A stretch of DNA of 64,000 bases from Herpetosiphon aurantiacus DSM 785 (lineage in GTDB: Bacteria > Chloroflexota > Chloroflexia > Chloroflexales > Herpetosiphonaceae). This document shows, piece by piece, positions 1-64,000 of this stretch. The stretch is from positions 633,199 through 697,198 of the forward strand of contig CP000875.1 in the NCBI GenBank assembly GCA_000018565.1. Reading direction: 5' to 3'. The notes below the pieces were generated by a model. The model was not told the DNA's origin. It made no database searches and saw only the letters and a list, made by a program, of their open reading frames with translations. The translations under genes were made by a program, and so were the position numbers. The number at the start of each line of letters is the position of its first letter. The stretch's first letter is position 1.

Positions 1-387
1 CCCTATATTGAGCAGCGAAAGATTATTATCCCTGATCATAAAATATACTTTGCATCCTTTTCGAGTGAAAAATATGCTCACTTTATTTGTGCGCTACTCA
101 ATTCATCAATTATACGTGAATTTGTGGATAGCTTCACTATAAAATTGCAGGTTGGAACAATATTTAAGCATCTTCGATTGCCTAAGTTTGATTTAGAAAA
201 TGCCGAACATCTATCACTCGTTGACTTATCCATTACGGCACATAACACTATGAATAAAACAAATGGCAGTGGTAATATTGAAGCATTTATAGAACAAATT
301 GATATCATTGCTGTAAGATTATTAGCTAAATTTGCTGCCACTATTACCGATCAACTACAACAAGAAGGGTTTAATTTAGAATTTTAA
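1..387 (+). CDS. 5'-truncated ORF (runs off window start) resembling the TaqI_C-like target-recognition domain of N6-adenine DNA methyltransferases / type IIG restriction-modification or BREX PglX-like enzymes
   Basis: Frame 1 is open from nucleotide 1 to the stop at 387. The motif '...YFASFSSEKYAHFICALLNSSIIREFVDSFTIKLQVGTIFKHLRLPKF' matches the pattern seen in TaqI_C/HsdS-like specificity domains. The region is AT-rich like the neighbouring defence genes. Confidence 0.4.
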   Translation, partial: PYIEQRKIIIPDHKIYFASFSSEKYAHFICALLNSSIIREFVDSFTIKLQVGTIFKHLRLPKFDLENAEHLSLVDLSITAHNTMNKTNGSGNIEAFIEQIDIIAVRLLAKFAATITDQLQQEGFNLEF

Positions 388-404
388 TATAGAACGATTT
401 TTTA

Positions 405-462
405 TAAACAGAAACAGGTCATAGCAATTGACTGGTTATAACCTGTTTCTGTTTATTTTTTC
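405..462 (+). terminator. Rho-independent terminator hairpin between convergent genes
   Basis: Inverted repeat aaacagaaacaggt ... acctgtttctgttt, followed by a T-run (atttttt). It lies between the stop of the + ORF (387) and the stop of the minus-strand DUF262 gene (463). Confidence 0.6.
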
Positions 463-2169
463 TTAGGAGAATTCTATCCTCCATGTTTTTACGGCTTGCT
501 TTGCCAGTTCTTTTTGGCGTCTAATAATATCTGCAGGAAGCCATGTGCTATATTGTGTAAGCATATGAGTGTAATAAATTTGTGTTTCCTTGCTATAGAG
601 ATTAGTATTTTTGTAAATAAATCCTTTTGCTCCTGATTTCTTATTTGGCGTTGTTGAAACGAGCGCTTGGTTACCAAGTTTATAGATATATTTCCGTAAA
701 TCGTCACCTGCCTGTGTTATTGTATCAATCCATTCATTTGATGGATTCTGTGGTAAAATATGCTCCAAATTAACCTTTCTCGGATCATTAGAAACCTGTG
801 AGCTTCCTCCGTTAAAATTTTTTTCTAACTCTATAAGTAAATAACGTGATTTCTTTGCATCACTTAGAACCTTAGTACTGAACGCCTCCTCAAACTCTTC
901 GTCTGTAGGATATATCGATCTGAATTCTCTGCATACTTTTATACTTTTATTTAGCTCACCAGAATGGATCTTTTTCGGAATATCAGAATAGTAGTTTGAA
1001 ATAACACCTGTCCGTAATTCTCCAATTAAATTATATCGTACTGCCATAACGACCAAAGCATAGGTTAATTTCCTAAACTCAGTTGGATTAAATTTTTGTA
1101 CTGCTGCTAATAAAACTGGCATAACCTGCTGTGCATCAAGAATATCAAGTACTTCTAAGTTATCTCTAGTTTGTTTTTCATGGTCATTCCAATAATCATC
1201 ATTTGGATTTCCAAACGCCGCATATAATCTGGCCGATGTCCTCAAACTTCGTGCGAATTCTACCGCTTGGATGGGAGTATTTACTTGTTTTCTCATCAAT
1301 CTAAATAATTGTGGTTTTGATGTTCGTCCATGGATCGATGTCCAATAATGGTGGATAAATCGATCACTCGGATCGCTATGAAGAAGATTATCGCGTAAAA
1401 TAGACCATTCATTTTGTACTGAAGGAAGATACATACCTGATTTTTCAAATATATGATTTTTTAACAGTTCCATAGTTGTTAATCCCAGCCCTCGATCATT
1501 GAGTGTTTCGAAAATAGTATAGGCATCCGCTTCATCTGATACCTTTAATATTAATACATATATATGTTTTTGTATAATATTATGTATAGATAGGAGCGCA
1601 TCTGAACTAAATTCTGTACCAGAAAATTCCTTTTGCCTCTCGATCAGCAAACTATAAATCTGTTTGATTGCTTTTCCAAGAAGATGATTCGTATCTTTCT
1701 TAGGGAGATTTTTGATGTTTTCTTCTATTTCTTCAATATTTGATTCAGAAACAATGTATTTTTGAAAAAAAGGATTATTAATTTCATTCATTTGAAATTT
1801 AGAGTTTATAGTTAATGTATTTATATCTATTTTTCCAAAATATTCCCTATTAAACCATTCGTTTCGTTGGGTATCACTATTTATTCGATAAATATTTCTT
1901 ATACAGCTTAATATAATATATATAGCAGTAATTCTTTGCTGACCATCAATTATCTCATAATAACCATCCTTCTTCTTGAAAACCATTGATCCTAGAAAGT
2001 ACTCTGGCTGAGGTAATTCAATAATTGCTGTAATATCATCCCATAACAGCTTAATCTCATCTTCCGTCCAAGCAAAACTTCGTTGAAAGACTGGTACTTT
2101 TAAAGCTTCAACCTTGTTGATAAAATCCCCAATAGGCGCTGTCTCGCTTTCGATATAGGTATTTCCCAT
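463..2169 (-). CDS. GmrSD-like type IV restriction / BrxU-like nuclease with an N-terminal DUF262 (ParB-like NTPase) domain and a C-terminal DUF1524 (His-Me/HNH-like) domain
   Basis: N-terminal hallmark 'FQRSFAWTEDEIKLLWDDI...IIDGQQRITAI' (DUF262 QR and DGQQR motifs). C-terminal 'NLEHILPQNPSNEW...GNQALVSTTPNKKSGAKGF' (DUF1524 H...N...GN motif). GC content is about 30%. Confidence 0.8.
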   Translation of the reverse strand: MGNTYIESETAPIGDFINKVEALKVPVFQRSFAWTEDEIKLLWDDITAIIELPQPEYFLGSMVFKKKDGYYEIIDGQQRITAIYIILSCIRNIYRINSDTQRNEWFNREYFGKIDINTLTINSKFQMNEINNPFFQKYIVSESNIEEIEENIKNLPKKDTNHLLGKAIKQIYSLLIERQKEFSGTEFSSDALLSIHNIIQKHIYVLILKVSDEADAYTIFETLNDRGLGLTTMELLKNHIFEKSGMYLPSVQNEWSILRDNLLHSDPSDRFIHHYWTSIHGRTSKPQLFRLMRKQVNTPIQAVEFARSLRTSARLYAAFGNPNDDYWNDHEKQTRDNLEVLDILDAQQVMPVLLAAVQKFNPTEFRKLTYALVVMAVRYNLIGELRTGVISNYYSDIPKKIHSGELNKSIKVCREFRSIYPTDEEFEEAFSTKVLSDAKKSRYLLIELEKNFNGGSSQVSNDPRKVNLEHILPQNPSNEWIDTITQAGDDLRKYIYKLGNQALVSTTPNKKSGAKGFIYKNTNLYSKETQIYYTHMLTQYSTWLPADIIRRQKELAKQAVKTWRIEFS

Positions 2170-2252
2170 ATACGATCTCCTTCTGAACTATTAGGTCATA
2201 ATTCTGTCTATGTCGTAAAGCACTCGGGAATTTCCCAAGTGCTCCTTTCATC

Positions 2253-4379
2253 CTACTGCGTGATCGTCTTGAAAAAGGCTTTGATTTCCTGATCAATCTC
2301 CTCGTCCGTCATCAATGCCGCCAGCGCAGCTCCATCGCGACTCTTGTTGAAGCGTAGGCCATAGACCCGAAAGACCGCATCGAGCAGGACATCCCCTTGA
2401 ACGAGATTCATCTTTTCGGTTGGCCACCGTGCCTCGATGGCAGATGCTTCCTCTTGGGCAATGGCTGGGAATTGAGCCTTTGCATCGCTGAGTAGGGCTG
2501 TCAGCCGATCCAATTCCTGTATACTACGACTAACGAGATCGCCTGCCTTTGGCTTTTTGGGGAACAATACCTCGCGATCAAAGCGCAGAGCTGGCAGGCG
2601 TGCAGCGATACGCTTCTCAATGACCTGCTGTTTGCATGTTTCCACACAGGTAGTGATCTGCTGCTGGATCATTTCTTCTGTAATGCCTTCCGTTGTTGCT
2701 TGCAGTCCTGATATTTGGCCTTTGTCACGTAAGAACTGGGCAATGGCGCGTGGCACAAAGAGATAGTTTTCGATTTCCCGTTTGTTGAGTACCCTTACAT
2801 TCGATTTCCCCGATAAGGGTTGTTTAATACGATCAATCTGCTGTTGATCCCGCTCGTCACGATCAATTAAGAACCACGTCTGAATCTGTTTTTTACTCAA
2901 GAAATCAAGGGTTGCTTCAGCAGCATAATAGGTTTGATTGAAAACGCCTTCCATGGTGACAAAGCCAATATTGTGTTGGCTTAAATTCACGCCAAGCGTC
3001 GCAGTCCATGTCCGTAGTATCTCCTCATCAAGCTTGCCCTCAACGAAAATAAGCTTGTCGTACATAAATAGCGAGCTGAGACGTAAACCGAGTTCTTGTG
3101 GAATAAGACTGGCAGCCTCTTCAGTATTGAGTGCTCGCACGGTGGTTGATTCGTTTTTTGATACGAGATACACATTTTTGACATCACCGGTGTCAATAAA
3201 GTTGGTGGAATGGGTTGTCATAAAGATCTGGCACTCGGCGCTAATCTCCTTGAGGTAGCGCATGAGATTCATTTCAAGGGACGGATGCAGGTGCAATTCT
3301 GGTTCTTCGATTAATACCACCTTTGGTCGATGAATCTCATAATCAAAGATGATTCGCAAGGCTTCCTTAACCCCATAGCCATTCACTTGGATAAGGAAGT
3401 TATCAACATCCAAAACGGGATCGCTATTATCATCTTCGACAAAGGCATCAATAGTAATACCTAATACCATATTTGCTATGGTTTGGATTCGTTGCAATGT
3501 AGCCTTGCTTGCTTTTTTCTTTTTTAATTCTAAGAACACGTTTGCGTCATTAATATCTAATTCCGGCCTTCGCTCTTTAATATGATGAAAATGGTTCGAT
3601 ATTCTTTGTACTATTTCTTTTAGGGATAAAATTAATTTTTCTAAATCGATATTACTGTGCTTAGTTGTATTCAATATTCCTTCTATTACAGATAATTCAT
3701 CATTATTGTTTGATTTAATTCTCTCTTCTATTAGATTATCGAGTAATTCTTGATTTTTTGCTCCTTTCTTTATGTCATTAAAGTGTTCTCTATTATTTGA
3801 TTTGATAATATTATTTAACATTGAAATTGCTTGCTCAAATCCTGATTTATTTTTTTCTTTTATTTCATTTAATATTAATGTTTCGGAGGATATGTAATTT
3901 AGTATAATATGATATTGTACTAAATTAGATAAATTATTATTGATTATATCTAGTAATTCATGATTACTTTTGTCACCTTCCAAGGTTATATTTTTTAATA
4001 TTTTTGCATTAACTTTTGATTTTTTGTCTAATAAATTTACTATAGTAATACTTAATTTTGTGTATGTATTTTTTGTATTATTTTCAGGCTTATATATTTT
4101 TAAGTTATCTATGTCTGATTGAGAAATATTGAACTTTATGCTGATTTCGATTATTGAATCTTCACTATTATTGAAAAAATTTATTGTATCTTTGGAATCT
4201 TCAATAAATGTGAATAGTTTGCCTCGCTCCATAAACTCGAAAAACGTCGTAATCGCCAAGAGGATATTCGACTTCCCCGCATTATTCTTGCCAATCAGGA
4301 CATTGATATCCCCACAGCCGTTCAGCTGGGCGTGTTCAATACTGCGAAAGTTCTTGATGATCACGTCGGTTATCTTCAT
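2253..4379 (-). CDS. OLD-family (overcoming lysogenization defect) ATP-dependent nuclease: ABC-type ATPase with a long coiled-coil insertion, plus a C-terminal TOPRIM domain
   Basis: Walker A 'LIGKNNAGKSNIL'. Walker B/D-loop 'VVLIEEPELHLHPSL'. TOPRIM 'LIFVEGKLDEEIL' and 'FLIDRDERD'. An N/K/I-rich low-complexity insertion of about 250 aa (nt 3480-4230) is extremely AT-rich. Confidence 0.75.
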   Translation of the reverse strand: MKITDVIIKNFRSIEHAQLNGCGDINVLIGKNNAGKSNILLAITTFFEFMERGKLFTFIEDSKDTINFFNNSEDSIIEISIKFNISQSDIDNLKIYKPENNTKNTYTKLSITIVNLLDKKSKVNAKILKNITLEGDKSNHELLDIINNNLSNLVQYHIILNYISSETLILNEIKEKNKSGFEQAISMLNNIIKSNNREHFNDIKKGAKNQELLDNLIEERIKSNNNDELSVIEGILNTTKHSNIDLEKLILSLKEIVQRISNHFHHIKERRPELDINDANVFLELKKKKASKATLQRIQTIANMVLGITIDAFVEDDNSDPVLDVDNFLIQVNGYGVKEALRIIFDYEIHRPKVVLIEEPELHLHPSLEMNLMRYLKEISAECQIFMTTHSTNFIDTGDVKNVYLVSKNESTTVRALNTEEAASLIPQELGLRLSSLFMYDKLIFVEGKLDEEILRTWTATLGVNLSQHNIGFVTMEGVFNQTYYAAEATLDFLSKKQIQTWFLIDRDERDQQQIDRIKQPLSGKSNVRVLNKREIENYLFVPRAIAQFLRDKGQISGLQATTEGITEEMIQQQITTCVETCKQQVIEKRIAARLPALRFDREVLFPKKPKAGDLVSRSIQELDRLTALLSDAKAQFPAIAQEEASAIEARWPTEKMNLVQGDVLLDAVFRVYGLRFNKSRDGAALAALMTDEEIDQEIKAFFKTITQ

Positions 4380-4656
4380 ACACCCTCCTGCTAGCCTGTG
4401 CTGCTTCAGTGCTGGGACAAACGGTGCTGTGTATCATACCACAGCCATGCAGCAAAACCGACCAAAGCCCCTTTTTACTCGTTGTATCGCTATAGTGTGT
4501 TTGACTGTGAATTTGCTGGATGCCGCTGCGTACTGATTCGCTACTTGCGATTTGATTAACAATCGAAACAGGTTTATGGTAGCAGCTACAGTAAAATCTT
4601 TAGATAGTTTTAATGATGTATTCCTTTTAGATGAAAAAACGCTAGTTTCTGGTAAG

Positions 4657-4703
4657 CATCGAGCACGTGGGAATTTCTTTCCCACGTGCTCGATGGTTTT
4701 AGG
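4657..4703. terminator. Stem-loop at the boundary between the phage tail operon and the defence island
   Basis: catcgagcacgtggg aatttcttt cccacgtgctcgatg: a perfect 15-bp stem immediately after the stop of the tail gene (4699) and followed by gtttta. Confidence 0.35.
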
Positions 4704-6384
4704 CTTGTGCTAACCACAGATCCAGCTGCTTAATCGGCGCTTCCGGCGTAACGCTCACCTCACCTGTCATCAGATTCACCGAGGTTTCAGCCAGCGTATA
4801 GCTGCGCTTGTTGATCGCGCCGGATAAATCACCAATGGTAATCACATCGCCACGACTGAGTAGATCGAGTGGCTCGCGCACATTGTACTCGTTGCGCACG
4901 GCGCGGACGTTCAGACTGGCGCGAACGGTCGGTGCTGCATCGGTCAAGGCGACGCTGCGCAACGTGGCCGCCTCGGTGCTATCCGTGGTTTCGCTGGCAA
5001 TGGTGCGCTGGCGAACGATGCCTAAGGCATAGCGCTCGCTGGCGTGTTCCGCGAAGGCGGTATAGAGCGGTTGGTTACTGGCGTTCTTGTAGGCAACCCT
5101 GATTTGGTTGGTTGCTTCGCCCAGCGCTTTCTCCAGTTCAATCGAGCCATCGACGAGGGCAAAGGTGCGGCCTGTTTCCTTGGGACCATAGTAGAGGTAT
5201 TGGGCATCATCGACATAGGTCACATACTGCGCCTGATCGGCCAACTCCTGTACCACGCTCAAGCCGGATGCAGCCGACCATGCGGCTTCCAAACAATCGC
5301 GGCTACTCTTGATAATCCGCGCACTGCTCTGCTTGATCCCGCTACCCGGGTTGGTTGTGAGGTTGCGGCTCAAGACATCTTCGACAATCTCTTTATCGGT
5401 CACGACAATCCCGCGCACAGTCACGCCAAGGACGTGGGTCTTGGTAAAGGCGGCTTGGAATTGGGTGGCATTGACCGCCAAGACTACGACACTCTCGCTA
5501 TTCACCCCACCGCTTTCGATGGTCAGGCGTTGACCAACCGCGATATTGAGGGTACTCGCCACGGGCACGAAGGCCGTGCCAATGGCAATTGCACCGCTGG
5601 TGGTCGTGTTGACCATGTTCGTGGTGACCGTGGCCACGCGCAGGTTGCTGATCTTCAGGTAATCATCGCCTGTTTCCCCGATATAGGTGGCGAGGGCGGC
5701 GTTGTAATACATCGCAACACTGACGAGGGGCCGCGCCGCGAAGGTGAAGCACAGCGATCCGGTTTGGGCTGTGCCATTACCCAGGGCAATCGTGGTCGCT
5801 CCGGTTTGGCTGCTGTAATCGCGCTCGGCAGCGAGGAAGGTTGCCAGCCAATTGGTGGGGCCTTTCGAGCGCCAATCGAATTGGATAACTTGGAATCCGG
5901 TGGTGTTCAGATTCGCCGGAATGAAGAGCGACTGACGACCAATCCCCTTGGCGTTGCTAAATTGTTCATTCTTGCGCGGCGACAAACTGATCGTGCCATC
6001 ATCGTGGCGCATCTCCCAGCGCTCGGGCGTGGACGAGGCGGTTTCGACAGGCAGCCAACCATCCAGTTTCGTGACTGACCACCAGCCATCGTACTCCAAG
6101 TCGTCGAGCGTCACAATTAGATTGTGGCATTCAATGGCTAAGCCCTGATCAATCAGGCGTAGGGTGACGGTGCGATAGCGCAGGGTTTTGCCATCGCTGC
6201 GCTGCACCACGGCGGTTAATAATCGCGCTTGGGCATACAGCGTTTTGGCGATAAACGGCACAAGCCGCACGCTGACAGTTAAGCCGTTGGTGCTCAGGGT
6301 TGCGTCGGTGACCTGGCGATCAAAGCGGGCCAGTTGCACATTGGTGAAGGGATCATAAAGCGAAATCGCGTACTGCATTGACAT
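4699..6384 (-). CDS. Phage tail protein (Tal-like / baseplate or tail-tip protein)
   Basis: Sits immediately downstream of the Dit-like gene in a tape-measure/Dit/Tal arrangement. GC-rich like the rest of the phage cluster. No catalytic motif was recognised. Confidence 0.45.
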   Translation of the reverse strand: MSMQYAISLYDPFTNVQLARFDRQVTDATLSTNGLTVSVRLVPFIAKTLYAQARLLTAVVQRSDGKTLRYRTVTLRLIDQGLAIECHNLIVTLDDLEYDGWWSVTKLDGWLPVETASSTPERWEMRHDDGTISLSPRKNEQFSNAKGIGRQSLFIPANLNTTGFQVIQFDWRSKGPTNWLATFLAAERDYSSQTGATTIALGNGTAQTGSLCFTFAARPLVSVAMYYNAALATYIGETGDDYLKISNLRVATVTTNMVNTTTSGAIAIGTAFVPVASTLNIAVGQRLTIESGGVNSESVVVLAVNATQFQAAFTKTHVLGVTVRGIVVTDKEIVEDVLSRNLTTNPGSGIKQSSARIIKSSRDCLEAAWSAASGLSVVQELADQAQYVTYVDDAQYLYYGPKETGRTFALVDGSIELEKALGEATNQIRVAYKNASNQPLYTAFAEHASERYALGIVRQRTIASETTDSTEAATLRSVALTDAAPTVRASLNVRAVRNEYNVREPLDLLSRGDVITIGDLSGAINKRSYTLAETSVNLMTGEVSVTPEAPIKQLDLWLAQA

Positions 6385-6393
6385 TGACCCCTC

Positions 6394-7770
6394 CTACAGT
6401 GGGATAATCGCGCCATTGAGGCGTGATGCTTGAACGGTCATGGTGCGGGCGCTGGCGGCATTCTCGGTGGTGGCACTCCAGGCATTGCCATTGACCGCAA
6501 ACAGATTGACATCGAGCTGGAGATCCTTCGTCAATGCCAAGGGATTGCTATCGGTGGGCACGGCTTGGGTTACACCCGCATTCGTCCACGTCAGACTGGC
6601 ATCGGGGTTGCTCAGATAACGGGCATCGACGGTGATCGTCGTGGCCGTGCTGGGCAATGGCAGCGACGCGAAGGGAATCACACTCCAGCCGCCTGCATCG
6701 GCGGCAATGGTCAGGATGGCATTGATATAGATCGCTCCGGCGTTGGTCAGGTTGGTCAGCTTCAGTTGGTGGCCCGTGATTAAATAGGGTGCGCTGGTTT
6801 GGCCAAGTGGCACAATGATTGGGGTAGCACTATCGACAAGGGTGGCACGGCCTTCGATTAATGCGCCATTACTGCGCACCACGGGCGTGATTAAAAAGGG
6901 TGCGGTCGTTTTGAGCATGGCCCACTGAATAATCGAACGGCTATTGAGCGGCCCAATATCGGTCAGCACCCCGTTGGGCGAATAGGATGGCGTGACGCTG
7001 GGAAAGTTGTAGAAACAGAGGAGGTTATCAGTGGCATAGACCCCCGATGCTTGAATTTGGCGTGACCAACCAAACTGGGTTGGACTAGGCGCAAACAACC
7101 ACGCCGCCGATTTGACCATCTTGCCGCGTGGAGCCACGGCAATCAGGCCATTGATGGTTGTTCCATTGGTGGCTGCGGCCACATTCAAGGTGAGGTTGGT
7201 GGGGCTTTCCAGCGGGGCCGCGCTGCCGCTGAAATTCGGCTGATGGATGTTGGCGATATTGGCGCTGGCACTGGTGCTGCTATTTGTACTGGCTGTGGCG
7301 CAGCGCAGCGGGCGGCAGAGAAACATGACGGGCACATTGAGAATCCACCAAACATCATTATCTTGGATCAGCGTGGGCGATGTGCCGACCATGGGCGTAT
7401 CGCCTGCGCGGCCCATCACCAGCATATCGCTATGCACGGTGTTGTCACTGGGCTTGGTACGCCACACCACGGCGCTGCTATAGCCTTCCTCGTAAAAGCG
7501 CTCGGCATCGTCGAGTAACACCATCAGCGCGTGGTAGGCGGCCCACGCCTGATCTTCATTCGTGCCACCAAAGATATTCACGGCAAACGATTGCACGCTG
7601 GGTTGAAACTGTTCGCCATTGGAGATCAAACGGCGGTCGCGCTGTGGAACCTGTGGCTGCCACGAGCCATCGACAAGCCAATAGCAGGTGGTTCCTTCGG
7701 TTGGGTTTACGCCAGCAGGCATGAAGTCAATCACGACGCTGCCATTGCGGAGTAGTTGCATTGTTGTCAT
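6394..7770 (-). CDS. Phage distal tail protein (Dit)-like, with a C-terminal extension
   Basis: Synteny: directly downstream of the tape measure gene. T/S/N-rich, beta-rich C-terminal region typical of evolved Dit proteins. Confidence 0.45.
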   Translation of the reverse strand: MTTMQLLRNGSVVIDFMPAGVNPTEGTTCYWLVDGSWQPQVPQRDRRLISNGEQFQPSVQSFAVNIFGGTNEDQAWAAYHALMVLLDDAERFYEEGYSSAVVWRTKPSDNTVHSDMLVMGRAGDTPMVGTSPTLIQDNDVWWILNVPVMFLCRPLRCATASTNSSTSASANIANIHQPNFSGSAAPLESPTNLTLNVAAATNGTTINGLIAVAPRGKMVKSAAWLFAPSPTQFGWSRQIQASGVYATDNLLCFYNFPSVTPSYSPNGVLTDIGPLNSRSIIQWAMLKTTAPFLITPVVRSNGALIEGRATLVDSATPIIVPLGQTSAPYLITGHQLKLTNLTNAGAIYINAILTIAADAGGWSVIPFASLPLPSTATTITVDARYLSNPDASLTWTNAGVTQAVPTDSNPLALTKDLQLDVNLFAVNGNAWSATTENAASARTMTVQASRLNGAIIPL

Positions 7771-7855
7771 ACAAGCCGCCTCCTTTGGGCGGTGGGTGTG
7801 GTTGGGTTAATGGTCGTGTGTGCAGGATTGTTTCAGCCCTGCACACGGTCAATCG

Positions 7856-10800
7856 TTATTTGCCAAAGGGATTGGTTTTCTTCTGAATATTTGCCTTTTC
7901 GACATAGTTCTTGATGGCCTTTTCAGCGCCACGAATGGCCGCCGCTTCGACCGCTGCGGGATTCATGGCTTCACGGGCATCAACGGCAATCTCATAGGTG
8001 TAATAGTTGACAATGGTTGTCCCACTCGCTCCCTCCATGCCGCGTGCGCCGACCATACCGCCTTGGGGTACGACCATGCGAGCCGTCATGCCCTTGGTTT
8101 CTTCGGCGGTGAAGACCTCCGCGCCGCGTGGAATGTTGCTAATGCCTGGCGGCAACAGCGCAAAGTCGCCGCCGCGTGTGCGCATGGCTTCGATGCCCTT
8201 CCACGGCTCGGAGGCAAAGGCCAAACCGCCAGCCCAATTCTTCACCCCGTCGGCTAAGTAGGGAATCAGTGGAATGCCACCGAAGCCCAAGGCGGAGCCA
8301 ACGGTATTCGCGCCTTCAATGAGTTTGTTGACGGCGGTGATCATCAGGTTGAGCGGAGATTTAATGCCACTGAGGATGCCGCGAAAGGCTTCCACAATCC
8401 CGTTGGTAATTTCATCCCACACCGCAGCACTGGCATCCTTAATCCATTGCCACGCCACCGCAACCCCGTTTTTGAATTGCTCCAAAAAGCCGTCAAGGTT
8501 GTCGAGCACACCGCCAAACATCGTGCGGAAGTAGTCGCTGATGCCATCCCACGCGGTGCGAATGCCCGTGCCAATGAGATCCCACGCGACCACCAAGAGG
8601 TTCCAGACAACCTCCAGCGCCCCCTTCACGATGTCGATGATGCCATTCCAGAGTCCGGCAAAGACATCCTTGATTGCCGTCCATGCGCCTGACCAATCCC
8701 CGTGAATCACGGCAGTGACGGTTTTGATCACGCCTTGAATCACGCTCATGGCGGCTTCGACGATGCCCTTGATGATGCTCCATGCCCCACTGAGCAGGCC
8801 CGTGATCTGGTCTTTGTGGTCGCTGAGGAAGGTGGCGATGCCGTGGAAGAATGGAATAATCGCACCATCAATCACATCCAGTGCGCCATCAATGACGACC
8901 TGAATAGTTTCCCACGCCATCGTCAGCACACCTTTGATTTCTTCGCCGTGCTGCTCAAGGAAGCTTCGGATTGCGTCGAGTGCGGTTTGAATCACCGTGC
9001 CAACCGCGCCCAGCACCGTGCTCACAATGCCCTCAATCCGGCCCCACGCATCACGCAGGAAGGTCACGATCTGCTCGCCGTTCTCGCGGAACCAACTGGT
9101 AATTAGCCCAAAGGCGGTTTGTACGGTGGTCTGTACCGCATTGAAAACCTCTCCGGTGATGGTGCGGATATTGGCGAAATTGGTTTGCCACGCCAATCCC
9201 AGCGCGGCGGCTCCGGCTACCAGTAAGCCCATCGGTGACACGAGTGCGGCGACCGCTCCCGCCAAGCCCGTGAACAGTGACACCAGGCCCATACCCGTGA
9301 AGAGGGTGGCAATGCCCATGAATGCGCCTTTGACCGATTCAATAAACGGTGCAGCTTGGCTGAAAGCGTTGCGAATCCGGTCGATCAAGGATGGCACAGG
9401 CGCGGTGGCATTGGCCATTTCGACTTGGCGATCCTTCAAATCAGCATAGCGATCGGCGGCTACCTCGGCTCCGGTTGCCGCATCCTGCATGGATTGATTG
9501 GTTTCGTCCGCGCCATCCTTAACCTTGGTGAATGGTGGAACGAGCGCACCGACACCTTTGGCCGCACCCTTGGCCGCGCCGCCCACACCTTTCATTTTCT
9601 CGGCTGAAGCCTCTAACTCTTTTTGTTGCTGGGCTTCGAGCTGCGAGATTTGAGTTTTGATGCGCCAATATTCGGATTGGTCAGCGTTGGTATTGGCCAA
9701 TTCACCTTGGAGGATTGCCAGCTTGCCCGCAGTATCCGCTGTGGCATACTGATAATCGCGTTCGGCTTTGGCGGCTTCGTCCTGTTTCCGCTTGACCTCC
9801 TCCAGCTCGCGCTGGCGCTGTTTCTCGGCCTTATTGATCTCCTGTTGAATATCGTTGTATTCGGCGCTGCCCTCGGCGTATTGGCCCTGCTCTTGGCGCA
9901 AGCGAGCTAACTGATCCTCGGTGGACATGAGGCTTAACTCATAGTCGCGTTGCTCTTTGGCCAGTTTATTGAGTTCCGCCTGACGTTTCTGCTCTTCCTG
10001 ATTAATCTGCCCTTGCAGTCGCCAATACTCGGCATCGGTTGTGGCATAGGCGGCCTGCTTGTCCTTGAGCATCTGTAAGCGATCGGCAGTTCCGGCAATA
10101 CTGAAGCTGTATTCCCACTGCGCACGGGCCGCCGCTTCAGCTTTCTTGGCGGCATCGTCCATGGGCGATTTGCCGCCGCCACCCCCGCCGCCCGTGGCTT
10201 TGGGCTTTTTGACTTCCTGCTCGGCGGCTTTGGCTTGTTCCTCGCGGATTTTCTGGCGCAGCTTCAGGGCGGCTAGCTCCAGTTTGGCCTGCTCGCGGTC
10301 ACTATCCTTGCCACCCGTACTATTAATCAGCGCCAAGAGCTGCTTTTCTTGGGCTGCTTCCTTGACCCGCTGCTGGGCATCTTCAATCGATTGCAGTTCG
10401 GTTTCGAGATAGGCCAGTAGCCCATCGGTTGGCAGCCGCGCATCATTCCAACCATCCATCCAGACTTGCGCCGTATCGCGGCCCCAGGTGTCGATATTGG
10501 GAAGCAGCTTGGGTGGAGAATGCGGCTCAAGCCAATAGGTCACGAGGTCGCCAATGTAGCCAAGGCTATCGACGACCGCACCAGCACCACCCATAATCCC
10601 GTTGGCTAGCTGGGTGGCAATGTTGCTACCCCATTGCACCGCGCTGCTGGCAAGGTCAATGAACAGACCAAAGGCTTCGCTCGCCGTGCTGGCGAAGTCA
10701 AGGAAATACGGGCCAACCATCTGGACGGCTGTACCAATCCGCTCAAACGCTCCCACAACCACGGCGCTGATGCGGGGCATGGCTTCGGCCAACCAATCGG

Positions 10801-11947
10801 CAAAGGCTTGGACGGTGGGTGCTAATGCATTCCCAATATTCGTTTGCAACACGGCAAATTGGGCACGAATCCCGTCAAAGGCTCGCACTAAGCCTTGATC
10901 CATTTGGTTATAGGCGGCCTCGGTGGCTCCGGCGCTGTTTTGCATCGCATCGAGCGCCCCCGTGAACATCTCGGTGCCGCGTCCGGTCAGGGTCAGCGCC
11001 GCGCTACCCGCTTCGACAGAGCTAAATAAGTCATTGATGCCCACGCCACTGGCATTGGCGTGCTGCTCCAGCAGTTGCAGCGCTTGCTGAACGTTGCCAC
11101 CGCTCTCAATAAAGGATTTAAACGAGGTGCCAGAAAGTTGCTGGAATAGCTCAGAGACTTCGCCACCTGATTGCGATAACTCCACAAACAACTGGCGCAA
11201 CATCGTGGTGGTTTGGGCGGTAGGCACACCTTGCGAGGTCATAGCGGCAATCGCGGCAGAGACATCGCTGAACGATACGCCCAAGCTCGCGGCAATCGGG
11301 TTGACGTTGTAGAGCGTGCTCGCCAGTTCGGCAAACGTGGTTTTGCCATAGGCCACGGCGGTAAACATCTGGTCGCTGGCATCTTGCACGCTCAGCACGT
11401 CCGCGCCGTAGGCATTGACTACACTGGTCAGGCCGTCCACCGTGGTTTGGGTATCGGTTACGCCGCCGATAGCCGCTTTCTGCGCGGTTTCGAGGAAGGA
11501 AAACACATTGTCTTTGGGCACGCCCGAGGACAAGGCTTCATAGAGCGCGGGGATCACTTTCTCGGGCAACGCTCCAAATTCCACCGCAAAGTCTTTGACC
11601 TGCTCACCCATCTGCTGCATGGCCTGTTGGGAAATACCCGGCAGCAACGTGAACACGCTATTCATCTGCTGTTGGAAGCCCGCGAACGCGTTGACCCCCG
11701 TGACCGCCAGTCCTGCTAAGGCTGCGCCTGCGGCAGCCACCGCGCCCGCAATGGCGGTGGTCAGTGCGGTACTCAGACTTTCGGCTAACGACTGCGCGAA
11801 GCCCTTGGCTTTGGTTTCGGCGTTGCTGATCGAGCGATCAAGCTCGGCATCATCCGCGCCGATTTTAATGATTGCTCGCCCTAATTCTTCATCGGCCATG
11901 GCCGCCACCTCTGCTGATGGAATAGAACGCCCACGCGCCCATCCCAC
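7856..11947 (-). CDS. Phage tail tape measure protein
   Basis: 1363 aa with an extensive A/Q/E-rich coiled-coil centre, Gly/Ala-rich membrane-like segments and a glycine run (GGGGGGGK). It is preceded by the tail chaperone pair with a frameshift site. Confidence 0.85.
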   Translation of the reverse strand: MGWARGRSIPSAEVAAMADEELGRAIIKIGADDAELDRSISNAETKAKGFAQSLAESLSTALTTAIAGAVAAAGAALAGLAVTGVNAFAGFQQQMNSVFTLLPGISQQAMQQMGEQVKDFAVEFGALPEKVIPALYEALSSGVPKDNVFSFLETAQKAAIGGVTDTQTTVDGLTSVVNAYGADVLSVQDASDQMFTAVAYGKTTFAELASTLYNVNPIAASLGVSFSDVSAAIAAMTSQGVPTAQTTTMLRQLFVELSQSGGEVSELFQQLSGTSFKSFIESGGNVQQALQLLEQHANASGVGINDLFSSVEAGSAALTLTGRGTEMFTGALDAMQNSAGATEAAYNQMDQGLVRAFDGIRAQFAVLQTNIGNALAPTVQAFADWLAEAMPRISAVVVGAFERIGTAVQMVGPYFLDFASTASEAFGLFIDLASSAVQWGSNIATQLANGIMGGAGAVVDSLGYIGDLVTYWLEPHSPPKLLPNIDTWGRDTAQVWMDGWNDARLPTDGLLAYLETELQSIEDAQQRVKEAAQEKQLLALINSTGGKDSDREQAKLELAALKLRQKIREEQAKAAEQEVKKPKATGGGGGGGKSPMDDAAKKAEAAARAQWEYSFSIAGTADRLQMLKDKQAAYATTDAEYWRLQGQINQEEQKRQAELNKLAKEQRDYELSLMSTEDQLARLRQEQGQYAEGSAEYNDIQQEINKAEKQRQRELEEVKRKQDEAAKAERDYQYATADTAGKLAILQGELANTNADQSEYWRIKTQISQLEAQQQKELEASAEKMKGVGGAAKGAAKGVGALVPPFTKVKDGADETNQSMQDAATGAEVAADRYADLKDRQVEMANATAPVPSLIDRIRNAFSQAAPFIESVKGAFMGIATLFTGMGLVSLFTGLAGAVAALVSPMGLLVAGAAALGLAWQTNFANIRTITGEVFNAVQTTVQTAFGLITSWFRENGEQIVTFLRDAWGRIEGIVSTVLGAVGTVIQTALDAIRSFLEQHGEEIKGVLTMAWETIQVVIDGALDVIDGAIIPFFHGIATFLSDHKDQITGLLSGAWSIIKGIVEAAMSVIQGVIKTVTAVIHGDWSGAWTAIKDVFAGLWNGIIDIVKGALEVVWNLLVVAWDLIGTGIRTAWDGISDYFRTMFGGVLDNLDGFLEQFKNGVAVAWQWIKDASAAVWDEITNGIVEAFRGILSGIKSPLNLMITAVNKLIEGANTVGSALGFGGIPLIPYLADGVKNWAGGLAFASEPWKGIEAMRTRGGDFALLPPGISNIPRGAEVFTAEETKGMTARMVVPQGGMVGARGMEGASGTTIVNYYTYEIAVDAREAMNPAAVEAAAIRGAEKAIKNYVEKANIQKKTNPFGK

Positions 11948-12187
11948 GATTGCGATTGTCGAATCGTGAAAAGCGGGCGCGTGGGCAATCCATCGCGGCG
12001 GCTTTGTTTCCTATGAAGCGGCGCAGCGGCGCGGGTTACATAGGACTAGTCGTTGGTTTTCGGTTGCGCTTTGCGACGACCAGGCTTAATTTTGTAGGTG
12101 TCAATCGCTTTAGCAATGGCTATCAACGCGCGATGGATGGCGATCCACATCGTGGTATCTGCATCCATAGGGTGTACTCCAGTGAAT

Positions 12188-12580
12188 TTATGGCCGGACC
12201 GATCGGGCTTTCATGTTTGCGATAAGCTGGGAGGCGCTGACATAGTTCACCTCGGATCGGGTGCTGGCTGGCTGATTGGCTTTCTTTCGCTTGCTCGTAC
12301 CCTTGCCCTTGCCCTTGGTATCATCGCCAAACAACATCGTGCCCACCTTGGTGGCAATCAGCATGGCCTGCTGCTCGCGTTCGTTGTGCATCCGGCGTAA
12401 GTACGAGGGCAGCAGCTCCAGCACGGTTTCTTCATACAGCTCGTGGGGTGGAATGCCATAGACGGCATACATTACTTCCACCACATCATCGGTATGGGTG
12501 GATTCATTTAGCCAATGCTTGAAAAACCCGCTGCCAAGACTTGTAACTTTTTTATCGGGACAGCCGCATTGGCAATGCAC
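12188..12580 (-). CDS. Tail assembly chaperone, -1 frame extension (T part of a G/GT pair)
   Basis: Overlaps the upstream chaperone ORF by 73 nt in the -1 frame. The overlap contains an A_AAA_AAG slippery heptamer. Confidence 0.55.
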   Translation of the reverse strand: MHCQCGCPDKKVTSLGSGFFKHWLNESTHTDDVVEVMYAVYGIPPHELYEETVLELLPSYLRRMHNEREQQAMLIATKVGTMLFGDDTKGKGKGTSKRKKANQPASTRSEVNYVSASQLIANMKARSVRP

Positions 12581-12960
12581 AGAAAGGCATCAATAATTTC
12601 CTCATCAAGAATTTCGTCATCGATGCTTTTTGGAATTGCACCACTCGCATAGGCAATAATCAGTGATAAAGCATCTTCCAGCAGACCATCAACCGATTCC
12701 AGCATCGTGACGATATAGGCCGTCAAGGCTTCGCCGGATTGTTTACCCTCTTCATTGGTTGCGGGCGGCTTACTCATCTGGTCAACTTGTGGCATCACCT
12801 TTTTGGCGACATCAATCAACTTCTTTTTGAAGTCTTGATTTTGACGAAACGGCAACTTACGAATTTCTTTGACCTCGCCGCCGATGGTCAGGGAAAGCAT
12901 GACAGCCATGGGTGTGTATCCTTTGCGCTTAAAAATGTCAATCAAACCAAACCCTCTCAC
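12508..12960 (-). CDS. Tail assembly chaperone (gpG-like)
   Basis: 150 aa acidic protein between the major tail protein and the tape measure protein. Its C-terminus '...PIKKLQVL' spans the slippery site. Confidence 0.6.
   Translation of the reverse strand: MRGFGLIDIFKRKGYTPMAVMLSLTIGGEVKEIRKLPFRQNQDFKKKLIDVAKKVMPQVDQMSKPPATNEEGKQSGEALTAYIVTMLESVDGLLEDALSLIIAYASGAIPKSIDDEILDEEIIDAFLCIANAAVPIKKLQVLAAGFSSIG
12547..12553 (-). other. Programmed -1 ribosomal frameshift slippery heptamer A_AAA_AAG
   Basis: The mRNA reads CCG AUA AAA AAG UUA in the zero frame (P-I-K-K-L). The -1 frame reads AAA AAA GUU ACA (K-K-V-T), matching ORF2 '...DKKVTSLGSGFF'. Confidence 0.55.
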
Positions 12961-12972
12961 TCTCCCAATCCC

Positions 12973-13650
12973 TTAGGACGCGGCTTCAACCACGCGGACT
13001 AATTGAAATAACCGCTCGCCTTTGGTTTTGGATAAATCCTCCAAGGCTGACAGCTTCAACGGAATACCCGTCCAATCTTCTTTGCTAAATTCCAACTCGC
13101 CGCCTTCTTCACTGGTCGCTTTCCAGATGAAGCCACGCACGGGGAACACATTCCCTTCTTCATCCTCTTGCTCGGCTTCAAAGCCCCACATGCGAATGGG
13201 CAACTGGGCCGCGCCGCCGATTTTGAAGGTTTCTTTGCCGACTTGGCCCACGCCTGAGGCGACCACGGTATTGGTTCCCCCCCATGTACTGGGCAATCCG
13301 GCGAAATCCAGTTGCGCCATGGTCGTTTCGGCGGTTAATTCTTCGCTGACCTTTTTGCGCTTGACCGCGCCCAAAGCTTCTTGGATTTCGGGTGCTTTGG
13401 TTTCGTAGCTGTAGGCCACGACCAGTGGGGCACTCGTTAGGCCGTACTGTACCCAGCCTACGGGCCACGCGGCTCCAACGGCTAAGCTATCAGCAGGCAG
13501 GGTTGTACCCACCGGAGCGTATAACAGCTTGGCATTACTCATCGTTACAGCAGCAACATCGGTTGGCATTCCAACCTCCTTTGTAGTGAAATCGGTCGAA
13601 TCTAATAGTTCTTGATATGGGCTGTCCACCCCGACAAGGCGAACAGCCAC
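12973..13650 (-). CDS. Phage major tail protein
   Basis: Sits immediately upstream of the tail chaperone pair. Size 225 aa. Confidence 0.55.
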   Translation of the reverse strand: MAVRLVGVDSPYQELLDSTDFTTKEVGMPTDVAAVTMSNAKLLYAPVGTTLPADSLAVGAAWPVGWVQYGLTSAPLVVAYSYETKAPEIQEALGAVKRKKVSEELTAETTMAQLDFAGLPSTWGGTNTVVASGVGQVGKETFKIGGAAQLPIRMWGFEAEQEDEEGNVFPVRGFIWKATSEEGGELEFSKEDWTGIPLKLSALEDLSKTKGERLFQLVRVVEAAS

Positions 13651-13988
13651 AAGGTTGTTTGGGTGCGGAGCAGGCGCGGCATGGCGCTGCTATCGGGCCG
13701 TAGCCGCGTCACCCCATTACCCCGATCCATCCACGCATCACAGCAGGTGCGCCACAGGTCGATGCACACGCCTTCGTCCGTGCCATACAGTTGCACATAC
13801 AGCGATGGACTCAGGATTGTGCGGGTGTAATCGAAGCCACCGCCGCGAATGACAAACAGAATCGCGGGGCCGACATCCGGCGTGTAGCCCTGCGGCAAAT
13901 CCGGTCCGACCCATACGCGATTGCTTACCAGTGCGGTCACGGTGGGTGTGCTCATGGCGGTGATGATGGCAGCAATTGGGTCAACCAT
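13602..13988 (-). CDS. Phage tail completion / tail terminator protein (DUF3168-like)
   Basis: Position in the head-tail joining block; size 128 aa. Confidence 0.35.
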   Translation of the reverse strand: MVDPIAAIITAMSTPTVTALVSNRVWVGPDLPQGYTPDVGPAILFVIRGGGFDYTRTILSPSLYVQLYGTDEGVCIDLWRTCCDAWMDRGNGVTRLRPDSSAMPRLLRTQTTLWLFALSGWTAHIKNY

Positions 13989-14413
13989 TACAACCCTCGC
14001 TTGCGGCGCACGACCTGCACGATGCCGCCAAAGTCAGCCTTGACCTGATCGAGTGCGGGAAACAAAAAGGGCGCTCGCAGTTCGATGTAAATCGCATAAT
14101 TGGCGGCGCAGCCCACGGCGCTGGTGTTATCGCCCATGGCAGGCAACCCAGCGGATGTGCGTTGGACCACATCGCCATGCTTATCGGGCAGGTCTGTCGT
14201 CGAGCTATCGACCCCTTGCCCATCGACCAACACGGCGTGGATACTGTTGAGCGCAAAGCCGGTATCAATGCTGTTATTGGCCATCATGTTTTGTTTGGCA
14301 TACCCTTCACCTGCCAACGCCGCCTCATTCAACAGGTCGCGGGTTGCGCCGTCGATCCGCACCCGAAAGCGCTTGGCAAAGGATTGGTACTGGGCTACGC
14401 CTTTTTTGGCCAT
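13988..14413 (-). CDS. HK97 gp10-family phage protein (tail/head-tail joining)
   Basis: Motif 'NNSIDTGFALNSIH' resembles the gp10 'vdTGnLrrSi' signature. Synteny supports it. Confidence 0.5.
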   Translation of the reverse strand: MAKKGVAQYQSFAKRFRVRIDGATRDLLNEAALAGEGYAKQNMMANNSIDTGFALNSIHAVLVDGQGVDSSTTDLPDKHGDVVQRTSAGLPAMGDNTSAVGCAANYAIYIELRAPFLFPALDQVKADFGGIVQVVRRKRGL

Positions 14414-14415
14414 GA

Positions 14416-14868
14416 TTAGACCTCCTCGCGGGTGACGGTCGCTAATTCCACCACGATGGCCGTGCCAAGCGTGGCCGGATCGCCCACCACCTCAAACGTT
14501 AGCGCGGGGGTAAGCACCTGCCCATTGCGGTGGGTGATGCGCACGCGCCATGACGCACGAATCACGGTTCCGGCAGGCAAGCGCAGGGTTGGCTTGGTGA
14601 TCACGACCGCCGTGCTGTCTAAAACTTCCTCGCTGGCAACGCCGTTGGCCGTGCTGGGATTGAACCCACAGGCCGACGACCCTGCGTCGGTGTAGGTGAT
14701 CACGGGTTTGTTATTGCGGCCTGCGCTGGTCTGTGGCTCCATGAGCACACATTGGTCGCGCATCGCGTCCGTGTGCGTGGCCTGCATCACCGTGAATTCA
14801 GTGGGTCGCATCGGTAACATACGGCTTCCTTCTTCCTTACCAGCGGCTAAAGGTATCGAGCGTGCCAC
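14416..14868 (-). CDS. Phage head closure / head-tail adaptor protein
   Basis: Synteny between the gp6-like and gp10-like genes. Size 150 aa. Confidence 0.35.
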   Translation of the reverse strand: MARSIPLAAGKEEGSRMLPMRPTEFTVMQATHTDAMRDQCVLMEPQTSAGRNNKPVITYTDAGSSACGFNPSTANGVASEEVLDSTAVVITKPTLRLPAGTVIRASWRVRITHRNGQVLTPALTFEVVGDPATLGTAIVVELATVTREEV

Positions 14869-15229
14869 TCATGGGCGCTTCTTCGACAACAACAGGTTGA
14901 TTGGTGACAAACTCGGCTTCGAGCTGCTTAAGCATGCGCACGGCGTGGTCGTGCATAGCCTTCCGGTCAAATTTCCCGCCATCGGCTTCGAAATTAATCG
15001 CGGTCACGGTCGCATTGACCACACTGCGCCACACTTCAATGATGGCGACGGTTTCCAGGAGCGGATCATTGGCTGATGCTGCGACATTTGGTAGATTCAA
15101 CCGTCGTAAGGTTCTTCGTAAGGCGGCGTTGTAGCCTGCGTTGCTCACATCCGTCCAGTTAAGCACGGTCGCGGTTTCCAGCAGTTCTTCCTGCATCACC
15201 GCTTTGATACTGCCATCGGTGTGTGCCAT
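14837..15229 (-). CDS. Phage gp6-like head-tail connector protein
   Basis: Size 130 aa. Acidic N-terminus 'MQEELLETATVLNWTDV'. Located right after the capsid genes. Confidence 0.45.
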   Translation of the reverse strand: MAHTDGSIKAVMQEELLETATVLNWTDVSNAGYNAALRRTLRRLNLPNVAASANDPLLETVAIIEVWRSVVNATVTAINFEADGGKFDRKAMHDHAVRMLKQLEAEFVTNQPVVVEEAPMSGTLDTFSRW

Positions 15230-15649
15230 TTAGGCCGCCTTGTACTCACGCAATTTCTTGATTGTGGCCTCGCCAATCCCATCGATGGCGCTCAACGTGG
15301 CATCATCGGCGGCGACGGCATCGCCATAGGTGGTATAGCCCGCTGCGGCCAAGCTTGCGGCTGCCTTGCTACCCACAACGCTAACCAACTCCACTGATGG
15401 CTCGGCGGGTGCTTGGCCGCCATCGGTGGTTGGCGTGCCTGCGTCGCCGTCGGCATTCGGCGTGGCAGGCTGTTCGACCCGCTGTACTGGCTCGGCGGCC
15501 ACAGGCTCAATCGACTGTACGTCAGTGGTCGCGTTGGCCGCAACCAAAATATTCGCGATGGACTCATCGAGCGTATGTACGCCAGGCAGATAGGTTGTCC
15601 CGAGGTGCATCCACGAATCAGTTAAGGTGACCTTGACCTTGGTTGACAT
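15230..15649 (-). CDS. Phage protein with a C-terminal helix-hairpin-helix motif
   Basis: C-terminal 'LSAIDGIGEATIKKLREY' (HhH GIG motif). Pro/Ala-rich linker. Confidence 0.35.
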   Translation of the reverse strand: MSTKVKVTLTDSWMHLGTTYLPGVHTLDESIANILVAANATTDVQSIEPVAAEPVQRVEQPATPNADGDAGTPTTDGGQAPAEPSVELVSVVGSKAAASLAAAGYTTYGDAVAADDATLSAIDGIGEATIKKLREYKAA

Positions 15650-15698
15650 GCGTGTCCTCCTTTGAACGCATTGAATGATTGAAAACTTCTCCGCTCGC

Positions 15699-16784
15699 CT
15701 AGATGTTTTTAAGTACCGCTACCGCTTCTGGCTCCGCCAAAATTGGAAAGCTTGTTTGCCATGCCTGACCTTCGATGCGTGGTGGCTTATCGGTCTTGAA
15801 TTCGGTATTAATCACCCGCCCTGGCTCGCTATGCCCTGCTGGCTTCCCAATAGCGGTATAGCCCAAGGTATCGGTGATCAAGGTTTGCTCCCCATCGGGA
15901 ATATCCAGTTCTTCATTGCGGCCCGTGAGCGCGACTAAGACAAAGGCTTGTTCGTGCAAAAAGCGCACGTCACCGTTTTGCGTGTTATAGCGCAAGTCAT
16001 AGCGCTCAATCGGCGGTAAGCCATCCATTTGCAAGGCCATATTGACCCCCATCAGGCTGGCGCGACCCGCCACGAGTTCTAAAGCGCCACCGTTATTCGC
16101 AACAAAGTGACTGGTGCGGGCGGCTACCTTGGGATTGCGAGCCAGCTTGGTCAGCACAGGTGTGCCTGCAAACATCCGGCCCACGGTGTAGCCCTTGGAC
16201 TGCAACAGATCGGCCATGGCATAAATATCTTGGAACGGGTCATAGGTTGGGTCGGCCCAATCGTCGGCCACGTTGACGCGGTGGCCTGCGGGATTGGTCA
16301 AGGCCACGGGTTCCCGAAAGGCGTTATCGCCTTCAATGATCACACTGGCATCGACAATCGCTTGCCAGCGCCATGCTTCGTTGACTTCGATCAAGGCAAG
16401 GTTGAGCGTGGTTTCAGCCCAATTGGTCAGCGCGGCAATGGCATCCATTGAGGCGTTGCGGCCTAAGTAGCGCAAGAGGATGTCATAGTCGCGCCCACTC
16501 AATTCACGAGCAATATCACTGTTGGCCAACTTGACATCGAACGTGCCGATCAGGTCGCCGCCCTTCTTTTGGGCGGGGCCATAGCGCGTACCGCCATTCG
16601 CCACAATGGTGCGATAGCGGATCGATTCCTCGGTATATTGGTTTTCTTCGACCATGCGCTCAGGCAGCAACTCCGCGCCAAGGTAGCGTCGTTGGGGCCG
16701 CCCGAACTGGGCCAACACATTGCGCATGAGGCGGGTGAGCGTGCCATCTGCACGGGCTTGATTCAATAAACTAGCAATATCCAT
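15699..16784 (-). CDS. Phage major capsid protein (lambda gpE-like family suspected)
   Basis: 361 aa. Position after the scaffold and decoration-like genes. No protease fused. Confidence 0.55.
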   Translation of the reverse strand: MDIASLLNQARADGTLTRLMRNVLAQFGRPQRRYLGAELLPERMVEENQYTEESIRYRTIVANGGTRYGPAQKKGGDLIGTFDVKLANSDIARELSGRDYDILLRYLGRNASMDAIAALTNWAETTLNLALIEVNEAWRWQAIVDASVIIEGDNAFREPVALTNPAGHRVNVADDWADPTYDPFQDIYAMADLLQSKGYTVGRMFAGTPVLTKLARNPKVAARTSHFVANNGGALELVAGRASLMGVNMALQMDGLPPIERYDLRYNTQNGDVRFLHEQAFVLVALTGRNEELDIPDGEQTLITDTLGYTAIGKPAGHSEPGRVINTEFKTDKPPRIEGQAWQTSFPILAEPEAVAVLKNI

Positions 16785-16842
16785 CGGACAAAACTCCTAA
16801 ACAGTATTGATGATTGAATGAATGACGAGGCCTTCGCCCTGC

Positions 16843-17463
16843 TTAGGCTCTGCCGACCGTGCATTGATAGTGGCTGCGCACAAAGGCCTTGAGTGTGCTG
16901 CTCAACCCTGCCCAGCCAGGTACAAAGGTTTCTTTCACGATGCTGTTGTAGCGATACAAATCAGCATCATTGTTTTTGGTGGCATCGCTGATATCGAACG
17001 CCAAGAAATAGATTTCTTCATCGGCATCGGCAGCGGGGCCAAAAGCCGTGCCTGCATCACGCTCGGCCCAGGTGCGGCCAATCAGCGTGCCCGATACGAT
17101 GGTCACGGGCTTCGTGCCACTGCCGTTATACGTGGCTTTATCGCCGCTGGAAAGGGCCACGGGCAACGCTTCAACGGCAATACTGGTTGCGCCAGCGGCA
17201 GCAGCAGCGGTCGAATAGGCATACTTGCCAGCGCCAAAGCGCAGCATCGTATTTGCCGGAATGGGATTCGCCAAGGCGGTGACGGAGATACTGGTCGCAC
17301 TGACCAAGGCATTGGCCGACAGGGTGATGATTGCGCCATCGGTTGCTAAGAATTGACTCGCATCAACCTTGGCTCCGCCTGGCATTAAGTGCTCGCGGTC
17401 TAAGAAATCGCCTGCCCAAATTGGGCTGGTAAGTTGATTAACGGTACCGATTACTCCAGCCAT
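16843..17463 (-). CDS. Phage head protein (possible decoration protein)
   Basis: 206 aa, G/A/T-rich. Lies between the scaffold and major capsid genes. Confidence 0.35.
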   Translation of the reverse strand: MAGVIGTVNQLTSPIWAGDFLDREHLMPGGAKVDASQFLATDGAIITLSANALVSATSISVTALANPIPANTMLRFGAGKYAYSTAAAAAGATSIAVEALPVALSSGDKATYNGSGTKPVTIVSGTLIGRTWAERDAGTAFGPAADADEEIYFLAFDISDATKNNDADLYRYNSIVKETFVPGWAGLSSTLKAFVRSHYQCTVGRA

Positions 17464-17465
17464 GA

Positions 17466-18194
17466 TTAACCTCGCTTCGGAAGGCTATAGCCCATCCGTT
17501 GATTGTGAGTGGTGATTGGGTCGTCTTTTTTGGGATTGCCACCACCTTGATGGACAAAGCCCGTCCCCCGCCGTGCAGGGTTGCTATCGATCGTGAGAGC
17601 GGGCATGAATTCACCCCAGTGTTTCTCGGCATAGGCATCGAGTGGGGTTTCCCCGTCGCCATCCTTGACGGTGATGGTGGTCTTGTCGCCCTCGGTTTTG
17701 GTGATAAACGTGACATTGCCCGCTAAGCGCTCCAGCACGCTCGGCTTCCACTGCATCGCCTCAGCAACCGTGCGCATGGTGGCTTGTGTGCGCAACGTGG
17801 CCAGCTCGGTTTGGGCTTGCTCACGCTCGGTCAAGCGGGTGCGCAATTCATCGAGCTGCCCAAGCGCTTGATAGTCCCGCCAGCGCTGCACATCGTCACC
17901 ACTGAGCACCACGGCCCCATCAGGAACACGCTCGCGCAGCTGGCGATTCTGGTCGCGGTACTGATAGTTTTCCTGCATCAGCAGCATCAACGCAGCATCA
18001 GGGCTGCCTTGGCGAGCGATCAGATTGGCAATTTGGCCTGCAATATCGGGTTGGTTGCCGCCACTAGCGGGAGGGTTAGCCGGTGGATTCGCAGGCGGGT
18101 TGGCTGGTGGTGGATTGCCACCGTTGCCACTGCCGGAACCACCGCCACCGTTATCAGCAGTAAACAATTTAACTGAGCGAAAAAAGCGAACCAT
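17466..18194 (-). CDS. Phage scaffolding protein
   Basis: N-terminal Gly-rich region plus (NPPA)x3 repeats, then a long coiled-coil. Located between the portal/MuF genes and the capsid genes. Confidence 0.5.
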   Translation of the reverse strand: MVRFFRSVKLFTADNGGGGSGSGNGGNPPPANPPANPPANPPASGGNQPDIAGQIANLIARQGSPDAALMLLMQENYQYRDQNRQLRERVPDGAVVLSGDDVQRWRDYQALGQLDELRTRLTEREQAQTELATLRTQATMRTVAEAMQWKPSVLERLAGNVTFITKTEGDKTTITVKDGDGETPLDAYAEKHWGEFMPALTIDSNPARRGTGFVHQGGGNPKKDDPITTHNQRMGYSLPKRG

Positions 18195-18208
18195 TGTTGA
18201 TTACTCCT

Positions 18209-19200
18209 CTATGATTGCAATTGGCGTAAGGCATTGACCGTCGTGACCTGCGCGTTTGCGCCCCAGATGCCACCGCTATGCACCGTCGCCAAATCTTCAA
18301 ATTGAAATGCGCCCCGTTGCCACAAGGCGTAGCGCCCTGGGCCAAGCATATCGCGCTGTGTTTTTGCACTCTGCTCCAGAAACCATTGCTTGCCCGTTGG
18401 GATCGCCAGCGGCTCGCGGCCTCTTAAAATTGGCAGTAATGTACATCTGCACTGAGGATGCAACGGCATCATCACGTTGGTCGGATAGACCGTGCCATCG
18501 AGCGCCAAACAGGCCAGACAGGTACGCCGCGTGCCGCGATGCGCATGTAAGCGGCGGCTAAGCCACTCGTTTGATACTGCTGCAACGCAGCCACGCGTGA
18601 TGCTCGAATCGACTGATCACGGGTTACTAACAAGGCATGATTGAGACTGGTTGCTAAGCCATCATTGACCATCATTCGCGCCGTGATGCGCGGGTTTTTG
18701 CCCAATGCAAGGCCACTCAACAGGGCATCGGTCATGGCTTGCGCCGTTTCCGGATAGGCGTTACTCAGCAAGAGCGCCAAGGGATTGTCAGCCCGTGCCA
18801 GCGCGGCAATGTTTTCAAATGCGCCGCTGTTCAACTGCGTGAATGACCCTTGAATCGCGCCGGAATAGCGCAACCACGCCGTGGCCTGCTCCGCGCCCAT
18901 ACTGGCAAAACTCAACTGCTGTGCCTGAATGATCGCGGCGGCATCCGCGTTGTATTTCGCCAGTTCGCGCTGGAGCTGCACCAACAACGCTTGGTAGCGC
19001 TCGTTCGCATACAACTGCGACTCGCTGACCGTTTGCCCATCGGCCTTAGCCTGGCTCATTTGAAACGCCAAGGCTTCCATTTCCGCCTTCAAGGCCGCTT
19101 CGACCGTGCGCCAGCGTTTGGTCAGATCGTCCATCGCGCTCGCGTTCTGGGCCTGAAGCTCAGCACGGAATTGATTGGCAATGGCAACCGCGTCGATCAT
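18209..19200 (-). pseudogene. Phage head morphogenesis protein (SPP1 gp7 / Mu F family) split into two overlapping ORFs in different frames (18472-19200 and 18209-18508)
   Basis: The N-terminal ORF (242 aa) is followed by a 99-aa ORF carrying the family's C-terminal 'HPQCRCTLLP' motif. The two overlap by 37 nt in different frames. This indicates a frameshift mutation or a sequencing error. Confidence 0.45.
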
Positions 19201-20768
19201 TGCGGCTGCTCCAATCCGGTGCTGGCAGCGCCACTATCGAGCCGTGCTTGCTGCATCGCCAAGGCTGCACCTAAGCTTCGGGCGCTGCGAGCCTGCTTTT
19301 CTTCCTGCTCGGCAGCAATGCGGGCTTTCTCGGCATCCACATCTTCAACCTCTATTAAGCTCAAGAACAGGTCGTGACTGATCGCCCCTTTTTCGTAGGC
19401 GGCTAATAAGAAGTTGCGTTCCTCGCTGCTCAAGCTGCCCAGCCACAACCGTGGCGTGACATCCGCCCGCAAGGAATCAAAGGCTTGGGCACGCCCCGCA
19501 AAGTGGGCCGCTAAGGCTAAGGCCGCTTCGAGCACCCAGCGCACCAGTTGCTTCAACGCTGTAGCTGTTGGCCCTAGGGACATCGCAAAATCCAACAATG
19601 CTTGTTTGCGACTTTCGCCACTCGCTACTGCGTCACCACTCAACAGCGCATGCAGTTGCTTGCACTCCTTGAGCATCCGGCTATAGATTGCTGCGTCGGT
19701 GTCAATGAACGTGCCCACGGGAACGGGATCACGCCATTGCACCGATGGGGTGGTGTAGCCCGTGATGCGCTCAATCTGTCCATCTTTTTCGCGCATCGGC
19801 AGCCCGACCAAATTGGTGGTTTTGCCCGGCCCGATGTCATACGGGCGATACACACGCGTTTTTTTGCCCGGGTTGGTTGGATCATCGACCTCATCAAAGG
19901 GCATTTGGGCATTGGTCATCACGCGCTCAACAAATCCGCTAATCACGATGTTGTGTTGGAGCATCGTCAACGTCATATTGAGCGCCTTCTGCATTTGCTG
20001 CATCGGTAACCCGATCAAGGGTTTGCAGGTGATTTCGATCATCAGTAAGTGACCCATGAGCGGCAGCCGCGTTTCTCCGGTAACGGCTTCGCCTTCGAGT
20101 GTGCGCATCACGGTATCGAGGCCATCAAGAAAGGTCACTTCAGCCACTTCCTGTTTCGCGTCGTTGGTGTAGACATACACACCACAGGCCTGCATCGTGG
20201 CCGTGTCGCGGCTCACGCCAGCCTGCTCGGGTGAAAGTCCATCCAACCAAATGAGATTCAAGGCATCGGCCAAACTGGGCTGGCGCTGAATCACGCCGCC
20301 TTCGACAACGGCAGGGGGCACAAATAACCGCAGGACGGCGCGGCCATGCACCACGGCGGTGGCAATGCTTTCTTGTAGGATACCCAGCACATTCCGTTGA
20401 TCCCACCAGCTCGTCATGGCGGCTTCCGCTTCATCGAGCAATGCTTGCTCTTGGGTATTCGGCTGTTCCTCCTCCAGTAATGGACGACGCAGGGCATAGC
20501 TCCATTGAGGTTCCCGCCCGACTGCACCATTCGCATGCCGCTCAATCACCTCGGCAATGACATTGCTGGAAACAAACTCGCGTTGAATACGCGTCATCAC
20601 CTCGGTCGCGCCCTTATCGGTTGATGCTGGAGCGGGGCCAGTCCACGCCGCGCCACCTTGCCAGTGATCGCCATCGCGAAACAGCACCGCGCTTTTGACC
20701 GCTTCCGGCGTGGTTGGCAAGCGTTTTTTGGCGGCTTCAACCGACAAATTGTCAAAGGCTGTTGGCAT
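19197..20768 (-). CDS. Phage portal protein
   Basis: Size about 520 aa, immediately downstream of the terminase large subunit. The ORF track extends to 20843 but overlaps the terL gene; the internal Met 'MPTAFDN' at 20768 directly follows the terL stop. Confidence 0.65.
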   Translation of the reverse strand: MPTAFDNLSVEAAKKRLPTTPEAVKSAVLFRDGDHWQGGAAWTGPAPASTDKGATEVMTRIQREFVSSNVIAEVIERHANGAVGREPQWSYALRRPLLEEEQPNTQEQALLDEAEAAMTSWWDQRNVLGILQESIATAVVHGRAVLRLFVPPAVVEGGVIQRQPSLADALNLIWLDGLSPEQAGVSRDTATMQACGVYVYTNDAKQEVAEVTFLDGLDTVMRTLEGEAVTGETRLPLMGHLLMIEITCKPLIGLPMQQMQKALNMTLTMLQHNIVISGFVERVMTNAQMPFDEVDDPTNPGKKTRVYRPYDIGPGKTTNLVGLPMREKDGQIERITGYTTPSVQWRDPVPVGTFIDTDAAIYSRMLKECKQLHALLSGDAVASGESRKQALLDFAMSLGPTATALKQLVRWVLEAALALAAHFAGRAQAFDSLRADVTPRLWLGSLSSEERNFLLAAYEKGAISHDLFLSLIEVEDVDAEKARIAAEQEEKQARSARSLGAALAMQQARLDSGAASTGLEQPQ

Positions 20769-20781
20769 CGATACCCCTTGT

Positions 20782-22215
20782 TTAGTAGCTATCCCACGAG
20801 CCAGCAATGGCTTCGTCTTCGACTTCCGTTGGTTGACTGGCAACCATGAGAGCGATGGCCCATGCCATCACGAAATCATCGTGATAGCCTGCGGGTGCGC
20901 CTGTCCCGCCGTTCTTCAAAATCCGATAAATCGCTAGTTCATTCAGCGCCGTTTGATTGCGAATTTTTACCAACACATCGCGCAGTGCCGTTGCTAACAG
21001 GTCAATCATTTGTGGCTTGGTCTGGGCGTTGGTCAGCCAGCCTGCTCGCCCATCAAGGCCATACACGATGCGCGTGAATCCGGCCAGCTTCATCGTCGTC
21101 AGTACCGCGTGGCCGTGATTGTTCCGTTCGACCGCAACCGTGGCCCCGTACCCATCCGACAACGCCATCAAGATGCGAGCGTATTCATCCGGTTCCCACT
21201 TGCCGTGGACGCTGACCATTTCCTCCCATGACACTGCGTCGATTAGGGTGGCAGCGCAGAAGTCGCCGTGCTCCAGCCCTTCGGCTACGTCCGCTGCCAG
21301 AATGTAGCGCCGTCCTTGTTGCGGCAATTGATACATCGTTACGCCGTCAAGCTTGTCCAGCGCATCGGGTAACGATTCCGCTGCTAAACCGTCACTCGGT
21401 GTCTGCTGAAGCAACCACGGCATTTTGAACCGTGTGCGCCCTGACACCAAAAAGGCTTCTTGCGCGGTTGAGGGATATTCCTGCCGAACCATATCAAGGT
21501 CGGTATACTCCTCAAGCTGCTCTTGATACCACTGGGCATCACGGGTTGGTCGCGCCCACCATGGCAGAAAAATAGTTTTGAACCGATTCTTGGCACTGAG
21601 TGCCTTGACCCATAATTGATGAAACAGATTGCCAATCCCGTTGGCTGTGGAGAGAACAATCAGTTGGCCGCCGCCGTCAATCGTGGGCTTGAGCGCGGTA
21701 TACAACTGCTTAGCCCAAATCAAGAATCCGGCTTCGTCCAAAATCACGAGCGATGCAGTGAACGAACGCCCTGCCCCTTTGGTCGCGGGCAGTGATTTAA
21801 CCCGACTGCCATTCGCCCATTCCAGTTCGGTCGTGTTGTCCGTCACCAGCGCTGGCGAGGCTTCGCGCATCCAATCGGGTAAGCGTTCATACAACCGTTT
21901 GACCCGATGAAGCATCTCGTCCGCTTCGCCTTGACCTTTACTGAAGATCAGCACCACCTTGCCCGGTTGGAACAGGCAGAGCCACAGGGCATAGGCACAA
22001 CACAACCAGCTAATACCCAACTGCCGCGCCTTCAAGATCAGAATTAGACGCTGAAGCAGAAGCGTCCACAGGACTTCAATCTGCGCAGGCCAGAGCGTAA
22101 ACGGCATATCGCCGCTGCCATCACCAAGACCCTGCGCGTCGTCTATTCGTCCGTAGTTGTGGGTGAAGTAGGCAGGGTCGGCATGGCACTTTGCCAATTC
22201 GACAGCTTTCGACAT
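20782..22215 (-). CDS. Phage terminase large subunit
   Basis: 477 aa, positioned between the terS and portal genes. It has ATPase-like N-terminal and nuclease-like C-terminal acidic motifs (DDFVMAW). The identification rests mainly on synteny. Confidence 0.65.
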   Translation of the reverse strand: MSKAVELAKCHADPAYFTHNYGRIDDAQGLGDGSGDMPFTLWPAQIEVLWTLLLQRLILILKARQLGISWLCCAYALWLCLFQPGKVVLIFSKGQGEADEMLHRVKRLYERLPDWMREASPALVTDNTTELEWANGSRVKSLPATKGAGRSFTASLVILDEAGFLIWAKQLYTALKPTIDGGGQLIVLSTANGIGNLFHQLWVKALSAKNRFKTIFLPWWARPTRDAQWYQEQLEEYTDLDMVRQEYPSTAQEAFLVSGRTRFKMPWLLQQTPSDGLAAESLPDALDKLDGVTMYQLPQQGRRYILAADVAEGLEHGDFCAATLIDAVSWEEMVSVHGKWEPDEYARILMALSDGYGATVAVERNNHGHAVLTTMKLAGFTRIVYGLDGRAGWLTNAQTKPQMIDLLATALRDVLVKIRNQTALNELAIYRILKNGGTGAPAGYHDDFVMAWAIALMVASQPTEVEDEAIAGSWDSY

Positions 22216-22883
22216 TGTTCCTCACGCCACTGTTTTAATTCATCAGCTGCTTGCGCCATCGCCGGACTATCAATCGGAATTGGCGCACCGCCCCTACCCG
22301 TATGCTCAGCGCGATCAACCCACATTGCGTGATACTTGCCTAGTGTGATCAACGCACCTTGTGCGTCGTACAATTCAATCGATTCCCCCTTAGGGCCGAC
22401 CGAGTATTTTTTGATAAGGTGCATCACGCCACGGTGCTCGGCTTTGACTAAGCTGAGATAGGTCGCCGGACGCATGGCCTTTTCTTCAACCTCCTCTAAA
22501 ACAATCTCTTTTGAGCTACCTTTCTTATCAACACTGACTAAAATGCGCCGTTTGATGACTGTTCGCTCTTCTTCGCCAATAAAAAAGAAATCATCCATCG
22601 AGGTGCGAGCCTGCTGTGCGAGCCGTCCCACAATCTCGGTCTTACTAATAATGTCGTCGGCGCGGCGTGCAATCTCGGCCTTAATGTTAGGTTTTGTCAG
22701 GTTTTCTGATCCGATGCTCCGCGCTGAGCGTTCCGCATACCCAGCCCGAATTGCCGCTTTCGTGGCATTGAAATCCACGAGATATTCATCGACAAAGCGC
22801 CGTTGTCGCGTGGTCAATGGTTTTTCTGCTTCGGGATTGGTCATATTGGCCTGCCTCGGGTTGGGATTAAGACTTTGAGACAA
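22143..22883 (-). CDS. Phage terminase small subunit
   Basis: 'TTRQRRFVDEYLVDFNATKAAIRAGYAERSARSIGSENLTKPNIKAEI' is the classic Terminase_2/TerS signature. Confidence 0.75.
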   Translation of the reverse strand: MSQSLNPNPRQANMTNPEAEKPLTTRQRRFVDEYLVDFNATKAAIRAGYAERSARSIGSENLTKPNIKAEIARRADDIISKTEIVGRLAQQARTSMDDFFFIGEEERTVIKRRILVSVDKKGSSKEIVLEEVEEKAMRPATYLSLVKAEHRGVMHLIKKYSVGPKGESIELYDAQGALITLGKYHAMWVDRAEHTGRGGAPIPIDSPAMAQAADELKQWREEQCRKLSNWQSAMPTLPTSPTTTDE

Positions 22884-23073
22884 TGACCCATTACTCGATT
22901 AATTAAGGATTAATTGGGTCTTGTCGCCGCTAGCGCGGCGGGTAGTAATATTGTTGGCTTTCATCACTGGGTTCTTGGTCAATGATGCTGAAAAATCGCC
23001 ACAAATCGACATTGATGTAGATCAAAAAGCCATACACAAAGCCGATATAGCTCAACGCACACCACAGCATGGG

Positions 23074-23409
23074 TTATTCGGATTCCTGCGTCTTTTTATA
23101 CTTTTCGGCCATCACAAGATCACGAAGCAATGTTTCACTAAACGGCAAGCCGTATTGGGTAAGATAGCCACTGGCAACTTGTACCGCCTTTGCCAACAGA
23201 TCTTCAGCTTTAAGGCCGTGGGCTTCAGCAGCACGAAGGCCAGCTTTGACAGCCCCATACAGTGCGTCGCGCTGCTCGGCCCCAAGGTTTGCATCAGCCC
23301 ACGTGTGCAAAGCTTCGGCGGCTTTTGGGGCAATTGATTTCAAAAATCCAATAACAAATGAGAGAACGGCAACGATCATCAAGGCCAGCAACGTTTGGGT
23401 GAGGGTCAT
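23074..23409 (-). CDS. Small membrane protein (holin-like candidate)
   Basis: N-terminal transmembrane helix 'LLALMIVAVLSFVIGFL' followed by a charged C-terminus. Confidence 0.3.
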   Translation of the reverse strand: MTLTQTLLALMIVAVLSFVIGFLKSIAPKAAEALHTWADANLGAEQRDALYGAVKAGLRAAEAHGLKAEDLLAKAVQVASGYLTQYGLPFSETLLRDLVMAEKYKKTQESE

Positions 23410-23855
23410 AGCGATGCTCCTGTGTTAAGTGGTGATAGGTATTCGTCGATGGGGTCAAGCCCGTTGTGTTGTTCATCCGTTCGAGGGCTAGTGGTTGGGC
23501 GATCAAGGCCAGCCCGACGCGGCTTTTTCGGCAAGGGGATTTGATGGTGATGGCAGGTGTCTTCGAGGGCTTGAATATAGAGCTGCGCATCCATCAGCGC
23601 ATAGGCATCAATTGTCCAGCGCTCACGAGCATTGATCACTTCACGGCGTAGAGCACTCATGGCTAGATCGAATTGCGCACTGAGCGCGGCTAGTTCTCGC
23701 TTGGCTGCATCACGTACTGCATGAAGTTCGGCCTTGAGGCTTACATTTTCGCGCACGACCGAAAGATAACCCCGCGCAAACATCCATGCACCAACCATCA
23801 CCACAATGGTGAGTCCAATCAGCCAAACAACAGCCCCGATTAACAAACTATCCAT
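23406..23855 (-). CDS. Membrane-anchored coiled-coil protein (spanin-like or regulatory candidate)
   Basis: N-terminal transmembrane helix 'LIGAVVWLIGLTIVVMVGAWMF' followed by a coiled-coil. Start is coupled to the stop of the downstream ORF. Confidence 0.3.
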   Translation of the reverse strand: MDSLLIGAVVWLIGLTIVVMVGAWMFARGYLSVVRENVSLKAELHAVRDAAKRELAALSAQFDLAMSALRREVINARERWTIDAYALMDAQLYIQALEDTCHHHQIPLPKKPRRAGLDRPTTSPRTDEQHNGLDPIDEYLSPLNTGASL

Positions 23856-24014
23856 AAAGCACCATTCAAGCTAAAAAACAAAGCTCGCGCTAGTTCTCAA
23901 GGAACTAACACGAGCCGCTTCTTCGTGAGCGTGATACCAGCGACAATCATCAAGCCAGCCATCACGAACGGATATGCAAATGTATCAAGAATTTAGCACA
24001 CTTGTTTTCAATCG

Positions 24015-24257
24015 TCAAGTAGTTTGCCTAACGATCCCTAGTCGTTGTTTTTTGCGTCGCTGCCGTTTTGGCGCATACCAAATCGTTTGGTTCTTGCATG
24101 CGCCACAGGTGATTGGGGTTGTGGTTGTGATGCAGGCAATCCCACAGATTAATGCAAAACCATCATGCGGAATGAAACCCAACGGCGTACCACAGTGGGA
24201 ACAATAAAAGATTTGAAATTTCATGACTTTATCCCACATATCCCACATATCCCACAT
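24015..24257 (-). CDS. Small zinc-ribbon protein; the true start is probably the internal Met (MKFQIFY...)
   Basis: CSHCG...CGIAC...CGAC cysteine pairs. The annotated N-terminus (MWDMWDMWD) is encoded by a 9-bp tandem repeat. Confidence 0.3.
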   Translation of the reverse strand: MWDMWDMWDKVMKFQIFYCSHCGTPLGFIPHDGFALICGIACITTTTPITCGACKNQTIWYAPKRQRRKKQRLGIVRQTT

Positions 24258-24386
24258 TTTTCAAATTCCGAAAATTTCGGAATTTGGTGTCAGTTCCCTT
24301 TTTGTAGTGGTGAAACTGGTGTCACTGTAGGATTGGCTAGTGTCATTGGTCGATGAACAAACCGAACGCCATCTAAAAACACATTA

Positions 24387-24881
24387 TCAAGCTGAAGGCG
24401 TAATCCGGCTTGATTCTGGTTGAACTTCAATGGTACGCCGCTGATCTGGCAATAGACGATCGCGCTGCGCAACATCTCCAGCGCTTCGGTTGGTGTCACT
24501 GGTTTGTACCGCTGATTGGTTTGGTTGGTTGGTGTCACTTTCTTTTTCTTGGGCTTGGGTTTGGGCTGCTCGGTTTCGTCCGTAGATGTGTTTGTTGACG
24601 GCATATTGGGCCTTCCGTTCATCATCAAGCTGGTCAAAGGTGCCACCATACCGCGATGGTCGATAATCCCCGCTGCCTTTGCGCCACTGCCAATACTTGC
24701 CCCGTTCTTTGATTTCTCTGCGCCACTCCAAAATGTTGAATTCATCGAAGAGCAGCGGTAATTGTTCAAAATCATTGGTGTCAGTTGCAAAATCATTAGT
24801 GTCAGCCGATTCATTGGCTAGTGTCAGTGGGAGATCGGCCAACGATTGGGGTGTGATGCAGCTGGTGTCAGGCTGCACCAC
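24387..24881 (-). CDS. Hypothetical phage early-region protein containing TDTNDF repeats (the alternative frame 24290-24814 cannot be excluded)
   Basis: Two long ORFs overlap in different frames across a region dense in GTGTCA repeats. Which frame is coding is uncertain. Confidence 0.25.
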   Translation of the reverse strand: MVQPDTSCITPQSLADLPLTLANESADTNDFATDTNDFEQLPLLFDEFNILEWRREIKERGKYWQWRKGSGDYRPSRYGGTFDQLDDERKAQYAVNKHIYGRNRAAQTQAQEKESDTNQPNQSAVQTSDTNRSAGDVAQRDRLLPDQRRTIEVQPESSRITPSA

Positions 24882-24901
24882 ATCGGTATCAATCGTTGGC
24901 G

Positions 24902-25696
24902 CTAATCGTTTTTTGGTTGATCAGCATACCCTTCGTTGTTGGTATAAATAATGGGCGTGGTATCAAAAGGTAGTTCCTGCTGTGGTTCAATGTGATCATG
25001 GGTTTGGCTATGAAGTGACTCGGTTTGATCATGGTTTGAACCATTCAATGGCAGGCCGACGATTTGGCGGGTAATTTGAAGTGCTGAATTGTATGCCCCC
25101 TGCTCGGCAACCTTGGCAATATCGCTCGCCTGTAATGCCATCATCAGCGATTGCTTGACTTGGGCAATTTGCTTCATCGCAAATTCATGCTCGGCACTCA
25201 CTCGCGCATACTCCGCCTCACGCATCAAAGCCCGTTTTGAGGTTTCAAGCAACCGATCCGACTGCCGATCCTTTTGTCCATCATCGGCCAGATAGACCAA
25301 GCCCCAGCCGATAATCGTGATAGCTGGGCCAATGAAGGGGATCGCTAATTGCCACATGGTGAAAAAGCTAGATAGCTCAAGCTTCTTAATAAGCTGATAG
25401 CTGGTGGTAGCATTGATTGCCAGCACCGCAACATCAACCAGCCAAAACAGGATACCCACAATGAATTGAGTGCCAGGCGCTAACCAATAGTGCAATGCGA
25501 GTGGAATCAAGCAGGCACTAATGAAGGTTCCCAAAATCCCAATGCCGACGAGGGCTTGCATCAAGGGCGATTCGCTAATATCGCCCAAGGCGAAGCCTAC
25601 TAGCACTTCCATCATGACAATGGATAGAACATAGGCCAGCCCGCTACCAAAGATGATCAACGATTTAATGGATTGGCGGTTATGTTGCTCTAACAT
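24902..25696 (-). CDS. Polytopic membrane protein with a C-terminal coiled-coil (function unknown)
   Basis: 4-5 hydrophobic helices in the N-terminal 150 aa. Charged helical C-terminus. Confidence 0.45.
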   Translation of the reverse strand: MLEQHNRQSIKSLIIFGSGLAYVLSIVMMEVLVGFALGDISESPLMQALVGIGILGTFISACLIPLALHYWLAPGTQFIVGILFWLVDVAVLAINATTSYQLIKKLELSSFFTMWQLAIPFIGPAITIIGWGLVYLADDGQKDRQSDRLLETSKRALMREAEYARVSAEHEFAMKQIAQVKQSLMMALQASDIAKVAEQGAYNSALQITRQIVGLPLNGSNHDQTESLHSQTHDHIEPQQELPFDTTPIIYTNNEGYADQPKND

Positions 25697-25853
25697 AGAA
25701 TGCCCCTAATATGCTACGTTTCTGACCAGTGGGGTTCGATACGCAGTCCATATTTGGGGCATGGTGAAGTTACGGGTTGGTGGTTGGCTGCCCACCCGGC
25801 TCACCAACCAGAGTTGTTGCTGAAAAGCGACAACTCTTTTTTTGTGCCCAAAT

Positions 25854-26348
25854 TTAAGCTTTGCTGGCCTGCATACCAAGAAACATGTGGAGGTGGGCGG
25901 CGTGCTCTTGGACATGGCGCAGATTGTAGAGCAACAACTCGCCAAATGGCACTTGGCCCCATGGAAAGCTACAGTTACGCAAGGCTTGCTCAGCTGAGAG
26001 ATTCGTGATCGTGGTTTGGCAGGCTTGGCGGCAATGAGCCAAATATTCGAGCAACTCAGCGCGAGTATAGGTGCGCGGAAGGCTTTCGTTGGCCTGCATT
26101 TCTACCAAATCAAATGGCGCTGGTGGCATAAAACCTTCTTCAGCTCCAGTCAGATAGAGATCAAGCCAAAAGAGTGTGTGATAGGCCAGATACCAGAAGC
26201 GCGAAAAGCCCGCCGCAACCCATTGATTTGGCTCGTCTGGCCATAATTGTCGTTCCCACAGGTGCTCAGGGCACGTGTTAAGCGCCTGTTCAAGGTTGGT
26301 AATCGTCGTGTCGAACTGTCGCCAGAGCATCGCTTGGTTAATAATCAT
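25854..26348 (-). CDS. DinB/YfiT-like (DinB_2) metal-dependent hydrolase-fold protein
   Basis: Four-helix DinB pattern with His-rich 'LRHVQEHAAHLHMFLG'. Confidence 0.65.
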   Translation of the reverse strand: MIINQAMLWRQFDTTITNLEQALNTCPEHLWERQLWPDEPNQWVAAGFSRFWYLAYHTLFWLDLYLTGAEEGFMPPAPFDLVEMQANESLPRTYTRAELLEYLAHCRQACQTTITNLSAEQALRNCSFPWGQVPFGELLLYNLRHVQEHAAHLHMFLGMQASKA

Positions 26349-26454
26349 TCAACAAAGCTCCCGATTGCTAAAACGCCAGCAACGACTCGCTAAAAGTGAG
26401 CCGCTGAGGCGTGAAACATGAATTATCAAGCGTGGTGATAGCTTGCAATAAACG

Positions 26455-27264
26455 CTAGTATTCTTCGGGCAAGGCTTCGCCAGTTTCGAGCAAGGTTTTC
26501 AAGTTGCTCAGAATCCATGTCCAGCCACCGCTGTTGAGCCCTTGGTAGGTAGCGGTTTCGCCTTGGAAATCTTCGTGCACAACTGTTACTTTGGTAATGC
26601 CACCAGGCATTGCTTCTAGCTCCCACGTTACTTTGGTTGGCGCATCTTCGTTCATCGGTGGCCAGAGCGAGTGGTAGGTATGGACTAAGCGATTGGGGGC
26701 ATCGACCTCAACCACTTGGCCTTCAACAATCGCTGCTCCATTGCTGCGCTGGTAGTTGAAGGCTGAACCAACCGCTAAATTGGTGTCAACTGTGCAGCCA
26801 TAATAGTAGCGCGTGGTGAACTCTGGCTTGATGATTGCCTCCCAGACTTGTTGTTGTGAGGCTCGGATAATGGTTTGATAGACCAACTTCGGCTTTGCTG
26901 CTGTGGTCATGCTACTTCCTCCTTCAAGCACCATTTTGAGATCAACTAAGGCCATCGCTCGCGCTGCGGCATATTTGTTGATCCAACGGTCGGAAATAAG
27001 CTGAATTGGGACGGGATTGAGATAGTGCAAGCGTTCGCGGCCAACTTTACGGGTGACAATCAGGCTAGCTTCTTCAAGCACCCGCAAATGTTTCATTACC
27101 CCAAAACGGGTCATCGGTAGTGCCGCTTCTAACTCCTTGAGCGTGCGGCCATCGCGTTCAAACAGCAGATCAAGCAACTGCCGCCGTGATGGGTCCGCCA
27201 AAGCACGAAAGATAAGTTCTTGTTCCATAGGTTTATTATATGTGACTAAATGGTCACATGTCAA
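26455..27264 (-). CDS. ArsR-family transcriptional regulator fused to an SRPBCC/AHSA1-like domain
   Basis: wHTH 'LADPSRRQLLDLLFERDGRTLKELEAALPMTRFGVMKHLRVLEEASLI'. C-terminal 150 aa SRPBCC-like. Confidence 0.75.
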   Translation of the reverse strand: MTCDHLVTYNKPMEQELIFRALADPSRRQLLDLLFERDGRTLKELEAALPMTRFGVMKHLRVLEEASLIVTRKVGRERLHYLNPVPIQLISDRWINKYAAARAMALVDLKMVLEGGSSMTTAAKPKLVYQTIIRASQQQVWEAIIKPEFTTRYYYGCTVDTNLAVGSAFNYQRSNGAAIVEGQVVEVDAPNRLVHTYHSLWPPMNEDAPTKVTWELEAMPGGITKVTVVHEDFQGETATYQGLNSGGWTWILSNLKTLLETGEALPEEY

Positions 27265-27367
27265 GAGCTTTTTGAAACATTTGTTTGCAAAAGCTGAAAT
27301 TGGTGCTGGCGAGGAGGGAATGATTTGCCGATCGCGTTACAATTGAAGTGCTAGCAGGATCGATTGC

Positions 27368-27940
27368 TTGATGGAGAACCCAATGGCTAAATTGCACCCT
27401 GAGCTAACCCCTGAATTACAGGCATTTATCGCGCAACAACCACTATTTTTTGTGGCGAGTGCTCCCTTGGCTGCCGATGGCCATGTCAATCTTTCGCCCA
27501 AAGGCTTGGATTGCTTGCGCATTCACTCGCCACAACAGGTTGCTTACTTGGATTTAACTGGCAGTGGCAATGAAACCTCAGCGCATATGTTGGAAAATGG
27601 TCGGATTACCTTGATGTTTTGTGCTTTTGTGGGAGCACCACGGATTTTGCGTTTGTATGGCCGTGGGCGGGTGATTCTGCCAACGATGGCTGAATGGGAA
27701 CCCGAGCTAGCGCAGTTTCCGCACTATCCATGCATTCGCCAAATTGTGTTGGTTGCGGTCGAGCGGGTGCAAACATCGTGTGGTTTTGGCGTGCCCTTGA
27801 TGGAGTTGGTTGGGCAGCGCGATACAGCCTTACGTTGGGCTGAGGCCAAGGGCGAACAAGGCCTAGCAACGTATCGCTCCGAGAAAAATCTCGCAAGTAT
27901 TGATGGCTTGCCAACGCACTTGGCGAGTGAGGCTGGTTAA
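27368..27940 (+). CDS. Pyridoxamine 5'-phosphate oxidase-like FMN-binding split-barrel protein
   Basis: 'PLFFVASAPLAADGHVNLSPKG...RITLMFCAF' matches the PNPOx-like pattern. Confidence 0.6.
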   Translation: MMENPMAKLHPELTPELQAFIAQQPLFFVASAPLAADGHVNLSPKGLDCLRIHSPQQVAYLDLTGSGNETSAHMLENGRITLMFCAFVGAPRILRLYGRGRVILPTMAEWEPELAQFPHYPCIRQIVLVAVERVQTSCGFGVPLMELVGQRDTALRWAEAKGEQGLATYRSEKNLASIDGLPTHLASEAG

Positions 27941-27953
27941 TCCAGTACCAACG

Positions 27954-27992
27954 GAGGGAGCCACATACCAAGTGATGTGGCTCCCTTTATTG
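27954..27992. terminator. Bidirectional terminator hairpin between convergent PNPOx-like and cmr6 genes
   Basis: gggagccacat accaagtg atgtggctccc followed by tttatt. Confidence 0.6.
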
Positions 27993-28988
27993 CTAGGAAT
28001 GTTGCTCAATAAATTCGCTTACTTTGGTAAACCATTGTTTGGTCAGTAGATCCTTTTCGCGCATGACAACCCGTGCCATTTTAATGATGGTTTCGGCAGC
28101 CTCAAGTTTCTGGGGAATACCTTGTAATTCTTCCCATTGTTGAATATAGCGGCTAATTTGGCTGACAAATTGATTGGGACGCAAACGGTTAAAATCAGCC
28201 AAAAATTGCTCTAAGGCATCTTGTTTGGGGTCGCGTGGTGGTGAGGCCAACTTCAATCGACCATAACCACTAGAGGTTTTAGCTCCAACACCATATTCCA
28301 GCAAGGCTTTTTCCAGAATTGCAAACGCTGCTGTGACCCACGCTTGATCGCCACCGATGGCAAATAAATAGCTGCCTGTTGCACTCAGGAAGGCCACCGG
28401 ATTGGGCGAATCGAAGTCGGTGGGCGCTTGTAAATTGCCTTGCTGATAGGTCATATGATGCGGAGTCATCACATCAATCGCGAGCGGTTGGCTGCTATTG
28501 GGAATATACAAGGCATCAAAGAAGGTCAGATAGCCAGCGCTTTCAGGATGCCCAAACATCGTTTGGTAGGCATTCAACGGCTTTTCAGCTTGGGTTTCTG
28601 AACCTTTAGTCCAATCGTCGCCAAGCTGTTGCCGTGCATAGGCAGCTACCAAGCCTTTGATCGCGCTGCCTGGAATATAGGGCACACCATAGGTATGATG
28701 CAAGCAAATCGAGGTTTCGATTGGGCTGGTATTACCTAAACCGACAATCATGCGCCCTTGAACTTCGGCCTTGCGAAAAGTTGCTCCAGCCTGCTCAAGG
28801 TTCGCTGCCCAACGATTATAAAAATGTGTATACAGGGCTGGTATTTGTAGGCCTGCCACTTGTTCAACCAAGCTAGCTTTGGCTTTGCTCTCATCATCAG
28901 CGCTGCCTTCGGTTAAAAATCGATTGAGCCATAAGCCCGCGTGGGTATTTGGGGCAGGTTTGATCTGGGCTAGTGCTGTTCTACGCAT
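27993..28988 (-). CDS. cmr6: Type III-B CRISPR RAMP protein Cmr6 (Cas7 family)
   Basis: 'HAGLWLNRF' N-terminal motif. G-rich loop 'GVPYIPGSAIKGLV'. C-terminal 'TSSGYGRL'. The ORF track extends to 29051, but an internal Met at 28988 avoids overlap with cmr5. Confidence 0.8.
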   Translation of the reverse strand: MRRTALAQIKPAPNTHAGLWLNRFLTEGSADDESKAKASLVEQVAGLQIPALYTHFYNRWAANLEQAGATFRKAEVQGRMIVGLGNTSPIETSICLHHTYGVPYIPGSAIKGLVAAYARQQLGDDWTKGSETQAEKPLNAYQTMFGHPESAGYLTFFDALYIPNSSQPLAIDVMTPHHMTYQQGNLQAPTDFDSPNPVAFLSATGSYLFAIGGDQAWVTAAFAILEKALLEYGVGAKTSSGYGRLKLASPPRDPKQDALEQFLADFNRLRPNQFVSQISRYIQQWEELQGIPQKLEAAETIIKMARVVMREKDLLTKQWFTKVSEFIEQHS

Positions 28989-29424
28989 TATTTTCCCCGC
29001 TATCTGACTCTGTGGCCTCACTCGCCTCCAAATCAAGGATCGATTGGGCAAAGCGTTTGAACCAAACCAACACTGCTAGTGTTTGCCGCGTCAAGCGCAT
29101 ATATTCGGTGATTTGGGCAGTGCGGCTCTGGTCAAGTAATTCTTGGGTATTTTGGTAGCCTAAAACATCGGCCAAATCTTCAAGAAACTGTTTTTGTTCG
29201 GCTTTTTTGCGGGTGCTGGCAAAATGCAATGCTTGGACAAGCCCAGCACTCCGAATCATGATTGGTAAGGTAAATGCTAAATTTCCATAGCGTGTGCGTA
29301 TATCTTTTGATTCACCGCTATAGGCGTTGGCCTTGGCATAAACCTTGGTTGCATAACGTTGCTCAAGGGTTTGACGTTGGCTCATTGACATTAGCGATCT
29401 CCTTGCGCTATAGTAAGTTGACAT
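28981..29424 (-). CDS. cmr5: Type III-B small subunit Cmr5 (Cas11 family)
   Basis: 147 aa, all-helical. 'LPIMIRSAGLVQALHF' matches the Cmr5 core motif. Confidence 0.7.
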   Translation of the reverse strand: MSTYYSARRSLMSMSQRQTLEQRYATKVYAKANAYSGESKDIRTRYGNLAFTLPIMIRSAGLVQALHFASTRKKAEQKQFLEDLADVLGYQNTQELLDQSRTAQITEYMRLTRQTLAVLVWFKRFAQSILDLEASEATESDSGENNA

Positions 29425-30227
29425 AAACCACAGCCAACTGTTGCATTCCCACCTAATTGGATGATTCCCTGATTGGCTACTTCGATAATTGCAGTTATGA
29501 CTTGATCGCGATTGGCACTGCGTTTTTGGTCGTTGATCGCGACAATTCCGGCCAAAATTGTTTCAGCAGGTAGGGCTTCTTCATACCAAAGCCCGCCTTT
29601 GGTTACAACCTTGGTATTGTCATCAAGCCGAATGCGAGCGGTAATTTCGGTTGCGGTGGTCACCAAGAAATTAAAAATCTCATCGGGTACAATACATAGT
29701 CGTTCTTGAAGAATCGTTTGCCAATCGGGTTTATCAGGAAACAATTGCTTAGCCAGCCAGCCAGCCCAAGCATCAGCTCCTGGTGTTGCTTCAAGGTCAA
29801 GATCTTCAAGATAGACTTTTTGTTGGTAGCTTAATACGCTATTTTGGCTAATTAAGGCTAGCTCACTGCGTTTAATTTCTGGCAGCCAAAGATTGCTGGT
29901 TTGGGCCTCACGGGCAAATCGGCTGAGTACATACGGCGAGGTTACCCAAGCAAACGTGCCATACAAACTGCGAATTGGCAAAAGTAGCAAGCGCTGATCA
30001 GCAAAAATTGCATCGCCAGCTTGCTCAACATCCCCAAACAGCTGCTTTTTAAGGCTTTCTGAGGCTGGTGAAACATCGCGAATCACGCCTTTGATTGATG
30101 AACCTGGGATATAAGGCAGATTGGTGGCTTTTTCACGGGCAATTGGCAAGTCAATCACATCGACGCTTTGACCAGTGCCCGCATGAATTGGCGAAAGTGC
30201 ATGCACAAAAATCACATGAGTTTGCAT
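29391..30227 (-). CDS. cmr4: Type III-B backbone RAMP Cmr4 (Cas7 family)
   Basis: 'LSPIHAGTGQSVDVIDLPIARE...LPYIPGSSIKGVIRD': the G-rich loop and Asp-containing beta1-alpha1 loop typical of Cmr4/Csm3. Confidence 0.8.
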   Translation of the reverse strand: MQTHVIFVHALSPIHAGTGQSVDVIDLPIAREKATNLPYIPGSSIKGVIRDVSPASESLKKQLFGDVEQAGDAIFADQRLLLLPIRSLYGTFAWVTSPYVLSRFAREAQTSNLWLPEIKRSELALISQNSVLSYQQKVYLEDLDLEATPGADAWAGWLAKQLFPDKPDWQTILQERLCIVPDEIFNFLVTTATEITARIRLDDNTKVVTKGGLWYEEALPAETILAGIVAINDQKRSANRDQVITAIIEVANQGIIQLGGNATVGCGLCQLTIAQGDR

Positions 30228-30229
30228 TC

Positions 30230-31549
30230 TTATTCCTCTATTGTTTCAAGAAAGCTGGTAATAATACTGGGATTGGTAAGCATAGGGCGGCGCTGTTTAT
30301 CAACGATTGTTCTAGCCTGACTCTCTGATACATCAATGATTACTGCGGCAGCAGTGATTCGGCGGTTTTTGATAATTGCCTGCCGACCATCGAGGGTGCT
30401 GCCTTCAAACACTGCGATTAATCCAAAAAGCTGACCAGTTGAGGCAACTGGTTTGAGCAACATTGGGCTGGCAAAACGGTCACCTTTTTGTTGGCTGAAT
30501 TCATGGTTTGCCTGGAGCCGCAATTCTGAGTCGCCTGGATCATCACTATCTTTGAAATGGAAAATAATCGGTAAGCCAAATTCTCCACGCGGGAAGGCAT
30601 CGATCGTACTGAGTGGTTGTTCATGAAGTCTTGAACGTTGACGAGTTAATCGTCGCAGCGCATCTGGCTCGGGCCAACGGCTACGACCTGGGCGGTTTGG
30701 CTGATTGCCATCATTGCGCTGTTGACGAAATTCCTTATAACATCTGAGCAAATCGGCCCAAATATTCAATGCCGTTTGATTGGGCTTGGGCTTGATCAGG
30801 CGTAATTGCATAGTTGGTGCAAGATGCGGTACCCCATTTGGCCAATAGCTACGGTTGCCAATAATCGCCCTGATGTGTTGTTGTAATTCGGCTTTATTGG
30901 CAAATGCAAAGCGATGATTGGCTTTGTCAAGCGCTTGCAACACCCCAAAACCACGTCGGGTACGTGCCCCAATGCCGCCAAAGGTTTGCCAAGCCCACAA
31001 CACTTTTTCCAATTCTTCACGTTGTTCGGCAGATTTTAAGTGAATCGTTAATTTAAATTCAATGCCTTCGCGCACACTGGCATTTTGCTTATCTTGCAAG
31101 GGAAAGGCGGAATAGCCGTAGGGCGAGTTCATGGCCGAAATTTTGACTTCTTGCCCATTTTTGGCGATTACTCGGAATTGGCTGCCACTATTGATTACCT
31201 CTATCTCAACCTGGACTGCTGATGCGCCGCTTGATTGACTATCGGCAGCCTTGCCAAAGAGTGCCGACTCACGGGCAAACATATCTGCTAATAATGCATC
31301 ATGCGATTGAGGCTGATGACTACCGCCAAAACAGGCTCGCCACCAAAAACGTAGTTGGCCGCGAATACTACTTGGGCGAATCAGAAAATTGGAATCATTT
31401 TCACCCGCCTTAACCCCGCCACCCATCAAAGGCGTAATTAAACGATAATTGCGGATGATGGGTTCAATTGGAGGCTTGTGATTTTCAATTTTTTTTACAT
31501 CTGGACAGTTAACTGAAGATTCAGCTGAGGGTTTACGATTAAACATCAT
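30230..31549 (-). CDS. cmr1: Type III-B RAMP Cmr1 (Cas7 family, two RRM-like halves)
   Basis: 'ITPLMGGGVKAGENDSNFLIRPSSIRGQLRFWWRA' is the Cmr1 signature. Second G-rich loop 'GGIGARTRRGFG'. Confidence 0.75.
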   Translation of the reverse strand: MMFNRKPSAESSVNCPDVKKIENHKPPIEPIIRNYRLITPLMGGGVKAGENDSNFLIRPSSIRGQLRFWWRACFGGSHQPQSHDALLADMFARESALFGKAADSQSSGASAVQVEIEVINSGSQFRVIAKNGQEVKISAMNSPYGYSAFPLQDKQNASVREGIEFKLTIHLKSAEQREELEKVLWAWQTFGGIGARTRRGFGVLQALDKANHRFAFANKAELQQHIRAIIGNRSYWPNGVPHLAPTMQLRLIKPKPNQTALNIWADLLRCYKEFRQQRNDGNQPNRPGRSRWPEPDALRRLTRQRSRLHEQPLSTIDAFPRGEFGLPIIFHFKDSDDPGDSELRLQANHEFSQQKGDRFASPMLLKPVASTGQLFGLIAVFEGSTLDGRQAIIKNRRITAAAVIIDVSESQARTIVDKQRRPMLTNPSIITSFLETIEE

Positions 31550-32736
31550 GCTAGCTCCTGTAAATAGCCATCATTCCATATGCCCAACACTGCCAATCCA
31601 AAGCCATCTTTGGCAGCTTGCTCGCTGCTACTGATGTTGCTAAACCAGAGTTGGCGTGCCCATTGCTCAATCTCAGCATCGCTGCCAGTAAGCTCAACAA
31701 ACAGCACAGTGCCGGCGGCAGCAAGGCGGCGGGTTGCTTTTGGGCGTTGGAGGCGTAAATCCCAACCTGAAACATATTCGGGCCGAGGGTTTACCACGGC
31801 TTTAATAGTGGCTGTCATCGGCAAGCCAAAAGTTGGTAAATGTTTGGGATAAAAGCCTGCATCCCAAATGGCTGGTGTGAGCAGGATAATCCGACAATGT
31901 TTGGTTTGGACAATCGCGGCTAGAATGCTTGGCTCAATTGTTTCAATGCCAGCGGCAGTACCACTTGGAACTCGATACCATTCAACTAACCTACGTTCAG
32001 CACCTAAACTGGCAACTGCCGGATCGATTGGCGTGCTGCTCCATAAACCTAGGCCATAGCCAGCCTCAAGCGATTGAAAACTCAGGCCTTGGGTTTGGAA
32101 TAATTGGCCATCCTCAGCGATTTGGGTGCTTGGCTTAATCCCTACATGCGTTCGGGTATCGCCCTCTAAGTCGAGCATTTGGCCAGCAGCTCGCTGCTGC
32201 TCAAGATCGAATGGCTGGATCGGTGGATTGATTAACCATGGTAAAAACAGCCTTTCCCAATTCCAAAAGCGTGGTAGGTTTGCGGGGGCTTTGCCTTTGG
32301 TGTGCTGTTGACTCCCAACTAAGCTAAACCTTGGTTGATCAGGCTGCTGCCCAAGCACAAGATCAGTTTGCTCAGTCGGGAAATAGCGTGGGTCGAGTGG
32401 TTGTAAGCGATAACAGGTAACATTTGCCCCATCCTGACGAATCAAGGCATCGGCAGGGATTGCAACAAATGGAATCAACAAATCAACGGTTTCTTTGAGC
32501 AGAATCGGGCCACGTACCTGCATCGCTAAGAGATTGGTATATTCAGGATCGCTTAATTTGGCGGAAAAATTGTAGTTGGCTTTCACTCCAGCCCGTGCCC
32601 GAAAGCCGCCAACCGTGACCGACGGTGGTGGGAAACTGAGGCTTTTGGCGCGGGCACCTGGCTGGTTTTCAAATGGGCGACCATCGGCAATTACCAAGGA
32701 GTTGAATGGCTGAATTAGCCAGAGATCAAGTGTCAT
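31546..32736 (-). CDS. cmr3: Type III-B Cmr3 (Cas5-group RAMP)
   Basis: N-terminal 'LIQPFNSLVIADGRPFENQPGARAKSLSFPPPSVTVGGFRA' is the classic Cmr3 start. 4-nt overlaps with its neighbours indicate an operon. Confidence 0.8.
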   Translation of the reverse strand: MTLDLWLIQPFNSLVIADGRPFENQPGARAKSLSFPPPSVTVGGFRARAGVKANYNFSAKLSDPEYTNLLAMQVRGPILLKETVDLLIPFVAIPADALIRQDGANVTCYRLQPLDPRYFPTEQTDLVLGQQPDQPRFSLVGSQQHTKGKAPANLPRFWNWERLFLPWLINPPIQPFDLEQQRAAGQMLDLEGDTRTHVGIKPSTQIAEDGQLFQTQGLSFQSLEAGYGLGLWSSTPIDPAVASLGAERRLVEWYRVPSGTAAGIETIEPSILAAIVQTKHCRIILLTPAIWDAGFYPKHLPTFGLPMTATIKAVVNPRPEYVSGWDLRLQRPKATRRLAAAGTVLFVELTGSDAEIEQWARQLWFSNISSSEQAAKDGFGLAVLGIWNDGYLQELA

Positions 32737-34619
32737 AATTGAGGTACTCCTTGGGGCTGAGTCTTTTCAAATAAGGCCTGAACATTGGCTAACTCCCGTG
32801 CCACTAAATTCATGGCGATAAAATCGCGCAGATATTGGTCTGCTTGATCTGAGTTTGATGAATGACTCGAACAATAGCCAATAATGTTTTGGAGCAGATT
32901 AATCACATCAGCAGCCAAAAATGTAGCTTCGCCTGCAGACTGAATTTGTTTGCGCTTCAAAATTCGCAGCGTTTCATGTTCAATAATCTTGAGCGTTTGT
33001 TGAAGTTCTGTTCGATCATTGATAAGCCCAAAGTCAAAGCGCTTGAGTAGCTCATCAAGCTCAAAAATAAAGCCATCAGGAATTGTTTGTTGGCAATGCA
33101 GCTCAACTAATTTGGTTAAGTGTTGATAAAATTCTGTATCCCACTGACCAACAATGGTTTTATCGGAGCCATTACGTTTGCTCAAAATAATTGCTAAGGC
33201 ATTACGCGGCTTTTTGGCTAGCTTCTCGGCCTTCCGCGCCAATTGAATTGAATCCTGCAAGGCTTCAAGATGATGCACAATTGCCACCCCAACCGAGAGT
33301 GTTGGTGTGCTAACAGCCTGTTGCTCGGCTAGTGGTTGCATATATTCGATAAAGAGATCGCTGATTTTTTTGGTAGCTGCTAAAAGTGTATGTAATGGAA
33401 GAAGCGCTAGTACATCATCGCCACCAGCATAAATGACTGCTGCTTGGTAATCATTTTCTAGAATTTGAGCTGCATCTTTAGCAAATGTTGTAACAACCTT
33501 GGATAAATCGCGATGAATTTGTACATCGCTAATCGAATCAATTAAATTGCCCATTTTATCGCCATCGGCAGCAATAATCGCATAATAGGGATTTGGGCGT
33601 TGTTTGGCATAAGCAGTTATAAAATCTTCCAAATAGCCGCGTGCTTGCTTAATAATTACAGTATTCAAATCAGTATTGGCGAAATCTTCCCCTAAGCGCG
33701 ACTCAAAAACCAATGAACCATCAAAAAAATCGCGGTTAGTATTTTCGCTTGGAAAGAGGGCAATTCGATCAAAGCGCTGAACTCGTGGTAAATATTCAGT
33801 GATGCGATAGCCTGTGCTACGTAGATTATTGATATAGCGTTCCCAACCTTGGCGAGCTAAAGTGCTTTGATTAACATGTTCAGCAAATGCCAGCGCAGCC
33901 ATATGCGAAGTACTTGGGAATCCGTCTAAACCTTTTGGATAGGCTTGGTCTAAATCTTGTGGTTTGAGCATACGCTTGAGTAAATCGACGGCTGAGAGAT
34001 TTTCGCCCGATTTTGCTCCATTGGCTATTAGCGTGTGCCAGCCATCGAGCGACGATTTATCCGAGCGCTTCATATTTTGGGGGTCTTGTTGCCAATCAAT
34101 TAAGCCAAAGTTGCGGGTATTTTTACGTGCTGCATAGAGCTGGTAAAGCTTTTTGCGTTGTTGCGCATAGTGCTGGTCATCCGGTAAATCAACATATACA
34201 TACTGAAACTCAAATAAATCTTTTAATTGTTTAATAAGCTGCTGTTCACGCTGCTCTTCCGACAGGCCTTCGAGCCAATTGATCTGTTTAGTTTTCAGCA
34301 GAATGTTTACGAATTGGTCAATTTCTTGATCAAAGGCTGCCTTTGCGTGGGTAATGGCTGCTTGGGCATCGGGCACGATCACCAAAATTTGGTTACTATA
34401 GCTGATTCGTTCAGTACTTGGATCGCTATTTTCGGCTTCGGGCGAGGGCAAACTATCGCCAGTTGGAAAGATCAAGCCTTCGCGTGGCAGGGTTTGGGCG
34501 ACCTTTTTGGCAAGATGACTGAGCACCCACGAACCAAACCAGACATCGCGGGTGCGCCGAGCCTGCTCGATAAATTCCTGAACTGGCCCTAGGGCGATCA
34601 ACAACAGCGATCGATTCAT
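32733..34619 (-). CDS. cmr2: Cas10/Cmr2 lacking the N-terminal HD nuclease domain (Cmr2dHD-like) with an intact GGDD cyclase/palm motif
   Basis: N-terminal 'ALGPVQEFIEQARRTRDVWFGSWVLSHL' matches the Cmr2 motif just after the HD domain. 'VIYAGGDDVLALLP' is the GGDD palm motif. The protein is 628 aa with no H-D motifs and few cysteines. Confidence 0.8.
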   Translation of the reverse strand: MNRSLLLIALGPVQEFIEQARRTRDVWFGSWVLSHLAKKVAQTLPREGLIFPTGDSLPSPEAENSDPSTERISYSNQILVIVPDAQAAITHAKAAFDQEIDQFVNILLKTKQINWLEGLSEEQREQQLIKQLKDLFEFQYVYVDLPDDQHYAQQRKKLYQLYAARKNTRNFGLIDWQQDPQNMKRSDKSSLDGWHTLIANGAKSGENLSAVDLLKRMLKPQDLDQAYPKGLDGFPSTSHMAALAFAEHVNQSTLARQGWERYINNLRSTGYRITEYLPRVQRFDRIALFPSENTNRDFFDGSLVFESRLGEDFANTDLNTVIIKQARGYLEDFITAYAKQRPNPYYAIIAADGDKMGNLIDSISDVQIHRDLSKVVTTFAKDAAQILENDYQAAVIYAGGDDVLALLPLHTLLAATKKISDLFIEYMQPLAEQQAVSTPTLSVGVAIVHHLEALQDSIQLARKAEKLAKKPRNALAIILSKRNGSDKTIVGQWDTEFYQHLTKLVELHCQQTIPDGFIFELDELLKRFDFGLINDRTELQQTLKIIEHETLRILKRKQIQSAGEATFLAADVINLLQNIIGYCSSHSSNSDQADQYLRDFIAMNLVARELANVQALFEKTQPQGVPQL

Positions 34620-34656
34620 TGCAACACTCCTCTAGGTAAACGGGGAACTCTGCGCT

Positions 34657-34686
34657 ATTATAACAATGCAACTCCATGTTAGGCAA
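34657..34686 (-). promoter_or_regulatory. Candidate sigma-70-type promoter of the cmr operon with an extended -10
   Basis: On the minus strand: TTGCCT, 18 nt spacer, TGtTATAAT. Located about 40 nt upstream of the cmr2 ATG, which is preceded by GAGGAG. Confidence 0.35.
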
Positions 34687-34940
34687 GAGTGGTTTTTGGT
34701 TTAGTTCGAGGTGCTTGTACGATGGATGATCTAGAAGATCGCTTACAGGAAATTAAAGATAGGCGGCGCGTTCACAGAAATACTCTTCGTAAGCTTGAAC
34801 CTCAAAAAAGCAGGCTTGGAGTAAATATAGATATACAGCTAGAAAATTTCTTAATACAACAAAAAGAAGCCGATTCAATGTTATGAATTTATCAATGATC
34901 GAGCTGAATATATTCCTTCGTGCTTGATTAAACAAAATTA

Positions 34941-34972
34941 AAGCTTAGCCCGCAAATCAAACCATGATCTGC
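34941..34972. terminator. Terminator hairpin downstream of the lipoprotein gene
   Basis: agcccgcagatcatggtttgatttgcgggct forms a perfect 8-bp GC-rich stem. Confidence 0.5.
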
Positions 34973-34983
34973 GGGCTGTTGGT

Positions 34984-35745
34984 TTACTTGGGGCTAATTG
35001 TCCAATCGCCATCGGCCTGCACATCCCACAAGCATGGGCCTTCAGAGAATTTGACAATCGCAGAGCCATCAACTGTGCCAATCTCGTTTTGGGCGTAATC
35101 CATACCGCCTTGGCAAGTGACTTGCACGATAAAATTGCTATCGCCATTGTGGGTGAAATTGAATGGAATTGGCCCTTCTTGGTTGGGCATAAATAGGCCG
35201 CTGACCAGATCACCAGTGCCGCTCAGGCCATCGGCGGCGGTAGCTTCCAAGCCAATTGGCACAATTTCGGCTGTCCACTCGCCATCGGCATCAATCTCCA
35301 AAAAGCTGCTGCTATCGCCATACAACACTCGCGAACCAGCATAACGCCCAATTTCGTTGACCAAATAGCTTTCATCGCCCTCAGCGTTATAGGCTTTGAC
35401 GATAAAGTTGCGTCGCCCAGTATGGGTCAATTTAATAATGCTAACTGCGCTGGGTGGCATAAATGCATCAGTCACAGTTTGGCCAACGCCGCTCAGCACA
35501 ACTGGCTCAGGAATTGGCGTGGCCGTCGCGGTTGGCCGTGGCGTGCGAGTTGGCTTGGGCTTAGCGGTTGGACGAGGTGTGTTAGTTGGCCGTGGCGTGC
35601 GCGTCGGTTTGGCCGTTGGCTCATCGGTTGGCTCGGCTTGGGCTACTTGGGCCACACTTGCCGCCGATTCGATTTGTTGCCCAGTCGTTTGACCACAAGC
35701 CAGCAATAGCAAACCGATCAGCATAAAACCAAGAAAACGTTGCAT
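34984..35745 (-). CDS. Secreted lipoprotein with a Pro/Thr-rich linker (function unknown)
   Basis: Signal peptide plus lipobox 'LLLACGQ'. (PTRTPRPT)n linker. Beta-rich C-terminal domain. Confidence 0.55.
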   Translation of the reverse strand: MQRFLGFMLIGLLLLACGQTTGQQIESAASVAQVAQAEPTDEPTAKPTRTPRPTNTPRPTAKPKPTRTPRPTATATPIPEPVVLSGVGQTVTDAFMPPSAVSIIKLTHTGRRNFIVKAYNAEGDESYLVNEIGRYAGSRVLYGDSSSFLEIDADGEWTAEIVPIGLEATAADGLSGTGDLVSGLFMPNQEGPIPFNFTHNGDSNFIVQVTCQGGMDYAQNEIGTVDGSAIVKFSEGPCLWDVQADGDWTISPK

Positions 35746-35817
35746 CGATGAACTCCTTCAATACTTCAACTGATTGTTGGAGTTACTTTAGCAACACCCT
35801 AGGGCACAAATGTGGAT

Positions 35818-36849
35818 TTAATCGTTACGATAGACAAATTGATTATGCCAGTTAAGCGCAATCGGATTAGGATACAAGTGCGCTTGGTTGGGCAATTGGA
35901 TTGATTGGCGGGTGAAGGCGAGCAGCGTTTGGTTAGCAGGTGGTTGATCATCGACAAGCGGTGAAATTTGTATTTTATAGCTTGGTGTAATCGTTAATAA
36001 ACCTTGATCGAATACCCAATGATGCAATCCACACAATGCAACCCCATTGCGCGGATCATCGTTATAACTCCGACTCCACGGAATGATATGAGCCGCCTCG
36101 GCTGCACTCCGCCCTTCGGGGGTAATAACTCTTATGCCACAAATGGCACAGCAATAATCATAACTAGGCACGACAATTTGGCGAAATGCGCTGGAACGTA
36201 CTTCAACTTGGTATGGCGCGTCGGTTGCTGGAATTTCGCGAAACATGCGCTGGCTTTGCTCAATTAACAGTTTGCTATAGTCGAAAATTTCAGTATTGAT
36301 TTGGGCAATCATGCCGAGGGCAGTCCATAATTCCGGCGTAAAATACTGTTGAATCAAGCTTTGGCGAAGTTGTGTGCGGGCAAATGGCTGTTGTAACAAC
36401 TCAAATAATGCTTGATCAAGCGTTGCCCCAAGCACAAGTTGATTTAATTGATTGATTGTTTTGATATCTTTTGTTGCTGCCAATCGTTGCTGCATACCTG
36501 GTTGGGCTTGCAAATGCCAAAATCCCTCACTTTTAAGGTAGAAAAATGGCTGAATCGGATTGGCAAACTTTGTTGAATCAAAAATAATGCGCCAATATCG
36601 GTCAAAGGTTTCAAGCAAAAACTCCGAATACTCGATAAAATTATGCGTGAGTGTACCAACCGAAATCAGATCGCTAACCGCAAGTAGCATCAATGGTTTA
36701 TAGGGCGCACGAAAATGGGTGCTTTCAGGCCAAGCTTGTGATGGCGATAGCTTAAGTTTTTCGAAGGCTCGCTGATATTGTGCAAGCATACATACTCCCA
36801 AAGCTCTAAAATCTCTATTTAAGGAATTACTATGCAGATTGAAGTGCAA
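35818..36849 (-). CDS. HNH-family nuclease (HNH_2 / COG3440-like predicted restriction endonuclease) with an uncharacterised N-terminal domain
   Basis: 'YDYCCAICGIRVITPEGRSAAEAAHIIPWSRSYNDDPRNGVALCGLHHWVFDQG' carries the C..C / H..H / N / H-H HNH core. Confidence 0.65.
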   Translation of the reverse strand: MHFNLHSNSLNRDFRALGVCMLAQYQRAFEKLKLSPSQAWPESTHFRAPYKPLMLLAVSDLISVGTLTHNFIEYSEFLLETFDRYWRIIFDSTKFANPIQPFFYLKSEGFWHLQAQPGMQQRLAATKDIKTINQLNQLVLGATLDQALFELLQQPFARTQLRQSLIQQYFTPELWTALGMIAQINTEIFDYSKLLIEQSQRMFREIPATDAPYQVEVRSSAFRQIVVPSYDYCCAICGIRVITPEGRSAAEAAHIIPWSRSYNDDPRNGVALCGLHHWVFDQGLLTITPSYKIQISPLVDDQPPANQTLLAFTRQSIQLPNQAHLYPNPIALNWHNQFVYRND

Positions 36850-37710
36850 ATTGTCAATGCTTTTATTGATGGCGATGCAGGCGGTAATCCGGCTGGGGTG
36901 GTGTTGCAGGCTGATGGTTTGAGTGCCGCGCAGAAATTGGCCGTGGCTCAGCAGGTTGGTTTATCTGAAACCGCCTTTGTGAGCAAATCGGATGTGGCGA
37001 CGATTAAGCTAGAATTTTTTACCCCAACTCGCCAAATTGCCCATTGCGGCCATGCCACGATTGCTACATTTAGTCTGTTGCGGCAACTCAACCGCGTGCC
37101 AACTGGTCAGCTTGCCAAAGAAACCATCGATGGTTTGCGCGAAATTATTGTGGCCGATGATCAGGCCTTTATGCAGCAGCTGGCTCCGCGCTATCAAGCA
37201 TTTGCGCTCACTGATCCAATCGCCCAACAGGCTTTGCGGTCGCTCAACATCCCCAGCGGCGATTTACTGAGGGGCACTGTACCAACCTTGGTCAATACTG
37301 GCAATAGCTTTTTGATTATTGGGCTGGCGAGTGAGCAAACGCTGGCAGAATTGCAACCCGATTTTGGGCAGATTCAGCAAATCAGTGAGCAACTCGATTT
37401 GATTGGCTACTATCTCTTTACGCCTGCCACCAAACAAGCTGGCCGCTCGGCTGGCACGCGCATGTTCGCGCCACGCTATGGCATTCGTGAGGAAGCTGGC
37501 ACGGGCATGGCAGCTGGCCCATTGGCTTGTTATTTGTACGATCAACTTGGCTTACAACAAACCAGCTTTTTAATCGAGCAAGGTTGGCTAATGCAACCAT
37601 CCTCGCCCAGCGTCATCGAGGTGCAACTCAGCTTGGTTGATGGGGCAATTCAGAGCTTGTTGGCTGGTGGTCGGGCTAAAGTCATGCAAACATTGCAGGT
37701 TGAGCTATAG
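36832..37710 (+). CDS. PhzF-family isomerase (phenazine biosynthesis-like, DapF fold)
   Basis: 'VNAFIDGDAGGNPAGVVL...GLSETAFV' N-terminal PhzF signature. Confidence 0.75.
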   Translation: MQIEVQIVNAFIDGDAGGNPAGVVLQADGLSAAQKLAVAQQVGLSETAFVSKSDVATIKLEFFTPTRQIAHCGHATIATFSLLRQLNRVPTGQLAKETIDGLREIIVADDQAFMQQLAPRYQAFALTDPIAQQALRSLNIPSGDLLRGTVPTLVNTGNSFLIIGLASEQTLAELQPDFGQIQQISEQLDLIGYYLFTPATKQAGRSAGTRMFAPRYGIREEAGTGMAAGPLACYLYDQLGLQQTSFLIEQGWLMQPSSPSVIEVQLSLVDGAIQSLLAGGRAKVMQTLQVEL

Positions 37711-37716
37711 CAACTA

Positions 37717-38310
37717 TTATTCAAGTAATTTTTTGAGTAATGCCTGCTGTTCTTCATACATTGCAATCGCTTGGCGAATTAACGCATCAGCATAGCCCTG
37801 TAAAATCTGTGTAAATAAAATTAGTAGCAAAACTATGGTTGCGATTGCGGTTGCCAGTGGATGAACTTTTTGAACGATAACTGGCCCAAGCGTGATTAGA
37901 ATTGTAATAATAATTAATGTTGAGGCAGTTTTAGTTCCTACAATTGAAGCTTCCAGTGCGGTAATATCCTTAAGGGTTGTCAGTTGATATGGTTGAATGT
38001 TTGTTTGCTGAAAATGCTTGATGATTAAAAAGAGAATGTAGGCTTTCTTGTCTGTATAAAGTATGGTTTCAAAGAACGTAAAGAAGGATAATAATCCAAT
38101 GGAAATGATACTTGCAGCTATCATTTTAACCAAGAACAATCCATTCATTGAAATACTAACTATAAGTATAAATAAAAAAAGAACTATTCCTATCAAGAAA
38201 TTCTTTTGTAAATACTGACGCATCACAATTCTGCTAACAATTGAGTAGCTATTATTAATCGAATAATCATCGATTCGTTTTCGAATGTATTTATCTGAAA
38301 TATCTTTCAT
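37717..38310 (-). CDS. Polytopic membrane protein, AT-rich 5' half
   Basis: Five hydrophobic helices. No recognisable motif. Confidence 0.4.
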   Translation of the reverse strand: MKDISDKYIRKRIDDYSINNSYSIVSRIVMRQYLQKNFLIGIVLFLFILIVSISMNGLFLVKMIAASIISIGLLSFFTFFETILYTDKKAYILFLIIKHFQQTNIQPYQLTTLKDITALEASIVGTKTASTLIIITILITLGPVIVQKVHPLATAIATIVLLLILFTQILQGYADALIRQAIAMYEEQQALLKKLLE

Positions 38311-38452
38311 AAAATACCTAAAAGCTAGTTGGATTCAAGCGGGGAATGCGAATTCAGCCTGTGTGCTGAACCACGCTTTGCAGCGAGATTAGTATACAAG
38401 CAATTGCAGTATTGAGGGAGTTAATGGTGGCTTGAGTTTTGAGGATGTTGCC

Positions 38453-39253
38453 CTACCACAGCATCACAATCACAATTACGATGATGCAACTGACCGCCAC
38501 CAGCCAAGGCCAATTGCGGCGTTGATGGTATTCGGGCGAGGCTAAATACACTTGTTGGGCATGAGCAAAAACTGGTCGCGCATCAACTTGCAATAATTCA
38601 CAATATTGCAGTAGCAAAGGCTTAATGTGCTTAAGCGGAATTTGCATAAATGCGCCTTGTTCGATTGCCTGCAAATAATCCCAGCGGATGCCTGTACGCC
38701 GTTCGGCAGCATACAAACTAATGCCTGCTTTTTGACGAGCCTCACGCAACAACGCCGCTCCGCTTGGTGGTCGAGTTGGCTGTGGTTCAGCAGGCTCAAC
38801 CGTCAAACTTGGCAACCGTGGAGCTGGCTCAAGCAAGGCTTGGCGTTGAATTAAGCGTTGCACCCGGGCTATCAGTTGAGCTTGGCTAAATGGTTTGGTC
38901 AAATAATCATCAGCACCTAAATTGAGGCCACGTACTACATCATCATCGCTAGCTTTGGCAGTCAGCATCAAAATCGGCACATTGCTTTCGGCCCGCAATT
39001 GTTGGCACAACTCCCAGCCGCTTAAATCAGGCAACATCACATCCAACAATACAATTTGGAAGCAATCGCTGGCCCATAAACGCAGCCCAGTCATGCCCGT
39101 GTTGGCGAGTATAGCTTGCCAGCCAGCCTCGCGCAAATGCATCAGCAACAAACGCCCAATCGCTGGATCATCTTCGACAACTAAAATGTGGGTTGTGCCA
39201 TTCACGCCGCCTCCTGCAATAGCGGCAGATCGAGTAAGACGGCCAAGGCCCAA
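38453..39253 (-). CDS. Response regulator with REC domain, XRE-type HTH and a C-terminal transmembrane anchor (RodZ-like architecture)
   Basis: REC 'ILVVEDDPAIG...VLLDVMLPDLSGWELC...ILMLTAKA...GADDYLTKPF'. HTH 'LREARQKAGISLYAAERRTGI'. C-terminal 'WPWLVAVSCIIVIVIVMLW'. Confidence 0.65.
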   Translation of the reverse strand: MGLGRLTRSAAIAGGGVNGTTHILVVEDDPAIGRLLLMHLREAGWQAILANTGMTGLRLWASDCFQIVLLDVMLPDLSGWELCQQLRAESNVPILMLTAKASDDDVVRGLNLGADDYLTKPFSQAQLIARVQRLIQRQALLEPAPRLPSLTVEPAEPQPTRPPSGAALLREARQKAGISLYAAERRTGIRWDYLQAIEQGAFMQIPLKHIKPLLLQYCELLQVDARPVFAHAQQVYLASPEYHQRRNWPWLVAVSCIIVIVIVMLW

Positions 39254-42200
39254 GCGCTACTAGCAGGGTCGGCGCTTTCGGCCAATTGACTTAGCGTAAG
39301 CATGGTCGTTGGCTCGTTGCGCCAAGCTCGCAAGCCGTCGATTGCCCGCCGTCGCAAGCTCAAGGGGGCGGTTTGATCGGCAGCTAAAGTTTCAACCTCA
39401 GCCAATACTGGCGTATAACGAGCTTGACATAAACTACTGAGAGCCAGGCTGCGAATGGCCAGCGCTTCACGATCATTGTGCAATAATTCGGCCAATTGTT
39501 GTAATGTAGCTTCATCGGCAGTTTCGGCTAGTGCTTGAGCTACCCGCAAGCGTAAAGGCAAGGGGTTGTGAGGCCGCAAAAACTCCAAGCTATCGAGCGG
39601 GTTTTTGGCGGCTGCCAACAAAATTTCCAGCGCCAACAATCGCGTGCCAATCGAGCCTGTGGTCGCCAATTCGCGCACCAAACCAAGATGAATCGCGCCT
39701 TCAAGTTCTAACAACACGCGCAAGGCATGCAGCCGAATCCGTGTGCTTTTGCCGCCAGCTTGAGCCAAACGATTGAGCAAAGCAATCGCGGTGGGTTCTT
39801 GCAACAAACGTAAGCCATCCATCGCGGGAATTGCCAAACTAGGGCTGTCGTGCTGAGCGTATCGCAAAAACAGCGCAATCGATTCGCGATCGGCCACCCG
39901 ACCCAAGCAACGTAACGCCGCCGCTGCGACCTCCAAGGTTGGCCGAGGGTCGCGCAGAATCTGACGCACCGTGTTCAAACTAGCCTCAGAAACTGGCGCA
40001 ACCAAACAATCCATCGCGGCCACATGCAAGGCTGGTTCGGCATGGTTCGAGGTTAATAATGCTAACATCAGGCCTTCGCTATGCGCCATATGCAGTTTAT
40101 GAAAACTATGTACCGCATCAACCCGCAAACTCAACGGCGTATGATCATCAACGATCATCGTTTCGAGCAACGGAGCAAGATGGTTATCGCCACTTAAGGC
40201 GGTTAGCATCGCGCTACGGGTTTGCGGATCAAGCTGGTTGTTGATTAACATTTGGTGCAAACTCGGCTTGGCTTGAGCTTGTTGGCTCAAGGTATTGGCG
40301 GCAACCCAGCGTAACAACGGTTGGCCAGCGCCAATCGTTTGAGCCAATTCATATTCGGCATCGCAATTGGCTAATTGAGCTGCAACCACTGGCGCAACCG
40401 TCAAACTATAGCGATCAGGATTGCCAGTCAGGGCTTCATACAGCACCGAACGCGCTGCCGAACCGCCGATTGTGCTCAGGGCTTGAGCAGCCGCAGCCCG
40501 TAAATTATGTACCTCGCGGGCGACCAACTCGGCCAAACTGGTTGGTTCATCGGCGCTGGTGTTGCCAACCGCCAAGGCTTCGGCCCAACGCCATTGCAAG
40601 GCTGGCGAAAAGCTGGCGATCGGCCATTGAATTGGCGGCTCGTGCAAATAGCCCATTGGCAGCTCGTGTTGCCATGCTAGCTCTAATTGCTGAGGTAATT
40701 CACCGATTACAATTGTGCGCAAAGCCCAAATGCCACTCTCATCGCGGCGTGTGCCAAGGCCGACAATTGCTGCCTGTAAAGCTTGCAAATCATGGCGTTC
40801 GTTTTCAACAATGCCTGCTAAAACCGCCTGCGATTCATCATTTTTGAGCTTGGCAAGGGTGCTGATCGCCGCAGTTCGCACCATAAACGCCGATTGGTCG
40901 CAGGCTAGGCCAAGCAAACGTTGCATAAATAATGGCTGGGTTTGCGGATCGCTGCGATAAATAATCCCACTGCGCAGGGCATTGCCAAGTTGGGGTTGCT
41001 CAAGCAGCCGAATTAGCCGTTCGCTGGTTTCGTTTTGGCGTTGCATAATTGCTTGCGCCGCCTCTAAGCGAGCTGCCAAGGGCAATTGTGAGGTAACAAC
41101 CCGCAACAATAAGGGATTCGCGCCGTTGCTTTCAAAGCGCAGTAATTCGTGCAACGCTTCATGGCGAGCCGTCCAGTGCACATCATCGCCCAAAACCAAG
41201 CGCCCCAACGCCCGAACGGCCAAACTAGGAGTTGCCTGCAACAAGGCTTGACGGGCTGCCGCTCGTAAAGGCGCACTCGCCGCAGTACAGGCGTTCAACA
41301 AGGCTGGGGCAGTACGCTCGGTGGCACAACCTTGCAGCGCCAGCGAAGCATGCAAATGTACAACCTGATCAAGCTGATGATCATCGAGCAAAGCGCTGGC
41401 GGTTGCCACAACGAACCGTGCTCCATTTGGCTCGCAATGCAGATAGAAAATCATGCGACCCGCGTGCAGTTGCTCTTGCAAGTAGCAACGCCCAGCATGA
41501 CTATTTTGAGCCAGCAAATAATTGACCAATAACTGGCCCCAATCGTCGTGCTGGCGTTGGGCCAAACTGATTAATCGCGGCGTTAGTTGCACATCGTGCA
41601 TGGCAAAAAGTTGTTGGGCGGCACTTTGGCGGGTGTTATAGCTCAGGCGGCTATCGCTCAACATATCTAATAAGTAATCGAGCGCTAAATGGCTGGGCAA
41701 ACTACGCACAACTTGCAAAGCCCAGGCCTCACCCTCGGAGCCATTGCTCAGTTGCTCAGCGATTGTGGCGCTAACCACGCTTTCCATACTCTCCAGCAAA
41801 TGCCAAATCTGCTCGGTATAGGCTGGCTCATGGCGGGCCACATGCACCAAAGCCCGAATAATCGCGGCGCTCCAGCCAGCAATTGGCACATGATGCTCGC
41901 GCAAACAGCGTCCAAGCAGCCGCACTCGTTGGCTGGTTAGCGGGCGATTGCCTCGAATGGCGTTGTAGAGTGGCGCGGGATCAGCCAACAAACCCGCTGT
42001 CAAAGGCAATAATTCATGCCACAGTGGGTTATCCAAATCGAAATCGTGCCAAGCATGATGTGCCGCCAAATGCAGGGCTGCGCAAAACAGGGCAAATAAT
42101 GGTGAACGGAAACGTACTAATCCGCGCTGATCAACCTGCACCAAACCATTCAGGGCTACCAAGCTTGGTTGCAGCCAATACACCGCTTTGATCTGTTCGC

Positions 42201-43086
42201 CTTGGAGCCAAGCATAGCCCAAGCCCGCCAATGCCGTGCGAACTTTGGGCAAATCGGCTCCGGCAATTGGGCGCAGCGCTCGATCAACGGCGGCGGCGTA
42301 CATGCGCACGCGATTGGCCGAAAAACCATGGGTTGGGTAGGTTGCGGCCAAAATTGCGACATCGGCAAAGCGCTCAGCCACCAACCGCCCGCGACCATCA
42401 TTTAAAAGTGGTGGTAGTAGCAGGGCTGGTTCTTCGTTGGGCAATAATTGGCGTAGCCATTGCTCCAAAATCGTCGCATCGGGCGCTTGAACTTGCCAAG
42501 TGGCCCAACCAGCCCAGTTTGGGTTGGTAGCATGGTCGGTGGCAACGGCGGCCAGCGCTGGATAACGCTCAGTCAAATCAAACAACCAATTGCGCCAATG
42601 CTCAGCGATATGCGGCTGGGCTTCCTCAAGATCATCAAGCAGTAACATCCATTTGCCCGCCGCCAAGCCGCGCTCGATGCCCATTCGGTCGTTGGCAAAG
42701 CCAGCTTCGGCCAAGGTGCGAGCCAGCGTCGCATCGGGCGATTCGGTAGCACTGGGCACATGCAGCAAAATCGGAAACAAGCCTGGTAAGCGTTCTTGGG
42801 TGGCGCACCATTGCAAGAGCATGTTGATTAAGACAAATGAGCGCCCGCTACCCAAGCCACCGACCAAGCGAATCCGCTGATTAAGTTGGAGGGCTTGCCA
42901 GAGATTGGCTTGGTGTCCGTTAGCAGGGATGGGACTCAGTTGCAGCACCAAACTACCGATGGTTGGCAACACCCGGGCCGGAAAACGCTCGGCCCAACGC
43001 GCCTGCACATACCGCGCATAACTACGCTGGCGTTGCGCACGCCGCAGCCGAGGTAACAACAATCGATCAAATGGTGCAATCGCCAT
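39202..43086 (-). CDS. STAND/NACHT-like P-loop NTPase with C-terminal HEAT/ARM repeats
   Basis: Walker A-like 'LVGGLGSGRSFVL' with Arg in place of the canonical Lys. Walker B 'WMLLLDDLEE'. Long Leu/Ala-rich helical repeats (HEAT-like). Overlaps the upstream regulator by 52 nt, consistent with an operon. Confidence 0.65.
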   Translation of the reverse strand: MAIAPFDRLLLPRLRRAQRQRSYARYVQARWAERFPARVLPTIGSLVLQLSPIPANGHQANLWQALQLNQRIRLVGGLGSGRSFVLINMLLQWCATQERLPGLFPILLHVPSATESPDATLARTLAEAGFANDRMGIERGLAAGKWMLLLDDLEEAQPHIAEHWRNWLFDLTERYPALAAVATDHATNPNWAGWATWQVQAPDATILEQWLRQLLPNEEPALLLPPLLNDGRGRLVAERFADVAILAATYPTHGFSANRVRMYAAAVDRALRPIAGADLPKVRTALAGLGYAWLQGEQIKAVYWLQPSLVALNGLVQVDQRGLVRFRSPLFALFCAALHLAAHHAWHDFDLDNPLWHELLPLTAGLLADPAPLYNAIRGNRPLTSQRVRLLGRCLREHHVPIAGWSAAIIRALVHVARHEPAYTEQIWHLLESMESVVSATIAEQLSNGSEGEAWALQVVRSLPSHLALDYLLDMLSDSRLSYNTRQSAAQQLFAMHDVQLTPRLISLAQRQHDDWGQLLVNYLLAQNSHAGRCYLQEQLHAGRMIFYLHCEPNGARFVVATASALLDDHQLDQVVHLHASLALQGCATERTAPALLNACTAASAPLRAAARQALLQATPSLAVRALGRLVLGDDVHWTARHEALHELLRFESNGANPLLLRVVTSQLPLAARLEAAQAIMQRQNETSERLIRLLEQPQLGNALRSGIIYRSDPQTQPLFMQRLLGLACDQSAFMVRTAAISTLAKLKNDESQAVLAGIVENERHDLQALQAAIVGLGTRRDESGIWALRTIVIGELPQQLELAWQHELPMGYLHEPPIQWPIASFSPALQWRWAEALAVGNTSADEPTSLAELVAREVHNLRAAAAQALSTIGGSAARSVLYEALTGNPDRYSLTVAPVVAAQLANCDAEYELAQTIGAGQPLLRWVAANTLSQQAQAKPSLHQMLINNQLDPQTRSAMLTALSGDNHLAPLLETMIVDDHTPLSLRVDAVHSFHKLHMAHSEGLMLALLTSNHAEPALHVAAMDCLVAPVSEASLNTVRQILRDPRPTLEVAAAALRCLGRVADRESIALFLRYAQHDSPSLAIPAMDGLRLLQEPTAIALLNRLAQAGGKSTRIRLHALRVLLELEGAIHLGLVRELATTGSIGTRLLALEILLAAAKNPLDSLEFLRPHNPLPLRLRVAQALAETADEATLQQLAELLHNDREALAIRSLALSSLCQARYTPVLAEVETLAADQTAPLSLRRRAIDGLRAWRNEPTTMLTLSQLAESADPASSAWALAVLLDLPLLQEAA

Positions 43087-43250
43087 AACATGCCACTCCT
43101 TGCTTGGATAGTTCTAGGGTACTCGTTTGGAGCGGCTGGCTCAATTAATATAAATTACAGTTCGGTGACACTCGGCCATTTAAGGCCATTTTTTAGGCCT
43201 TACCATCTTGTCAAAGCCTGTAGCCTCGGCGCACAATAGCAGCGGAGGTT

Positions 43251-44156
43251 TTGACAATGCTACGTCTTTTTTCAGCGATCCAACTTGGTACACTCGAATT
43301 AACCAATCGCTTGGTCGCCACGCCTAGCCCAAGTCGGTTTAGCCATGGCGGTGGTTTTCTCAATCGCAGCCTGATTGTCGAATACGGGCGTTGGAGCAGT
43401 TATGGCATTGGCTTGATCATCAGCGAGCCAGTCTTAGTGCAAGCTAACTCCAATCTGCCCCGCCCAGCCTTGAGCGCCGATGCTCATATTCAAGCATTTC
43501 GTAATTTGAACCAATGCTTGCACGAATATCAAAGCCATTGCTTGCCATTGTTGAGCTTGGTCAGCCAACCTGAATCGCAACTGCAACCGAGCAACTGGCC
43601 TACTTTACGTGAACAGATGGTGTTGGCGGCTTGGCGAGCCTATGCTGCTGGCAGCCCAGGGATTGTGATCGATGCCAATGCAGGCTCGCTTTTTCATCAG
43701 CTGCGGGTGAGCAAACAAGTGCCGCCAACCTCGCGCAGCCAATTGTTGCTTGAAATCATCGAGGCAATTCGCGGCTGGCTTGGGCGGCAGTTTGTGGTTG
43801 GAGTGCGGTTGGTGGTCGATGATTTAGTGCCCGATGGCGTGAGTTTGCAAGAAAGCCGCGTTTTGGCCCATGAATTAGTGGCCGCCGGAGTCGATTTACT
43901 CGATTTGGTGGTTGGGCGCTCGGTCGCACCAATTGCCCAATTTCCTGGCTGGCAAATTCCCTTGGTGGCAGGCATTCGCAGCATTGTGGATGTACCATTG
44001 ATTGCCCATGGAATGTTGGGCGACCCGTGGATTGCCGAGGAAATGTTGCGCGAAGGCTGTGCTGATTTGGTGGGGCTTGAAGCGGCAATTTCGGCTACAC
44101 CGCATTGGCCAATTTGGGCACGCCAACAACTTGAGCGCGAAGCCGAGGCGGCATGA
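43251..44156 (+). CDS. Old Yellow Enzyme-like TIM-barrel flavin oxidoreductase homologue (possibly degenerate)
   Basis: N-terminal 'LFSAIQLGTLELTNRLVATP' follows the OYE 'LFxPxxLGxLxLxNRiVxxP' pattern. Short (301 aa). Confidence 0.45.
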   Translation: MTMLRLFSAIQLGTLELTNRLVATPSPSRFSHGGGFLNRSLIVEYGRWSSYGIGLIISEPVLVQANSNLPRPALSADAHIQAFRNLNQCLHEYQSHCLPLLSLVSQPESQLQPSNWPTLREQMVLAAWRAYAAGSPGIVIDANAGSLFHQLRVSKQVPPTSRSQLLLEIIEAIRGWLGRQFVVGVRLVVDDLVPDGVSLQESRVLAHELVAAGVDLLDLVVGRSVAPIAQFPGWQIPLVAGIRSIVDVPLIAHGMLGDPWIAEEMLREGCADLVGLEAAISATPHWPIWARQQLEREAEAA

Positions 44157-44219
44157 CGAGTGCCAGCCTGCGCCATGGTATAATAGCCAAACCATGGCGC
44201 TGAAAGAAGGATCGAAGAT

Positions 44220-44585
44220 ATGGCAAAAACAATCTTCATCATGGATGATGATCTCGCACTCCAGATGGTGATGGAGATCGCCCTGCGCGAGGTCGGCTAT
44301 GAAGTCGTGCTGGCGAATAATGGGGTCGAGGGCATTGCCCAACTAGAAACCCTAAAACCTGATCTGATTATTTCAGACATTATGATGCCCGAGATGGATG
44401 GGGTTGAGGCATTCAATCAAATTCGCGAGCGGATACAGGATGAAGGCATTCCTATGGTGATCGTAACGGCGCTTAATCGTAAGCCATGGTTCAGCGACCT
44501 TGAAGAAGAGGGCGCTGTTATTTTACAAAAGCCGTTCGAGGTCGATACATTCATCGACTTAATCAACACTATGGTGAGTGATTAG
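44220..44585 (+). CDS. Single-domain response regulator (CheY-like REC)
   Basis: 'IFIMDDD...DLIISDIMMPEMDG...MVIVTAL' carries the canonical D-D-K residues. Confidence 0.8.
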   Translation: MAKTIFIMDDDLALQMVMEIALREVGYEVVLANNGVEGIAQLETLKPDLIISDIMMPEMDGVEAFNQIRERIQDEGIPMVIVTALNRKPWFSDLEEEGAVILQKPFEVDTFIDLINTMVSD

Positions 44586-44606
44586 TGTTCTTTTTGCGCC
44601 GACCAA

Positions 44607-44640
44607 TGCGACCATGCTCGTCGCGATGGTCTCGTTTTTC
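44607..44640 (+). terminator. Terminator-like hairpin with T-run after the REC gene
   Basis: cgaccatgctcgtcgcgatggtctcg followed by tttttcg. Confidence 0.4.
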
Positions 44641-44827
44641 GTTGTAATTTCGGCATTCTGCTCCTATTCCCCTTGTGGTCGAGCCGACCCAAGGGGCTTT
44701 TGCTGCCCAAAAAAGCCCCAATTGGCGAAATTGCTCGTTTTCTCATCCAAAATTCTTTTGATTTTTGGCGCTGAATATGATAGCGTAGCAAGCGACGAAC
44801 AACCAACCGCCCTATGGAGGCTTTGCG

Positions 44828-45610
44828 ATGAGTGATCGCCCAAATGAAGATAAGAAATTGCACGACCCAAAAGCTACTGTGCAGTTAACCGCTGACGATT
44901 TGGCCGCCATGCGGGCCGAATTGCAACAAGAAAAAGATAAAGCGAATCAATTTGCAACTGCCCGTTTGAGCGAGGCTGATATCGCTCCTGCTACCAACAA
45001 GAAGTTGGAAAATCCTTATGCCACGGTGCAATTGAACCCTGAGGAGATGGCTGCACTACGTGCCGAAGCTCAACGGGTCAAGGCTGAAGCTCAAGCTGCT
45101 CAGGCAGCCCAAGCTGCACCAGTCGCACCAGCACCAGATAATATTAGCTCAATGCGCGGCGGGGCGGTTGCTAACACGCCACCAGCACCAGCAGCACCCC
45201 AGTCGTTCCCTGATCAAACGGTGATTATGAGTCCTGGCCAAGCGCGGGCGCAGTATGGCAATGCCCCAGTTGATCAATCGTATGCGCCACCAGCACAGCA
45301 GCAATATGCACCGCCAGCGCAGCAGCAACAATATGCACCACCAGCGCAACAACAGCAATATGCGCCGCCACCGCAGCAATACGCGCCACCAGCACAGCAG
45401 CAATATGCACCGCCACCGCAACCAGGCTATGGCCAGAACTACCAAAATGTCCAGCAAACCTATAATCCACCAGCGCAAACTGGCTTTTCAGCGCCACCAG
45501 CACCGCTCAATACCAATGAGAACTTTTTTCAAAAGTATGGGGTGTATTTGCTGATTGGGTTTGGGGCAATGTTAATCGTTGCAGCAATTTTGTTATTAGT
45601 GATTGGCTAA
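44828..45610 (+). CDS. Pro/Gln-rich repeat protein with a C-terminal transmembrane anchor
   Basis: (QQ)QYAPPAQQ decapeptide tandem repeats. C-terminal 'GVYLLIGFGAMLIVAAILLLVIG'. Confidence 0.5.
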   Translation: MSDRPNEDKKLHDPKATVQLTADDLAAMRAELQQEKDKANQFATARLSEADIAPATNKKLENPYATVQLNPEEMAALRAEAQRVKAEAQAAQAAQAAPVAPAPDNISSMRGGAVANTPPAPAAPQSFPDQTVIMSPGQARAQYGNAPVDQSYAPPAQQQYAPPAQQQQYAPPAQQQQYAPPPQQYAPPAQQQYAPPPQPGYGQNYQNVQQTYNPPAQTGFSAPPAPLNTNENFFQKYGVYLLIGFGAMLIVAAILLLVIG

Positions 45611-45657
45611 TTGTTGGGAGCGAGCAGTAGATCACTGCTCGCTTTTTTAGGGTTTGC

Positions 45658-46413
45658 ATGATTGAGCTTTTGCATACGATTGAGGCTAGTGTGCAGCAGG
45701 TCGCTGCCGAAGCCTGTAGCTTGATTCAGGTTCCGCCATTTGTCGCCATGCTTCACCCCGATGATCCTGCGCCATGGTTTAATTATGCGATGCCGATTGC
45801 TGGCTTGGAGACGGCTGCTGCCAATTTGCCAGCTTTGCGCCAGGTTTTTCACGCCCAACAACGCCAACTGCGCTTTGAATGGACGCGTGAGTTATGGCCA
45901 GAGTTGGAAGCGATTTTGCGGGATGCTGGAATCAAGGTCGATCATATTAATCCCCAGATGATTTGCCTGCCTGAGCAATTCAAGCCTTATCATAACCCCG
46001 CTGTTAGCCTGCGGATGCTAACAACTGCCGATGATTTAGCTCATTATCGCCAAGTGACGCGGCTGGGTTTTGGCGATTATTCAGCGATTAGCCAAGCCGA
46101 TGTTGATAGTTTGCACGATGCTTTGACTGATGGTTGGCGCTATGCCATGGCCACGATCGAGGGCGAATTAGCGGCGGTTGGCGGCTATAAACCAACTAGC
46201 CTTGGTGTCGTTGAATTAGTGGCGATTGCAACCTTGCCCGCTTGGCGGCGACGGGGAGCAGCCGCAAGCCTGACCAGTTTTTTGGTGGCTGACCATTTTG
46301 CCAATGCTGGCAAATTAGCCTTTTTATTTGCCGCCGATGCGATTGCCCAAGCAACCTATGCCAAAATTGGCTTTCAACAAATTGCCACCCACTTGGCAGC
46401 AACCGAGGAGTAA
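45658..46413 (+). CDS. GNAT-family N-acetyltransferase
   Basis: C-terminal 'VELVAIATLPAWRRRGAAASLTSFL' matches the acetyl-CoA binding motif A. Confidence 0.6.
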   Translation: MIELLHTIEASVQQVAAEACSLIQVPPFVAMLHPDDPAPWFNYAMPIAGLETAAANLPALRQVFHAQQRQLRFEWTRELWPELEAILRDAGIKVDHINPQMICLPEQFKPYHNPAVSLRMLTTADDLAHYRQVTRLGFGDYSAISQADVDSLHDALTDGWRYAMATIEGELAAVGGYKPTSLGVVELVAIATLPAWRRRGAAASLTSFLVADHFANAGKLAFLFAADAIAQATYAKIGFQQIATHLAATEE

Positions 46414-46415
46414 GC

Positions 46416-46612
46416 CTTACAGGGGTAGGTTTTTGATATCGTTTTAGCATTTGCTTGGTCTTTTTGTGCCCTCACCCCCTAACCCGCCGAGCGAGGCGAG
46501 GGGGAACCACTGTATTATGACGGTTGGATCTCCCCTCGCCCGCCGCAGTGGGAGAGGGGTTGGGGGTGAGGGCATGCTGGCGGACTTTTAAAACCTACCC
46601 CTGTAAAGAGGA
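46416..46612. repeat. Nested palindromic intergenic element (MITE/REP-like), family 1, copy A
   Basis: Outer inverted repeat cttacaggggtaggtttt / aaaacctacccctgtaaag. Inner palindrome gccctcaccccctaacccgccgagcgaggcgagggg ... cccctcgcccgccgcagtgggagaggggttgggggtgagggc. Confidence 0.7.
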
Positions 46613-46620
46613 GTAAACTC

Positions 46621-48177
46621 ATGCGTCGTTGGCTTTATATTGGTTTGGCTGTGCTTTTGATTGGCTGTGGCCAAGCCTTGAAAGCGACCAGCAGCGAGGT
46701 TGCTCCAAGCACTAAGCCTGCCGCCGCGCCAACGATTGATTTAACTGCCCTGATCACATGGCAGCCAGTGCCAGCCTATACCCCACAAATTCCCACGCCA
46801 ACTAATATTCCAATTCCCACGCCAATTCCCGATGCTTGGCCAAATGAGCAGGCTTTGGCGCTGCGCCCCGAATTTGCGGGCGATGCTACTCATTCAACCA
46901 TGCCACGATATGCAATGCAGATTACGCTTGAGCCAAATGTAGGTCGTTATAGCGGCAGCCAAATTATTACCTACACCAATACGACTGGCGCTAGTATCAA
47001 TAGTTTGGTGCTGCGTTCGTATAATAATTTTCCGCCCGATGCCCAAGGCGATGGCGGCGATACCACGCTTGAAGTTACTAAGGCTTGGAGCAATGGCAAC
47101 GAATTGAATCTTGCTCGTGAAGCCGAAAATACCGCTTTTCGGCTTAATCTCGCCACAAGCCTAGCACCCAATCAGCAGGTTGTAATCAGCACCCAATTTG
47201 CTGGCACAATCAAGGCTTGGCCCGATGGCTCGTATCCCTTGCTTTCGGCCTATCCGATGCTAGCGGTTTGGGATGCAGCAGCCAACGATTGGCGCATGGA
47301 TGTAACGCGCTTTCCTGATCGGGTGTTTGCTGAAACTGCACTCTATCGGGTGCAACTCAAGCTACCTGCCGAATATCAAGTCATTGGAGCGGGAACGCTG
47401 CTGGAGCAAAATGCTGATCGCACCAGCCGCACCTATGTTAGTGGGCCAGTGCGGGAGTGGGCCGCCGCGCTTGGTCAATTTTCGGTCAGTACAAGCAGCA
47501 TTGATGGAATTGACGTTAATGCCTATGGCCCCGATTATCTTGATTTGGCGCGGGTGCGCGAGATGGCAATTGGCGCTTTGACTAGTTATCAAGCCAAAAT
47601 CGGCGCGTATCCCTACCGCAAACTCGATCTGCATGTGATGCCATGGGATAGCGGCGGCGGCATCGAGTATCCAGCTTACACGATTATTTTGGTGAACGAT
47701 GGGATCAATCGTGATGCTGATTATGTGGTGTTCCATGAAGTAGCCCATCAGTGGTGGTATGGGTTGTTGGGCAACGATGTCTATCGTGAGGCTTGGCTGG
47801 ATGAGGCCATGGCTAGCTACTTGACCTATGTGGCAACTCAGGACGTGCTTGGTCAAGCTGCCGCCGATAGCTATTACAGCGGCGAAATCGAGCGTTTGGC
47901 GCTCAGTAATCAAGCCAATGGCAATTGGCCAGCAGGCTTGGCGATCAATCAATATCCATCATTTAATAGCTACTATCGCGCAGTCTATGGCAAAGGCGCG
48001 GCGATGTTGCATCAGTTACGCATCAAGCTTGGCGATCAAAGCTTCTTCCAAGGTTTAGCCCAACTCAACGACCAAAAGCGCTATCAGATTATCACCCGTA
48101 GCGATTTCCAAAGCGTTATGGAGCAAAGCAGCGGCCAAGCCCTAGGCGAGTGGCTGGATGGCTGGCTCAACTGGTGA
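46621..48177 (+). CDS. Secreted M1-family (gluzincin) metallopeptidase lipoprotein
   Basis: Lipobox 'LLIGCGQ'. Zinc motif 'VVFHEVAHQWWYG' (HEXXH) with the downstream 'WLDEAMASY' glutamate. Confidence 0.7.
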   Translation: MRRWLYIGLAVLLIGCGQALKATSSEVAPSTKPAAAPTIDLTALITWQPVPAYTPQIPTPTNIPIPTPIPDAWPNEQALALRPEFAGDATHSTMPRYAMQITLEPNVGRYSGSQIITYTNTTGASINSLVLRSYNNFPPDAQGDGGDTTLEVTKAWSNGNELNLAREAENTAFRLNLATSLAPNQQVVISTQFAGTIKAWPDGSYPLLSAYPMLAVWDAAANDWRMDVTRFPDRVFAETALYRVQLKLPAEYQVIGAGTLLEQNADRTSRTYVSGPVREWAAALGQFSVSTSSIDGIDVNAYGPDYLDLARVREMAIGALTSYQAKIGAYPYRKLDLHVMPWDSGGGIEYPAYTIILVNDGINRDADYVVFHEVAHQWWYGLLGNDVYREAWLDEAMASYLTYVATQDVLGQAAADSYYSGEIERLALSNQANGNWPAGLAINQYPSFNSYYRAVYGKGAAMLHQLRIKLGDQSFFQGLAQLNDQKRYQIITRSDFQSVMEQSSGQALGEWLDGWLNW

Positions 48178-49113
48178 GATTGACTCGCCCTGTGAGCGTT
48201 CGCTGGTTTGCTCCAATAAATCGACTTGCATGCCTTCGCGGGCTACAAAGGCCAATGGATAGACCGCTTGAGCATCGGCCTCGATCTGGTCGATTTGGCT
48301 ATCGGTGTGGGCTGGCTCGTGGTGAAACAGGGCAACGTGCTTAATATTGGCGGCTTGGGCTAATTCAATCGCCATGGCCCAAGTGCTATGGCCCCAACCT
48401 TGGCGGCTGGCCTTGGGGTTGGCATATTCAGCAGGCGTATAGTGGGCATCGTGGATAATTAATTCGCTGTTGCGGGCAAAATTGGCCAAGCGTTGATCGG
48501 TGCCAATATACGATTCGATATCGGTAGCATAGATTGCGCTGACCGCATTGTGCTCAACTCGATAGCACATCGAACCGCCGCGTGGATGGCCTAATGAATG
48601 ATAACTACGAATTTCAACTGAGCCAGTTGGGCAAAGCTCATCAGCGTCGGCGGCCACGCGCAACGGCGTAGCAGCATCGGCATTCCACCACAAACGCTCG
48701 CCACCTTCAATTAATAAGGTGCGGCGGCGGGCCAAAAGGCCGGGTCGTTCGGCCAGCATCGAGTGCGATGAAGCGCTGGCCAACAATTCCCAAACCCGAT
48801 CTTGATAGAGATTCCACGGGGCCACGATATAGATCATCTGATCTTCGCGATACAGCGGCGCAAAATGTGGCAAACCCTGAATATGATCATGATGATAGTG
48901 CGAGAGCAAAATTAAAATTGGGCGTGGATTGGGCTGCTGAACTAATTGCTGCCCAAGCTCGACAATCCCTGTGCCAGCATCAAAAATCAATTGCTGGCCG
49001 GCCACCCGCATTTCAACACACGAAGTATTGCCACCTGTTTTAATAAAATCAGCGCCAGTGCTGGGATGACTGCCGCGCACTCCCCAAAATTGGGTTACAA
49101 ATTCCTGCGTCAT
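48142..49113 (-). CDS. MBL-fold metallo-hydrolase
   Basis: 'ILLSHYHHDHIQGL' is the HxHxDH motif. The 3' end overlaps the convergent peptidase gene by 36 nt. Confidence 0.75.
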   Translation of the reverse strand: MTQEFVTQFWGVRGSHPSTGADFIKTGGNTSCVEMRVAGQQLIFDAGTGIVELGQQLVQQPNPRPILILLSHYHHDHIQGLPHFAPLYREDQMIYIVAPWNLYQDRVWELLASASSHSMLAERPGLLARRRTLLIEGGERLWWNADAATPLRVAADADELCPTGSVEIRSYHSLGHPRGGSMCYRVEHNAVSAIYATDIESYIGTDQRLANFARNSELIIHDAHYTPAEYANPKASRQGWGHSTWAMAIELAQAANIKHVALFHHEPAHTDSQIDQIEADAQAVYPLAFVAREGMQVDLLEQTSERSQGESISPVEPAIQPLA

Positions 49114-49136
49114 GAGTGCCCTCGATGTTGCAATGC

Positions 49137-49424
49137 TTACTCGTCACGTAATTCTACGATAGGGGTATTAATTAAGAGATGTTCATGCACAATTCGGTTA
49201 ATCGCTGTGCTATTAAGCTGGCAATAGACCACCCGCCCGGGCTGAATGATTGCATTTGGCCCACGTTCACAGCGACCAAGGCAGTTGCTCAGACGTAGTT
49301 CAACGGTTGCGGTTAAATTGGCAGCAGCTAGTGCTTGCTCAAAGGCTTGTTGCACATGGCCCAATTGGCTGCCACAGTGCAATCCATGACAAAGATAAAT
49401 GCGATACGTTGATTGCTGATTCAT
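49137..49424 (-). CDS. Thioredoxin-like [2Fe-2S] ferredoxin-domain protein
   Basis: Cys pairs 'CHGLHCG' and 'CLGRCERGP'. Confidence 0.55.
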   Translation of the reverse strand: MNQQSTYRIYLCHGLHCGSQLGHVQQAFEQALAAANLTATVELRLSNCLGRCERGPNAIIQPGRVVYCQLNSTAINRIVHEHLLINTPIVELRDE

Positions 49425-49612
49425 TCAGTTTGCTATGCACCCGTTCTCGTATGGGTATGATAGGTCAGCGCCTAGCTGCTGTCAACAGGGATATCAGCCA
49501 TTTTTGGTGCCAAGCAAGTTTTTTTAATTTTGGCTCAACCCCAGCCTCATACTATTGCAGCCCGTTAATTGTTTGGTTTTTGTAATGATTTATTCTCTTG
49601 CCAAAGCTAATC

Positions 49613-49726
49613 GTGCCCTCACCCCAACCCCTCTCCCACTGCGGCAGGCGAGGGGCATTCCAATCGTCATGATGATATGAGTTCCCACTCGCCTCGTGTG
49701 CGGGAGCCAGGGGGTGAGGGTATGCA
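49613..49726. repeat. Palindromic intergenic element, family 1, copy B
   Basis: gccctcaccccaacccctctcccactgcggcaggcgagggg ... gggagccagggggtgagggtatgc shares the core and terminal inverted repeats of copy A. Confidence 0.7.
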
Positions 49727-49793
49727 AACCTAGCAACATTCGGTTAAAAAAGCAAGCTCTCGGGTTGATGTTGCACCGAGAGCTTGCTATTGG

Positions 49794-50987
49794 TTATTGA
49801 TGATTGACTGGCAGTTGTAAAGTGAAGATGCTGCCAACCCCCACGGTGCTTTCTAGCGAAACTGTGCCATTGTGGGCTTCAGCAACGTGTTTGGCGATCA
49901 CCAAGCCCAAGCCGGCCCCGCCAATACTTGCGAGTGTATCATCGAGCCGCACAAATGGCTCGAAAATTCGTTCGAAGTCGTCTTCAGGAATGCCCACGCC
50001 ATTGTCGCGAATTGAAACCCGCACCAATTGATCATCTTGATAGACCGAAACTTGAATTACCCCACCTTGGGCGGTGTATTGGGTTGCATTTTCGAGCAAG
50101 TGCCGCACAGCATTATCCACACCATGCACATCCATATGAATCATCAACGGTGTTTGAATGCCGCTGACATAAATGTTGCGCACCAAGGTTTGGTTTTTTT
50201 CCAAGAAGGTTGGCTGCATATCGTTACAAATCGATTGAACTAAGCCGCGTAAATCGGCTTGGGCAAAATCCATTTGGTTCGAGCGCACTTGTTGCAGGTA
50301 AATCAAATCGTTGATATGGCGTAATAGGCGGGTGCTATTGCGCTTCATCAACTCGAGGGCTTCACGTTGACCATCACTGACTGGGCCAAGCGCCTGCATG
50401 TTGAGCAAATCAATATAGCCATGAATCACGGTCAGCGGGGTGCGTAGCTCGTGCGAAATTGTCGCCAAGAAATCGTTTTTTGCTTGATCAAGCCGTGTCA
50501 AGCGATTATTGGCGGTTTCCAACTCGCGTACATGCGATTCCAAGCGCCCGACCAGTTGTTGGCTATATTCGCGCATCACGCTCGGCGCTTCGGCAGTTTC
50601 TAAAACTTCGCGTGTGCCACCGATATAGCTGGCGACCAAATCGGGCAAGGCCCGTGGATCGATTGGCTTAGAAATATAGCCATCACAGCCAGCCGCCAAA
50701 GCTCGTTCGCGATCGCCTGGAGTGGTATTGGCAGTTAAAGCTACAATTGGCACCGAAGCCAGTTGCGGCGTGGCTTTGAATTTGGTGGTTAATTCATAGC
50801 CATTCAAGCCAGGCAAATTAATATCCATCAAAATCAGATCAGGGCGATCAGTTTGGGCCGATTTCCAACCTTCGTTGCCGTCATTGGCGATGATAATCTG
50901 ATAGCCACGAGTTGCGAGAACGCGTCGTACTAAACGTTGATTATCGTGATTATCCTCAATGTACAGAACCCGAGTCGAACCTGCCAT
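49794..50987 (-). CDS. Hybrid response regulator / histidine kinase (REC-HisKA-HATPase)
   Basis: REC 'VLYIEDNHDN...LILMDINLPGLNG'. H-box 'LATISHELRTPL'. G-boxes 'RDNGVGIP' and 'GGAGLGL'. Confidence 0.85.
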   Translation of the reverse strand: MAGSTRVLYIEDNHDNQRLVRRVLATRGYQIIIANDGNEGWKSAQTDRPDLILMDINLPGLNGYELTTKFKATPQLASVPIVALTANTTPGDRERALAAGCDGYISKPIDPRALPDLVASYIGGTREVLETAEAPSVMREYSQQLVGRLESHVRELETANNRLTRLDQAKNDFLATISHELRTPLTVIHGYIDLLNMQALGPVSDGQREALELMKRNSTRLLRHINDLIYLQQVRSNQMDFAQADLRGLVQSICNDMQPTFLEKNQTLVRNIYVSGIQTPLMIHMDVHGVDNAVRHLLENATQYTAQGGVIQVSVYQDDQLVRVSIRDNGVGIPEDDFERIFEPFVRLDDTLASIGGAGLGLVIAKHVAEAHNGTVSLESTVGVGSIFTLQLPVNHQ

Positions 50988-51002
50988 GACGGTTATTTCC
51001 TT

Positions 51003-53645
51003 CTAACTAGGTGATTGTTGTTCAATCGGCGCTGGGATGCTGGCGGTGGCGATCGCAAATGAGAAGGTGCTACCAACCCCAACTTTGCTATCGACCCATA
51101 AATCACCATCGTGCAAATCGACCAACCTGCGGGTAATCGAAAGCCCCAAGCCCGACCCCAAAATGCCGCGTGCCCCAGCATGCACTTGCTGAAACTCTTG
51201 GAACAGCTTGCCCAAGGCTTCGGCATCCATGCCGATCCCCGTATCTTGGACGCTGATTACAATCCAATCGCCGGGCAATAAATAGTGTGAGCCAATTGGC
51301 GTAGCTTCTTGGACTACCCGCCGAATTGCCCGCACCACAATTTGGCCACGGTCGGTAAATTTTACCGCATTTGAAATCAGGTTAATCACAATTTGGCGCA
51401 AACGGGTTGGATCAACATCCATTCGTGGCAAATCGGGCGCAATATCGATGCGCATGGTAACTGGCTTGGAATTCAGACCATGCATAATATCGACTGCCGA
51501 TTGCACGACTGGCAGCACTGCCGTTGCCTCACGATGCAGGGCAAATTTGCCAGCTTCGATCCGCGCCATATCCAAAATATCGTTGATCAGATCGAGCAAG
51601 TAGCGGCCATTTTTGTTGATGGTTTCAAGGTCTTCGCGCTGTTCTTCAACCAACAAGGGCGAAAGTTCATCGAGCAACACGGTTGAGAAGCCAATGATTG
51701 CGTTCAGTGGCGTGCGTAATTCGTGTGAAATGCTGGCCAAAAACTGCGATTTCAGGCGATCAGCGGCTTGAGCACGGTCGAGAGCTTCGCGCAACTCGCC
51801 AGTGCGTTGGGCCACCAAATCTTCCAAGTTTTGGAATGAGAAGGCGTTTTCAATTGTCAAGCCGACCATATCAGCAAAGTTGAGCAGTAACGCTGCATCT
51901 TGCACCGTAACCAAACGCCCTTGCTCATAGTAATCGGCAGAAATCAAGCCCAATACTTTTTCGCGGCCCAAAATTGGCGCTTGTACATACGAATCGCCGC
52001 CCGAAATAAACTGCTTGGCTTGAATTACCTGCGGATGTTCCCAAGGATTATCGACGATCACCGCTTGGCGCGATTTGATTACGCTGGCTTCAATCGTATC
52101 GCTATCGATTGTAATTGGCTCGGACAGCGCTGCCCGCATAAAATCGTATTCAAGCTCGTAGTTGTTGGGTCCAAATGAGGCCGAAACTACCTCGATCACC
52201 TCATCACGCAGCAGATACAGCACCGCCCGATCAAACCCTAAGCGTTGACATAATAATTGCGGAATATGATCAAGCACGGTATTTAATGAACGCAAGCGTT
52301 TGAGTTCATTGCTGGTTTCATTGATCGCGGCCATCTGTTGGGCATTAACTTCTAAGGCATCGACTTTTTCGCGTAACGCTGTAGTCATCTGATTGAACGA
52401 AAGGCTCAAGCGGCCAATTTCATCATTGCCATGGACGACCAACTCTTGATCAAGCTGGCCTGAGGCGATTCGTTGTGCGCCAACTTCAAGGTCGCGCAAT
52501 GGTCGAATGATCGTTCGCGCCAAGCCTGTGGCCAAAATAATAATTAAGCCTGAGGTGATCAACAAAACTGCCAAGAAATTGCGACGTAGCTGCTCTTGCT
52601 CGCGTTCGATTGCCAAACTCGCATCGCGGGCTGGGCTAATCACATCGTCGATTGGCAGCACCAAGGCCACGACCCAGCCAACCGTGCGCATCGGCGAATA
52701 GGCCAGATAGCGGTCGCCACCATCGAGTTGCAGGCGGGTCACGCCAGCCATATCATTGCGAATATTTTCGCGTAATGAGACAAAATTTGGGTCGTTGCTC
52801 TCAAATAAATTCTGTTTCTTAAAGGTTTCGTCCCAACGGGTATTGCCAGCCTCAAGCTCAGGCCGAATCAAAATATTGCCATCGTGATCCATCACAAAAG
52901 CATAGCCCGAACTGCCTGCATCGATCCGCAACACATCCGATTGAATCGTGGTCAGCAGCAAATCCATGCCAATCACGCCAATCAACTGATTGTTGACTTT
53001 GACCGGAGCCGAGACCGTGATATTGAGCTGGTTGGTGACGGCATCGACATAGGTTCCGACCCAAGTTGGGCCAGTAGCTTTTTCGGCGGCTTGATACCAA
53101 GGACGTTTACGGGCATCAAAACCATCGGGCAATACGCTAACGACCCGCACATCATCGAGCACCATCACACCTTCTTTGGTGGCCAAATAGCCCAAAGAAA
53201 TCAGCGGATTCAGATCGACGTTGCTTTGGAGTGCGCCAGTAATTTGGCGAGCACGAGCCACGGTCAGCCGCAGTTGATCAGGGGGAATCAGGGTTGGGCC
53301 ACTGCCTGCCAGCCAAAAGGGGTCGGGGCGAGTGTCGGCCAGCCGATCAAGTGGGCGGCTGAAGGCCTGTTGGGTGATATTAACCATGGTTTGGACTTGG
53401 CGCTGCACACTCAACAAAGCCTGATCATATAGCTCAGCTTTGTCGATTGCGCGACTCATCAGCATGTTTTCAGCTTGAATTAAGAGGGTGTTTTCGCTTT
53501 GTTTGACGGCGGCCAAGCGGGCTTGGGAAATCCCATTCAAGCTCAACCAGCCCACAATAATCAAGGCTGGCAGCGAAACCCCTAATGCCAGCAACAAAAC
53601 CCGCGCTTGAACCCCAAACCGAACATTTCGTGGTTGTGATGTCAT
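51003..53645 (-). CDS. Membrane sensor histidine kinase (TM, Cache-like periplasmic domain, HAMP, GAF, HisKA, HATPase)
   Basis: Two transmembrane segments flank an extracytoplasmic domain of about 290 aa. H-box 'LASISHELRTPLNAIIGF'. G-boxes 'QDTGIGM' and 'GSGLGLSI'. Confidence 0.85.
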   Translation of the reverse strand: MTSQPRNVRFGVQARVLLLALGVSLPALIIVGWLSLNGISQARLAAVKQSENTLLIQAENMLMSRAIDKAELYDQALLSVQRQVQTMVNITQQAFSRPLDRLADTRPDPFWLAGSGPTLIPPDQLRLTVARARQITGALQSNVDLNPLISLGYLATKEGVMVLDDVRVVSVLPDGFDARKRPWYQAAEKATGPTWVGTYVDAVTNQLNITVSAPVKVNNQLIGVIGMDLLLTTIQSDVLRIDAGSSGYAFVMDHDGNILIRPELEAGNTRWDETFKKQNLFESNDPNFVSLRENIRNDMAGVTRLQLDGGDRYLAYSPMRTVGWVVALVLPIDDVISPARDASLAIEREQEQLRRNFLAVLLITSGLIIILATGLARTIIRPLRDLEVGAQRIASGQLDQELVVHGNDEIGRLSLSFNQMTTALREKVDALEVNAQQMAAINETSNELKRLRSLNTVLDHIPQLLCQRLGFDRAVLYLLRDEVIEVVSASFGPNNYELEYDFMRAALSEPITIDSDTIEASVIKSRQAVIVDNPWEHPQVIQAKQFISGGDSYVQAPILGREKVLGLISADYYEQGRLVTVQDAALLLNFADMVGLTIENAFSFQNLEDLVAQRTGELREALDRAQAADRLKSQFLASISHELRTPLNAIIGFSTVLLDELSPLLVEEQREDLETINKNGRYLLDLINDILDMARIEAGKFALHREATAVLPVVQSAVDIMHGLNSKPVTMRIDIAPDLPRMDVDPTRLRQIVINLISNAVKFTDRGQIVVRAIRRVVQEATPIGSHYLLPGDWIVISVQDTGIGMDAEALGKLFQEFQQVHAGARGILGSGLGLSITRRLVDLHDGDLWVDSKVGVGSTFSFAIATASIPAPIEQQSPS

Positions 53646-53740
53646 AGGCCAACGCCCCGTGTATTGCTGGAAGTTGAGTCAGATCTGTAGGTAGGTTTAA
53701 TGTCCCCTAGTGTAGCATAAAATAGTTGATTGGGGATCGG

Positions 53741-54010
53741 ATGAATAAAGGATGAAGGATGAAATTGTTTTGATCCACGAAGGACGCGAAGGACACGAAG
53801 CACGGAACCGCGAAGGACGCGAAGCACGCGAAGGTTGAGTTTTTAGCCACGAATTCCACGAATTGCACGAACATTTTTTAGCCACAGATTACACAGATTT
53901 ATTTAATTATCCTGCTCTGCGCAATGCCTGAACCCTAGCCCCTGACCCCTGCTCCCTACTATTTTGCCTTTTGATTTTTGATTCTATTAGTTCTTTTTGC
54001 CTTCTGCCTT
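53741..54010. repeat. Family 2 repeat block, left copy: tandem CGCGAAGGA-type octamers, CCACGAATT repeats and a TTGCCTTTTGATTTT array
   Basis: cacgaaggacgcgaaggacacgaagcacggaaccgcgaaggacgcgaagcacgcgaagg ... ccctagcccctgacccctgctccc. A reverse-complement copy occurs at 56729-56880. Confidence 0.7.
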
Positions 54011-54073
54011 TTGCCTTTTGATTTTATCGGTGGTTGTTTGCACTTTTCTTGTATACTTTGATCTAATTCTCTG

Positions 54074-55267
54074 GTGCTTTGGGAGGCACGCATGAGCGAA
54101 CACCAGTCTGAGCAGGATGTGGGCGTGGATAGTCCAGCTACGCCATCACTGCTTCAACGGAATCGTTGGTTGCGGCGATTGATGAAATTTGGCTTTGTGG
54201 TGGTTGGCCTGTTTTTCTTTATTTTAGCTTTGCGCTTATTAAGTAAAGGTGCAGGTGGCTTGGGGCCATTTTTAACCAAAACCTTGGGGATTGAAAATGC
54301 CCTGAATACCTTGGGCTTTGGGTGGCTCTTTGCCTATGGGGTATTGAGTGGCTCGCCCGTGGCCGGAATTGCGCTTTCTTTTTTAGATAGCAAAGTAATC
54401 GATCCACTTCAGGCTTTTACGATGATTACTGGCTCACGGCTGGGTGCATCGTTTATTGTCTTGGTGATTGGCTTTATCTACTTTTTGCGGGGCCGTGAAA
54501 AAGCCGCCTCGCTTTCAATTGGCGTGTTGGCGCTTAGCGTTACAGCTACCACCTATCTGCCAGCATTGGCGATTGGCTATTGGCTCTTGACTGATAGCGG
54601 GCTGGATCAGGTGCGGATCGCCTTGCCATCGGCAATTTTCGATTTCGTCGAGCAGGTGTTTGATCCGATTGTGGCTTGGCTGATTCGCACGATTGATAGT
54701 GGGATTGTGAATATATTTGGGACAACTCCCGCGACAACTGGGGTTTTACCGGCAACGAGTGTGGTAATTTTTGTGGTTGGGGTCGGCACATTGCTGTTTG
54801 CCTTTAACCTTTTGGATAAAGCATTGCCGCAGGTTGATGCTGAACATAATGCATTTGGGCGGGTTGGTGGCTTGATCTATCGACCGTGGGCGATGTTTTT
54901 GCTGGGAGCGTTCGTTACCTCGTTGACCTTATCGGTTTCGGTTTCGCTCTCGATCTTGGTGCCACTTTCGGCTCGCGGCTTTATTCGGCGCGAAAATACC
55001 TTGCCCTACATTATGGGAGCCAACATCACCACCTTTATTGATACCCTGATTGCCTCATTGTTGATCAAAGATCCATTTGCTTTTACAGTAGTGCTGGCTG
55101 AAATTATCAGCATTACAGTAATTTCATTAATTATTCTCGTTTTTCTCTATCGCCCATATGAGCGGCTAATTTTGCGCTTGCTTGATCGGGTAGTCAACGA
55201 TACGCCGATGTTGGTTACCTTTATGGTGGTGATGGTCGTGACCCCGATTCTGCTGTTATTTATCTAG
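54074..55267 (+). CDS. Polytopic membrane protein, Na/Pi-cotransporter-family-like
   Basis: 10 or more transmembrane helices. 'IMGANITTFIDTLIASL' resembles the NptA-type GANIGTT motif. The actual start may be Met at 54092. Confidence 0.4.
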   Translation: MLWEARMSEHQSEQDVGVDSPATPSLLQRNRWLRRLMKFGFVVVGLFFFILALRLLSKGAGGLGPFLTKTLGIENALNTLGFGWLFAYGVLSGSPVAGIALSFLDSKVIDPLQAFTMITGSRLGASFIVLVIGFIYFLRGREKAASLSIGVLALSVTATTYLPALAIGYWLLTDSGLDQVRIALPSAIFDFVEQVFDPIVAWLIRTIDSGIVNIFGTTPATTGVLPATSVVIFVVGVGTLLFAFNLLDKALPQVDAEHNAFGRVGGLIYRPWAMFLLGAFVTSLTLSVSVSLSILVPLSARGFIRRENTLPYIMGANITTFIDTLIASLLIKDPFAFTVVLAEIISITVISLIILVFLYRPYERLILRLLDRVVNDTPMLVTFMVVMVVTPILLLFI

Positions 55268-55276
55268 GATCAACCT

Positions 55277-56107
55277 ATGAAGCCTTTTAATTTGATGATT
55301 TACCTTGATGGTTCCTCGGCAGCGCGACGCATGGTGGCCTATCTTGCGCCATTAGCCCGTAAATCGCATGTCAAAACGACCTTTTTGGTCGATGAAGCCC
55401 ATCAAGATGAAGCCGAAATGTATTTTTTCAACGCTGAGCAATTATTGCAAAGCGATCAAGCGCCGACCCGCACGATTCGCGGAGCCACGCCAGAACGGGC
55501 GATTGTGCTCGAAACTCGTGCTAGCCAACCAGATTTGGTGGCGTTTGGGCCGTTGCGCAAGGAAGGTTGGCGACGATGGCTGGGTCAATCGGCGATTGGT
55601 TCGTTGGCTCGGCGTTTAACCTGCTCGATGTTATTGATGCAAGGTCGCCCGAATGAGCTGCGCCGCGCCTTGGTTTGCGCTGCTGGTGGCCCGGCTACGC
55701 TACACGATGCCCAAATGACGGCCTCAATTATCGAACCCCTTGGCGGCCAAGTAACAATTTTGCATATTGTGTCGCAACTATCGCTGACCTACAAGCCCGA
55801 GGAGCGCGACCCTGAGCGGCTCGCCGATTTGGTGATGGAAAAGCAGGGCGAGGTGGCGCGTAATATTGCTGCCGCCAAAACCATTTTGACCGATCGCGGC
55901 ATTACCACCACCGTGCGGATTCGCGCTGGCATGGTGCTTGAAGAAATTCAAGAGGAACTCAAAACGGGCGGTTACGATCTCTTGGTGATAGGTGCGCATC
56001 GGGCGCGAACGCCACTTGATCGGGTCTTGCTCGAAGATGTTAGCGCTGAGATCTTGTTTAATAGTCCAATTCCTGTTTTACTTGTCCAAAATACCAGCGA
56101 TTTCTAA
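55277..56107 (+). CDS. Universal stress protein family (tandem Usp-like domains)
   Basis: Two alpha/beta Usp-like halves. C-terminal 'LLVIGAHRAR...VLLVQ'. Confidence 0.55.
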   Translation: MKPFNLMIYLDGSSAARRMVAYLAPLARKSHVKTTFLVDEAHQDEAEMYFFNAEQLLQSDQAPTRTIRGATPERAIVLETRASQPDLVAFGPLRKEGWRRWLGQSAIGSLARRLTCSMLLMQGRPNELRRALVCAAGGPATLHDAQMTASIIEPLGGQVTILHIVSQLSLTYKPEERDPERLADLVMEKQGEVARNIAAAKTILTDRGITTTVRIRAGMVLEEIQEELKTGGYDLLVIGAHRARTPLDRVLLEDVSAEILFNSPIPVLLVQNTSDF

Positions 56108-56128
56108 ACCGCAATCAAGGAGTTTGCT

Positions 56129-56728
56129 ATGGCCGTCTTGCTACTCGATAACTACGATTCCTTTACCTATAATTTGTATCAATATTTCTGCGAACTTGGC
56201 GCAGAGGTGGTGGTCAAGCGCAACGATGAAATTGAAGTCGATGATATTCGCCACATGGAAGCCATTGACCGGATTGTAATTTCGCCTGGACCATGTACGC
56301 CTGCCGAAGCCGGCATTAGCGTGCCGCTGATTCGCGAATTGTGTATGGAATACCCAATTTTAGGCGTTTGTCTGGGACATCAATCGATTGGGGCCGCCTT
56401 TGGCGGGCGAGTGATTCGCGCTCCCCAATTGCGCCACGGCAAAACCTCACCGATCACTCACTTGAATGTTGGGATTTTCGCTGGTGTGCCTTCACCCTTC
56501 ACCGCCACCCGCTATCACTCATTGATTGTCGAGGAATCCAGCTTGCCTAGTGATCTTGAGGCTACCGCTTGGAGTGATGATGGCTTGATTATGGGTTTGC
56601 GCCACCGCACCTTGCCAATCGAAGGCGTGCAATTCCACCCCGAATCGATTATGACTGAGCATGGCAAAGTGTTACTTGCTAACTTCTTGAGCATTGCTAA
56701 ACCAGAGTTGGCCGAGGTTAGGGGTTAG
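56129..56728 (+). CDS. trpG: Anthranilate / aminodeoxychorismate synthase component II (class I glutamine amidotransferase)
   Basis: '[17 protein letters not shown]', '[10 protein letters not shown]' (catalytic Cys), '[13 protein letters not shown]' (His/Glu). Confidence 0.9.
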
Positions 56729-56880
56729 GGGTTAGGGATCAGGGGTCAGAGGTCAGGAATGGATTCCGTGAATCTGTGGCTAAAAACAGCTTTGCGTTTT
56801 TTGCGTCCTTCGCGGTTCCGTGCTTCGTGTCCTTCGTGTCCTTCGCGGATCAAAACATTGAGTTGAGATTAATAGATTTC
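56729..56880. repeat. Family 2 repeat block, right copy, inverted orientation
   Basis: ggggttaggggttagggatcaggggtcagaggtcagg ... gcgtccttcgcggttccgtgcttcgtgtccttcgtgtccttcgcgg is the reverse complement of the 53741-54010 block. Confidence 0.7.
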
Positions 56881-56887
56881 GAGTGAT

Positions 56888-57100
56888 ATGCAACAATTAA
56901 CATTAAAACCTGAAGAAGTGCCCGCCAATTTGGCCGAATGGCTGCGAGCTAGCCAACAAACCACCATTTTATTGGCGGTTGAGCTTGATGCCGATGGCTA
57001 TCTGTCGTTGCAAGCCTTGCCGGAGGTAGATCCGCAGCTTGTGCCACGGGTGCGCAAAGCCATGGCACAATATGCCGAAACCTTGCGGAGGCTGCTGTGA
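56888..57100 (+). CDS. Small protein, putative antitoxin (Phd-like position) for the downstream Doc toxin
   Basis: 70 aa. Its stop overlaps the Doc start (ATGA). Confidence 0.35.
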   Translation: MQQLTLKPEEVPANLAEWLRASQQTTILLAVELDADGYLSLQALPEVDPQLVPRVRKAMAQYAETLRRLL

Positions 57101-57495
57101 CCCATTATTTGGGCCTGACCGATGCCTTTATGCTCCAAGCCATGGTGATTCAGCACATCGGTGGAATTCATGGCATTACTGAACAGGGCTTTGAAAAATT
57201 AGCCACCGCCTTGGCTGCGCCCCAACAAACCATGTTTGGCGAGGATCTGTATCCCGATACGTTTAGCAAGGCCGCTGCTTTATTCGATGCGTTGATTCAT
57301 GGTCATTGTTTTAGCGATGGCAATAAACGCACGGCCTTATTGGCGATGATTGAATTTCTGGCTCGGAATGGCTATGCCTTCAATACGCCCGACGACGATA
57401 GCCTTTACGATTGGATTTTGCTGGTGGCAGCAGAACGAGGCATGGATCGTGAACAACAGGCCGCTTGGATCGCACAACGTTGTGAGCAATTATGA
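57097..57495 (+). CDS. Doc/Fic-family toxin (death-on-curing)
   Basis: Fic motif 'HCFSDGNKRTALLAMIEF'. Confidence 0.8.
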   Translation: MTHYLGLTDAFMLQAMVIQHIGGIHGITEQGFEKLATALAAPQQTMFGEDLYPDTFSKAAALFDALIHGHCFSDGNKRTALLAMIEFLARNGYAFNTPDDDSLYDWILLVAAERGMDREQQAAWIAQRCEQL

Positions 57496-57908
57496 GTGAA
57501 GAAGTTCCATTGCACTATATTACCCTTGAAGAAGCGCTGCATATTCGCGATGCGATTGCCGAAGCGCATGGCGAAAGCTTCGATGTTTTGCGCTTTCAAC
57601 AATTACTCTCGGCCTTAGCTACGCCTTTTCAATCGATGTTTGGCGAGGAGCTTTTTCCAACGCTATGTGCCAAAGCGGGCATGCTGCTGGCTGGGCTAAT
57701 TCGCAATCATCCATTTTGGGATGGCAACAAGCGCATCGCAATGGCGATTACGGCGCGATTTCTAGCCTTGAATGGCTATCAACTGACGGTTGATGCCGCC
57801 GAAGCTGATCAATTTACTACCGCCTTGGCCATGCATCGCCAAGATTATGAAACTGCCAGTAGTTGGCTAGCCCAACATTCGCGGCCAATTGGCGAAAATC
57901 GTAGCTAA
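57492..57908 (+). CDS. Second Doc/Fic-family toxin paralogue
   Basis: Fic motif 'HPFWDGNKRIAMAITARF'. Start overlaps the upstream Doc stop by 4 nt. Confidence 0.8.
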   Translation: MSEEVPLHYITLEEALHIRDAIAEAHGESFDVLRFQQLLSALATPFQSMFGEELFPTLCAKAGMLLAGLIRNHPFWDGNKRIAMAITARFLALNGYQLTVDAAEADQFTTALAMHRQDYETASSWLAQHSRPIGENRS

Positions 57909-57984
57909 AAAGCCAAAACGGCTGTGGTATAATGGGCCACAAATAGCCCACCGTAAACCACACAACCATAGAAAGAATAGCCAA

Positions 57985-58596
57985 ATGGCCATCGCTGACG
58001 ATCACGCACAATCAGAGCGAAGTGATGCTGTTTTGTTGGAGGCAATTACCACCAACAACGATATGCTGGCGCTCCAACAATTGTTTGATCGCTATCGCCA
58101 GCAATTGTTCCAGACTGCATTGGGGATTACCCGCGATCAACAATTGGCCGAAGAGGTCTTGCAAGATTGTTTTTATCGGTTGTATCGCCATGCTAAAAAG
58201 CTTGATGGCAGTATGCCACTGGCCCCTTGGCTCTATCGCGTAACGGTGAATTTGTGCTATAGCCGCATCAAGCGCCAACGCCCATGGTACGAGCCATTTC
58301 ATCAATTGGCTGAGCGCTTGCGGGCTAGCTCTCGTTCTGCGCCCGATGTGGTCGCTGAACGCCGCGAGATGCAAGATGTGGTGCGCCAAACCTTAGAGCG
58401 CCTTTCACCCCAGCATCGCGCAGTTTTAGTCTTACATTATTTTCATGATTATTCCCTGACGGAGATTGCCGAAATTCTAGAATGCCCTGAGGGAACGATT
58501 AAATCGCGGCTGTTTTATGCCCGTAAAATTCTCAAAGAGCAGCTCTACCAAGCTGCAATCGAGGGCGAACCACTGATTGACGGAATTTCCTTCTAA
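57985..58596 (+). CDS. ECF-subfamily RNA polymerase sigma-70 factor
   Basis: Region 2 'LQDCFYRLYRHAKKL'. Region 4 'YSLTEIAEILECPEGTIKSRLFYARKIL'. The ORF track starts at 57889, but the Met at 57985 is the likely start. Confidence 0.8.
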   Translation: MAIADDHAQSERSDAVLLEAITTNNDMLALQQLFDRYRQQLFQTALGITRDQQLAEEVLQDCFYRLYRHAKKLDGSMPLAPWLYRVTVNLCYSRIKRQRPWYEPFHQLAERLRASSRSAPDVVAERREMQDVVRQTLERLSPQHRAVLVLHYFHDYSLTEIAEILECPEGTIKSRLFYARKILKEQLYQAAIEGEPLIDGISF

Positions 58597-58625
58597 GATA
58601 GTTAGTGCCGAGGAAGATTCAACCA

Positions 58626-60379
58626 TGTCTATCTCCGTCCCACGCATTACACCACGACTATTAATGTCCGGTGATCCATTATTTAGCTTGGTGCGGTTGA
58701 TTAGCCTTGGCTTGATTTTGGTCGTCGGCGCTCGCATCGATCAACACACGGTTATTCCGCCAACCACCCCATTTGGCCTAATTTGGTGGGCCTATGCGAT
58801 CTATGGTTTAGTGATGGCTGGCTCGGCTTTTGTGCCCCGCTTTCGCAACTTGCCCTCGTGGATCTTTATTGTTGATTTTGGCTTTATTGCGCTCTTTGCC
58901 TTGTTTAGCGGTCTGCCCCCCGCCTTGTTGGTAGCGTTGATTATGTTGCCAACTGTGTGGGCTTCAACCAATCGTTCGCCTGCCCAAGCAGTTGGTACGG
59001 GTGTGGGCGCAGCGATTGTCTATGCTGGCATTACGCTATATCGGCGCTTTGGCGATGCTGGCAATGTTGGCAGCGAAGAGATGTTTGTTAGCATTGCAGT
59101 CAACTGTACAGCTTTGATTTTAGTTTCGTGGTTGGTCAGCACGCTTTCTGGTCAGTCCAGCGAGATCAATCGCGAACATGTGATTGCCGCACGGCGTGAT
59201 GTCGATAGTGCTCAGCGTGATGCCGAAGCGTATCGCGACCGCATGCGAGCACTCTACGAAGTTGCCTATAAACTTAGTACTACCATGAATTTTCAAACGG
59301 TGCTTGATGCCACCGTGACCGAATCGATTCGTTTGATCAATGGCCGCAGTAGCGTGGTGCTGTTACCAACTGGCGAGCCAGATGAATTGTATGTTGCTGC
59401 TGGCGTTGGAGTTGGCTCTGGTGATCTCAATTTGCGGATTGCGATTGAGCCAACTGGAATTATGGCCTCGATTCTGGCCTCAGGCACGCCGCGCATTTTG
59501 AACGATTTGCGCCAATCACATGCCTTGAGCAGCGTACCATCGATGCAAAACTGTGCGTGTGTTTGTTGTGTGCCGCTGAGCGCAGGCCGCCGCAACTATG
59601 GCATCGTGGTCGTCGGGGTTGATCGTAACGAAATCAATGAAGATGAATTGGGTATGGTTTCGGCCTTGGCCAATTACGCAATTATTGCCATGCTCAATGC
59701 CCAATTGGTTGGCGAATTACGCGATGAACGCACCAAACTGATTAGCAAAGAAGAAGAAGTGCGCCAACAACTTGCCCGCGATTTGCACGATGGCCCCGCT
59801 CAATCAGTGGCCGCCATCACCATGAATATTGAATTTGTCAAGCGTTTATTGGAGCGCGAACCAAGCCGCGTGATGCAAGAGCTGACCAAAATGGGCGAAT
59901 TAGCCCGCCGCACCACCTATGATATTCGCACGCTTTTGTTCGAGTTGCGCCCCTTGACTCTGGATAGCCAAGGCCTCGTTGCGACCCTGCGCGAATATGT
60001 AACCCGCTTCAAAGATGGCACGACCCAGGTAATCCTCGAAGAAACCGTCGGCGAGTTGCGGCTTGATGCCAAACGTGAAGGCACCTTGTTCAATATTATT
60101 CAAGAAGCTAGCAACAATGCCATGAAACATGCCCAAGCCAAACACATCTGGATTCGGCTAACCCGCCAAGGCGATGAGTTGATGGCGACAGTGCAGGATG
60201 ATGGCAAAGGCTTCGATTTGCAAGCAGTTCGGGCTAACTACAGCAAACGTGGCTCGTTTGGCCTCTTAAATATTGATGAACGGGCACGCATGGTTGGCGG
60301 GAGTGCCGAAATGACCTCAGCAGTTGGCGCTGGTACAACCGTTCGGGTTATTGTACCGCTTGATGCCAGTAGTATTTAG
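58626..60379 (+). CDS. Membrane sensor histidine kinase, HisKA_3 (NarL-partner type), with a polytopic N-terminal domain and GAF domain
   Basis: 5-6 transmembrane helices. GAF. H-box 'ARDLHDGPAQSV'. HATPase 'QDDGKGF...GLLNIDERARMVGG'. Lies downstream of, and overlapping, the ECF sigma gene. Confidence 0.75.
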
Positions 60380-60435
60380 ATAATGAATCTACTGACCCCG
60401 CGACGAGTGCTCGTCGCGGGGTTTTATAGTTAATT

Positions 60436-60680
60436 GCCTTCATCCCAACCCCGCTCTCACTGCGGCGGGCGAGGGTAAGTTTCCGCTGCGAACCACTAAG
60501 CCGCTGGTTCATCGATAGATGGCTAACTGCCCTTGATTGCCCTTGAGGGGGTGCAGGGGGATTAAAGCCCCCGACGTTTCCCGCCTTGAGGCGGGACGGA
60601 AGGGTGGTGATCACGGATGATGGGATGGTTAACAACCTACCCTTAAAAGGAAGGGATTAGGGAATGAGGGCATGCTGACG
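60436..60680. repeat. Palindromic intergenic element, family 1, copy C (longer, degenerate)
   Basis: catcccaaccccgctctcactgcggcgggcgagggtaag ... aacctacccttaaaaggaagggattagggaatgagggcatgc shares the CACTGCGGCGGGCGAGGG core and the CCTACCC..AAAG outer arm with copies A and B. Confidence 0.6.
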
Positions 60681-60757
60681 AACTATCGATAAAAATGCAC
60701 ATAAACCGCTATTGGTTGTACACTAAGCAGCAGATGATTTAGCTGGAGCAAGCGTCG

Positions 60758-62065
60758 ATGCTGCAAACATATCAAGATGCCATGGATTGGATCTACAGTT
60801 TCCTCGATAGCGAGAAGAAGTTACCCAAAAATCCGACCGAATTTAATTTGCCCCGGGTCAAGGCGATGCTGGAGTTGTTGGGTAATCCACAGTTGCGCTA
60901 TCCGGCGGTGATTGTGGCTGGCACGAAGGGCAAAGGTTCAACGTGTGCCTTTTTAGAGTCGATTATCCGCCAGAGTGGCCTAAAAGTTGGCTTTTTTAGC
61001 TCGCCGCACCTACACTCCTACCGCGAACGCATGCAAATCAATCGTGAGCTAATTAGCCAAAGCCAGCTTGTCGATTTGATTAATCAGGTGCGACCGCTAC
61101 TGGAGCCACTTGACCCCGAAGTTGGTTCACCAACCACCTATGAAATTGGGGTGGTTTTGGGTTTGTACTACTTTGCTACGCAGGCAATCGAGTTGGCAGT
61201 ACTTGAAATTGGCTTGGGTGGGCGCTATGATGCGATTAACACTGTTAACCCTGTGCTCAGCGTAATTGCTTCGATCAGCTATGATCACACGGCGATTTTA
61301 GGCGATACACTAGCCAAAATTGCCTATGAAAAGGCTGGAATCATCAAGCAGCATGTGCCAGTAATTAGCACTGTGCAGCAAGCCGAGGCGGCTGAGGTGA
61401 TCGCTCAGGTTGCTGCTGAGCAAGCGGCTCCGTTATTTATTGCAGGGATGGCGGGATTGCAGGAGCAAGCCTCAGGGGTGGTTGCTGAATATCCACTGGT
61501 GATTGTGCCTGAACAACTGGGCTTGAAGGGTGAGTTTCAGATGCAAAATGCCCAACTTGCCACCAGCGCCGCATTGCTCTTGCGCGAACTCGGTTTCCCC
61601 ATTAGCGATGATGCTATTCGCCAAGGTTTGGCAACAACCCAATGGCCTGCTCGGTTTGAGCAAATTGCCAACGAACCGTTGACGCTTGTCGATGGAGCGC
61701 ATAACGGCGATTCGGCGCGGGTGCTGCTGCAAGCGCTCAAACAGAATTATTCAAACCGACCGCTGACCTTAGTTTTAGGCACATCAAGCGACAAAGATAT
61801 TCAAGCAATTATTCAGCAACTCAGCAATTCGGCAACCCACCTGATCACAACCTGTTCGCGGCATCCACGGGCTTTAGCACCCGAAAAACTGGCTGAATTG
61901 ATTCAGCAGCATGTTAATCGCCCGGTTCATCAGACCAACAGCGTGGCCGAGGCCTTAACGCTGGCCCAACAACTCACATCCGCCGCTGGCCTCATTTGCG
62001 TAACTGGATCGCTGTTTGTGGCTGCCGAAGCGCGTGAAACCCATGGCTTAGCCCAGCCCGATTAG
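60758..62065 (+). CDS. folC: Bifunctional folylpolyglutamate synthase / dihydrofolate synthase
   Basis: Mur-ligase P-loop 'VAGTKGKGST'. 'SSPHL' and 'GLGGRYDAIN' motifs. Confidence 0.85.
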   Translation: MLQTYQDAMDWIYSFLDSEKKLPKNPTEFNLPRVKAMLELLGNPQLRYPAVIVAGTKGKGSTCAFLESIIRQSGLKVGFFSSPHLHSYRERMQINRELISQSQLVDLINQVRPLLEPLDPEVGSPTTYEIGVVLGLYYFATQAIELAVLEIGLGGRYDAINTVNPVLSVIASISYDHTAILGDTLAKIAYEKAGIIKQHVPVISTVQQAEAAEVIAQVAAEQAAPLFIAGMAGLQEQASGVVAEYPLVIVPEQLGLKGEFQMQNAQLATSAALLLRELGFPISDDAIRQGLATTQWPARFEQIANEPLTLVDGAHNGDSARVLLQALKQNYSNRPLTLVLGTSSDKDIQAIIQQLSNSATHLITTCSRHPRALAPEKLAELIQQHVNRPVHQTNSVAEALTLAQQLTSAAGLICVTGSLFVAAEARETHGLAQPD

Positions 62066-62161
62066 CCGATCGTAAACTGACTCGTAATGCCAAATCGCGA
62101 CACTAGCAACAGCAGAGCAGCCCTCGCGATGCGGCATGGAGCAACGAGCATTGGAGTTTGT

Positions 62162-62533
62162 ATGCATATTCTACTTGTTGAAGACCATGAAATGAATCGC
62201 GATATGTTGAAGCGCCGCCTTGAACGTCGCGATTTTCAGGTTTCGGTGGCCGTCGATGGTCAAGAAGCGATCGATTTGGTTGAAAGCTTAATGCCCGATA
62301 TCATCTTGATGGACATGAGTTTGCCAAATGTTGATGGCTGGACGGCAACTCGCATCATCAAAGCCAACCCAGCAGTCAATCAGATTCCGATTATTGGTTT
62401 AACTGCCCATGCTATGGCCGGTGATCGAGAGCGCTGTTTGGAAGCAGGCTGCAACGAATATGAGATTAAGCCAGTTGACTTTACTAGCCTGGTTAGTAAG
62501 ATTCAGGCCTTAGTCGAGGATACGCCACTATGA
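62162..62533 (+). CDS. Single-domain response regulator
   Basis: 'ILLVEDHEMN...IILMDMSLPNVDGW...IIGLTAHA'. The ORF track starts at 62087. Confidence 0.8.
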   Translation: MHILLVEDHEMNRDMLKRRLERRDFQVSVAVDGQEAIDLVESLMPDIILMDMSLPNVDGWTATRIIKANPAVNQIPIIGLTAHAMAGDRERCLEAGCNEYEIKPVDFTSLVSKIQALVEDTPL

Positions 62534-63597
62534 CCGCAACCCAACCTCGTATTCTCGTTGTTGACGATAGCGAAGATAACCGCTATTTGCTGCAACGCCA
62601 ACTATTGCGGCGCAATTATGGAGTAGTGCTTGCTGAGAATGGTCAGCAAGCACTTGATTATGTTCAAAGCCATACGATCGATCTCATACTGCTGGATATT
62701 ATGATGCCTGTGATGAATGGCTTTGAGGTCTTACAAAATCTCAAACAGAACGAACAATTACGTCATATTCCAGTGATTATTGTTTCGGCGGCTGATGATA
62801 TGGAAAACGTGGTCAAGGGCATTCAAATGGGTGCTGAGGATTATTTGGCAAAGCCATTTAATACGACCTTGCTGCGAGCACGGATCGAAGCTTCGTTGGA
62901 AAAAAAGCGTCTGCACGACCAAGAACAGGCCTATCTACAAGCGATCGCCTTAGAACAAGCCCAATCCAACCGCCTCTTGCGCAATATTCTGCCGCAAACC
63001 ATCGCCGACCAACTCAAAGACCAACAAGCCAATATCGCCGAATATTTTAGCAGTGTCAGCGTACTTTTCGCTGATATTGTTGGTTTTACCGAGTTATCGG
63101 GCCATATCAATGCCAAAGAACTGGTAGCCTGGCTCAATCGTTTGTTCTCACGGTTCGATCAGATGACGCTTGATGTTGGCTTGGAGAAGATCAAAACCAT
63201 CGGCGATGCCTATATGGTTGCCGCAGGCTTGCCGATTGCCCAGCCCGACCATGCCGAACGTTTGGCGCTCTTCGCCACCTCAATGTTGGCAGAGATTGAG
63301 CAAATTACGATGCCCAACGGCAAGCCGTTACAAATGCGAATTGGCATTCATAGCGGGCCAGTTGTTGCAGGCGTGATTGGCACAATCAAATTTAGCTACG
63401 ATCTGTGGGGCGATACCGTTAATATTGCCAGCCGTATGGAAAGTAGTGCTCATCCCAACACGATTCAGGTTAGCGCCGAAACCTATGCTTTGTTGCAAGA
63501 TCATGAGCATTTTAGTTTGCAGCCACGCCATGGGGTCGAAATGAAACATCTCGGCACACGCACGACCTATATTCTTAATCGCCATCGGCATCATTAA
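62530..63597 (+). CDS. Response regulator fused to a class III adenylate/guanylate cyclase domain
   Basis: REC 'ILVVDDSEDNRYLL...LILLDIMMPVMNG'. Cyclase 'VLFADIVGFTELS...KIKTIGDAYMVAAGLP...GIHSGPVVAGVIG'. Confidence 0.85.
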   Translation: MTATQPRILVVDDSEDNRYLLQRQLLRRNYGVVLAENGQQALDYVQSHTIDLILLDIMMPVMNGFEVLQNLKQNEQLRHIPVIIVSAADDMENVVKGIQMGAEDYLAKPFNTTLLRARIEASLEKKRLHDQEQAYLQAIALEQAQSNRLLRNILPQTIADQLKDQQANIAEYFSSVSVLFADIVGFTELSGHINAKELVAWLNRLFSRFDQMTLDVGLEKIKTIGDAYMVAAGLPIAQPDHAERLALFATSMLAEIEQITMPNGKPLQMRIGIHSGPVVAGVIGTIKFSYDLWGDTVNIASRMESSAHPNTIQVSAETYALLQDHEHFSLQPRHGVEMKHLGTRTTYILNRHRHH

Positions 63598-63611
63598 GCT
63601 TAGGAATTGTT

Positions 63612-64000
63612 ATGCACTGGCAAATTCCATCGTATACCTTTCCCACCTTGATTGCGAGCAGCGTTTCGTTTGCAATCGCAATTATTGTCTCACGTCGCCG
63701 CTTTGTTTCACAGATGTGGCCGTTTGCTATTTTAGCTTTCACTGTTGCTTTTTGGACATTGGGCTATGCATGGGAATTGGTCAGTGTTGATTTAGCGACT
63801 AAAGTTATTTTTGCTAAAACTCAATATTTAGGCATTGCTACGCCACCAGTCGCTTGGGTGGCGTATGCTTTATATTACACCGGACAAGAGCGTTTTGTCA
63901 CTAAGCGTAGTTTTTTATATGCCATGATTATTCCTGCAATTACCATTGTTTTAGTCTGGACGAATGAATGGCATCATTTGATTTGGACAAAAACTGAAAT
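63612..64000 (+). CDS. 3'-truncated ORF: N-terminal polytopic membrane sensor domain (probable signalling protein)
   Basis: Open frame from ATG 63612 to the window end, with hydrophobic helices 'LIASSVSFAIAIIV' and 'WPFAILAFTVAFWTLGY'. Confidence 0.35.
   Translation, partial: MHWQIPSYTFPTLIASSVSFAIAIIVSRRRFVSQMWPFAILAFTVAFWTLGYAWELVSVDLATKVIFAKTQYLGIATPPVAWVAYALYYTGQERFVTKRSFLYAMIIPAITIVLVWTNEWHHLIWTKTE

Follow-up and report, generated by a model that had tools for sequence, protein, structure and literature searches.

We analysed a 64,000-nucleotide stretch of DNA (the window) from Herpetosiphon aurantiacus DSM 785, a soil bacterium of the phylum Chloroflexota. Positions 1-4660 very probably represent the right-hand part of a variable cargo slot, or defence hotspot, of about 8.2 kb in a temperate phage-like element, filled by three separately acquired and separately acting defence genes. 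The locus is of an ordinary kind, a prophage defence hotspot with three independent known systems, and provides a new example from Chloroflexota. Two of the genes encode complete nucleases identical to H. aurantiacus proteins ABX03194.1 and ABX03193.1, and the third is cut by the window edge. The relevant features are:

1-387, + strand: final 128 codons, at the 3' end, of a type IIG restriction-modification gene (1093 aa), stop codon at 385-387
404-456, both strands: bidirectional terminator-like hairpin separating the type IIG gene from the GmrSD-like gene, which converge on it
463-2169, - strand: intact GmrSD-like DUF262/DUF1524 nuclease gene, 568 aa, HEC-06 family by PADLOC
2218-2244, - strand: 12-bp GC-rich stem-loop with a 3-nt loop, 8 nt past the OLD stop codon, marking where the OLD cassette ends on its 3' side
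2253-4379, - strand: intact OLD-family nuclease gene, 708 aa, ABC ATPase fused to TOPRIM, stand-alone (Class 1) organisation
4380-4462, - strand: leader/promoter region that moves with the OLD gene, 5' boundary of the cassette 4462-2218
4657-4695, - strand: 17-bp stem-loop directly 3' of the tail-gene stop codon, conserved phage-side border of the cargo slot
4699-6384, - strand: last tail-module gene, 561 aa, conserved hotspot flank
7856-11947: tape measure gene of the phage structural cluster
15699-16784: major head gene of the phage structural cluster
20782-22215: large terminase gene of the phage structural cluster

A preliminary description of this DNA had read the defence genes as cargo abutting the tail end of a phage cluster, and our comparison with related elements supports both the placement and the interpretation. 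The genes adjoin the last tail gene of a structural cluster of 53-58% GC, and this tail gene in turn adjoins the tape measure gene. Its relatives in IMG/VR share 86-96% amino acid identity (contigs L189-L191) or 35% (L194 and L196), and in every one of them the gene faces a variable region. Homology with L189-L191 stops at window positions 4661-4681, and the stem-loop behind the tail gene, which folds at -32.1 kcal/mol (z = -8.2), is retained in the relatives via compensatory changes. On the far side, a Replic_Relax gene lies some 3.6 kb to the left of the window. Five related IMG/VR loci carry the tail gene on one side, Replic_Relax (87-94% amino acid identity) on the other and 6.4-9 kb of unrelated cargo between these flanks. 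Six different cargo sets are found between the conserved tail and Replic_Relax genes in L189-L196, with the following alternatives to the genes described here:

an MmeI-type IIG enzyme
an MTase-Mrr gene with PIN_8 and a C5 MTase
ShosT/ShosA (Shosta) with PDC-M36A/B
a PD-T4-6/mad6-like Ser/Thr kinase
an amine oxidase

The slot would accordingly extend from the last tail gene and its terminator hairpin to the conserved Replic_Relax gene. E2, JAB, ThiF and DUF3102 genes past Replic_Relax are conserved in L194 and L196, which places the slot inside the element. One could instead read the island as host chromosome, or as a separate mobile element (Replic_Relax, E1/E2/JAB), that abuts a prophage end near 4660. 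Phage homology and composition both break sharply at 4661-4681, Replic_Relax is typical of plasmid-like elements and metagenome contigs break close to the junction, all of which would fit such a boundary. This reading is nonetheless highly improbable, given that the order tail gene, variable slot, Replic_Relax, DUF3102, ThiF, JAB and E2 reappears in four independent IMG/VR viral contigs (about 48-79 kb), the slot being filled differently in each. The L189 slot also contains a duplicate of the tail-gene 3' end and its hairpin, as expected if cargo is swapped by recombination between such elements. Searches for further landmarks gave no match for the two distal tail genes in Pfam or PHROGs, none for the tail region among 50,697 GenBank phages (blastn), no tRNA attachment site near the island (ARAGORN, whole window) and no retron ncRNA in positions 1-5200 (Rfam, E<=1).

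The OLD-family gene combines an N-terminal ABC ATPase (Pfam AAA_15, residues 1-395, E = 7e-29) with a TOPRIM domain (OLD-like_TOPRIM, residues 438-508) whose score of 24.0 bits is barely over the cut-off of 23.2. Across 34 homologues the Walker A motif GKNNAGKS with K36 and the segment EEPE(358-361)LHLHP are invariant, as are TOPRIM residues E447, D451, D506 and D508 in the homologue alignment. The best PDB match of the AF2 model (pLDDT 83.5) in Foldseek is the T. scotoductus OLD protein 6p74 (E = 1.4e-13), at a low global TM of 0.27-0.35. A Shine-Dalgarno sequence, AGGAGG, precedes the ATG. Class 1 OLD proteins act alone (PMC10568477, PMC12392090), and a review describes their genes as usually isolated (PMC10568477). 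The organisation here is of this class: ATPase and TOPRIM are unsplit, the downstream neighbour is the GmrSD-like gene and the upstream neighbour is the tail gene. As to Class 2 and 3 partners, no UvrD-like helicase lies beside the OLD gene or its relatives, and the Rfam search of 1-5200 found nothing. For Gabija (Class 2, GajA and GajB), neither the window nor contigs L001/L002 contains a helicase, and the PADLOC matches of the protein to GajA, like all PADLOC matches given here taken from the best 25 families listed, reflect only the shared ATPase/TOPRIM core.

The closest OLD relative, in contig L016, defines the limits of the transferred unit. It shares exactly the gene, leader and hairpin (blastn identity 86% over 4462-4413 and 79% over 4412-2218), with no homology to the window beyond 4462-2218, and its neighbours differ, the cassette being flanked by DUF4276/AAA_15 genes on one side and Mrr_cat/nSTAND3 genes on the other. 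No helicase accompanies the relatives in L016 and L184-L188, whose neighbours are unrelated, and relatives from Nostoc and two further contexts are solitary genes. The clade, of about 740 aa, is common in Nostoc, Streptomyces and soil metagenomes and has no studied member. The three genes had been described as uniformly about 30% GC; we find 33.3% for the GmrSD-like gene, 32.3% for the methyltransferase fragment and a mosaic averaging 38.5% for the OLD gene, with 18-37% in codons 51-300 and 43-54% in codons 350-708. A recent chimera was considered as the source of this mosaic and rejected: the 79%-identical L016 copy has the same profile, so the mosaic is older than the insertion here.

The GmrSD-like protein contains DUF262 (Pfam GmrSD_N, residues 13-241, E = 7.5e-39) and a DUF1524 His-Me finger domain (GmrSD_C, residues 420-557, E = 5.8e-19), and it matches the PADLOC HEC-06 profile PDLC04155 at full length (residues 4-566, 562 profile positions, E = 4.1e-182, 604 bits). 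The DGQQR motif (D75-G76-Q77-Q78-R79) is invariant among homologues, and in the NLEHILP motif H470 is invariant and E469 nearly so, with N500 and N509 also invariant. HEC-06 defends E. coli as a single gene, in a manner that needs the DGQQR and EH residues (bioRxiv 10.1101/2024.01.29.577857). Its essential Q79, R80, E471 and H472 correspond to Q78, R79, E469 and H470 of the window protein. The gene is preceded by a Shine-Dalgarno sequence (AAGGAG, 7 nt ahead of the ATG) and is solitary, having no conserved partner among four close and 115 distant relatives. In a collection of 5.8 billion sequences the protein shares no more than 59% identity with any other, and a near-identical copy of either nuclease gene was found nowhere outside Herpetosiphon. 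From motifs and family match we predict a defence nuclease of the NTP-dependent His-Me finger type that works as a single gene.

The translation at the window edge is open through to its stop codon, and the complete gene is present in the 100%-identical contigs L001/L002. The suggestion of an adjacent type IIG enzyme proved correct, the full protein matching PADLOC REase_MTase_IIG PDLC03630 over residues 1-1093 (E = 0, 1603 bits) and carrying Pfam N6_Mtase (341-450) and Eco57I (428-684). The portion in the window, 1-387, is probably the target-recognition region; the TaqI_C-like specificity domain previously assigned to it scores below threshold (13.8 bits, where the cut-off is 26.5; E = 0.073). 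The GC content of the complete gene is 42-45% except at the 3' end. A second suggestion, that of a BREX or DISARM component, does not hold: no BREX/DISARM core gene (PglZ, BrxC, BrxL, DrmA/B/C) or other component lies within 10 kb of the methyltransferase, and matches of the protein to PglX are weak and local. In L001/L002 its neighbours are the GmrSD-like gene, a 59-aa ORF, Replic_Relax, an orphan gene, DUF3102, ThiF, JAB and E2. Nor is the edge ORF upstream of the nuclease genes, as had been thought; it lies on the + strand, downstream of the GmrSD-like gene and convergent with it. The hairpin at 404-456 that separates the two is an inverted repeat with 20-nt arms (95% complementary) and U-runs after the stem on both strands, and its folding energy is -26.1 kcal/mol (z = -8.7) on one strand and -25.3 kcal/mol (z = -7.3) on the other.

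The OLD and GmrSD-like genes are co-directional and, exactly as first reported, 83 bp apart (2170-2252). The report of no obvious terminator between them needs correction: the gap has a folding energy of -27.2 kcal/mol (z = -4.8 versus shuffles) and contains the 12-bp stem at 2218-2244, though UUU alone follows the stem, so that it is not a canonical intrinsic terminator. Homology with L016 ends at 2218, and L016 carries the same hairpin 3' of its OLD gene; in the 64-kb window this hairpin is one of only two members of its family. Composition also breaks here, from 43-54% GC in the 3' half of the OLD gene to 33% in the GmrSD-like gene. A consensus scan found no sigma-70-like promoter in the 83-bp gap; its promoter counts were the same as in shuffled sequence, and all three hairpins escaped detection, either having no U-tract or falling beyond its loop rule. 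With a U-less hairpin and no sigma-70-like promoter in the gap, co-transcription of the two genes by read-through is possible.

The preliminary description went further and proposed that the two genes form a functional unit, in a combination of DUF262 with OLD that it did not recognise as a named system. These domains are in fact combined in Menshen (NsnABC; PMC12065111, PMC10952713), a three-gene operon of NsnA (DUF262, no DUF1524), NsnB (AAA_15 and DUF3696) and NsnC (inPIN and nuclease) (PMC12065111). The pair could on this basis be a compact, two-gene Menshen-like system with DNA sensor, ATPase and TOPRIM effector, co-transcribed from a promoter upstream of OLD. The direction and spacing of the genes, the gap without a promoter-like site and the hairpin without a canonical U-tract are compatible with this, as is the partnership of Menshen DUF262 proteins with AAA_15/OLD-type ATPases and TOPRIM-fold effectors (PMC12065111, PMC10952713). 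Neighbouring genes here and in Menshen draw on one domain repertoire, made up of a ParB-like NTPase with DUF262, an 'OLD-ABC' ATPase of the AAA_15 type and, for some variants, a nuclease with TOPRIM fold (PMC12065111). The Menshen order, by contrast, is A-B-C with a separate inPIN-nuclease effector, whereas the present locus has two genes in reverse order (ATPase, then DUF262) and no third, DUF1524 is present on the DUF262 protein, and the ATPase has no DUF3696 (Pfam, E<=0.01). Each protein is a complete ATPase- or NTPase-nuclease, and HEC-06 was sufficient alone in experiments. The OLD cassette limits of 4462 and 2218 leave the GmrSD-like gene out, GC is discontinuous at the junction, and the adjacency is not conserved. 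An OLD gene neighbours none of about 119 loci of GmrSD-like relatives (80 genomic and 35 viral loci, with some 1.6 Mb of flanks, plus four close relatives). Nor does any of some 164 OLD-like loci (80 from metagenomes, 80 viral, four close relatives) have a neighbouring GmrSD match. The total is 0 of about 283 loci, most of them distant (23-33% identity) and eight of them close relatives, four per protein. The genome scan with the GmrSD alignment listed matches of 27-33% identity, the closest relatives not being among them; these, at 51-58% identity, were inspected individually, and none of the four has an OLD neighbour. The metagenome scan with the OLD alignment comprised three close relatives, the remainder being distant OLD-like ATPases that serve as a broad control. 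Only one GmrSD-like locus, L060, has an adjacent ATPase; we do not count it as a pair, since this ATPase resembles OLD in the Walker A/B segments alone and has no TOPRIM. At every locus examined other than this one in Herpetosiphon the genes occur independently, and we regard a Menshen-like pair as very improbable. Hardly more can be said for a lineage-specific two-gene unit, co-transcribed through the U-less hairpin, in which OLD and the HEC-06-type protein cooperate with a Menshen-like division of labour. In such a unit the DUF262 protein could sense the state of the DNA and the OLD ATPase-TOPRIM could add a second nuclease activity; if true, a newly formed composite system would have been caught at its origin within a phage cargo slot. 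Their sequences and contexts instead indicate that the OLD and GmrSD-like nucleases are independent single-gene defences that stand side by side only here.

A related question is whether the GmrSD-like protein acts autonomously in the manner of a type IV-like enzyme or is a DndI/SspE-type phosphorothioate-sensing nuclease that depends on host phosphorothioation as a self mark. By profile and by fold its nearest solved structure is DndI 9JFL (E = 3.4e-48 at full length; TM 0.75 to the AF2 model, pLDDT 90.4), SspE ranks next and BrxU is absent from the matches. The region of the PxYQ sensing patch is also conserved, as P26-V27-F28-Q29. At the position of Y25, which has a role in phosphorothioate sensing by DndI (PMC11662687; P23-x-Y25-Q26), the window protein nevertheless has phenylalanine, and the family has F, Y or H. 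No dndBCDE or sspABCD genes lie within 10 kb here (L001/L002) or beside the four close relatives (P0127, P0129, P0132 and P0139), and a literature search found no report of phosphorothioation in Herpetosiphon. The HEC-06 match, at 604 bits, far exceeds that to DndI at 58 bits, HEC-06 protected E. coli unaided and the gene is mobile cargo of a phage slot. Dependence on a phosphorothioate mark is therefore unlikely, and an autonomous HEC-06-type enzyme remains our preferred reading.

Family membership suggests how the two nucleases may work. In the stand-alone (Class 1-type) OLD protein, the ABC ATPase would control a TOPRIM nuclease of the two-metal type, by which DNA is nicked or degraded in the course of infection. 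In the HEC-06-type enzyme, the DUF262 NTPase with its DGQQR motif would gate the DUF1524 His-Me nuclease against non-self, most likely modified, DNA. The type IIG enzyme presumably cleaves unmodified DNA and methylates self DNA. From these putative activities and triggers we infer that the three genes may protect the lysogen additively against different phages.

With this analysis, a candidate for a 'new two-gene defence system' gives way to an ordinary and well-supported reading. A defence hotspot is also described for temperate phages of the phylum Chloroflexota, in which, to our knowledge, almost no phage-defence work exists. The slot borders (tail gene and hairpin on one side, Replic_Relax on the other) can be used to mine cargo, including the unannotated genes of L189, L191 and L194, and the stand-alone OLD clade of about 740 aa and the divergent HEC-06 member are candidates for testing.

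Like the Class 1 OLD proteins P2 Old, TsOLD (6P74) and Vc OLD, the OLD protein described here is a single polypeptide with an ABC ATPase that bears an inserted helical dimerisation region, a C-terminal TOPRIM with Glu and DxD and no dedicated partner gene. As with P2 Old, it is prophage-borne and its slot holds other defences in related phages (PMC10568477). It differs from TsOLD (528 aa) in its length of 708 aa and an additional helical domain at the C-terminus (about 543-707), from the solved OLDs in that sequence similarity is confined to the Walker B/signature region, and from Class 1 OLDs in lying within a defence island. The GmrSD-like protein shares with HEC-06, GmrSD, BrxU, SspE and DndI the arrangement of DUF262 (DGQQR), linker and DUF1524 (EH...N...N His-Me finger). 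Its gene is phage-borne, whereas HEC-06 is embedded in a Hachiman system; DndI has the nearest fold, yet dnd genes are missing nearby and Phe replaces the sensing Tyr. The locus as a whole resembles prophage hotspots such as P2 old/tin and Z/fun, in which conserved phage genes flank a short region beside the structural module. According to PMC10568477, citing Rousset 2022, such regions hold unrelated defence systems in related phages, with OLD among the alternatives. The hotspot described here differs in its Chloroflexota host, in its flanks, which are a tail gene with hairpin and Replic_Relax followed by a conserved E1/E2/JAB module, and in its cargo modules, whose borders are formed by copies of a single hairpin family and, for L189, by tail-gene 3' ends present in duplicate.

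Three defence-type ORFs lie within positions 1-4700 of the window, beside the end of the phage structural cluster. Tape measure, major head protein and large terminase genes bear out the phage identity earlier assigned to that cluster. The layout of the region is as follows.

Genes and hairpins of the defence region and selected genes of the neighbouring cluster (window coordinates)
1-387 (+), edge ORF, open from the window edge, stop at 385-387
404-456, 20-bp bidirectional hairpin with U/A runs at its flanks, dividing the convergent type IIG and GmrSD-like genes
463-2169 (-), GmrSD-like gene, 568 aa, third in transcription order
2218-2244, 12-bp stem, 8 nt past the OLD stop; gap fold -27.2 kcal/mol, z = -4.8
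2253-4379 (-), OLD gene, 708 aa, second in transcription order
4657-4695, 17-bp stem directly after the tail-gene stop; -32 kcal/mol, z = -8.2
4699-6384 (-), last tail-module gene, first in transcription order
7856-11947, tape measure gene, neighbouring cluster
15699-16784, major head protein gene, neighbouring cluster
20782-22215, large terminase gene, neighbouring cluster

Three strong hairpins thus sit at gene borders. The preliminary description saw no obvious terminator in the gap between the OLD and GmrSD-like genes, which is exactly 83 bp, but the 12-bp stem at 2218-2244 occupies it. This stem is followed only by UUU and is thus a possible terminator. Each of the two genes is preceded by a strong Shine-Dalgarno sequence of its own; they may be co-transcribed. 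The edge ORF, previously placed upstream of the other two genes, is on the plus strand and convergent with the GmrSD-like gene. A GC content of roughly 30% had been attributed to all three genes. This holds approximately for the GmrSD-like gene (33.3%) and the methyltransferase fragment (32.3%) but not for the OLD gene, which is a mosaic with 38.5% GC overall: codons 1-50 have 45% GC (GC3 0.70), codons 51-300 (window 3480-4229) 18-37% (GC3 0.12-0.36) and codons 350-708 43-54%. The trough corresponds to the variable insert in the ABC ATPase, for which the model has a beta-sheet at 77-145 and then long helices at 147-261, and positions 48-270 contain no residue that is invariant among homologues. 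The closest OLD relative, the 79%-identical copy at locus L016, shows this GC profile too, trough included. The trough may represent an old domain swap out of an AT-rich donor.

The adjacency of the OLD and GmrSD-like genes had suggested a functional two-gene defence unit. This adjacency is not conserved, an outcome that the preliminary description itself had named as refuting the unit: the two genes occur apart in all other loci examined. Similarity between L016 and the window (79% nucleotide identity) runs from 4462 to 2218 and covers nothing beyond, so that the shared span consists of the OLD gene, a leader of ~80 nt and the terminal hairpin; the L016 gene neighbours a DUF4276/AAA_15 system and an Mrr_cat/nSTAND3 gene. 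Three more OLD relatives (in Nostoc, on a 3.5-Mb contig and on soil contigs) stand alone, with neither a GmrSD-like nor a helicase neighbour, and an OLD neighbour was found for none of the four GmrSD relatives inspected at 51-58% identity. Close relatives with usable context thus numbered eight, four per protein. For a broader survey, family alignments were converted into one HMM per family and searched against all ORFs of the fetched loci. An OLD gene was found in none of 80 genomic (among the matches listed) and 35 viral GmrSD-like loci, with ~1.6 Mb of flanks, and a GmrSD-like gene in none of 80 metagenomic and 80 viral OLD-like loci. Five of the same genomic and viral GmrSD-like loci contain an AAA_15-like ATPase within 10 kb. 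GC content also steps at the OLD hairpin, from 43-54% in the 3' half of the OLD gene to 33% in the GmrSD-like gene. Judged from these sequence comparisons, the adjacency is unique to the Herpetosiphon element and the two genes appear to have been separately acquired.

Several further observations concern individual loci. L060, the only GmrSD-like locus (among the matches listed) with an adjacent ATPase, was rejected as a candidate pair, its ATPase having Walker motifs alone in common with OLD and no TOPRIM domain. L016 7072-16982 is another defence island, with AAA_15+DUF4276, Mrr_cat/nSTAND3 and NACHT proteins, and its OLD gene is called in three pieces (77, 87 and 426 aa) with the breaks inside the AT-rich segment, reflecting either a pseudogene or a long-read assembly error. 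In two Logan assemblies otherwise identical to the window (L013 2885-4590, ERR9765778; L014 2885-4590, ERR9765779), one 1-nt indel, whose position differs between the two, splits the counterpart of window 463-2169 (205+336 aa and 337+219 aa) and OLD is intact; the variants are either genuine losses of function or the result of homopolymer errors in assembly.

Related IMG/VR viral contigs were retrieved separately with two queries, the tail protein and the Replic_Relax protein. Every one of these contigs keeps the tail gene (35-96% amino acid identity) and the Replic_Relax gene (87-94%), opposing each other over 6.4-9 kb of unrelated DNA, and homology to the window ends at 4661-4681, within the tail-gene hairpin. 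The intervening slot carries different cargo from contig to contig.

Slot cargo in related viral contigs
L191, MmeI-type type IIG enzyme
L190/L195, MTase-Mrr fusion, PIN_8 protein and C5 methylase
L196, Shosta (ShosT/ShosA), trypsin-like protein and PDC-M36A/B
L194, PD-T4-6/mad6-like Ser/Thr kinase and two unknown proteins
L189/L192, amine oxidase and unknown proteins

As in Herpetosiphon, Replic_Relax is followed by DUF3102-ThiF-JAB-E2 in L194 and L196, and because this order is kept, the slot is internal to a phage-like element of ~48 kb and not at its end. Sizeable slot genes of 380, 586, 316 and 364 aa (L194 11654-14571; L191 12419-13369; L192 15605-16699) have no Pfam or PADLOC matches and are, by position, candidate unknown defence genes. 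The 78.8-kb contig IMGVR_UViG_2508501111_000003 (L189/L191/L192) holds two element copies in inverted orientation, with Replic_Relax genes ~4.7 kb apart and different slot cargo in each. All 14 public contigs with the exact OLD/GmrSD-like genes (L001-L015) begin within the last tail gene or within the AT-rich part of OLD (window about 4880-6030 and about 3930), which suggests assembly breaks from a repeat (perhaps a second related prophage) or from a change in coverage or composition.

The tail-gene and OLD hairpins belong to one sequence family, GCACnYGR...YCRnGTGC, with only two sites in the 64 kb (2220-2242, after OLD, and 4663-4689, after the tail gene). L189 has this hairpin three times (11660-11740, 14389-14572 and 16025-16126), in each case accompanied by a duplicate of the 3' end of the tail gene; inside its slot this 3' end plus hairpin is present in two additional copies. 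The hairpin 3' of the L190 tail gene differs little from the OLD hairpins of the window and of L016. In L016, a non-phage context, family members occur at 11293-11315 and 20626-20648, and the hairpin again follows the OLD gene. These patterns suggest that cargo may be swapped by recombination at conserved borders, with the hairpin family a possible recombination substrate.

Extending the window leftwards through identical contigs confirmed the proposed methyltransferase or type IIG enzyme: the edge ORF encodes the C-terminal end of a 1093-aa protein in which Pfam finds N6_Mtase and Eco57I domains, and the whole of this protein aligns with PADLOC REase_MTase_IIG PDLC03630 (1603 bits). For the edge ORF, TaqI_C stays below threshold (E=0.073; 13.8 bits, cut-off 26.5), and the extended region contains no BREX or DISARM component. 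The full gene has 42-45% GC and only its 3' end (window 1-387, L002 5206-5600) ~32%; a swapped specificity module would fit this presumed target-recognition region. Further left lie genes for Replic_Relax, an AT-rich orphan, DUF3102, ThiF (E1-like), Prok-JAB and Prok-E2. The Replic_Relax/DUF3102/ThiF (E1-like)/Prok-JAB/Prok-E2_D module is conserved (L002 9279-15082, L194 6627-10936, L196 6626-10936), and is a ubiquitin-like conjugation set, made up of core genes of the phage-like element family and not of cargo. The orphan (396 aa, L002 10702-11892, 24-27% GC, no Pfam or PADLOC matches) lies between Replic_Relax and DUF3102 and is confined to the Herpetosiphon copy, these two genes adjoining in L194 and L196; its position could mark a small additional site for cargo.

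The OLD protein (by exact sequence match, ABX03194.1 of Herpetosiphon aurantiacus DSM 785) has Pfam matches to AAA_15 (1-395, E=7e-29) and, barely over threshold, OLD-like_TOPRIM (438-508). Its catalytic signatures (K36, EEPE 358-361, E447, D451 and D506xD508) are intact and invariant in 34 homologues. Its gene organisation places it in Class 1 (definition of PMC10568477), and its AF2 model (pLDDT 83.5) is closest to the Class 1 archetype, T. scotoductus OLD. By analogy with P2 Old, TsOLD and Vc OLD (PMC10568477, PMC12392090), the protein is a putative ATPase-controlled two-metal TOPRIM nuclease or nickase that would block phage DNA replication.

The GmrSD-like protein (ABX03193.1) has Pfam GmrSD_N and GmrSD_C domains, shares no more than 59% identity with any other protein and matches HEC-06 from end to end (E=4e-182), retaining equivalents of the essential HEC-06 residues (Q78/R79 and E469/H470). 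HEC-06 provides single-gene defence in E. coli (bioRxiv 10.1101/2024.01.29.577857). The closest structures to its model (pLDDT 90.4) are DndI (TM 0.75) and SspE, which would favour a DndI-like, PT-dependent nuclease; we consider this improbable, however, because the searched neighbourhood lacks dnd and ssp genes and the PT-sensing Tyr is replaced by Phe. Alongside a HEC-06-like nuclease and OLD, the type IIG enzyme would provide classical restriction against unmodified DNA, and the three together could afford layered protection of the lysogen.

Menshen (PMC12065111, PMC10952713) is the nearest named system in which DUF262 and an OLD-type ATPase come together; the Herpetosiphon locus differs from it in each feature tested. 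The families of all three genes are already known, and so are prophage defence hotspots, the type to which the locus belongs and of which the P2 old locus is one example (PMC10568477). Modest interest attaches to the host phylum, Chloroflexota, to a slot with clear bounds, to the divergence of the HEC-06 member (59% identity or less to others) and to an OLD clade of ~740 aa without a studied member.

Follow-up and report, generated by a model that had tools for sequence, protein, structure and literature searches.

A type III-B (Cmr) operon that stands alone on a chromosome, as one in Herpetosiphon aurantiacus DSM 785 does, raises the question of whether it is an unusual orphan module or an ordinary one served by components encoded elsewhere. 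The operon occupies positions 27993-34619 on the minus strand of the 64,000-nt stretch of DNA analysed here (the window), and consists of six tightly packed genes encoding Cmr2/Cas10, Cmr3, Cmr1, Cmr4, Cmr5 and Cmr6. All six ORFs, in the order cmr2-3-1-4-5-6, are matched by curated HMMs (Table 1), in agreement with the preliminary description, whose quoted Cmr motifs are all present in the sequences. The TIGR01888 match of Cmr3 (1e-17) falls under the NCBIfam cut-off. Cmr4 has an Asp (D26, inside the motif VIDLPIARE) at the catalytic position for RNA cleavage. For cmr5 and cmr6 the table lists the likely products, starting from ATG at 29391 and from 28988 according to gene calls (for cmr5, on identical contigs); the longest ORFs begin at 29424 and, with TTG, at 29051. 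The 4-nt overlaps described earlier for the whole operon occur only at cmr2/cmr3 and cmr3/cmr1, the other junctions being, in order, a gap of 2 nt and overlaps of 1 nt and 8 nt, and the span given for the module (27993-36849) takes in, besides the minus-strand operon, two unrelated genes for a lipoprotein and an HNH nuclease. The Cas10 is 100% identical to ABX03227.1/WP_012188135.1 and already bears the name Cas10/Cmr2 in GenBank, RefSeq and UniProt; the locus is an ordinary, previously annotated type III-B interference operon.

Table 1. Features of the cmr locus and its surroundings, numbered by position in the window.
Feature	Coordinates	Strand	Size	Details
cmr6 (RAMP)	27993-28988	-	331 aa	TIGR01898 7.4e-40
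cmr5 (Cas11 small subunit)	28981-29391	-	136 aa	PF09701 8.6e-24
cmr4 (Cas7 backbone RNase)	29391-30227	-	278 aa	TIGR02580 3.6e-70
cmr1 (RAMP)	30230-31549	-	439 aa	TIGR01894 1.6e-14; RAMPs 2.3e-24; motif SSIRGQLRFWWRA
cmr3 (Cas5 family)	31546-32736	-	396 aa	PF09700 2.1e-52, full profile
cmr2/cas10	32733-34619	-	628 aa	TIGR02577 1.5e-54; Cmr2_N and Cas10-Cmr2_palm2; PADLOC Cas10 2.9e-83
Sigma-70-like promoter	34657-34686	-		TTGCCT, 18-nt spacer, TG-extended TATAAT; 38 nt upstream of cmr2 ATG
Filler at deletion site	34701-34869	+	~170 bp	No homology to other species in alignment
SAVED-domain effector gene relic	34870-34941	+	72 bp	Last 23 codons (PIQCYEFINDRAEYIPSCLIKQN) and stop
GC-rich hairpin	34948-34976	.		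GCCCGCAAATC...GATCTGCGGGC; between relic stop and lipoprotein gene stop
PT-rich lipoprotein gene	34984-35745	-		Upstream of cmr2
HNH nuclease gene	35818-36849	-		Nuclease domain; NF045808 2e-39; PF26340

The Cas10 lacks an HD domain, because the protein starts directly at the Cmr2_N motif; aligned to P. furiosus Cmr2, it begins where the deltaHD construct begins. Cmr2 homologues measure 456-684 aa among the 120 listed of more than 2000 matches, and the best sequence match with a solved structure, PDB 9arw_A ("Type III-B CRISPR-associated protein Cas10/Cmr2", 612 aa, 2.6e-76), is HD-less too and aligns from the N-terminus, but has GGED in place of the GGDD of H. aurantiacus. The cyclase residues are intact (D352, D354 and G399-G400-D401-D402), and GGDD is invariant in an alignment of 24 homologues, which bears out the earlier reading of an HD-less Cas10 with its cyclase motif kept. 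Genes for CARF_Card1, Cas_APE2256, SAVED, Csx3, NE0113 and Cas6 lie beside related Cmr operons, which ties this Cas10 clade to cyclic oligoadenylate (cOA) signalling. The combination of an HD-less, GGDD-bearing Cas10 with a type III-B operon is also that of the Bacteroides fragilis Cmr system, which makes SAM-AMP and signals to CorA (PMC10600005), and the H. aurantiacus enzyme might be supposed to do the same. This is highly improbable: the B. fragilis enzyme, which carries D70 and E151, is associated with CorA and NrN, whereas the D70 position is occupied here by N76, an Asn at the ATP-acceptor position that is invariant within the clade and aligns to N300 of P. furiosus; scans of the neighbours and tblastn found no CorA or NrN gene at the locus, and the relatives carry the CARF, SAVED and Csx3 genes.

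No CRISPR array was detected in the window by TRF, a direct-repeat finder, Rfam or a custom k-mer array detector that recovered the T. thermophilus arrays as a control. Pfam and PADLOC scans found no cas6, cas1, cas2, CARF or SAVED gene among the neighbours, and tblastn with 1112 ORFs from 80 related Cmr loci returned, outside the operon, only matches to generic receiver, kinase and HTH domains. An array or cas gene just outside the window was also looked for, and none lies within 10 kb past either end. Arrays, cas6, adaptation genes and intact cOA receptors (CARF/SAVED) are thus absent from the ~84 kb made up of the window and 10 kb on each side, and the crRNAs must come from elsewhere, as had been surmised. 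According to a published report (PMC3368417), the genome carries 11 CRISPR arrays, along with a cas cluster located on a plasmid. The preliminary description had regarded the orphan layout as noteworthy; however, according to the 2025 CRISPR classification (PMC12669027) arrays are absent from most III-B loci and Cas6 acts in trans in most type III systems, and the T. thermophilus Cmr locus, whose complex is biochemically characterised, has the same layout with an HD-less Cas10, so that the H. aurantiacus configuration is not unusual.

The single unexpected feature of the locus is a newly noticed detail, a 72-bp relic of a SAVED-domain effector gene. The earlier statement that the 64 kb hold no array, cas6, cas1/cas2, CARF or SAVED gene stands for intact genes, but it missed this remnant. 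The relic has no start codon, its frame being closed 15 nt upstream, and it matches residues 425-453 of the H. gulosus SAVED protein (tblastn 79%, E 4.7e-8; DNA identity 88%); the C-termini of P0157-P0159 read PIQCYEFMNDRNPAEYIPSCLIKQN, compared with PIQCYEFINDRAEYIPSCLIKQN in the relic. The intact gene is divergent from cmr2 in a metagenomic relative with 88% identity and adjoins the lipoprotein gene in H. gulosus, and it is also absent from two other Herpetosiphon species examined. These comparisons indicate that a SAVED effector gene once stood divergently upstream of cmr2 and was deleted in H. aurantiacus, and the presence of the relic marks the absence of the effector as a secondary loss. 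The filler at the deletion site, which holds a 54-aa ORF (34722-34886), shows no likeness to the N-terminal motif of SAVED (0.6% probability in hhalign) and has no Pfam match. The best Foldseek match to a model of the H. gulosus SAVED protein is the cA3-activated effector TIR-SAVED (PDB 7qqk; E 6.7e-10, 430 aligned columns), in which, as in the model, an alpha/beta domain at the N-terminus precedes SAVED; the model has an additional N-terminal helical hairpin. The model is of low confidence (mean pLDDT 64, ~50 in the SAVED part) and its TM-score against 7qqk is only ~0.4, so the resemblance of the lost effector to TIR-SAVED may be taken as a lead, not an assignment.

The spacer upstream of cmr2 also contains a sigma-70-like promoter sequence. 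A consensus scan of the region gave a total count of promoter-like sites not above chance, but this site is kept in 5/5 Herpetosiphon versions though the rest of the spacer diverges. The GC-rich hairpin is conserved in a four-way alignment and likely acts as a bidirectional terminator splitting the lipoprotein/HNH unit from cmr.

The preliminary description had put forward the HNH nuclease and the PT-rich lipoprotein as candidates for a non-canonical Cmr accessory or effector. Both genes do lie directly upstream of cmr2 on the same strand in 4/4 Herpetosiphon species, and one of the two products, the HNH protein, has a nuclease domain. Their homologues, however, are confined to the syntenic Herpetosiphon loci and occur in 0/80 other Cmr loci, the flanking housekeeping genes are equally syntenic, and the dN/dS of the two genes is below that of the cmr genes. 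Besides the hairpin after the lipoprotein gene, a convergent SAVED-p125 gene pair stands between that gene and cmr2 in relatives. The HNH protein matches ScoMcrA-type enzymes, which combine a sulfur-binding domain with HNH and act alone; it is a ScoMcrA-like type IV restriction enzyme, in which no domain for sensing cOA was detected. A role for either neighbour in the Cmr module is accordingly most doubtful, and their conservation reflects genus-level synteny alone. The cryptic prophage mentioned earlier as adjoining the module is a phage-like cluster, unrelated to it, that was inserted downstream of housekeeping genes that are conserved.

Whether the module is still alive is a separate matter. 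Loss of the SAVED gene with only a relic left, the absence of cas6 (which directly follows cmr6 in the nearest relative, L095), the lack of an array within ~84 kb and the failure of two candidate receptors to find a homologue in H. aurantiacus could all mark a dead module turning into a pseudogene cluster. Against such decay, the six ORFs are intact and syntenic in H. llansteffanensis, H. geysericola and H. gulosus as well as H. aurantiacus, with dN/dS of 0.12-0.29 for all cmr genes and an equally constrained cyclase domain (0.14-0.32), figures that are rough because dS is near saturation (0.7-1.5). They point to purifying selection on the cmr genes in four species, despite the effector deletion. 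The catalytic residues are invariant, the promoter-like site is conserved, and array-less III-B loci normally work with components in trans (PMC12669027); we therefore consider decay unlikely. A module under selection might still be effector-less, protecting by RNA cleavage alone or regulating host genes in a genome without a cOA receptor. This reading, for which we see a small chance, accords with the loss of the cognate SAVED gene here and its absence from two other species, and with the lack of an H. aurantiacus homologue when a Herpetosiphon CARF-HTH protein and the SAVED effector were used as queries. These queries covered two receptor families only, though, the genome has more cas loci (PMC3368417), and one would not expect the cyclase residues to be invariant and constrained if signalling served no purpose.

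We thus hold with good confidence that the operon forms a type III-B interference module, carried on the chromosome and inherited vertically, of the same kind as T. thermophilus Cmr. Its function is most likely crRNA-guided RNA cleavage and cOA synthesis, with crRNAs and perhaps receptors provided in trans. By analogy with type III biology, a Cas6 encoded elsewhere would cut crRNAs from distant arrays in the genome, and Cmr1-6 would assemble on them into a complex that base-pairs with invader transcripts, which Cmr4 would cut at 6-nt intervals. Target binding would turn on the Cas10 cyclase to produce cyclic oligoadenylate, and the missing HD domain predicts no Cas10 DNase activity. Since the cognate SAVED receptor is gone, any signalling would have to pass through a putative receptor encoded elsewhere; otherwise protection would come from RNA cleavage alone.

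Among known systems, VmeCmr is likewise type III-B with an HD-less Cas10, on account of which its defence depends on cOA signalling (PMC8682760); it differs in being prophage-encoded with a NucC effector in the locus, whereas the H. aurantiacus module is chromosomal, syntenic across species and effector-less at the locus. The same cmr2-3-1-4-5-6 cassette is found in the metagenomic loci L095/L096 (Cas10 48% identical) and L101 (Cas10 N-terminus 88% identical) and in H. gulosus, the latter two also having the promoter region and chromosomal neighbours in common with H. aurantiacus. All of these keep a gene for a ~455-aa SAVED protein divergent from cmr2, of which only the relic is left here; in L095 the gene is accompanied by cas2, cas6 and an FGE-sulfatase protein, and in L101 and H. 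gulosus its companion is a helical protein of 125 aa. The T. thermophilus HB8 TtCmr system (pTT27 TTHB160-165) has a CRISPR array ~4.6 kb upstream, unlike the H. aurantiacus locus, and the Herpetosiphon lineage differs in having had the divergent SAVED gene. In both, the gene order is identical and cas6, cas1/2 and a CARF gene are missing from the operon; the Cmr4 proteins share 45-46% identity, and the HD-less TtCmr Cas10 (584 aa) is 34% identical, aligned from residue 5. TtCmr, whose Cas10 has no HD domain, cleaves RNA and synthesizes cOA with no DNase activity (PMC8376896).

Six closely spaced ORFs on the minus strand, identified by ORF calling in the window, constitute a type III-B cmr operon in the order cmr2-3-1-4-5-6; their profile matches and the coordinates of the other features are collected in the table. 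Curated profiles from NCBIfam, Pfam and PADLOC recognise all six products, and the motifs quoted in the preliminary description are all found in the ORFs. The 4-nt start/stop overlaps described there exist at two junctions but not at the others, and the range assigned to the operon, 27993-36849, covers the six cmr genes but also spans two unrelated upstream genes. In Cmr4, residue 26 is an Asp, which lies in GQSVDVIDLPIAREK within the motif VIDLPIAREK; we take D26 to be the target-RNA cleavage residue, equivalent to D26 of Pyrococcus furiosus Cmr4. Cas10 is 100% identical to ABX03227.1 (WP_012188135.1, UniProt A9AVY9), whose public record names it type III-B Cas10/Cmr2, and the locus is therefore already annotated in databases. 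A literature search found no paper devoted to this H. aurantiacus Cmr locus. Megablast of the locus against Escherichia coli genomes gave zero matches, and a HIP1-type cyanobacterial origin was rejected (three sites versus two expected).

Features discussed in the text (window positions unless a retrieved contig is named)
Feature	Position	Strand	Details
Type IIG restriction-methyltransferase, tail	124-384		
GmrSD type IV restriction gene	463-2169	-	low-GC island, 463-4379
OLD-family AAA_15/TOPRIM nuclease	2253-4379	-	low-GC island, 463-4379
Phage-like module	7856-22883	-	tape measure 7856-11947; major head 15699-16784
Phage-like module, terminases		-	large 20782-22215; small 22143-22883
cmr operon	27993-34619	-	six ORFs
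Cas10/Cmr2		-	TIGR02577 1.5e-54, 185.7 bits vs cut-off 79.4; PADLOC Cas10 2.9e-83; Pfam Cmr2_N PF12469 and Cas10-Cmr2_palm2 PF22335, both over cut-off
Cmr3 (Cas5)		-	PF09700 2e-52, 179 bits vs Pfam cut-off 21; NCBIfam 61 bits, under cut-off 100
Cmr1 (RAMP)		-	TIGR01894, over NCBIfam cut-off
Cmr4 (Cas7)		-	TIGR02580 3.6e-70, over NCBIfam cut-off
Cmr5 (Cas11)	likely start 29391	-	136 aa (gene calls, identical contigs); PF09701, also over NCBIfam cut-off
Cmr6 (RAMP)	likely start 28988	-	331 aa (gene calls, identical contigs); TIGR01898 7.4e-40, over NCBIfam cut-off
54-aa ORF in deletion site	34722-34886		
SAVED relic	34870-34941	+	72 bp
PT-rich lipoprotein gene	34984-35745	-	
HNH gene	35818-36849	-	HNH_2 4.6e-13; NF045808 2e-39, 135 bits vs cut-off 180
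260-aa ORF	44828-45610	+	zero family matches
Degenerate tandem repeats in 260-aa ORF	45281-45420		units of 21-27 nt
Two tandem Fic/DOC-domain ORFs	57097-57908	+	132 and 138 aa, 4-nt overlap
HTH_11-WYL-WCX regulator gene	L092 7000-7968		about 4 kb past right window end
~55-aa helical motif	L095 505-3827; L098 221-1984; L100; L101		
Second Cmr locus, H. llansteffanensis	L009/L010 (NZ_PUBZ01000011.1) 2717-12255		Cas10 37% identical

In an alignment with 24 homologues, every Cas10 protein starts at the Cmr2_N motif GPVQxFIxxARR, and the profile built from these homologues matches the P. furiosus Cmr2 deltaHD crystal construct from its very N-terminus and the HD-less Thermus thermophilus Cmr2 from residue 4. 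Judged from these alignments, the N-terminal HD domain is absent, as had been claimed. The GGDD motif (G399-G400-D401-D402), which had been described as retained, is invariant in the 24 homologues, as are the first metal-binding DxD residues D352 and D354 and N76, the last of which aligns with P. furiosus N300, the ATP-acceptor position. This set of residues predicts an ATP-acceptor, cOA-type cyclase. SAM-AMP-making Cas10s possess an Asp at the position equivalent to N76 (D70 in Bacteroides fragilis; this and the roles of the cyclase residues are taken from PMC10600005); the window protein departs from this type in having Asn and not an acidic residue there. Cas10s of the B. fragilis type are further marked by an acidic residue at the E151 position and by linked CorA and NrN genes. 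For the solved structure PDB 9ARW, a type III-B Cas10/Cmr2, a literature search gave no usable paper. No CorA gene was detected by Pfam and PADLOC scans of the neighbours or by tblastn of the window with the ORFs flanking related Cmr operons.

No CRISPR array was found in the window by Tandem Repeats Finder, a repeat finder, Rfam or a k-mer chain detector, the last of which does recover those of T. thermophilus and of 23 related loci. Scanning of identical contigs revealed no array or cas gene within 10 kb past either window end, and Pfam and PADLOC scans of the neighbours gave no cas6, cas1, cas2, CARF or SAVED gene. When a wider net was cast by tblastn of the window with 1112 ORFs from 80 related Cmr loci, the matches outside the operon were confined to receiver, kinase and HTH domains. 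The view of the operon as an orphan with neither array, cas6 nor cas1/cas2 thus holds across about 84 kb by array detectors, domain scans and tblastn. According to the H. aurantiacus genome paper, the genome has 11 CRISPR arrays, and plasmid pHAU01 carries a CRISPR-cas cluster (PMC3368417). As expected from the family, the Cmr proteins would load crRNAs cut by a trans-acting Cas6 from arrays at other sites, the complex would bind complementary transcripts for cleavage by Cmr4, and Cas10 would then produce cOA, the Cas10 DNase step being absent.

In H. llansteffanensis, H. geysericola and H. gulosus the cmr cassette is found at the equivalent chromosomal position, with genes for a HEAT-repeat protein, a response regulator, the HNH protein and the lipoprotein on one side and PNPOx, ArsR-AHSA1 and DinB genes on the other. 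The HNH protein and the PT-rich lipoprotein had been suggested as non-canonical accessories of the Cmr complex. For these two and for two unknown proteins, homologues are confined to the syntenic Herpetosiphon loci, and 80 other Cmr loci contained none. A GC-rich hairpin lies past the end of the lipoprotein gene, and cmr2 has its own conserved promoter-like site; both neighbours are therefore rejected as accessories. By its profile matches, including a faint one to PF26340 (sulfur-binding domain), the HNH protein resembles ScoMcrA-type (type IV) restriction enzymes. The module had also been placed next to a cryptic prophage. Phage-like structural genes are indeed present, but they lie beyond the conserved DinB gene, where H. 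llansteffanensis and H. gulosus have no such cluster; it is an independent insertion. No integrase or replication genes of the phage-like element were seen within the window.

Various genes flank related Cmr operons. Downstream are found CARF_Card1 (11 members), Cas_APE2256 (8), Card1 nuclease (7) and SAVED (3) proteins, together with five Cas6 and two proteins matching Cas_Cas6_C; upstream are NE0113, Csx3 and Cas6, seven of each. These flanking genes thus tie the Cas10 clade of the window firmly to cOA signalling. H. llansteffanensis has a second, paralogous Cmr locus, beyond which come genes for a 437-aa MJ1674-like protein and for a CARF-HTH protein of the HFX_2341 type; in several other Chloroflexi loci, cmr6 is followed by a homologue of the 437-aa protein. 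Homologue searches returned no H. aurantiacus counterpart of the CARF-HTH protein or of the SAVED effector described below.

The claim that the window has no CARF or SAVED gene stands for intact genes, but beside the effector genes one 3' piece of a SAVED gene, 23 codons long, is left. In the nearest relative outside Herpetosiphon, the metagenomic locus L095 (Cas10 48% identical to that of the window), cas2, a gene for a 455-aa SAVED protein and one for an FGE-sulfatase protein lie on one strand and cmr2-3-1-4-5-6 plus cas6 on the other. A search with the L095 SAVED protein returned only six proteins, one of them from H. gulosus, in which the SAVED gene sits at a contig end adjoining the lipoprotein and HNH genes, and cmr2 opens another contig, the two contigs being BAABRU010000031 and BAABRU010000033. 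The adjacency of SAVED and cmr2 is settled by the metagenomic scaffold L101, which has codons 1-150 of a cmr2 88% identical to that of the window, followed by a 183-bp spacer with the same promoter and then, on the opposite strand, the SAVED gene and a gene for a 125-aa protein. The relic in H. aurantiacus encodes PIQCYEFINDRAEYIPSCLIKQN*, lacks a start codon, is preceded by a stop at a distance of 15 nt, and matches the SAVED C-terminus PIQCYEFMNDRNPAEYIPSCLIKQN (tblastn E 4.7e-8, 88% DNA identity). The DNA past the relic aligns at 96% with H. gulosus sequence beyond the 125-aa gene, so that, by these alignments, H. aurantiacus has lost the entire 125-aa gene together with some 1.3 kb of SAVED. 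The deletion site is filled by about 170 bp of unrelated DNA with a 54-aa ORF; this ORF was rejected as a remnant of the SAVED N-terminus (hhalign probability 0.6%, zero Pfam matches).

Intact SAVED copies are present in L095, L101 and H. gulosus. The structural model of the H. gulosus protein, which is of low confidence (mean pLDDT 64), comprises a helical hairpin, an alpha/beta domain and the SAVED region, and it comes closest to 7qqk, a TIR-SAVED effector activated by cA3 (E 6.7e-10); this likeness is a lead only. The SAVED proteins, the 125-aa protein, which has two tandem copies, and the FGE-sulfatase protein beside SAVED in L095 share a helical motif of about 55 aa at the N-terminus (L..YQ.NL..LE.Q.A.FGG...AP..I.NQ). 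From its distribution the motif looks like a homotypic adaptor joining the cOA sensor to partner proteins, and it may resemble the so-called effector-associated domains. To judge from the intact relatives, the SAVED protein, the 125-aa helical protein and the FGE-sulfatase protein would make up a little-studied effector set with a common N-terminal helical module.

The SAVED effector is kept in H. gulosus and in the 88%-identical metagenomic strain and is absent from H. aurantiacus, H. llansteffanensis and H. geysericola. The relic makes the loss direct only for H. aurantiacus; neither alignment nor tblastn showed a relic in H. llansteffanensis or H. geysericola, for which we infer the loss. 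Four species have all six cmr genes intact. In pairwise comparisons dN/dS, rough because dS is nearly saturated, is 0.12-0.29 for the cmr genes versus 0.03-0.16 for their neighbours, and, as roughly estimated, 0.14-0.32 for the Cas10 cyclase domain, which is under the same degree of constraint as the remainder of Cas10. Intact genes and these ratios argue against decay of the module. Purifying selection still acts on the cmr genes, the cyclase domain among them. That Herpetosiphon offers a natural series in which an HD-less III-B module has lost its only cognate cOA receptor strikes us as improbable. If this were true and the genome held no other receptor, the module would run without a known effector arm, acting solely through the cleavage of RNA or signalling to a receptor of an undescribed kind. 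The 72-bp relic and the intact copies in close relatives date an effector loss, and SAVED-bearing and SAVED-less strains or species provide a matched pair for the role of an HD-less Cmr without a receptor. The relic is a modest, testable curiosity, and the little that it adds concerns evolution.

When H. llansteffanensis is compared with H. geysericola, the cmr and HNH genes have a higher dS (0.5-1.0) than flanking housekeeping genes (0.36-0.44), and along cmr2 it varies from 0.3 to 2.0 (cassettes of the window, L007 and L008). This pattern points to mosaic recombination in the defence cassette or to an exchange of its alleles. At the left end of the window, a low-GC (32-40%) island with restriction and nuclease genes continues into the adjoining DNA (L093/L094), where Replic_Relax, DUF3102 and a ThiF-JAB-E2 trio are found farther left; it has the look of a defence island carried by a mobile element. 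Elsewhere in the window are two short Fic/DOC-domain ORFs and a 260-aa ORF whose repeats code for a Q/P/A-rich stretch. The WYL-type regulator gene past the right end is over 30 kb away from cmr and shows no sign of a connection with it.

The preliminary description is correct in its observation and in the core of its interpretation; it overrated the rarity of the locus. According to the 2025 classification, most III-B loci are array-less and most type III systems rely on a trans-acting Cas6 (PMC12669027). More than 2000 Cmr2 homologues were retrieved, with lengths of 456-684 aa among the 120 matches listed, and of 18 related loci flanked on each side by 5 kb or more, 9 are without an array. 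The best-studied relative, the III-B Cmr system of T. thermophilus HB8 (TtCmr), has the identical order cmr2-3-1-4-5-6 and an HD-less Cas10 of 584 aa with 34% identity to that of the window, and its operon likewise lacks cas6, cas1/2 and a CARF gene. TtCmr is described as targeting RNA and producing cOA but having no DNase activity (PMC8376896). The array-less, HD-less Cmr layout is thus not unusual, and the operon is an annotated member of the commonest, well-known kind of III-B system; as a CRISPR locus it offers nothing new, its biochemical model TtCmr being well studied.

Follow-up and report, generated by a model that had tools for sequence, protein, structure and literature searches.

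Inverted pairs of the TM motif in intergenic regions of Herpetosiphon aurantiacus, one of them within a MITE

Three palindromic repeats in the window

We analyzed a 64,000-nucleotide stretch of the Herpetosiphon aurantiacus DSM 785 genome (CP000875.1:633199-697198), referred to here as the window, and found three GC-rich palindromic elements, denoted copies A, B, and C, where an earlier note had placed them. All copies in the window are intergenic. Copy A lies between an acetyltransferase ORF and an M1 peptidase gene, copy B sits just downstream of the terminator of a histidine-kinase gene, and copy C follows the terminator of the gene at 58577-60379. A probable operon houses copy A. The features of copy A and its flanks are as follows.

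46405-46413, plus strand: 9-bp target-site duplication (TSD) GAGGAGTAA, left copy, in which the acetyltransferase ORF 45658-46413 also has its final codons and stop
46414-46607, unstranded: copy A, 194 bp, laid out as terminal inverted repeat (TIR), 34-nt spacer, inverted TM pair, 16-nt spacer, and TIR
46417-46433, plus strand: left TIR TTACAGGGGTAGGTTTT, complement of 46590-46606 (17/17)
46468-46504, minus strand: left arm, a decayed 'type 2' TM with TTA as second loop and an internal deletion of ~7-9 nt
46505-46531, unstranded: central spacer containing ATTATGACGGTTGGA, conserved between A and B when A is aligned with the reverse complement of B
46532-46573, plus strand: right arm, a 'type 1' TM corresponding to the 40-bp core of the earlier note, CCCTCGCCC-GCCGCAGT-GGGAGAGGG-GTTGG-GGGTGAGGG, which fits the relaxed TM pattern
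46590-46606, minus strand: right TIR, 17 bp, pairing perfectly with the left TIR
46608-46616, plus strand: right TSD copy GAGGAGTAA, which now provides the Shine-Dalgarno region of the M1 peptidase gene, 4 nt ahead of its ATG (46621)

Two TM motifs facing each other form a palindrome of ~106 bp. Copy A and the reverse complement of copy B were identical at 90 positions over the full ~107 bp. A repeat search of the window returned 52 nt at 88% between A and B and 32 nt at 94% between A and C, and A and B have in common a 41-mer that is exact save for one base and one optional C. Ten GGGNGAGGG blocks were seen in the window against 1.3 expected, eight of them inside the three elements, and the number of core matches expected in shuffled sequence was zero. 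Chance similarity among GC-rich palindromes, which the base composition and nothing more would favor, is a negligible prospect given these values and the finding of the same sequence in 13 other genome stretches. The three repeats are real and far above chance, and the proposal of an intergenic palindromic family was borne out.

The proposed parts of the elements held to different degrees. Copies A (minus strand, 46532-46572) and B (plus strand, 49616-49655) contain the shared 40-bp core without change, whereas C (60436-60475) has 5 substitutions in it. What had been described as its inverted partner is, in A and B (46468-46504 and 49684-49721), a second arm of the same motif type, but a different and partly deleted copy. 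The partner in C was found to be merely a degenerate block of ~23 nt, together with a 13-nt flank that is common to A (60649-60684).

The core corresponds to the BoxC/PIT/TM motif

Few non-coding repeats in bacteria are as widely conserved as the TM/BoxC/PIT motifs. To our knowledge, they have no known function or means of spread, and their origin has been unexplained since the 1990s. The same motif has been described as BoxC of E. coli (1990s), as the PIT element (Hoyne et al. 2000), and as TM or TMECO (Holder et al., NAR 2015, PMC4666352).

Judged by its sequence, the 40-bp core is this already described G/C-rich intrastrand-triplex motif, not a novel core. It consists of three blocks of 9 nt each, CCCTC(G/T)CCC, GGGAGAGGG, and GGGTGAGGG. 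TMECO likewise has three 9-nt blocks in the same order, and its variable position often shows the same G.A mismatch. On one strand, the TM block order CCCTCNCCC, GGGNGAGGG, GGGNGAGGG is exact in the right arm of copy A, degenerate in the arm of C, and decayed in the second arms. The right arm of copy A was identical to E. coli TMECO type A at 31/36 positions; compared with E. coli TM sequences, the type-1 arm was identical at 30-31 of 34-36 positions. As with TMECO, the elements are strictly intergenic, occur singly or as inverted pairs, and show local indels and strain-to-strain variability. The raised variability between close strains that is linked to TMs was seen here at all three sites, each of which differs among relatives.

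The elements also differ from TMECO. The Herpetosiphon loops are 8 nt and 4-5 nt long, whereas those of TMECO are 3-6 nt and 3 nt. Because of these longer loops, the strict TMECO pattern (loops of 3-6 nt and 3 nt) had 0 matches in the window, and the elements belong to the broader G/C-rich TM class rather than to strict TMECO. The third-strand blocks of a pair point outward here (<-TM TM->), whereas they point inward in E. coli hrpB-mrcB, in Cupriavidus, and in 7/8 viral-contig pairs. The host is a Chloroflexota bacterium, and the TM pair lies inside an element bounded by TIRs and a TSD, whereas no association with transposons, phages, or plasmids was seen for TMECO (PMC4666352).

Outside the window, the core had loop-specific matches in 13 stretches of Chloroflexota genomes and also matched plasmids of Cupriavidus and two cyanobacteria, which represent two other phyla. 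In 190 kb of Chloroflexota sequence we counted 27 TMs, and the general TM pattern had matches in at least 120 viral contigs. With matches well beyond the three sites, the core is not confined to them; confinement to the three sites was the outcome that the earlier note had named as counting against a family.

Copy A is an intact MITE insertion

We compared the copy A locus with the corresponding loci of related genomes. Four relatives (L107, L108, L101, and L102) have an empty site, each with a single GAGGAGTAA. One exact flanking 9-mer would be expected by chance with a probability of ~1e-4. Copy A has the terminal inverted repeats, 9-bp TSD, small size, lack of coding sequence, and empty sites typical of a MITE, and is the only element in the window with all of these. 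The earlier description as 'MITE-like' is accordingly correct for copy A, and so is the outer inverted repeat reported for it, which comprises 17 perfect bp and whose arm recurs in C at 60632-60648 (14/17). We conclude that copy A is an intact MITE insertion between two genes that formerly abutted, and that the duplication of GAGGAGTAA recreated the ribosome-binding site of the downstream gene.

H. gulosus (L106) holds copy A at an identical site, yet the copy is missing in two closer relatives. This distribution is at odds with the gene tree, so precise excision or allele exchange is needed to account for it. The undeleted form of the left arm was found at the same site in L106 and L018. A synteny break in L018 and a contig end in L019 both fall within the left arm of copy A. 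Spacers of the ATCATGAC type, related to the central spacer, were observed in L016, L009, and L011.

Copy B is a younger insertion and copy C is a mosaic

The features of copy B are as follows.

49574-49741, unstranded: copy B, 168 bp that an alignment with five related genomes (L106, L107, L108, L101, and L102) shows as an insertion
49615-49655, minus strand: left arm, type-1 TM (core), identical to the consensus of the earlier note
49684-49721, plus strand: right arm, a decayed type-2 TM
49751-49788, minus strand: intrinsic terminator of the histidine-kinase gene 49794-50987, a 13-bp stem followed by U6 (fold -23 kcal/mol), kept in all relatives

The C-block of the left arm has one substitution relative to the TM blocks. 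Copy B was absent from all five relatives aligned, the narrowest distribution among the three copies. Neither a TIR nor a 9-bp TSD was recognizable at its ends, and the junctions show only (T/C)GGTT microhomology of 4-5 bp. Copy B represents a TM pair inserted more recently, and its ends cannot be recognized. That the copy with the narrowest distribution is without TIRs and a clean TSD points to a TIR-independent route, or to a donor that had already decayed.

The features of copy C are as follows.

60394-60423, plus strand: intrinsic terminator of the gene 58577-60379; copy C begins 13 nt past it
60436-60475, minus strand: left arm, type-1 TM with 5 substitutions, 94% over 32 nt to copy A
60482-60644, plus strand: nested second element, the 'X module', GGGGGTGCAGGGGG-loop-CCCCC...TCCCGCC-TTGA-GGCGGGA-CGGAAGGGTGG
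60632-60648, minus strand: TIR-like motif AACAACCTACCCTTAAA at the right end of the nested element, 14/17 matches to the TIR
60649-60684, plus strand: degenerate TM end block and flank CATGCTGACGAACT, common to the interior of copy A, 75% to 46551-46586

Copy C, which was absent from L103 and L104, has one TIR end only, and this end is degenerate. Its X module was identical at 135/155 aligned positions to a TIR-bounded element in another Chloroflexia genome (L014), and in L016 the X module is interrupted by a TM-MITE. Rather than a third equivalent copy, as first described, C is a mosaic: a second MITE, belonging to the same TIR family, has inserted into an old and decayed TM element.

The TIR family in other genomes

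Members of the TIR family were found in six other genomes or contigs (L009, L010, L014, L016, L021, and L104); in the window, one TIR element is intact and one is degenerate. L016, from another Chloroflexia genome, has the TIR, TM pair, TIR layout of copy A and a different 9-bp TSD, GGAAACGCA, of which uninterrupted paralogues of its target have one copy. The layout in L009 is also that of copy A. The L014 element has the same TIRs with different cargo and a TSD of 8/9, and L104 and L021 are further cargo variants. Copy B, L104, and L021 showed no such TSD. No autonomous insertion sequence (IS) with these TIRs was found in 0.68 Mb of loci, viral contigs gave just single chance-level matches, and a literature search for a related TIR was negative.

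We compared the elements with the bacterial MITEs Chunjie of Geobacter, which is 178-235 bp long with 21-bp TIRs and 9-bp direct repeats (PMC3184786), and QMITE2 of Coxiella (PMC10969869). The elements resemble bacterial MITEs in size (~150-250 bp), lack of coding capacity, TIRs with a 9-bp target duplication, and a very stable predicted fold, and in being intergenic, nested, and present or absent between strains. They differ in their interior, which here is a pair of TM motifs. With the RAYT-associated REP and BIME sequences (PMC2817692), they have in common GC-rich extragenic palindromes in alternating orientation, mosaics with other short modules, and hot spots for other insertions. However, the unit here has three parts, a hairpin and a third G-block, instead of being a simple palindrome with a GTAG head, and copy A has TIRs and a TSD while REPs have neither. 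Nothing specific to REP was seen.

Readings as RNA structures or non-B DNA

The elements might instead be kept by the host as cis-acting RNA structures, such as terminators, mRNA stabilizers, attenuators, or small RNAs. The 111-112 nt cores fold with z = -6.0 to -6.8 on 3/4 strands (-4.5 for the minus strand of B), and the whole of copy A, which lies within the probable operon, folds at -92.7 kcal/mol. However, stem positions are invariant or mismatched (G.A) with no covariation, and close relatives with intact flanking genes are without the elements. Rfam returned 0 matches at gathering thresholds and only sub-threshold noise in E-value mode. PIT elements had neither promoter nor terminator activity in E. 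coli (PMC4666352). A terminator role, suggested in the earlier note, is unlikely: no T-run follows A, B, or C, and B and C lie just downstream of their neighbors' own conserved intrinsic terminators, so the elements themselves are not the terminators. Overall, selection as RNA structures is unlikely.

We hold it to be similarly improbable that the host keeps the elements as non-B DNA (triplex or cruciform) for chromosome functions such as replication pausing or protein binding, with mobility incidental. We know of no protein that binds them. Judged by eye, the three blocks appear to fit the purine-motif triplex rule; with TTG as second loop, GGGAGAGGGG and GGGGTGAGGG would on paper pair antiparallel in G.G, T.A, and A.A triads. 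Across phyla the blocks keep their sequence, and oligonucleotides of TMECO adopt stable triplex structures in vitro (PMC4666352). However, that study found triplex neither in duplex DNA nor in vivo, and the sites differ between close relatives.

Proposed origin and mobility

We propose, with a probability of roughly 0.7, that the elements are non-coding selfish repeats of the Herpetosiphon/Chloroflexia lineage, composed of inverted TM pairs that were moved as a TIR/TSD-bounded MITE. The MITE has 17-bp TIRs, TTACARGGGTAGGTTTT, and generates 9-bp TSDs, a rule that rests on two clean TSDs (copy A and L016) and one TSD of 8/9 (L014). Its movement may be driven by a trans-acting DDE-type transposase of an IS making 9-bp staggered cuts. 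The palindromic, triplex-prone interior could favor deletion, precise excision, and recombination, which would account for their patchy distribution over close relatives. The elements would survive at sites of little harm, namely downstream of terminators, upstream of promoters, or at junctions that the duplication mends.

It is possible, and compatible with this explanation, that the TM pair itself propagates without TIRs and that the MITE is an occasional carrier. This could happen through recombination, gene conversion, or template switching at hairpins, or through a single-strand (HUH) mechanism of the REP/RAYT type. Such spread would fit copy B, whose 168 bp have 4-5 bp of junction microhomology in place of TIRs and a TSD. 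TMs also occur singly, in tandem arrays, truncated, and recombined (L101, L008, and L010), the motif is conserved over phyla in which this TIR was not seen, and the TIR family carries unrelated cargo too. Against TIR-free spread, no RAYT or Y1 transposase was identified, TMs lack the simple palindrome plus GTAG head typical of REPs, and the cleanest two insertions (A and L016) are bounded by TIRs and a TSD.

We give little weight to a broader version of the MITE proposal, in which a family of transposable elements spreads the BoxC/PIT/TM motif as such, or depends on it structurally, and the motif is maybe also a structure-specific transposase target. The L014 element lies within the third block of a TM (duplication TTRGGGTGA), which hints at TMs as a possible preferred insertion target. 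If TMs are spread by transposable elements, the 'genomic instability' of TMs would reflect transposition and excision, not triplex-induced damage.

The elements combine two known kinds, the MITE and the TM motif, and are of moderate interest because TM motifs have been reported without a link to mobile DNA. In two Chloroflexia genomes a TM pair lies in an element that bears clean footprints of transposition, which offers a testable route for movement of the motif. Gains and losses are visible between genomes that are ~90% identical, and the cultivated host with clear empty and filled sites makes the system tractable. The elements also explain contig breaks, possible chimeric joins, and spurious proline/glycine-rich ORFs in Herpetosiphon data. 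As the earlier note had suspected, such ORFs derive from the arms: the frame at 46469-46507 translates to PSPPNPPSEARGN.

Three intergenic palindromes share a core

The earlier note described three GC-rich palindromic intergenic elements, copies A, B and C, as a family with a common 40-bp core. By direct reading, the core was found exactly in copy A (46532-46572, minus strand) and copy B (49616-49655, plus strand), and with five substitutions in copy C (60436-60475). Copies A and B are one ~107-bp unit in opposite orientations: once copy B is reverse-complemented, the two agree at 90 positions, central spacer included. A repeat search of the window matched the two over 52 nt at 88% identity. 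The likeness of copy C to the other two was limited to the left arm (32 nt, 94% to copy A) and a right-hand block with a 13-nt flank (36 nt, 75% to copy A). Chance likeness of GC-rich palindromes was rejected on the A/B match and the A/C left-arm match. Ten GGGNGAGGG blocks occur in the window against 1.3 expected, 8 of the 10 within copies A-C.

The outer inverted repeat described around copy A was recovered at 17/17 positions (46417-46433 and 46590-46606), its arm recurs in copy C in a 14/17 version, and the frame 46469-46507 translates to PSPPNPPSEARGN, as the remark on spurious ORFs had it. On these core, arm and outer-repeat matches the original observation stands and all three elements are present, with the exception that copy C does not count as a third equivalent of copies A and B.

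The core belongs to a class of G/C-rich triplex motifs

Core-like sequences of 40-60 nt were matched by blastn in a plasmid collection, at 14 places in Cupriavidus and in two cyanobacteria, with a conserved CCCCTCGCCC-loop-GGGAGAGGGGTTGGGG(G)TGAGGG and variable loops. The full-text string GGGGTGAGGGC linked the core to Holder et al. 2015 (PMC4666352), who defined the E. coli consensus TMECO as CCCTCNCCC-N3-6-GGGNGAGGG-N3-GGGNGAGGG, a G/C-rich intrastrand triplex motif (TM) earlier named BoxC or PIT. According to that study, TMECO numbers 3610 copies across 262 proteobacterial genomes, is intergenic without exception and occurs at times in inverted pairs, and related motifs are plentiful in cyanobacteria. 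Its single strand forms a triplex in vitro, while none was seen either in vivo or in duplex DNA. The motif acts neither as a promoter nor as a terminator, is associated with raised local variability among E. coli strains, and was "not found associated" with transposons, phages or plasmids (PMC4666352).

The core-bearing (type-1) arm reads CCCTCGCCC-GCCGCAGT-GGGAGAGGG-GTTG(G)-GGGTGAGGG. Manual comparison with TMECO sequences in print and with the E. coli hrpB-mrcB locus showed the same three blocks and the same G.A mismatch; of the 34-36 positions in the published E. coli sequences, 30-31 agree with the arm. A blastn search of E. coli genomes with the arm, too short a query for that search, gave no significant match. 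At 8 nt and 4-5 nt, the loops of the arm are longer than those of TMECO, and because they exceed the consensus lengths the strict pattern has no match in the window. By sequence, the core motif falls within the broad class of G/C-rich TMs, with loops too long for strict TMECO. With up to one substitution allowed in each block and loops of 2-12 and 1-7 nt, a relaxed pattern found 27 TMs in 190 kb of Chloroflexota sequence.

The third-strand blocks of the pairs face outward in the copies here, whereas they face inward in E. coli hrpB-mrcB, Cupriavidus and 7 of 8 viral-contig pairs. The second arms of copies A and B are decayed TMs. That of copy A has lost 7-9 nt in the window and is undeleted in the H. 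gulosus orthologue (L106) and in the metagenome contig L018; similar small deletions have been described for palindromic TMs (Holder et al., PMC4666352).

As a side observation, the general TM pattern matched at least 120 viral or proviral contigs of IMG/VR (L109-L228), in phage DNA or host flanks, with 142 motifs among the matches listed. Most of the listed matches have the perfect T-A form. The 2015 study reported no phage link (PMC4666352).

Copy A is an insertion with a target-site duplication

Element at the peptidase junction.
46414-46607, copy A: 194 bp, perfect terminal inverted repeats (TIRs; family pattern TTACARGGGTAGGTTTT), 9-bp target-site duplication (TSD)

The ORF at 46621-48177 encodes an M1 peptidase 100% identical to ABX03238.1 / UniRef100_A9AW00 (Herpetosiphon aurantiacus). 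Orthologous loci were obtained via the flanking proteins. In a MAG (L101) and H. geysericola (L102), ~81-82% identical to the window in nucleotides, 3-5 nt separate the acetyltransferase stop from the peptidase ATG, and two relatives (L107 and L108, ~93% identical) have an equally short stop-ATG junction, GAGGAGTAAATCTCATG. The window junction reads GAGGAGTAA / GCC-TTACAGGGGTAGGTTTT ... AAAACCTACCCCTGTAA-A / GAGGAGTAA-ACTC-ATG, and the second TSD copy provides the peptidase gene with its Shine-Dalgarno sequence. By chance, an exact flanking 9-mer is expected at ~1e-4 per case. The suggestion that the elements are MITE-like is thus borne out for copy A by its TIRs, its 9-bp duplication and the empty sites in all four of these relatives. 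Parent insertion sequence (IS) and within-genome copy number set aside, copy A qualifies as a MITE.

Copy A is also present in H. gulosus (L106, 89.5% nucleotide identity), at the identical site and with the duplication, and is absent in the closer L107 and L108 (92.7-93.1%). Precise loss or allele exchange has therefore occurred at least once.

Four metagenome contigs (L017-L020) match the window at 99.8-100% identity. In contig L018 the match is perfect from 46483 rightward over 4.7 kb; positions 1-823 of this contig, left of that point, are unrelated sequence with an HTH_20 gene, so that the switch point lies within copy A's left arm. Contig L019 stops at 46477. Genuine rearrangement is one reading of these two ends; the other is an assembly break at the repeat, L018 then being a chimera. 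Either reading implies further near-identical copies in that population.

Copies B and C

Features around copies B and C.
49574-49741, copy B: 168-bp insertion
49751-49788, minus strand: conserved terminator of the histidine-kinase gene, flanking copy B on one side
60394-60423: terminator 5' of copy C, which begins 13 nt beyond
X module, a second conserved repeat: window 60540-60615; L014 ~4905-5000; L016 flanks of 199-406; L012 ~3640-3700

Copy B sits between the histidine-kinase terminator and the following gene's promoter region, and comparison with relatives found it in none of five (absent in 5/5). A search for TSDs and TIRs around it gave only a (T/C)GGTT microhomology and a weak TIR similarity of 10-11/17, neither of which was accepted. 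This bears on the idea, which we regard as conceivable but doubtful, that the TM pair itself propagates and spreads without TIRs. At copy B a TM pair did arrive without recognisable TIRs, and a second, TIR-independent route is therefore a possibility.

Copy C is absent in H. geysericola (L103), where other short repeats occupy the site, and in L104, a strain with a 98% identical FolC, where a different TIR-bounded element is found. Its interior (60482-60644) is 87% identical to an X-module element of the Chloroflexia locus L014. On this match copy C is a three-part mosaic. It combines a type-1 TM arm with a second element, nested and truncated on the left, and with a degenerate TM end whose flank, CATGCTGACGAACT, also occurs inside copy A.

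L104 also lacks five genes upstream of that site, between the GATase gene and folC (L104 2499-3001 against window 56729-60757). Three of the five encode Fic-domain, ECF sigma factor and GAF histidine-kinase proteins, by Pfam on the L103 orthologues, and the indel is flanked by repeat-rich spacers.

The earlier note had also considered that the elements act as terminators or other RNA structures. Four observations make an RNA function unlikely: no U-tract follows the elements, copies B and C adjoin separate real terminators, the stems show invariant or mismatched positions instead of covariation, and close relatives do without the elements. The terminator reading in particular was rejected. Rfam, searched in gathering and E-value modes, returned nothing usable. 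The REP reading was also dropped, nothing REP-specific having been found.

The TIR family in other genomes

Thirteen genome stretches, Chloroflexota without exception, carry the loop-specific pattern CTCGCCNGCCGCAGTGNGAGNGGGG: four from Herpetosiphon sp. NSE202, three from one uncultured Chloroflexia MAG, and the remainder from Herpetosiphonaceae, Thermomicrobiales and Dehalococcoidia. The inverted-pair layout is common to several of these stretches, and AAAACCTACCCYTGTAAA recurs next to the pair. The layout of copy A, TIR-spacer-TM pair-TIR, recurs in an element of a different Chloroflexia genome (L016), where the flanking 9-mer is another one, GGAAACGCA. This element interrupts an X module, and uninterrupted X-module copies have GGAAACGCA once. 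In L014, an X-module element bounded by TIRs of the same family has the flanks TTGGGGTGA and TTAGGGTGA, and was therefore inserted in the third block of a TM.

The same TIRs surround other cargo, without clear duplications, in L104 and in L021. The latter, which carries a MITE of the TIR family of copy A, came from a metagenome scan seeded with the M1 peptidase; the peptidase matches of that scan were distant paralogues only (21-41% identity), of no use for synteny. A TIR scan of the viral contigs gave 15 isolated matches at chance level, none with a partner, and no IS. A literature search, which was not exhaustive and so is no proof of absence, found no published description of the TIR family or of a TM within a MITE, and nothing relevant on Herpetosiphon repeats.

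The identity of the motif, the TIRs and TSDs, nesting, empty sites and turnover among relatives were observed directly. As to mechanism, we suggest that the element would be mobilised in trans by a putative DDE transposase making 9-bp staggered cuts. Families with 9-bp duplications in ISfinder include IS4, IS1, IS256, the IS903 group, ISLre2 and ISKra4. Precise loss could occur via hairpin-promoted slippage between the duplications. The elements may be tolerated when they land after terminators or when the duplication restores a ribosome-binding site. There is a modest chance that a TM-carrying MITE bears on the spread of TM/BoxC motifs.

Other repeats in the window and in relatives

The X module has the form GGGGGTGCAGGGGG-loop-CCCCCTGCGTTTCCC-hairpin-GGGACGGAAGGGTGG, with one C-rich and two G-rich segments. 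It serves both as cargo of the TIR family and, in L016, as target of a TIR-bounded TM pair. In Rfam its hairpin had only a sub-threshold match to whalefall-1 (E = 0.05).

The Na/Pi cotransporter-Usp-GATase block at 54074-56728 lies between the arms of a 68-nt inverted repeat (53766-53833 / 56790-56857, 91%) composed of short units of the CGCGAAGGA / CACGAAG type. Units of this type fill intergenic spacers of L101, L102, L103 and L012. Repeat-packed Herpetosiphon spacers include 53646-54073 and 56720-56760 in the window, 12866-13452 in L102 and 2570-3010 in L103. Their modules are GGGGTCAGGGGTCAGGG and its complement, GGATGAAGGATGAAGG and its complement CCTTCATCC, and TTTTGCCTTTTGATTTTTG; at orthologous sites they vary by species.

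Within the ORF at 44828-45610, tandem repeats of 24-27 nt (45272-45478, ~7 copies) encode a Q/A/P-rich repeat (e.g. QQYAPPAQ). Their number appears variable, the products of relatives having 252-260 aa. Window positions 1-4000 have a G+C content of 32-40% against 47-59% elsewhere, and may be foreign or otherwise atypical. In L101, tandem TM-like hairpins with a repeated CACGCAGCATGCCAAAACCACGG spacer between them (13100-13420) occupy the spacer equivalent to that of the CGCGAAG repeats in the window.
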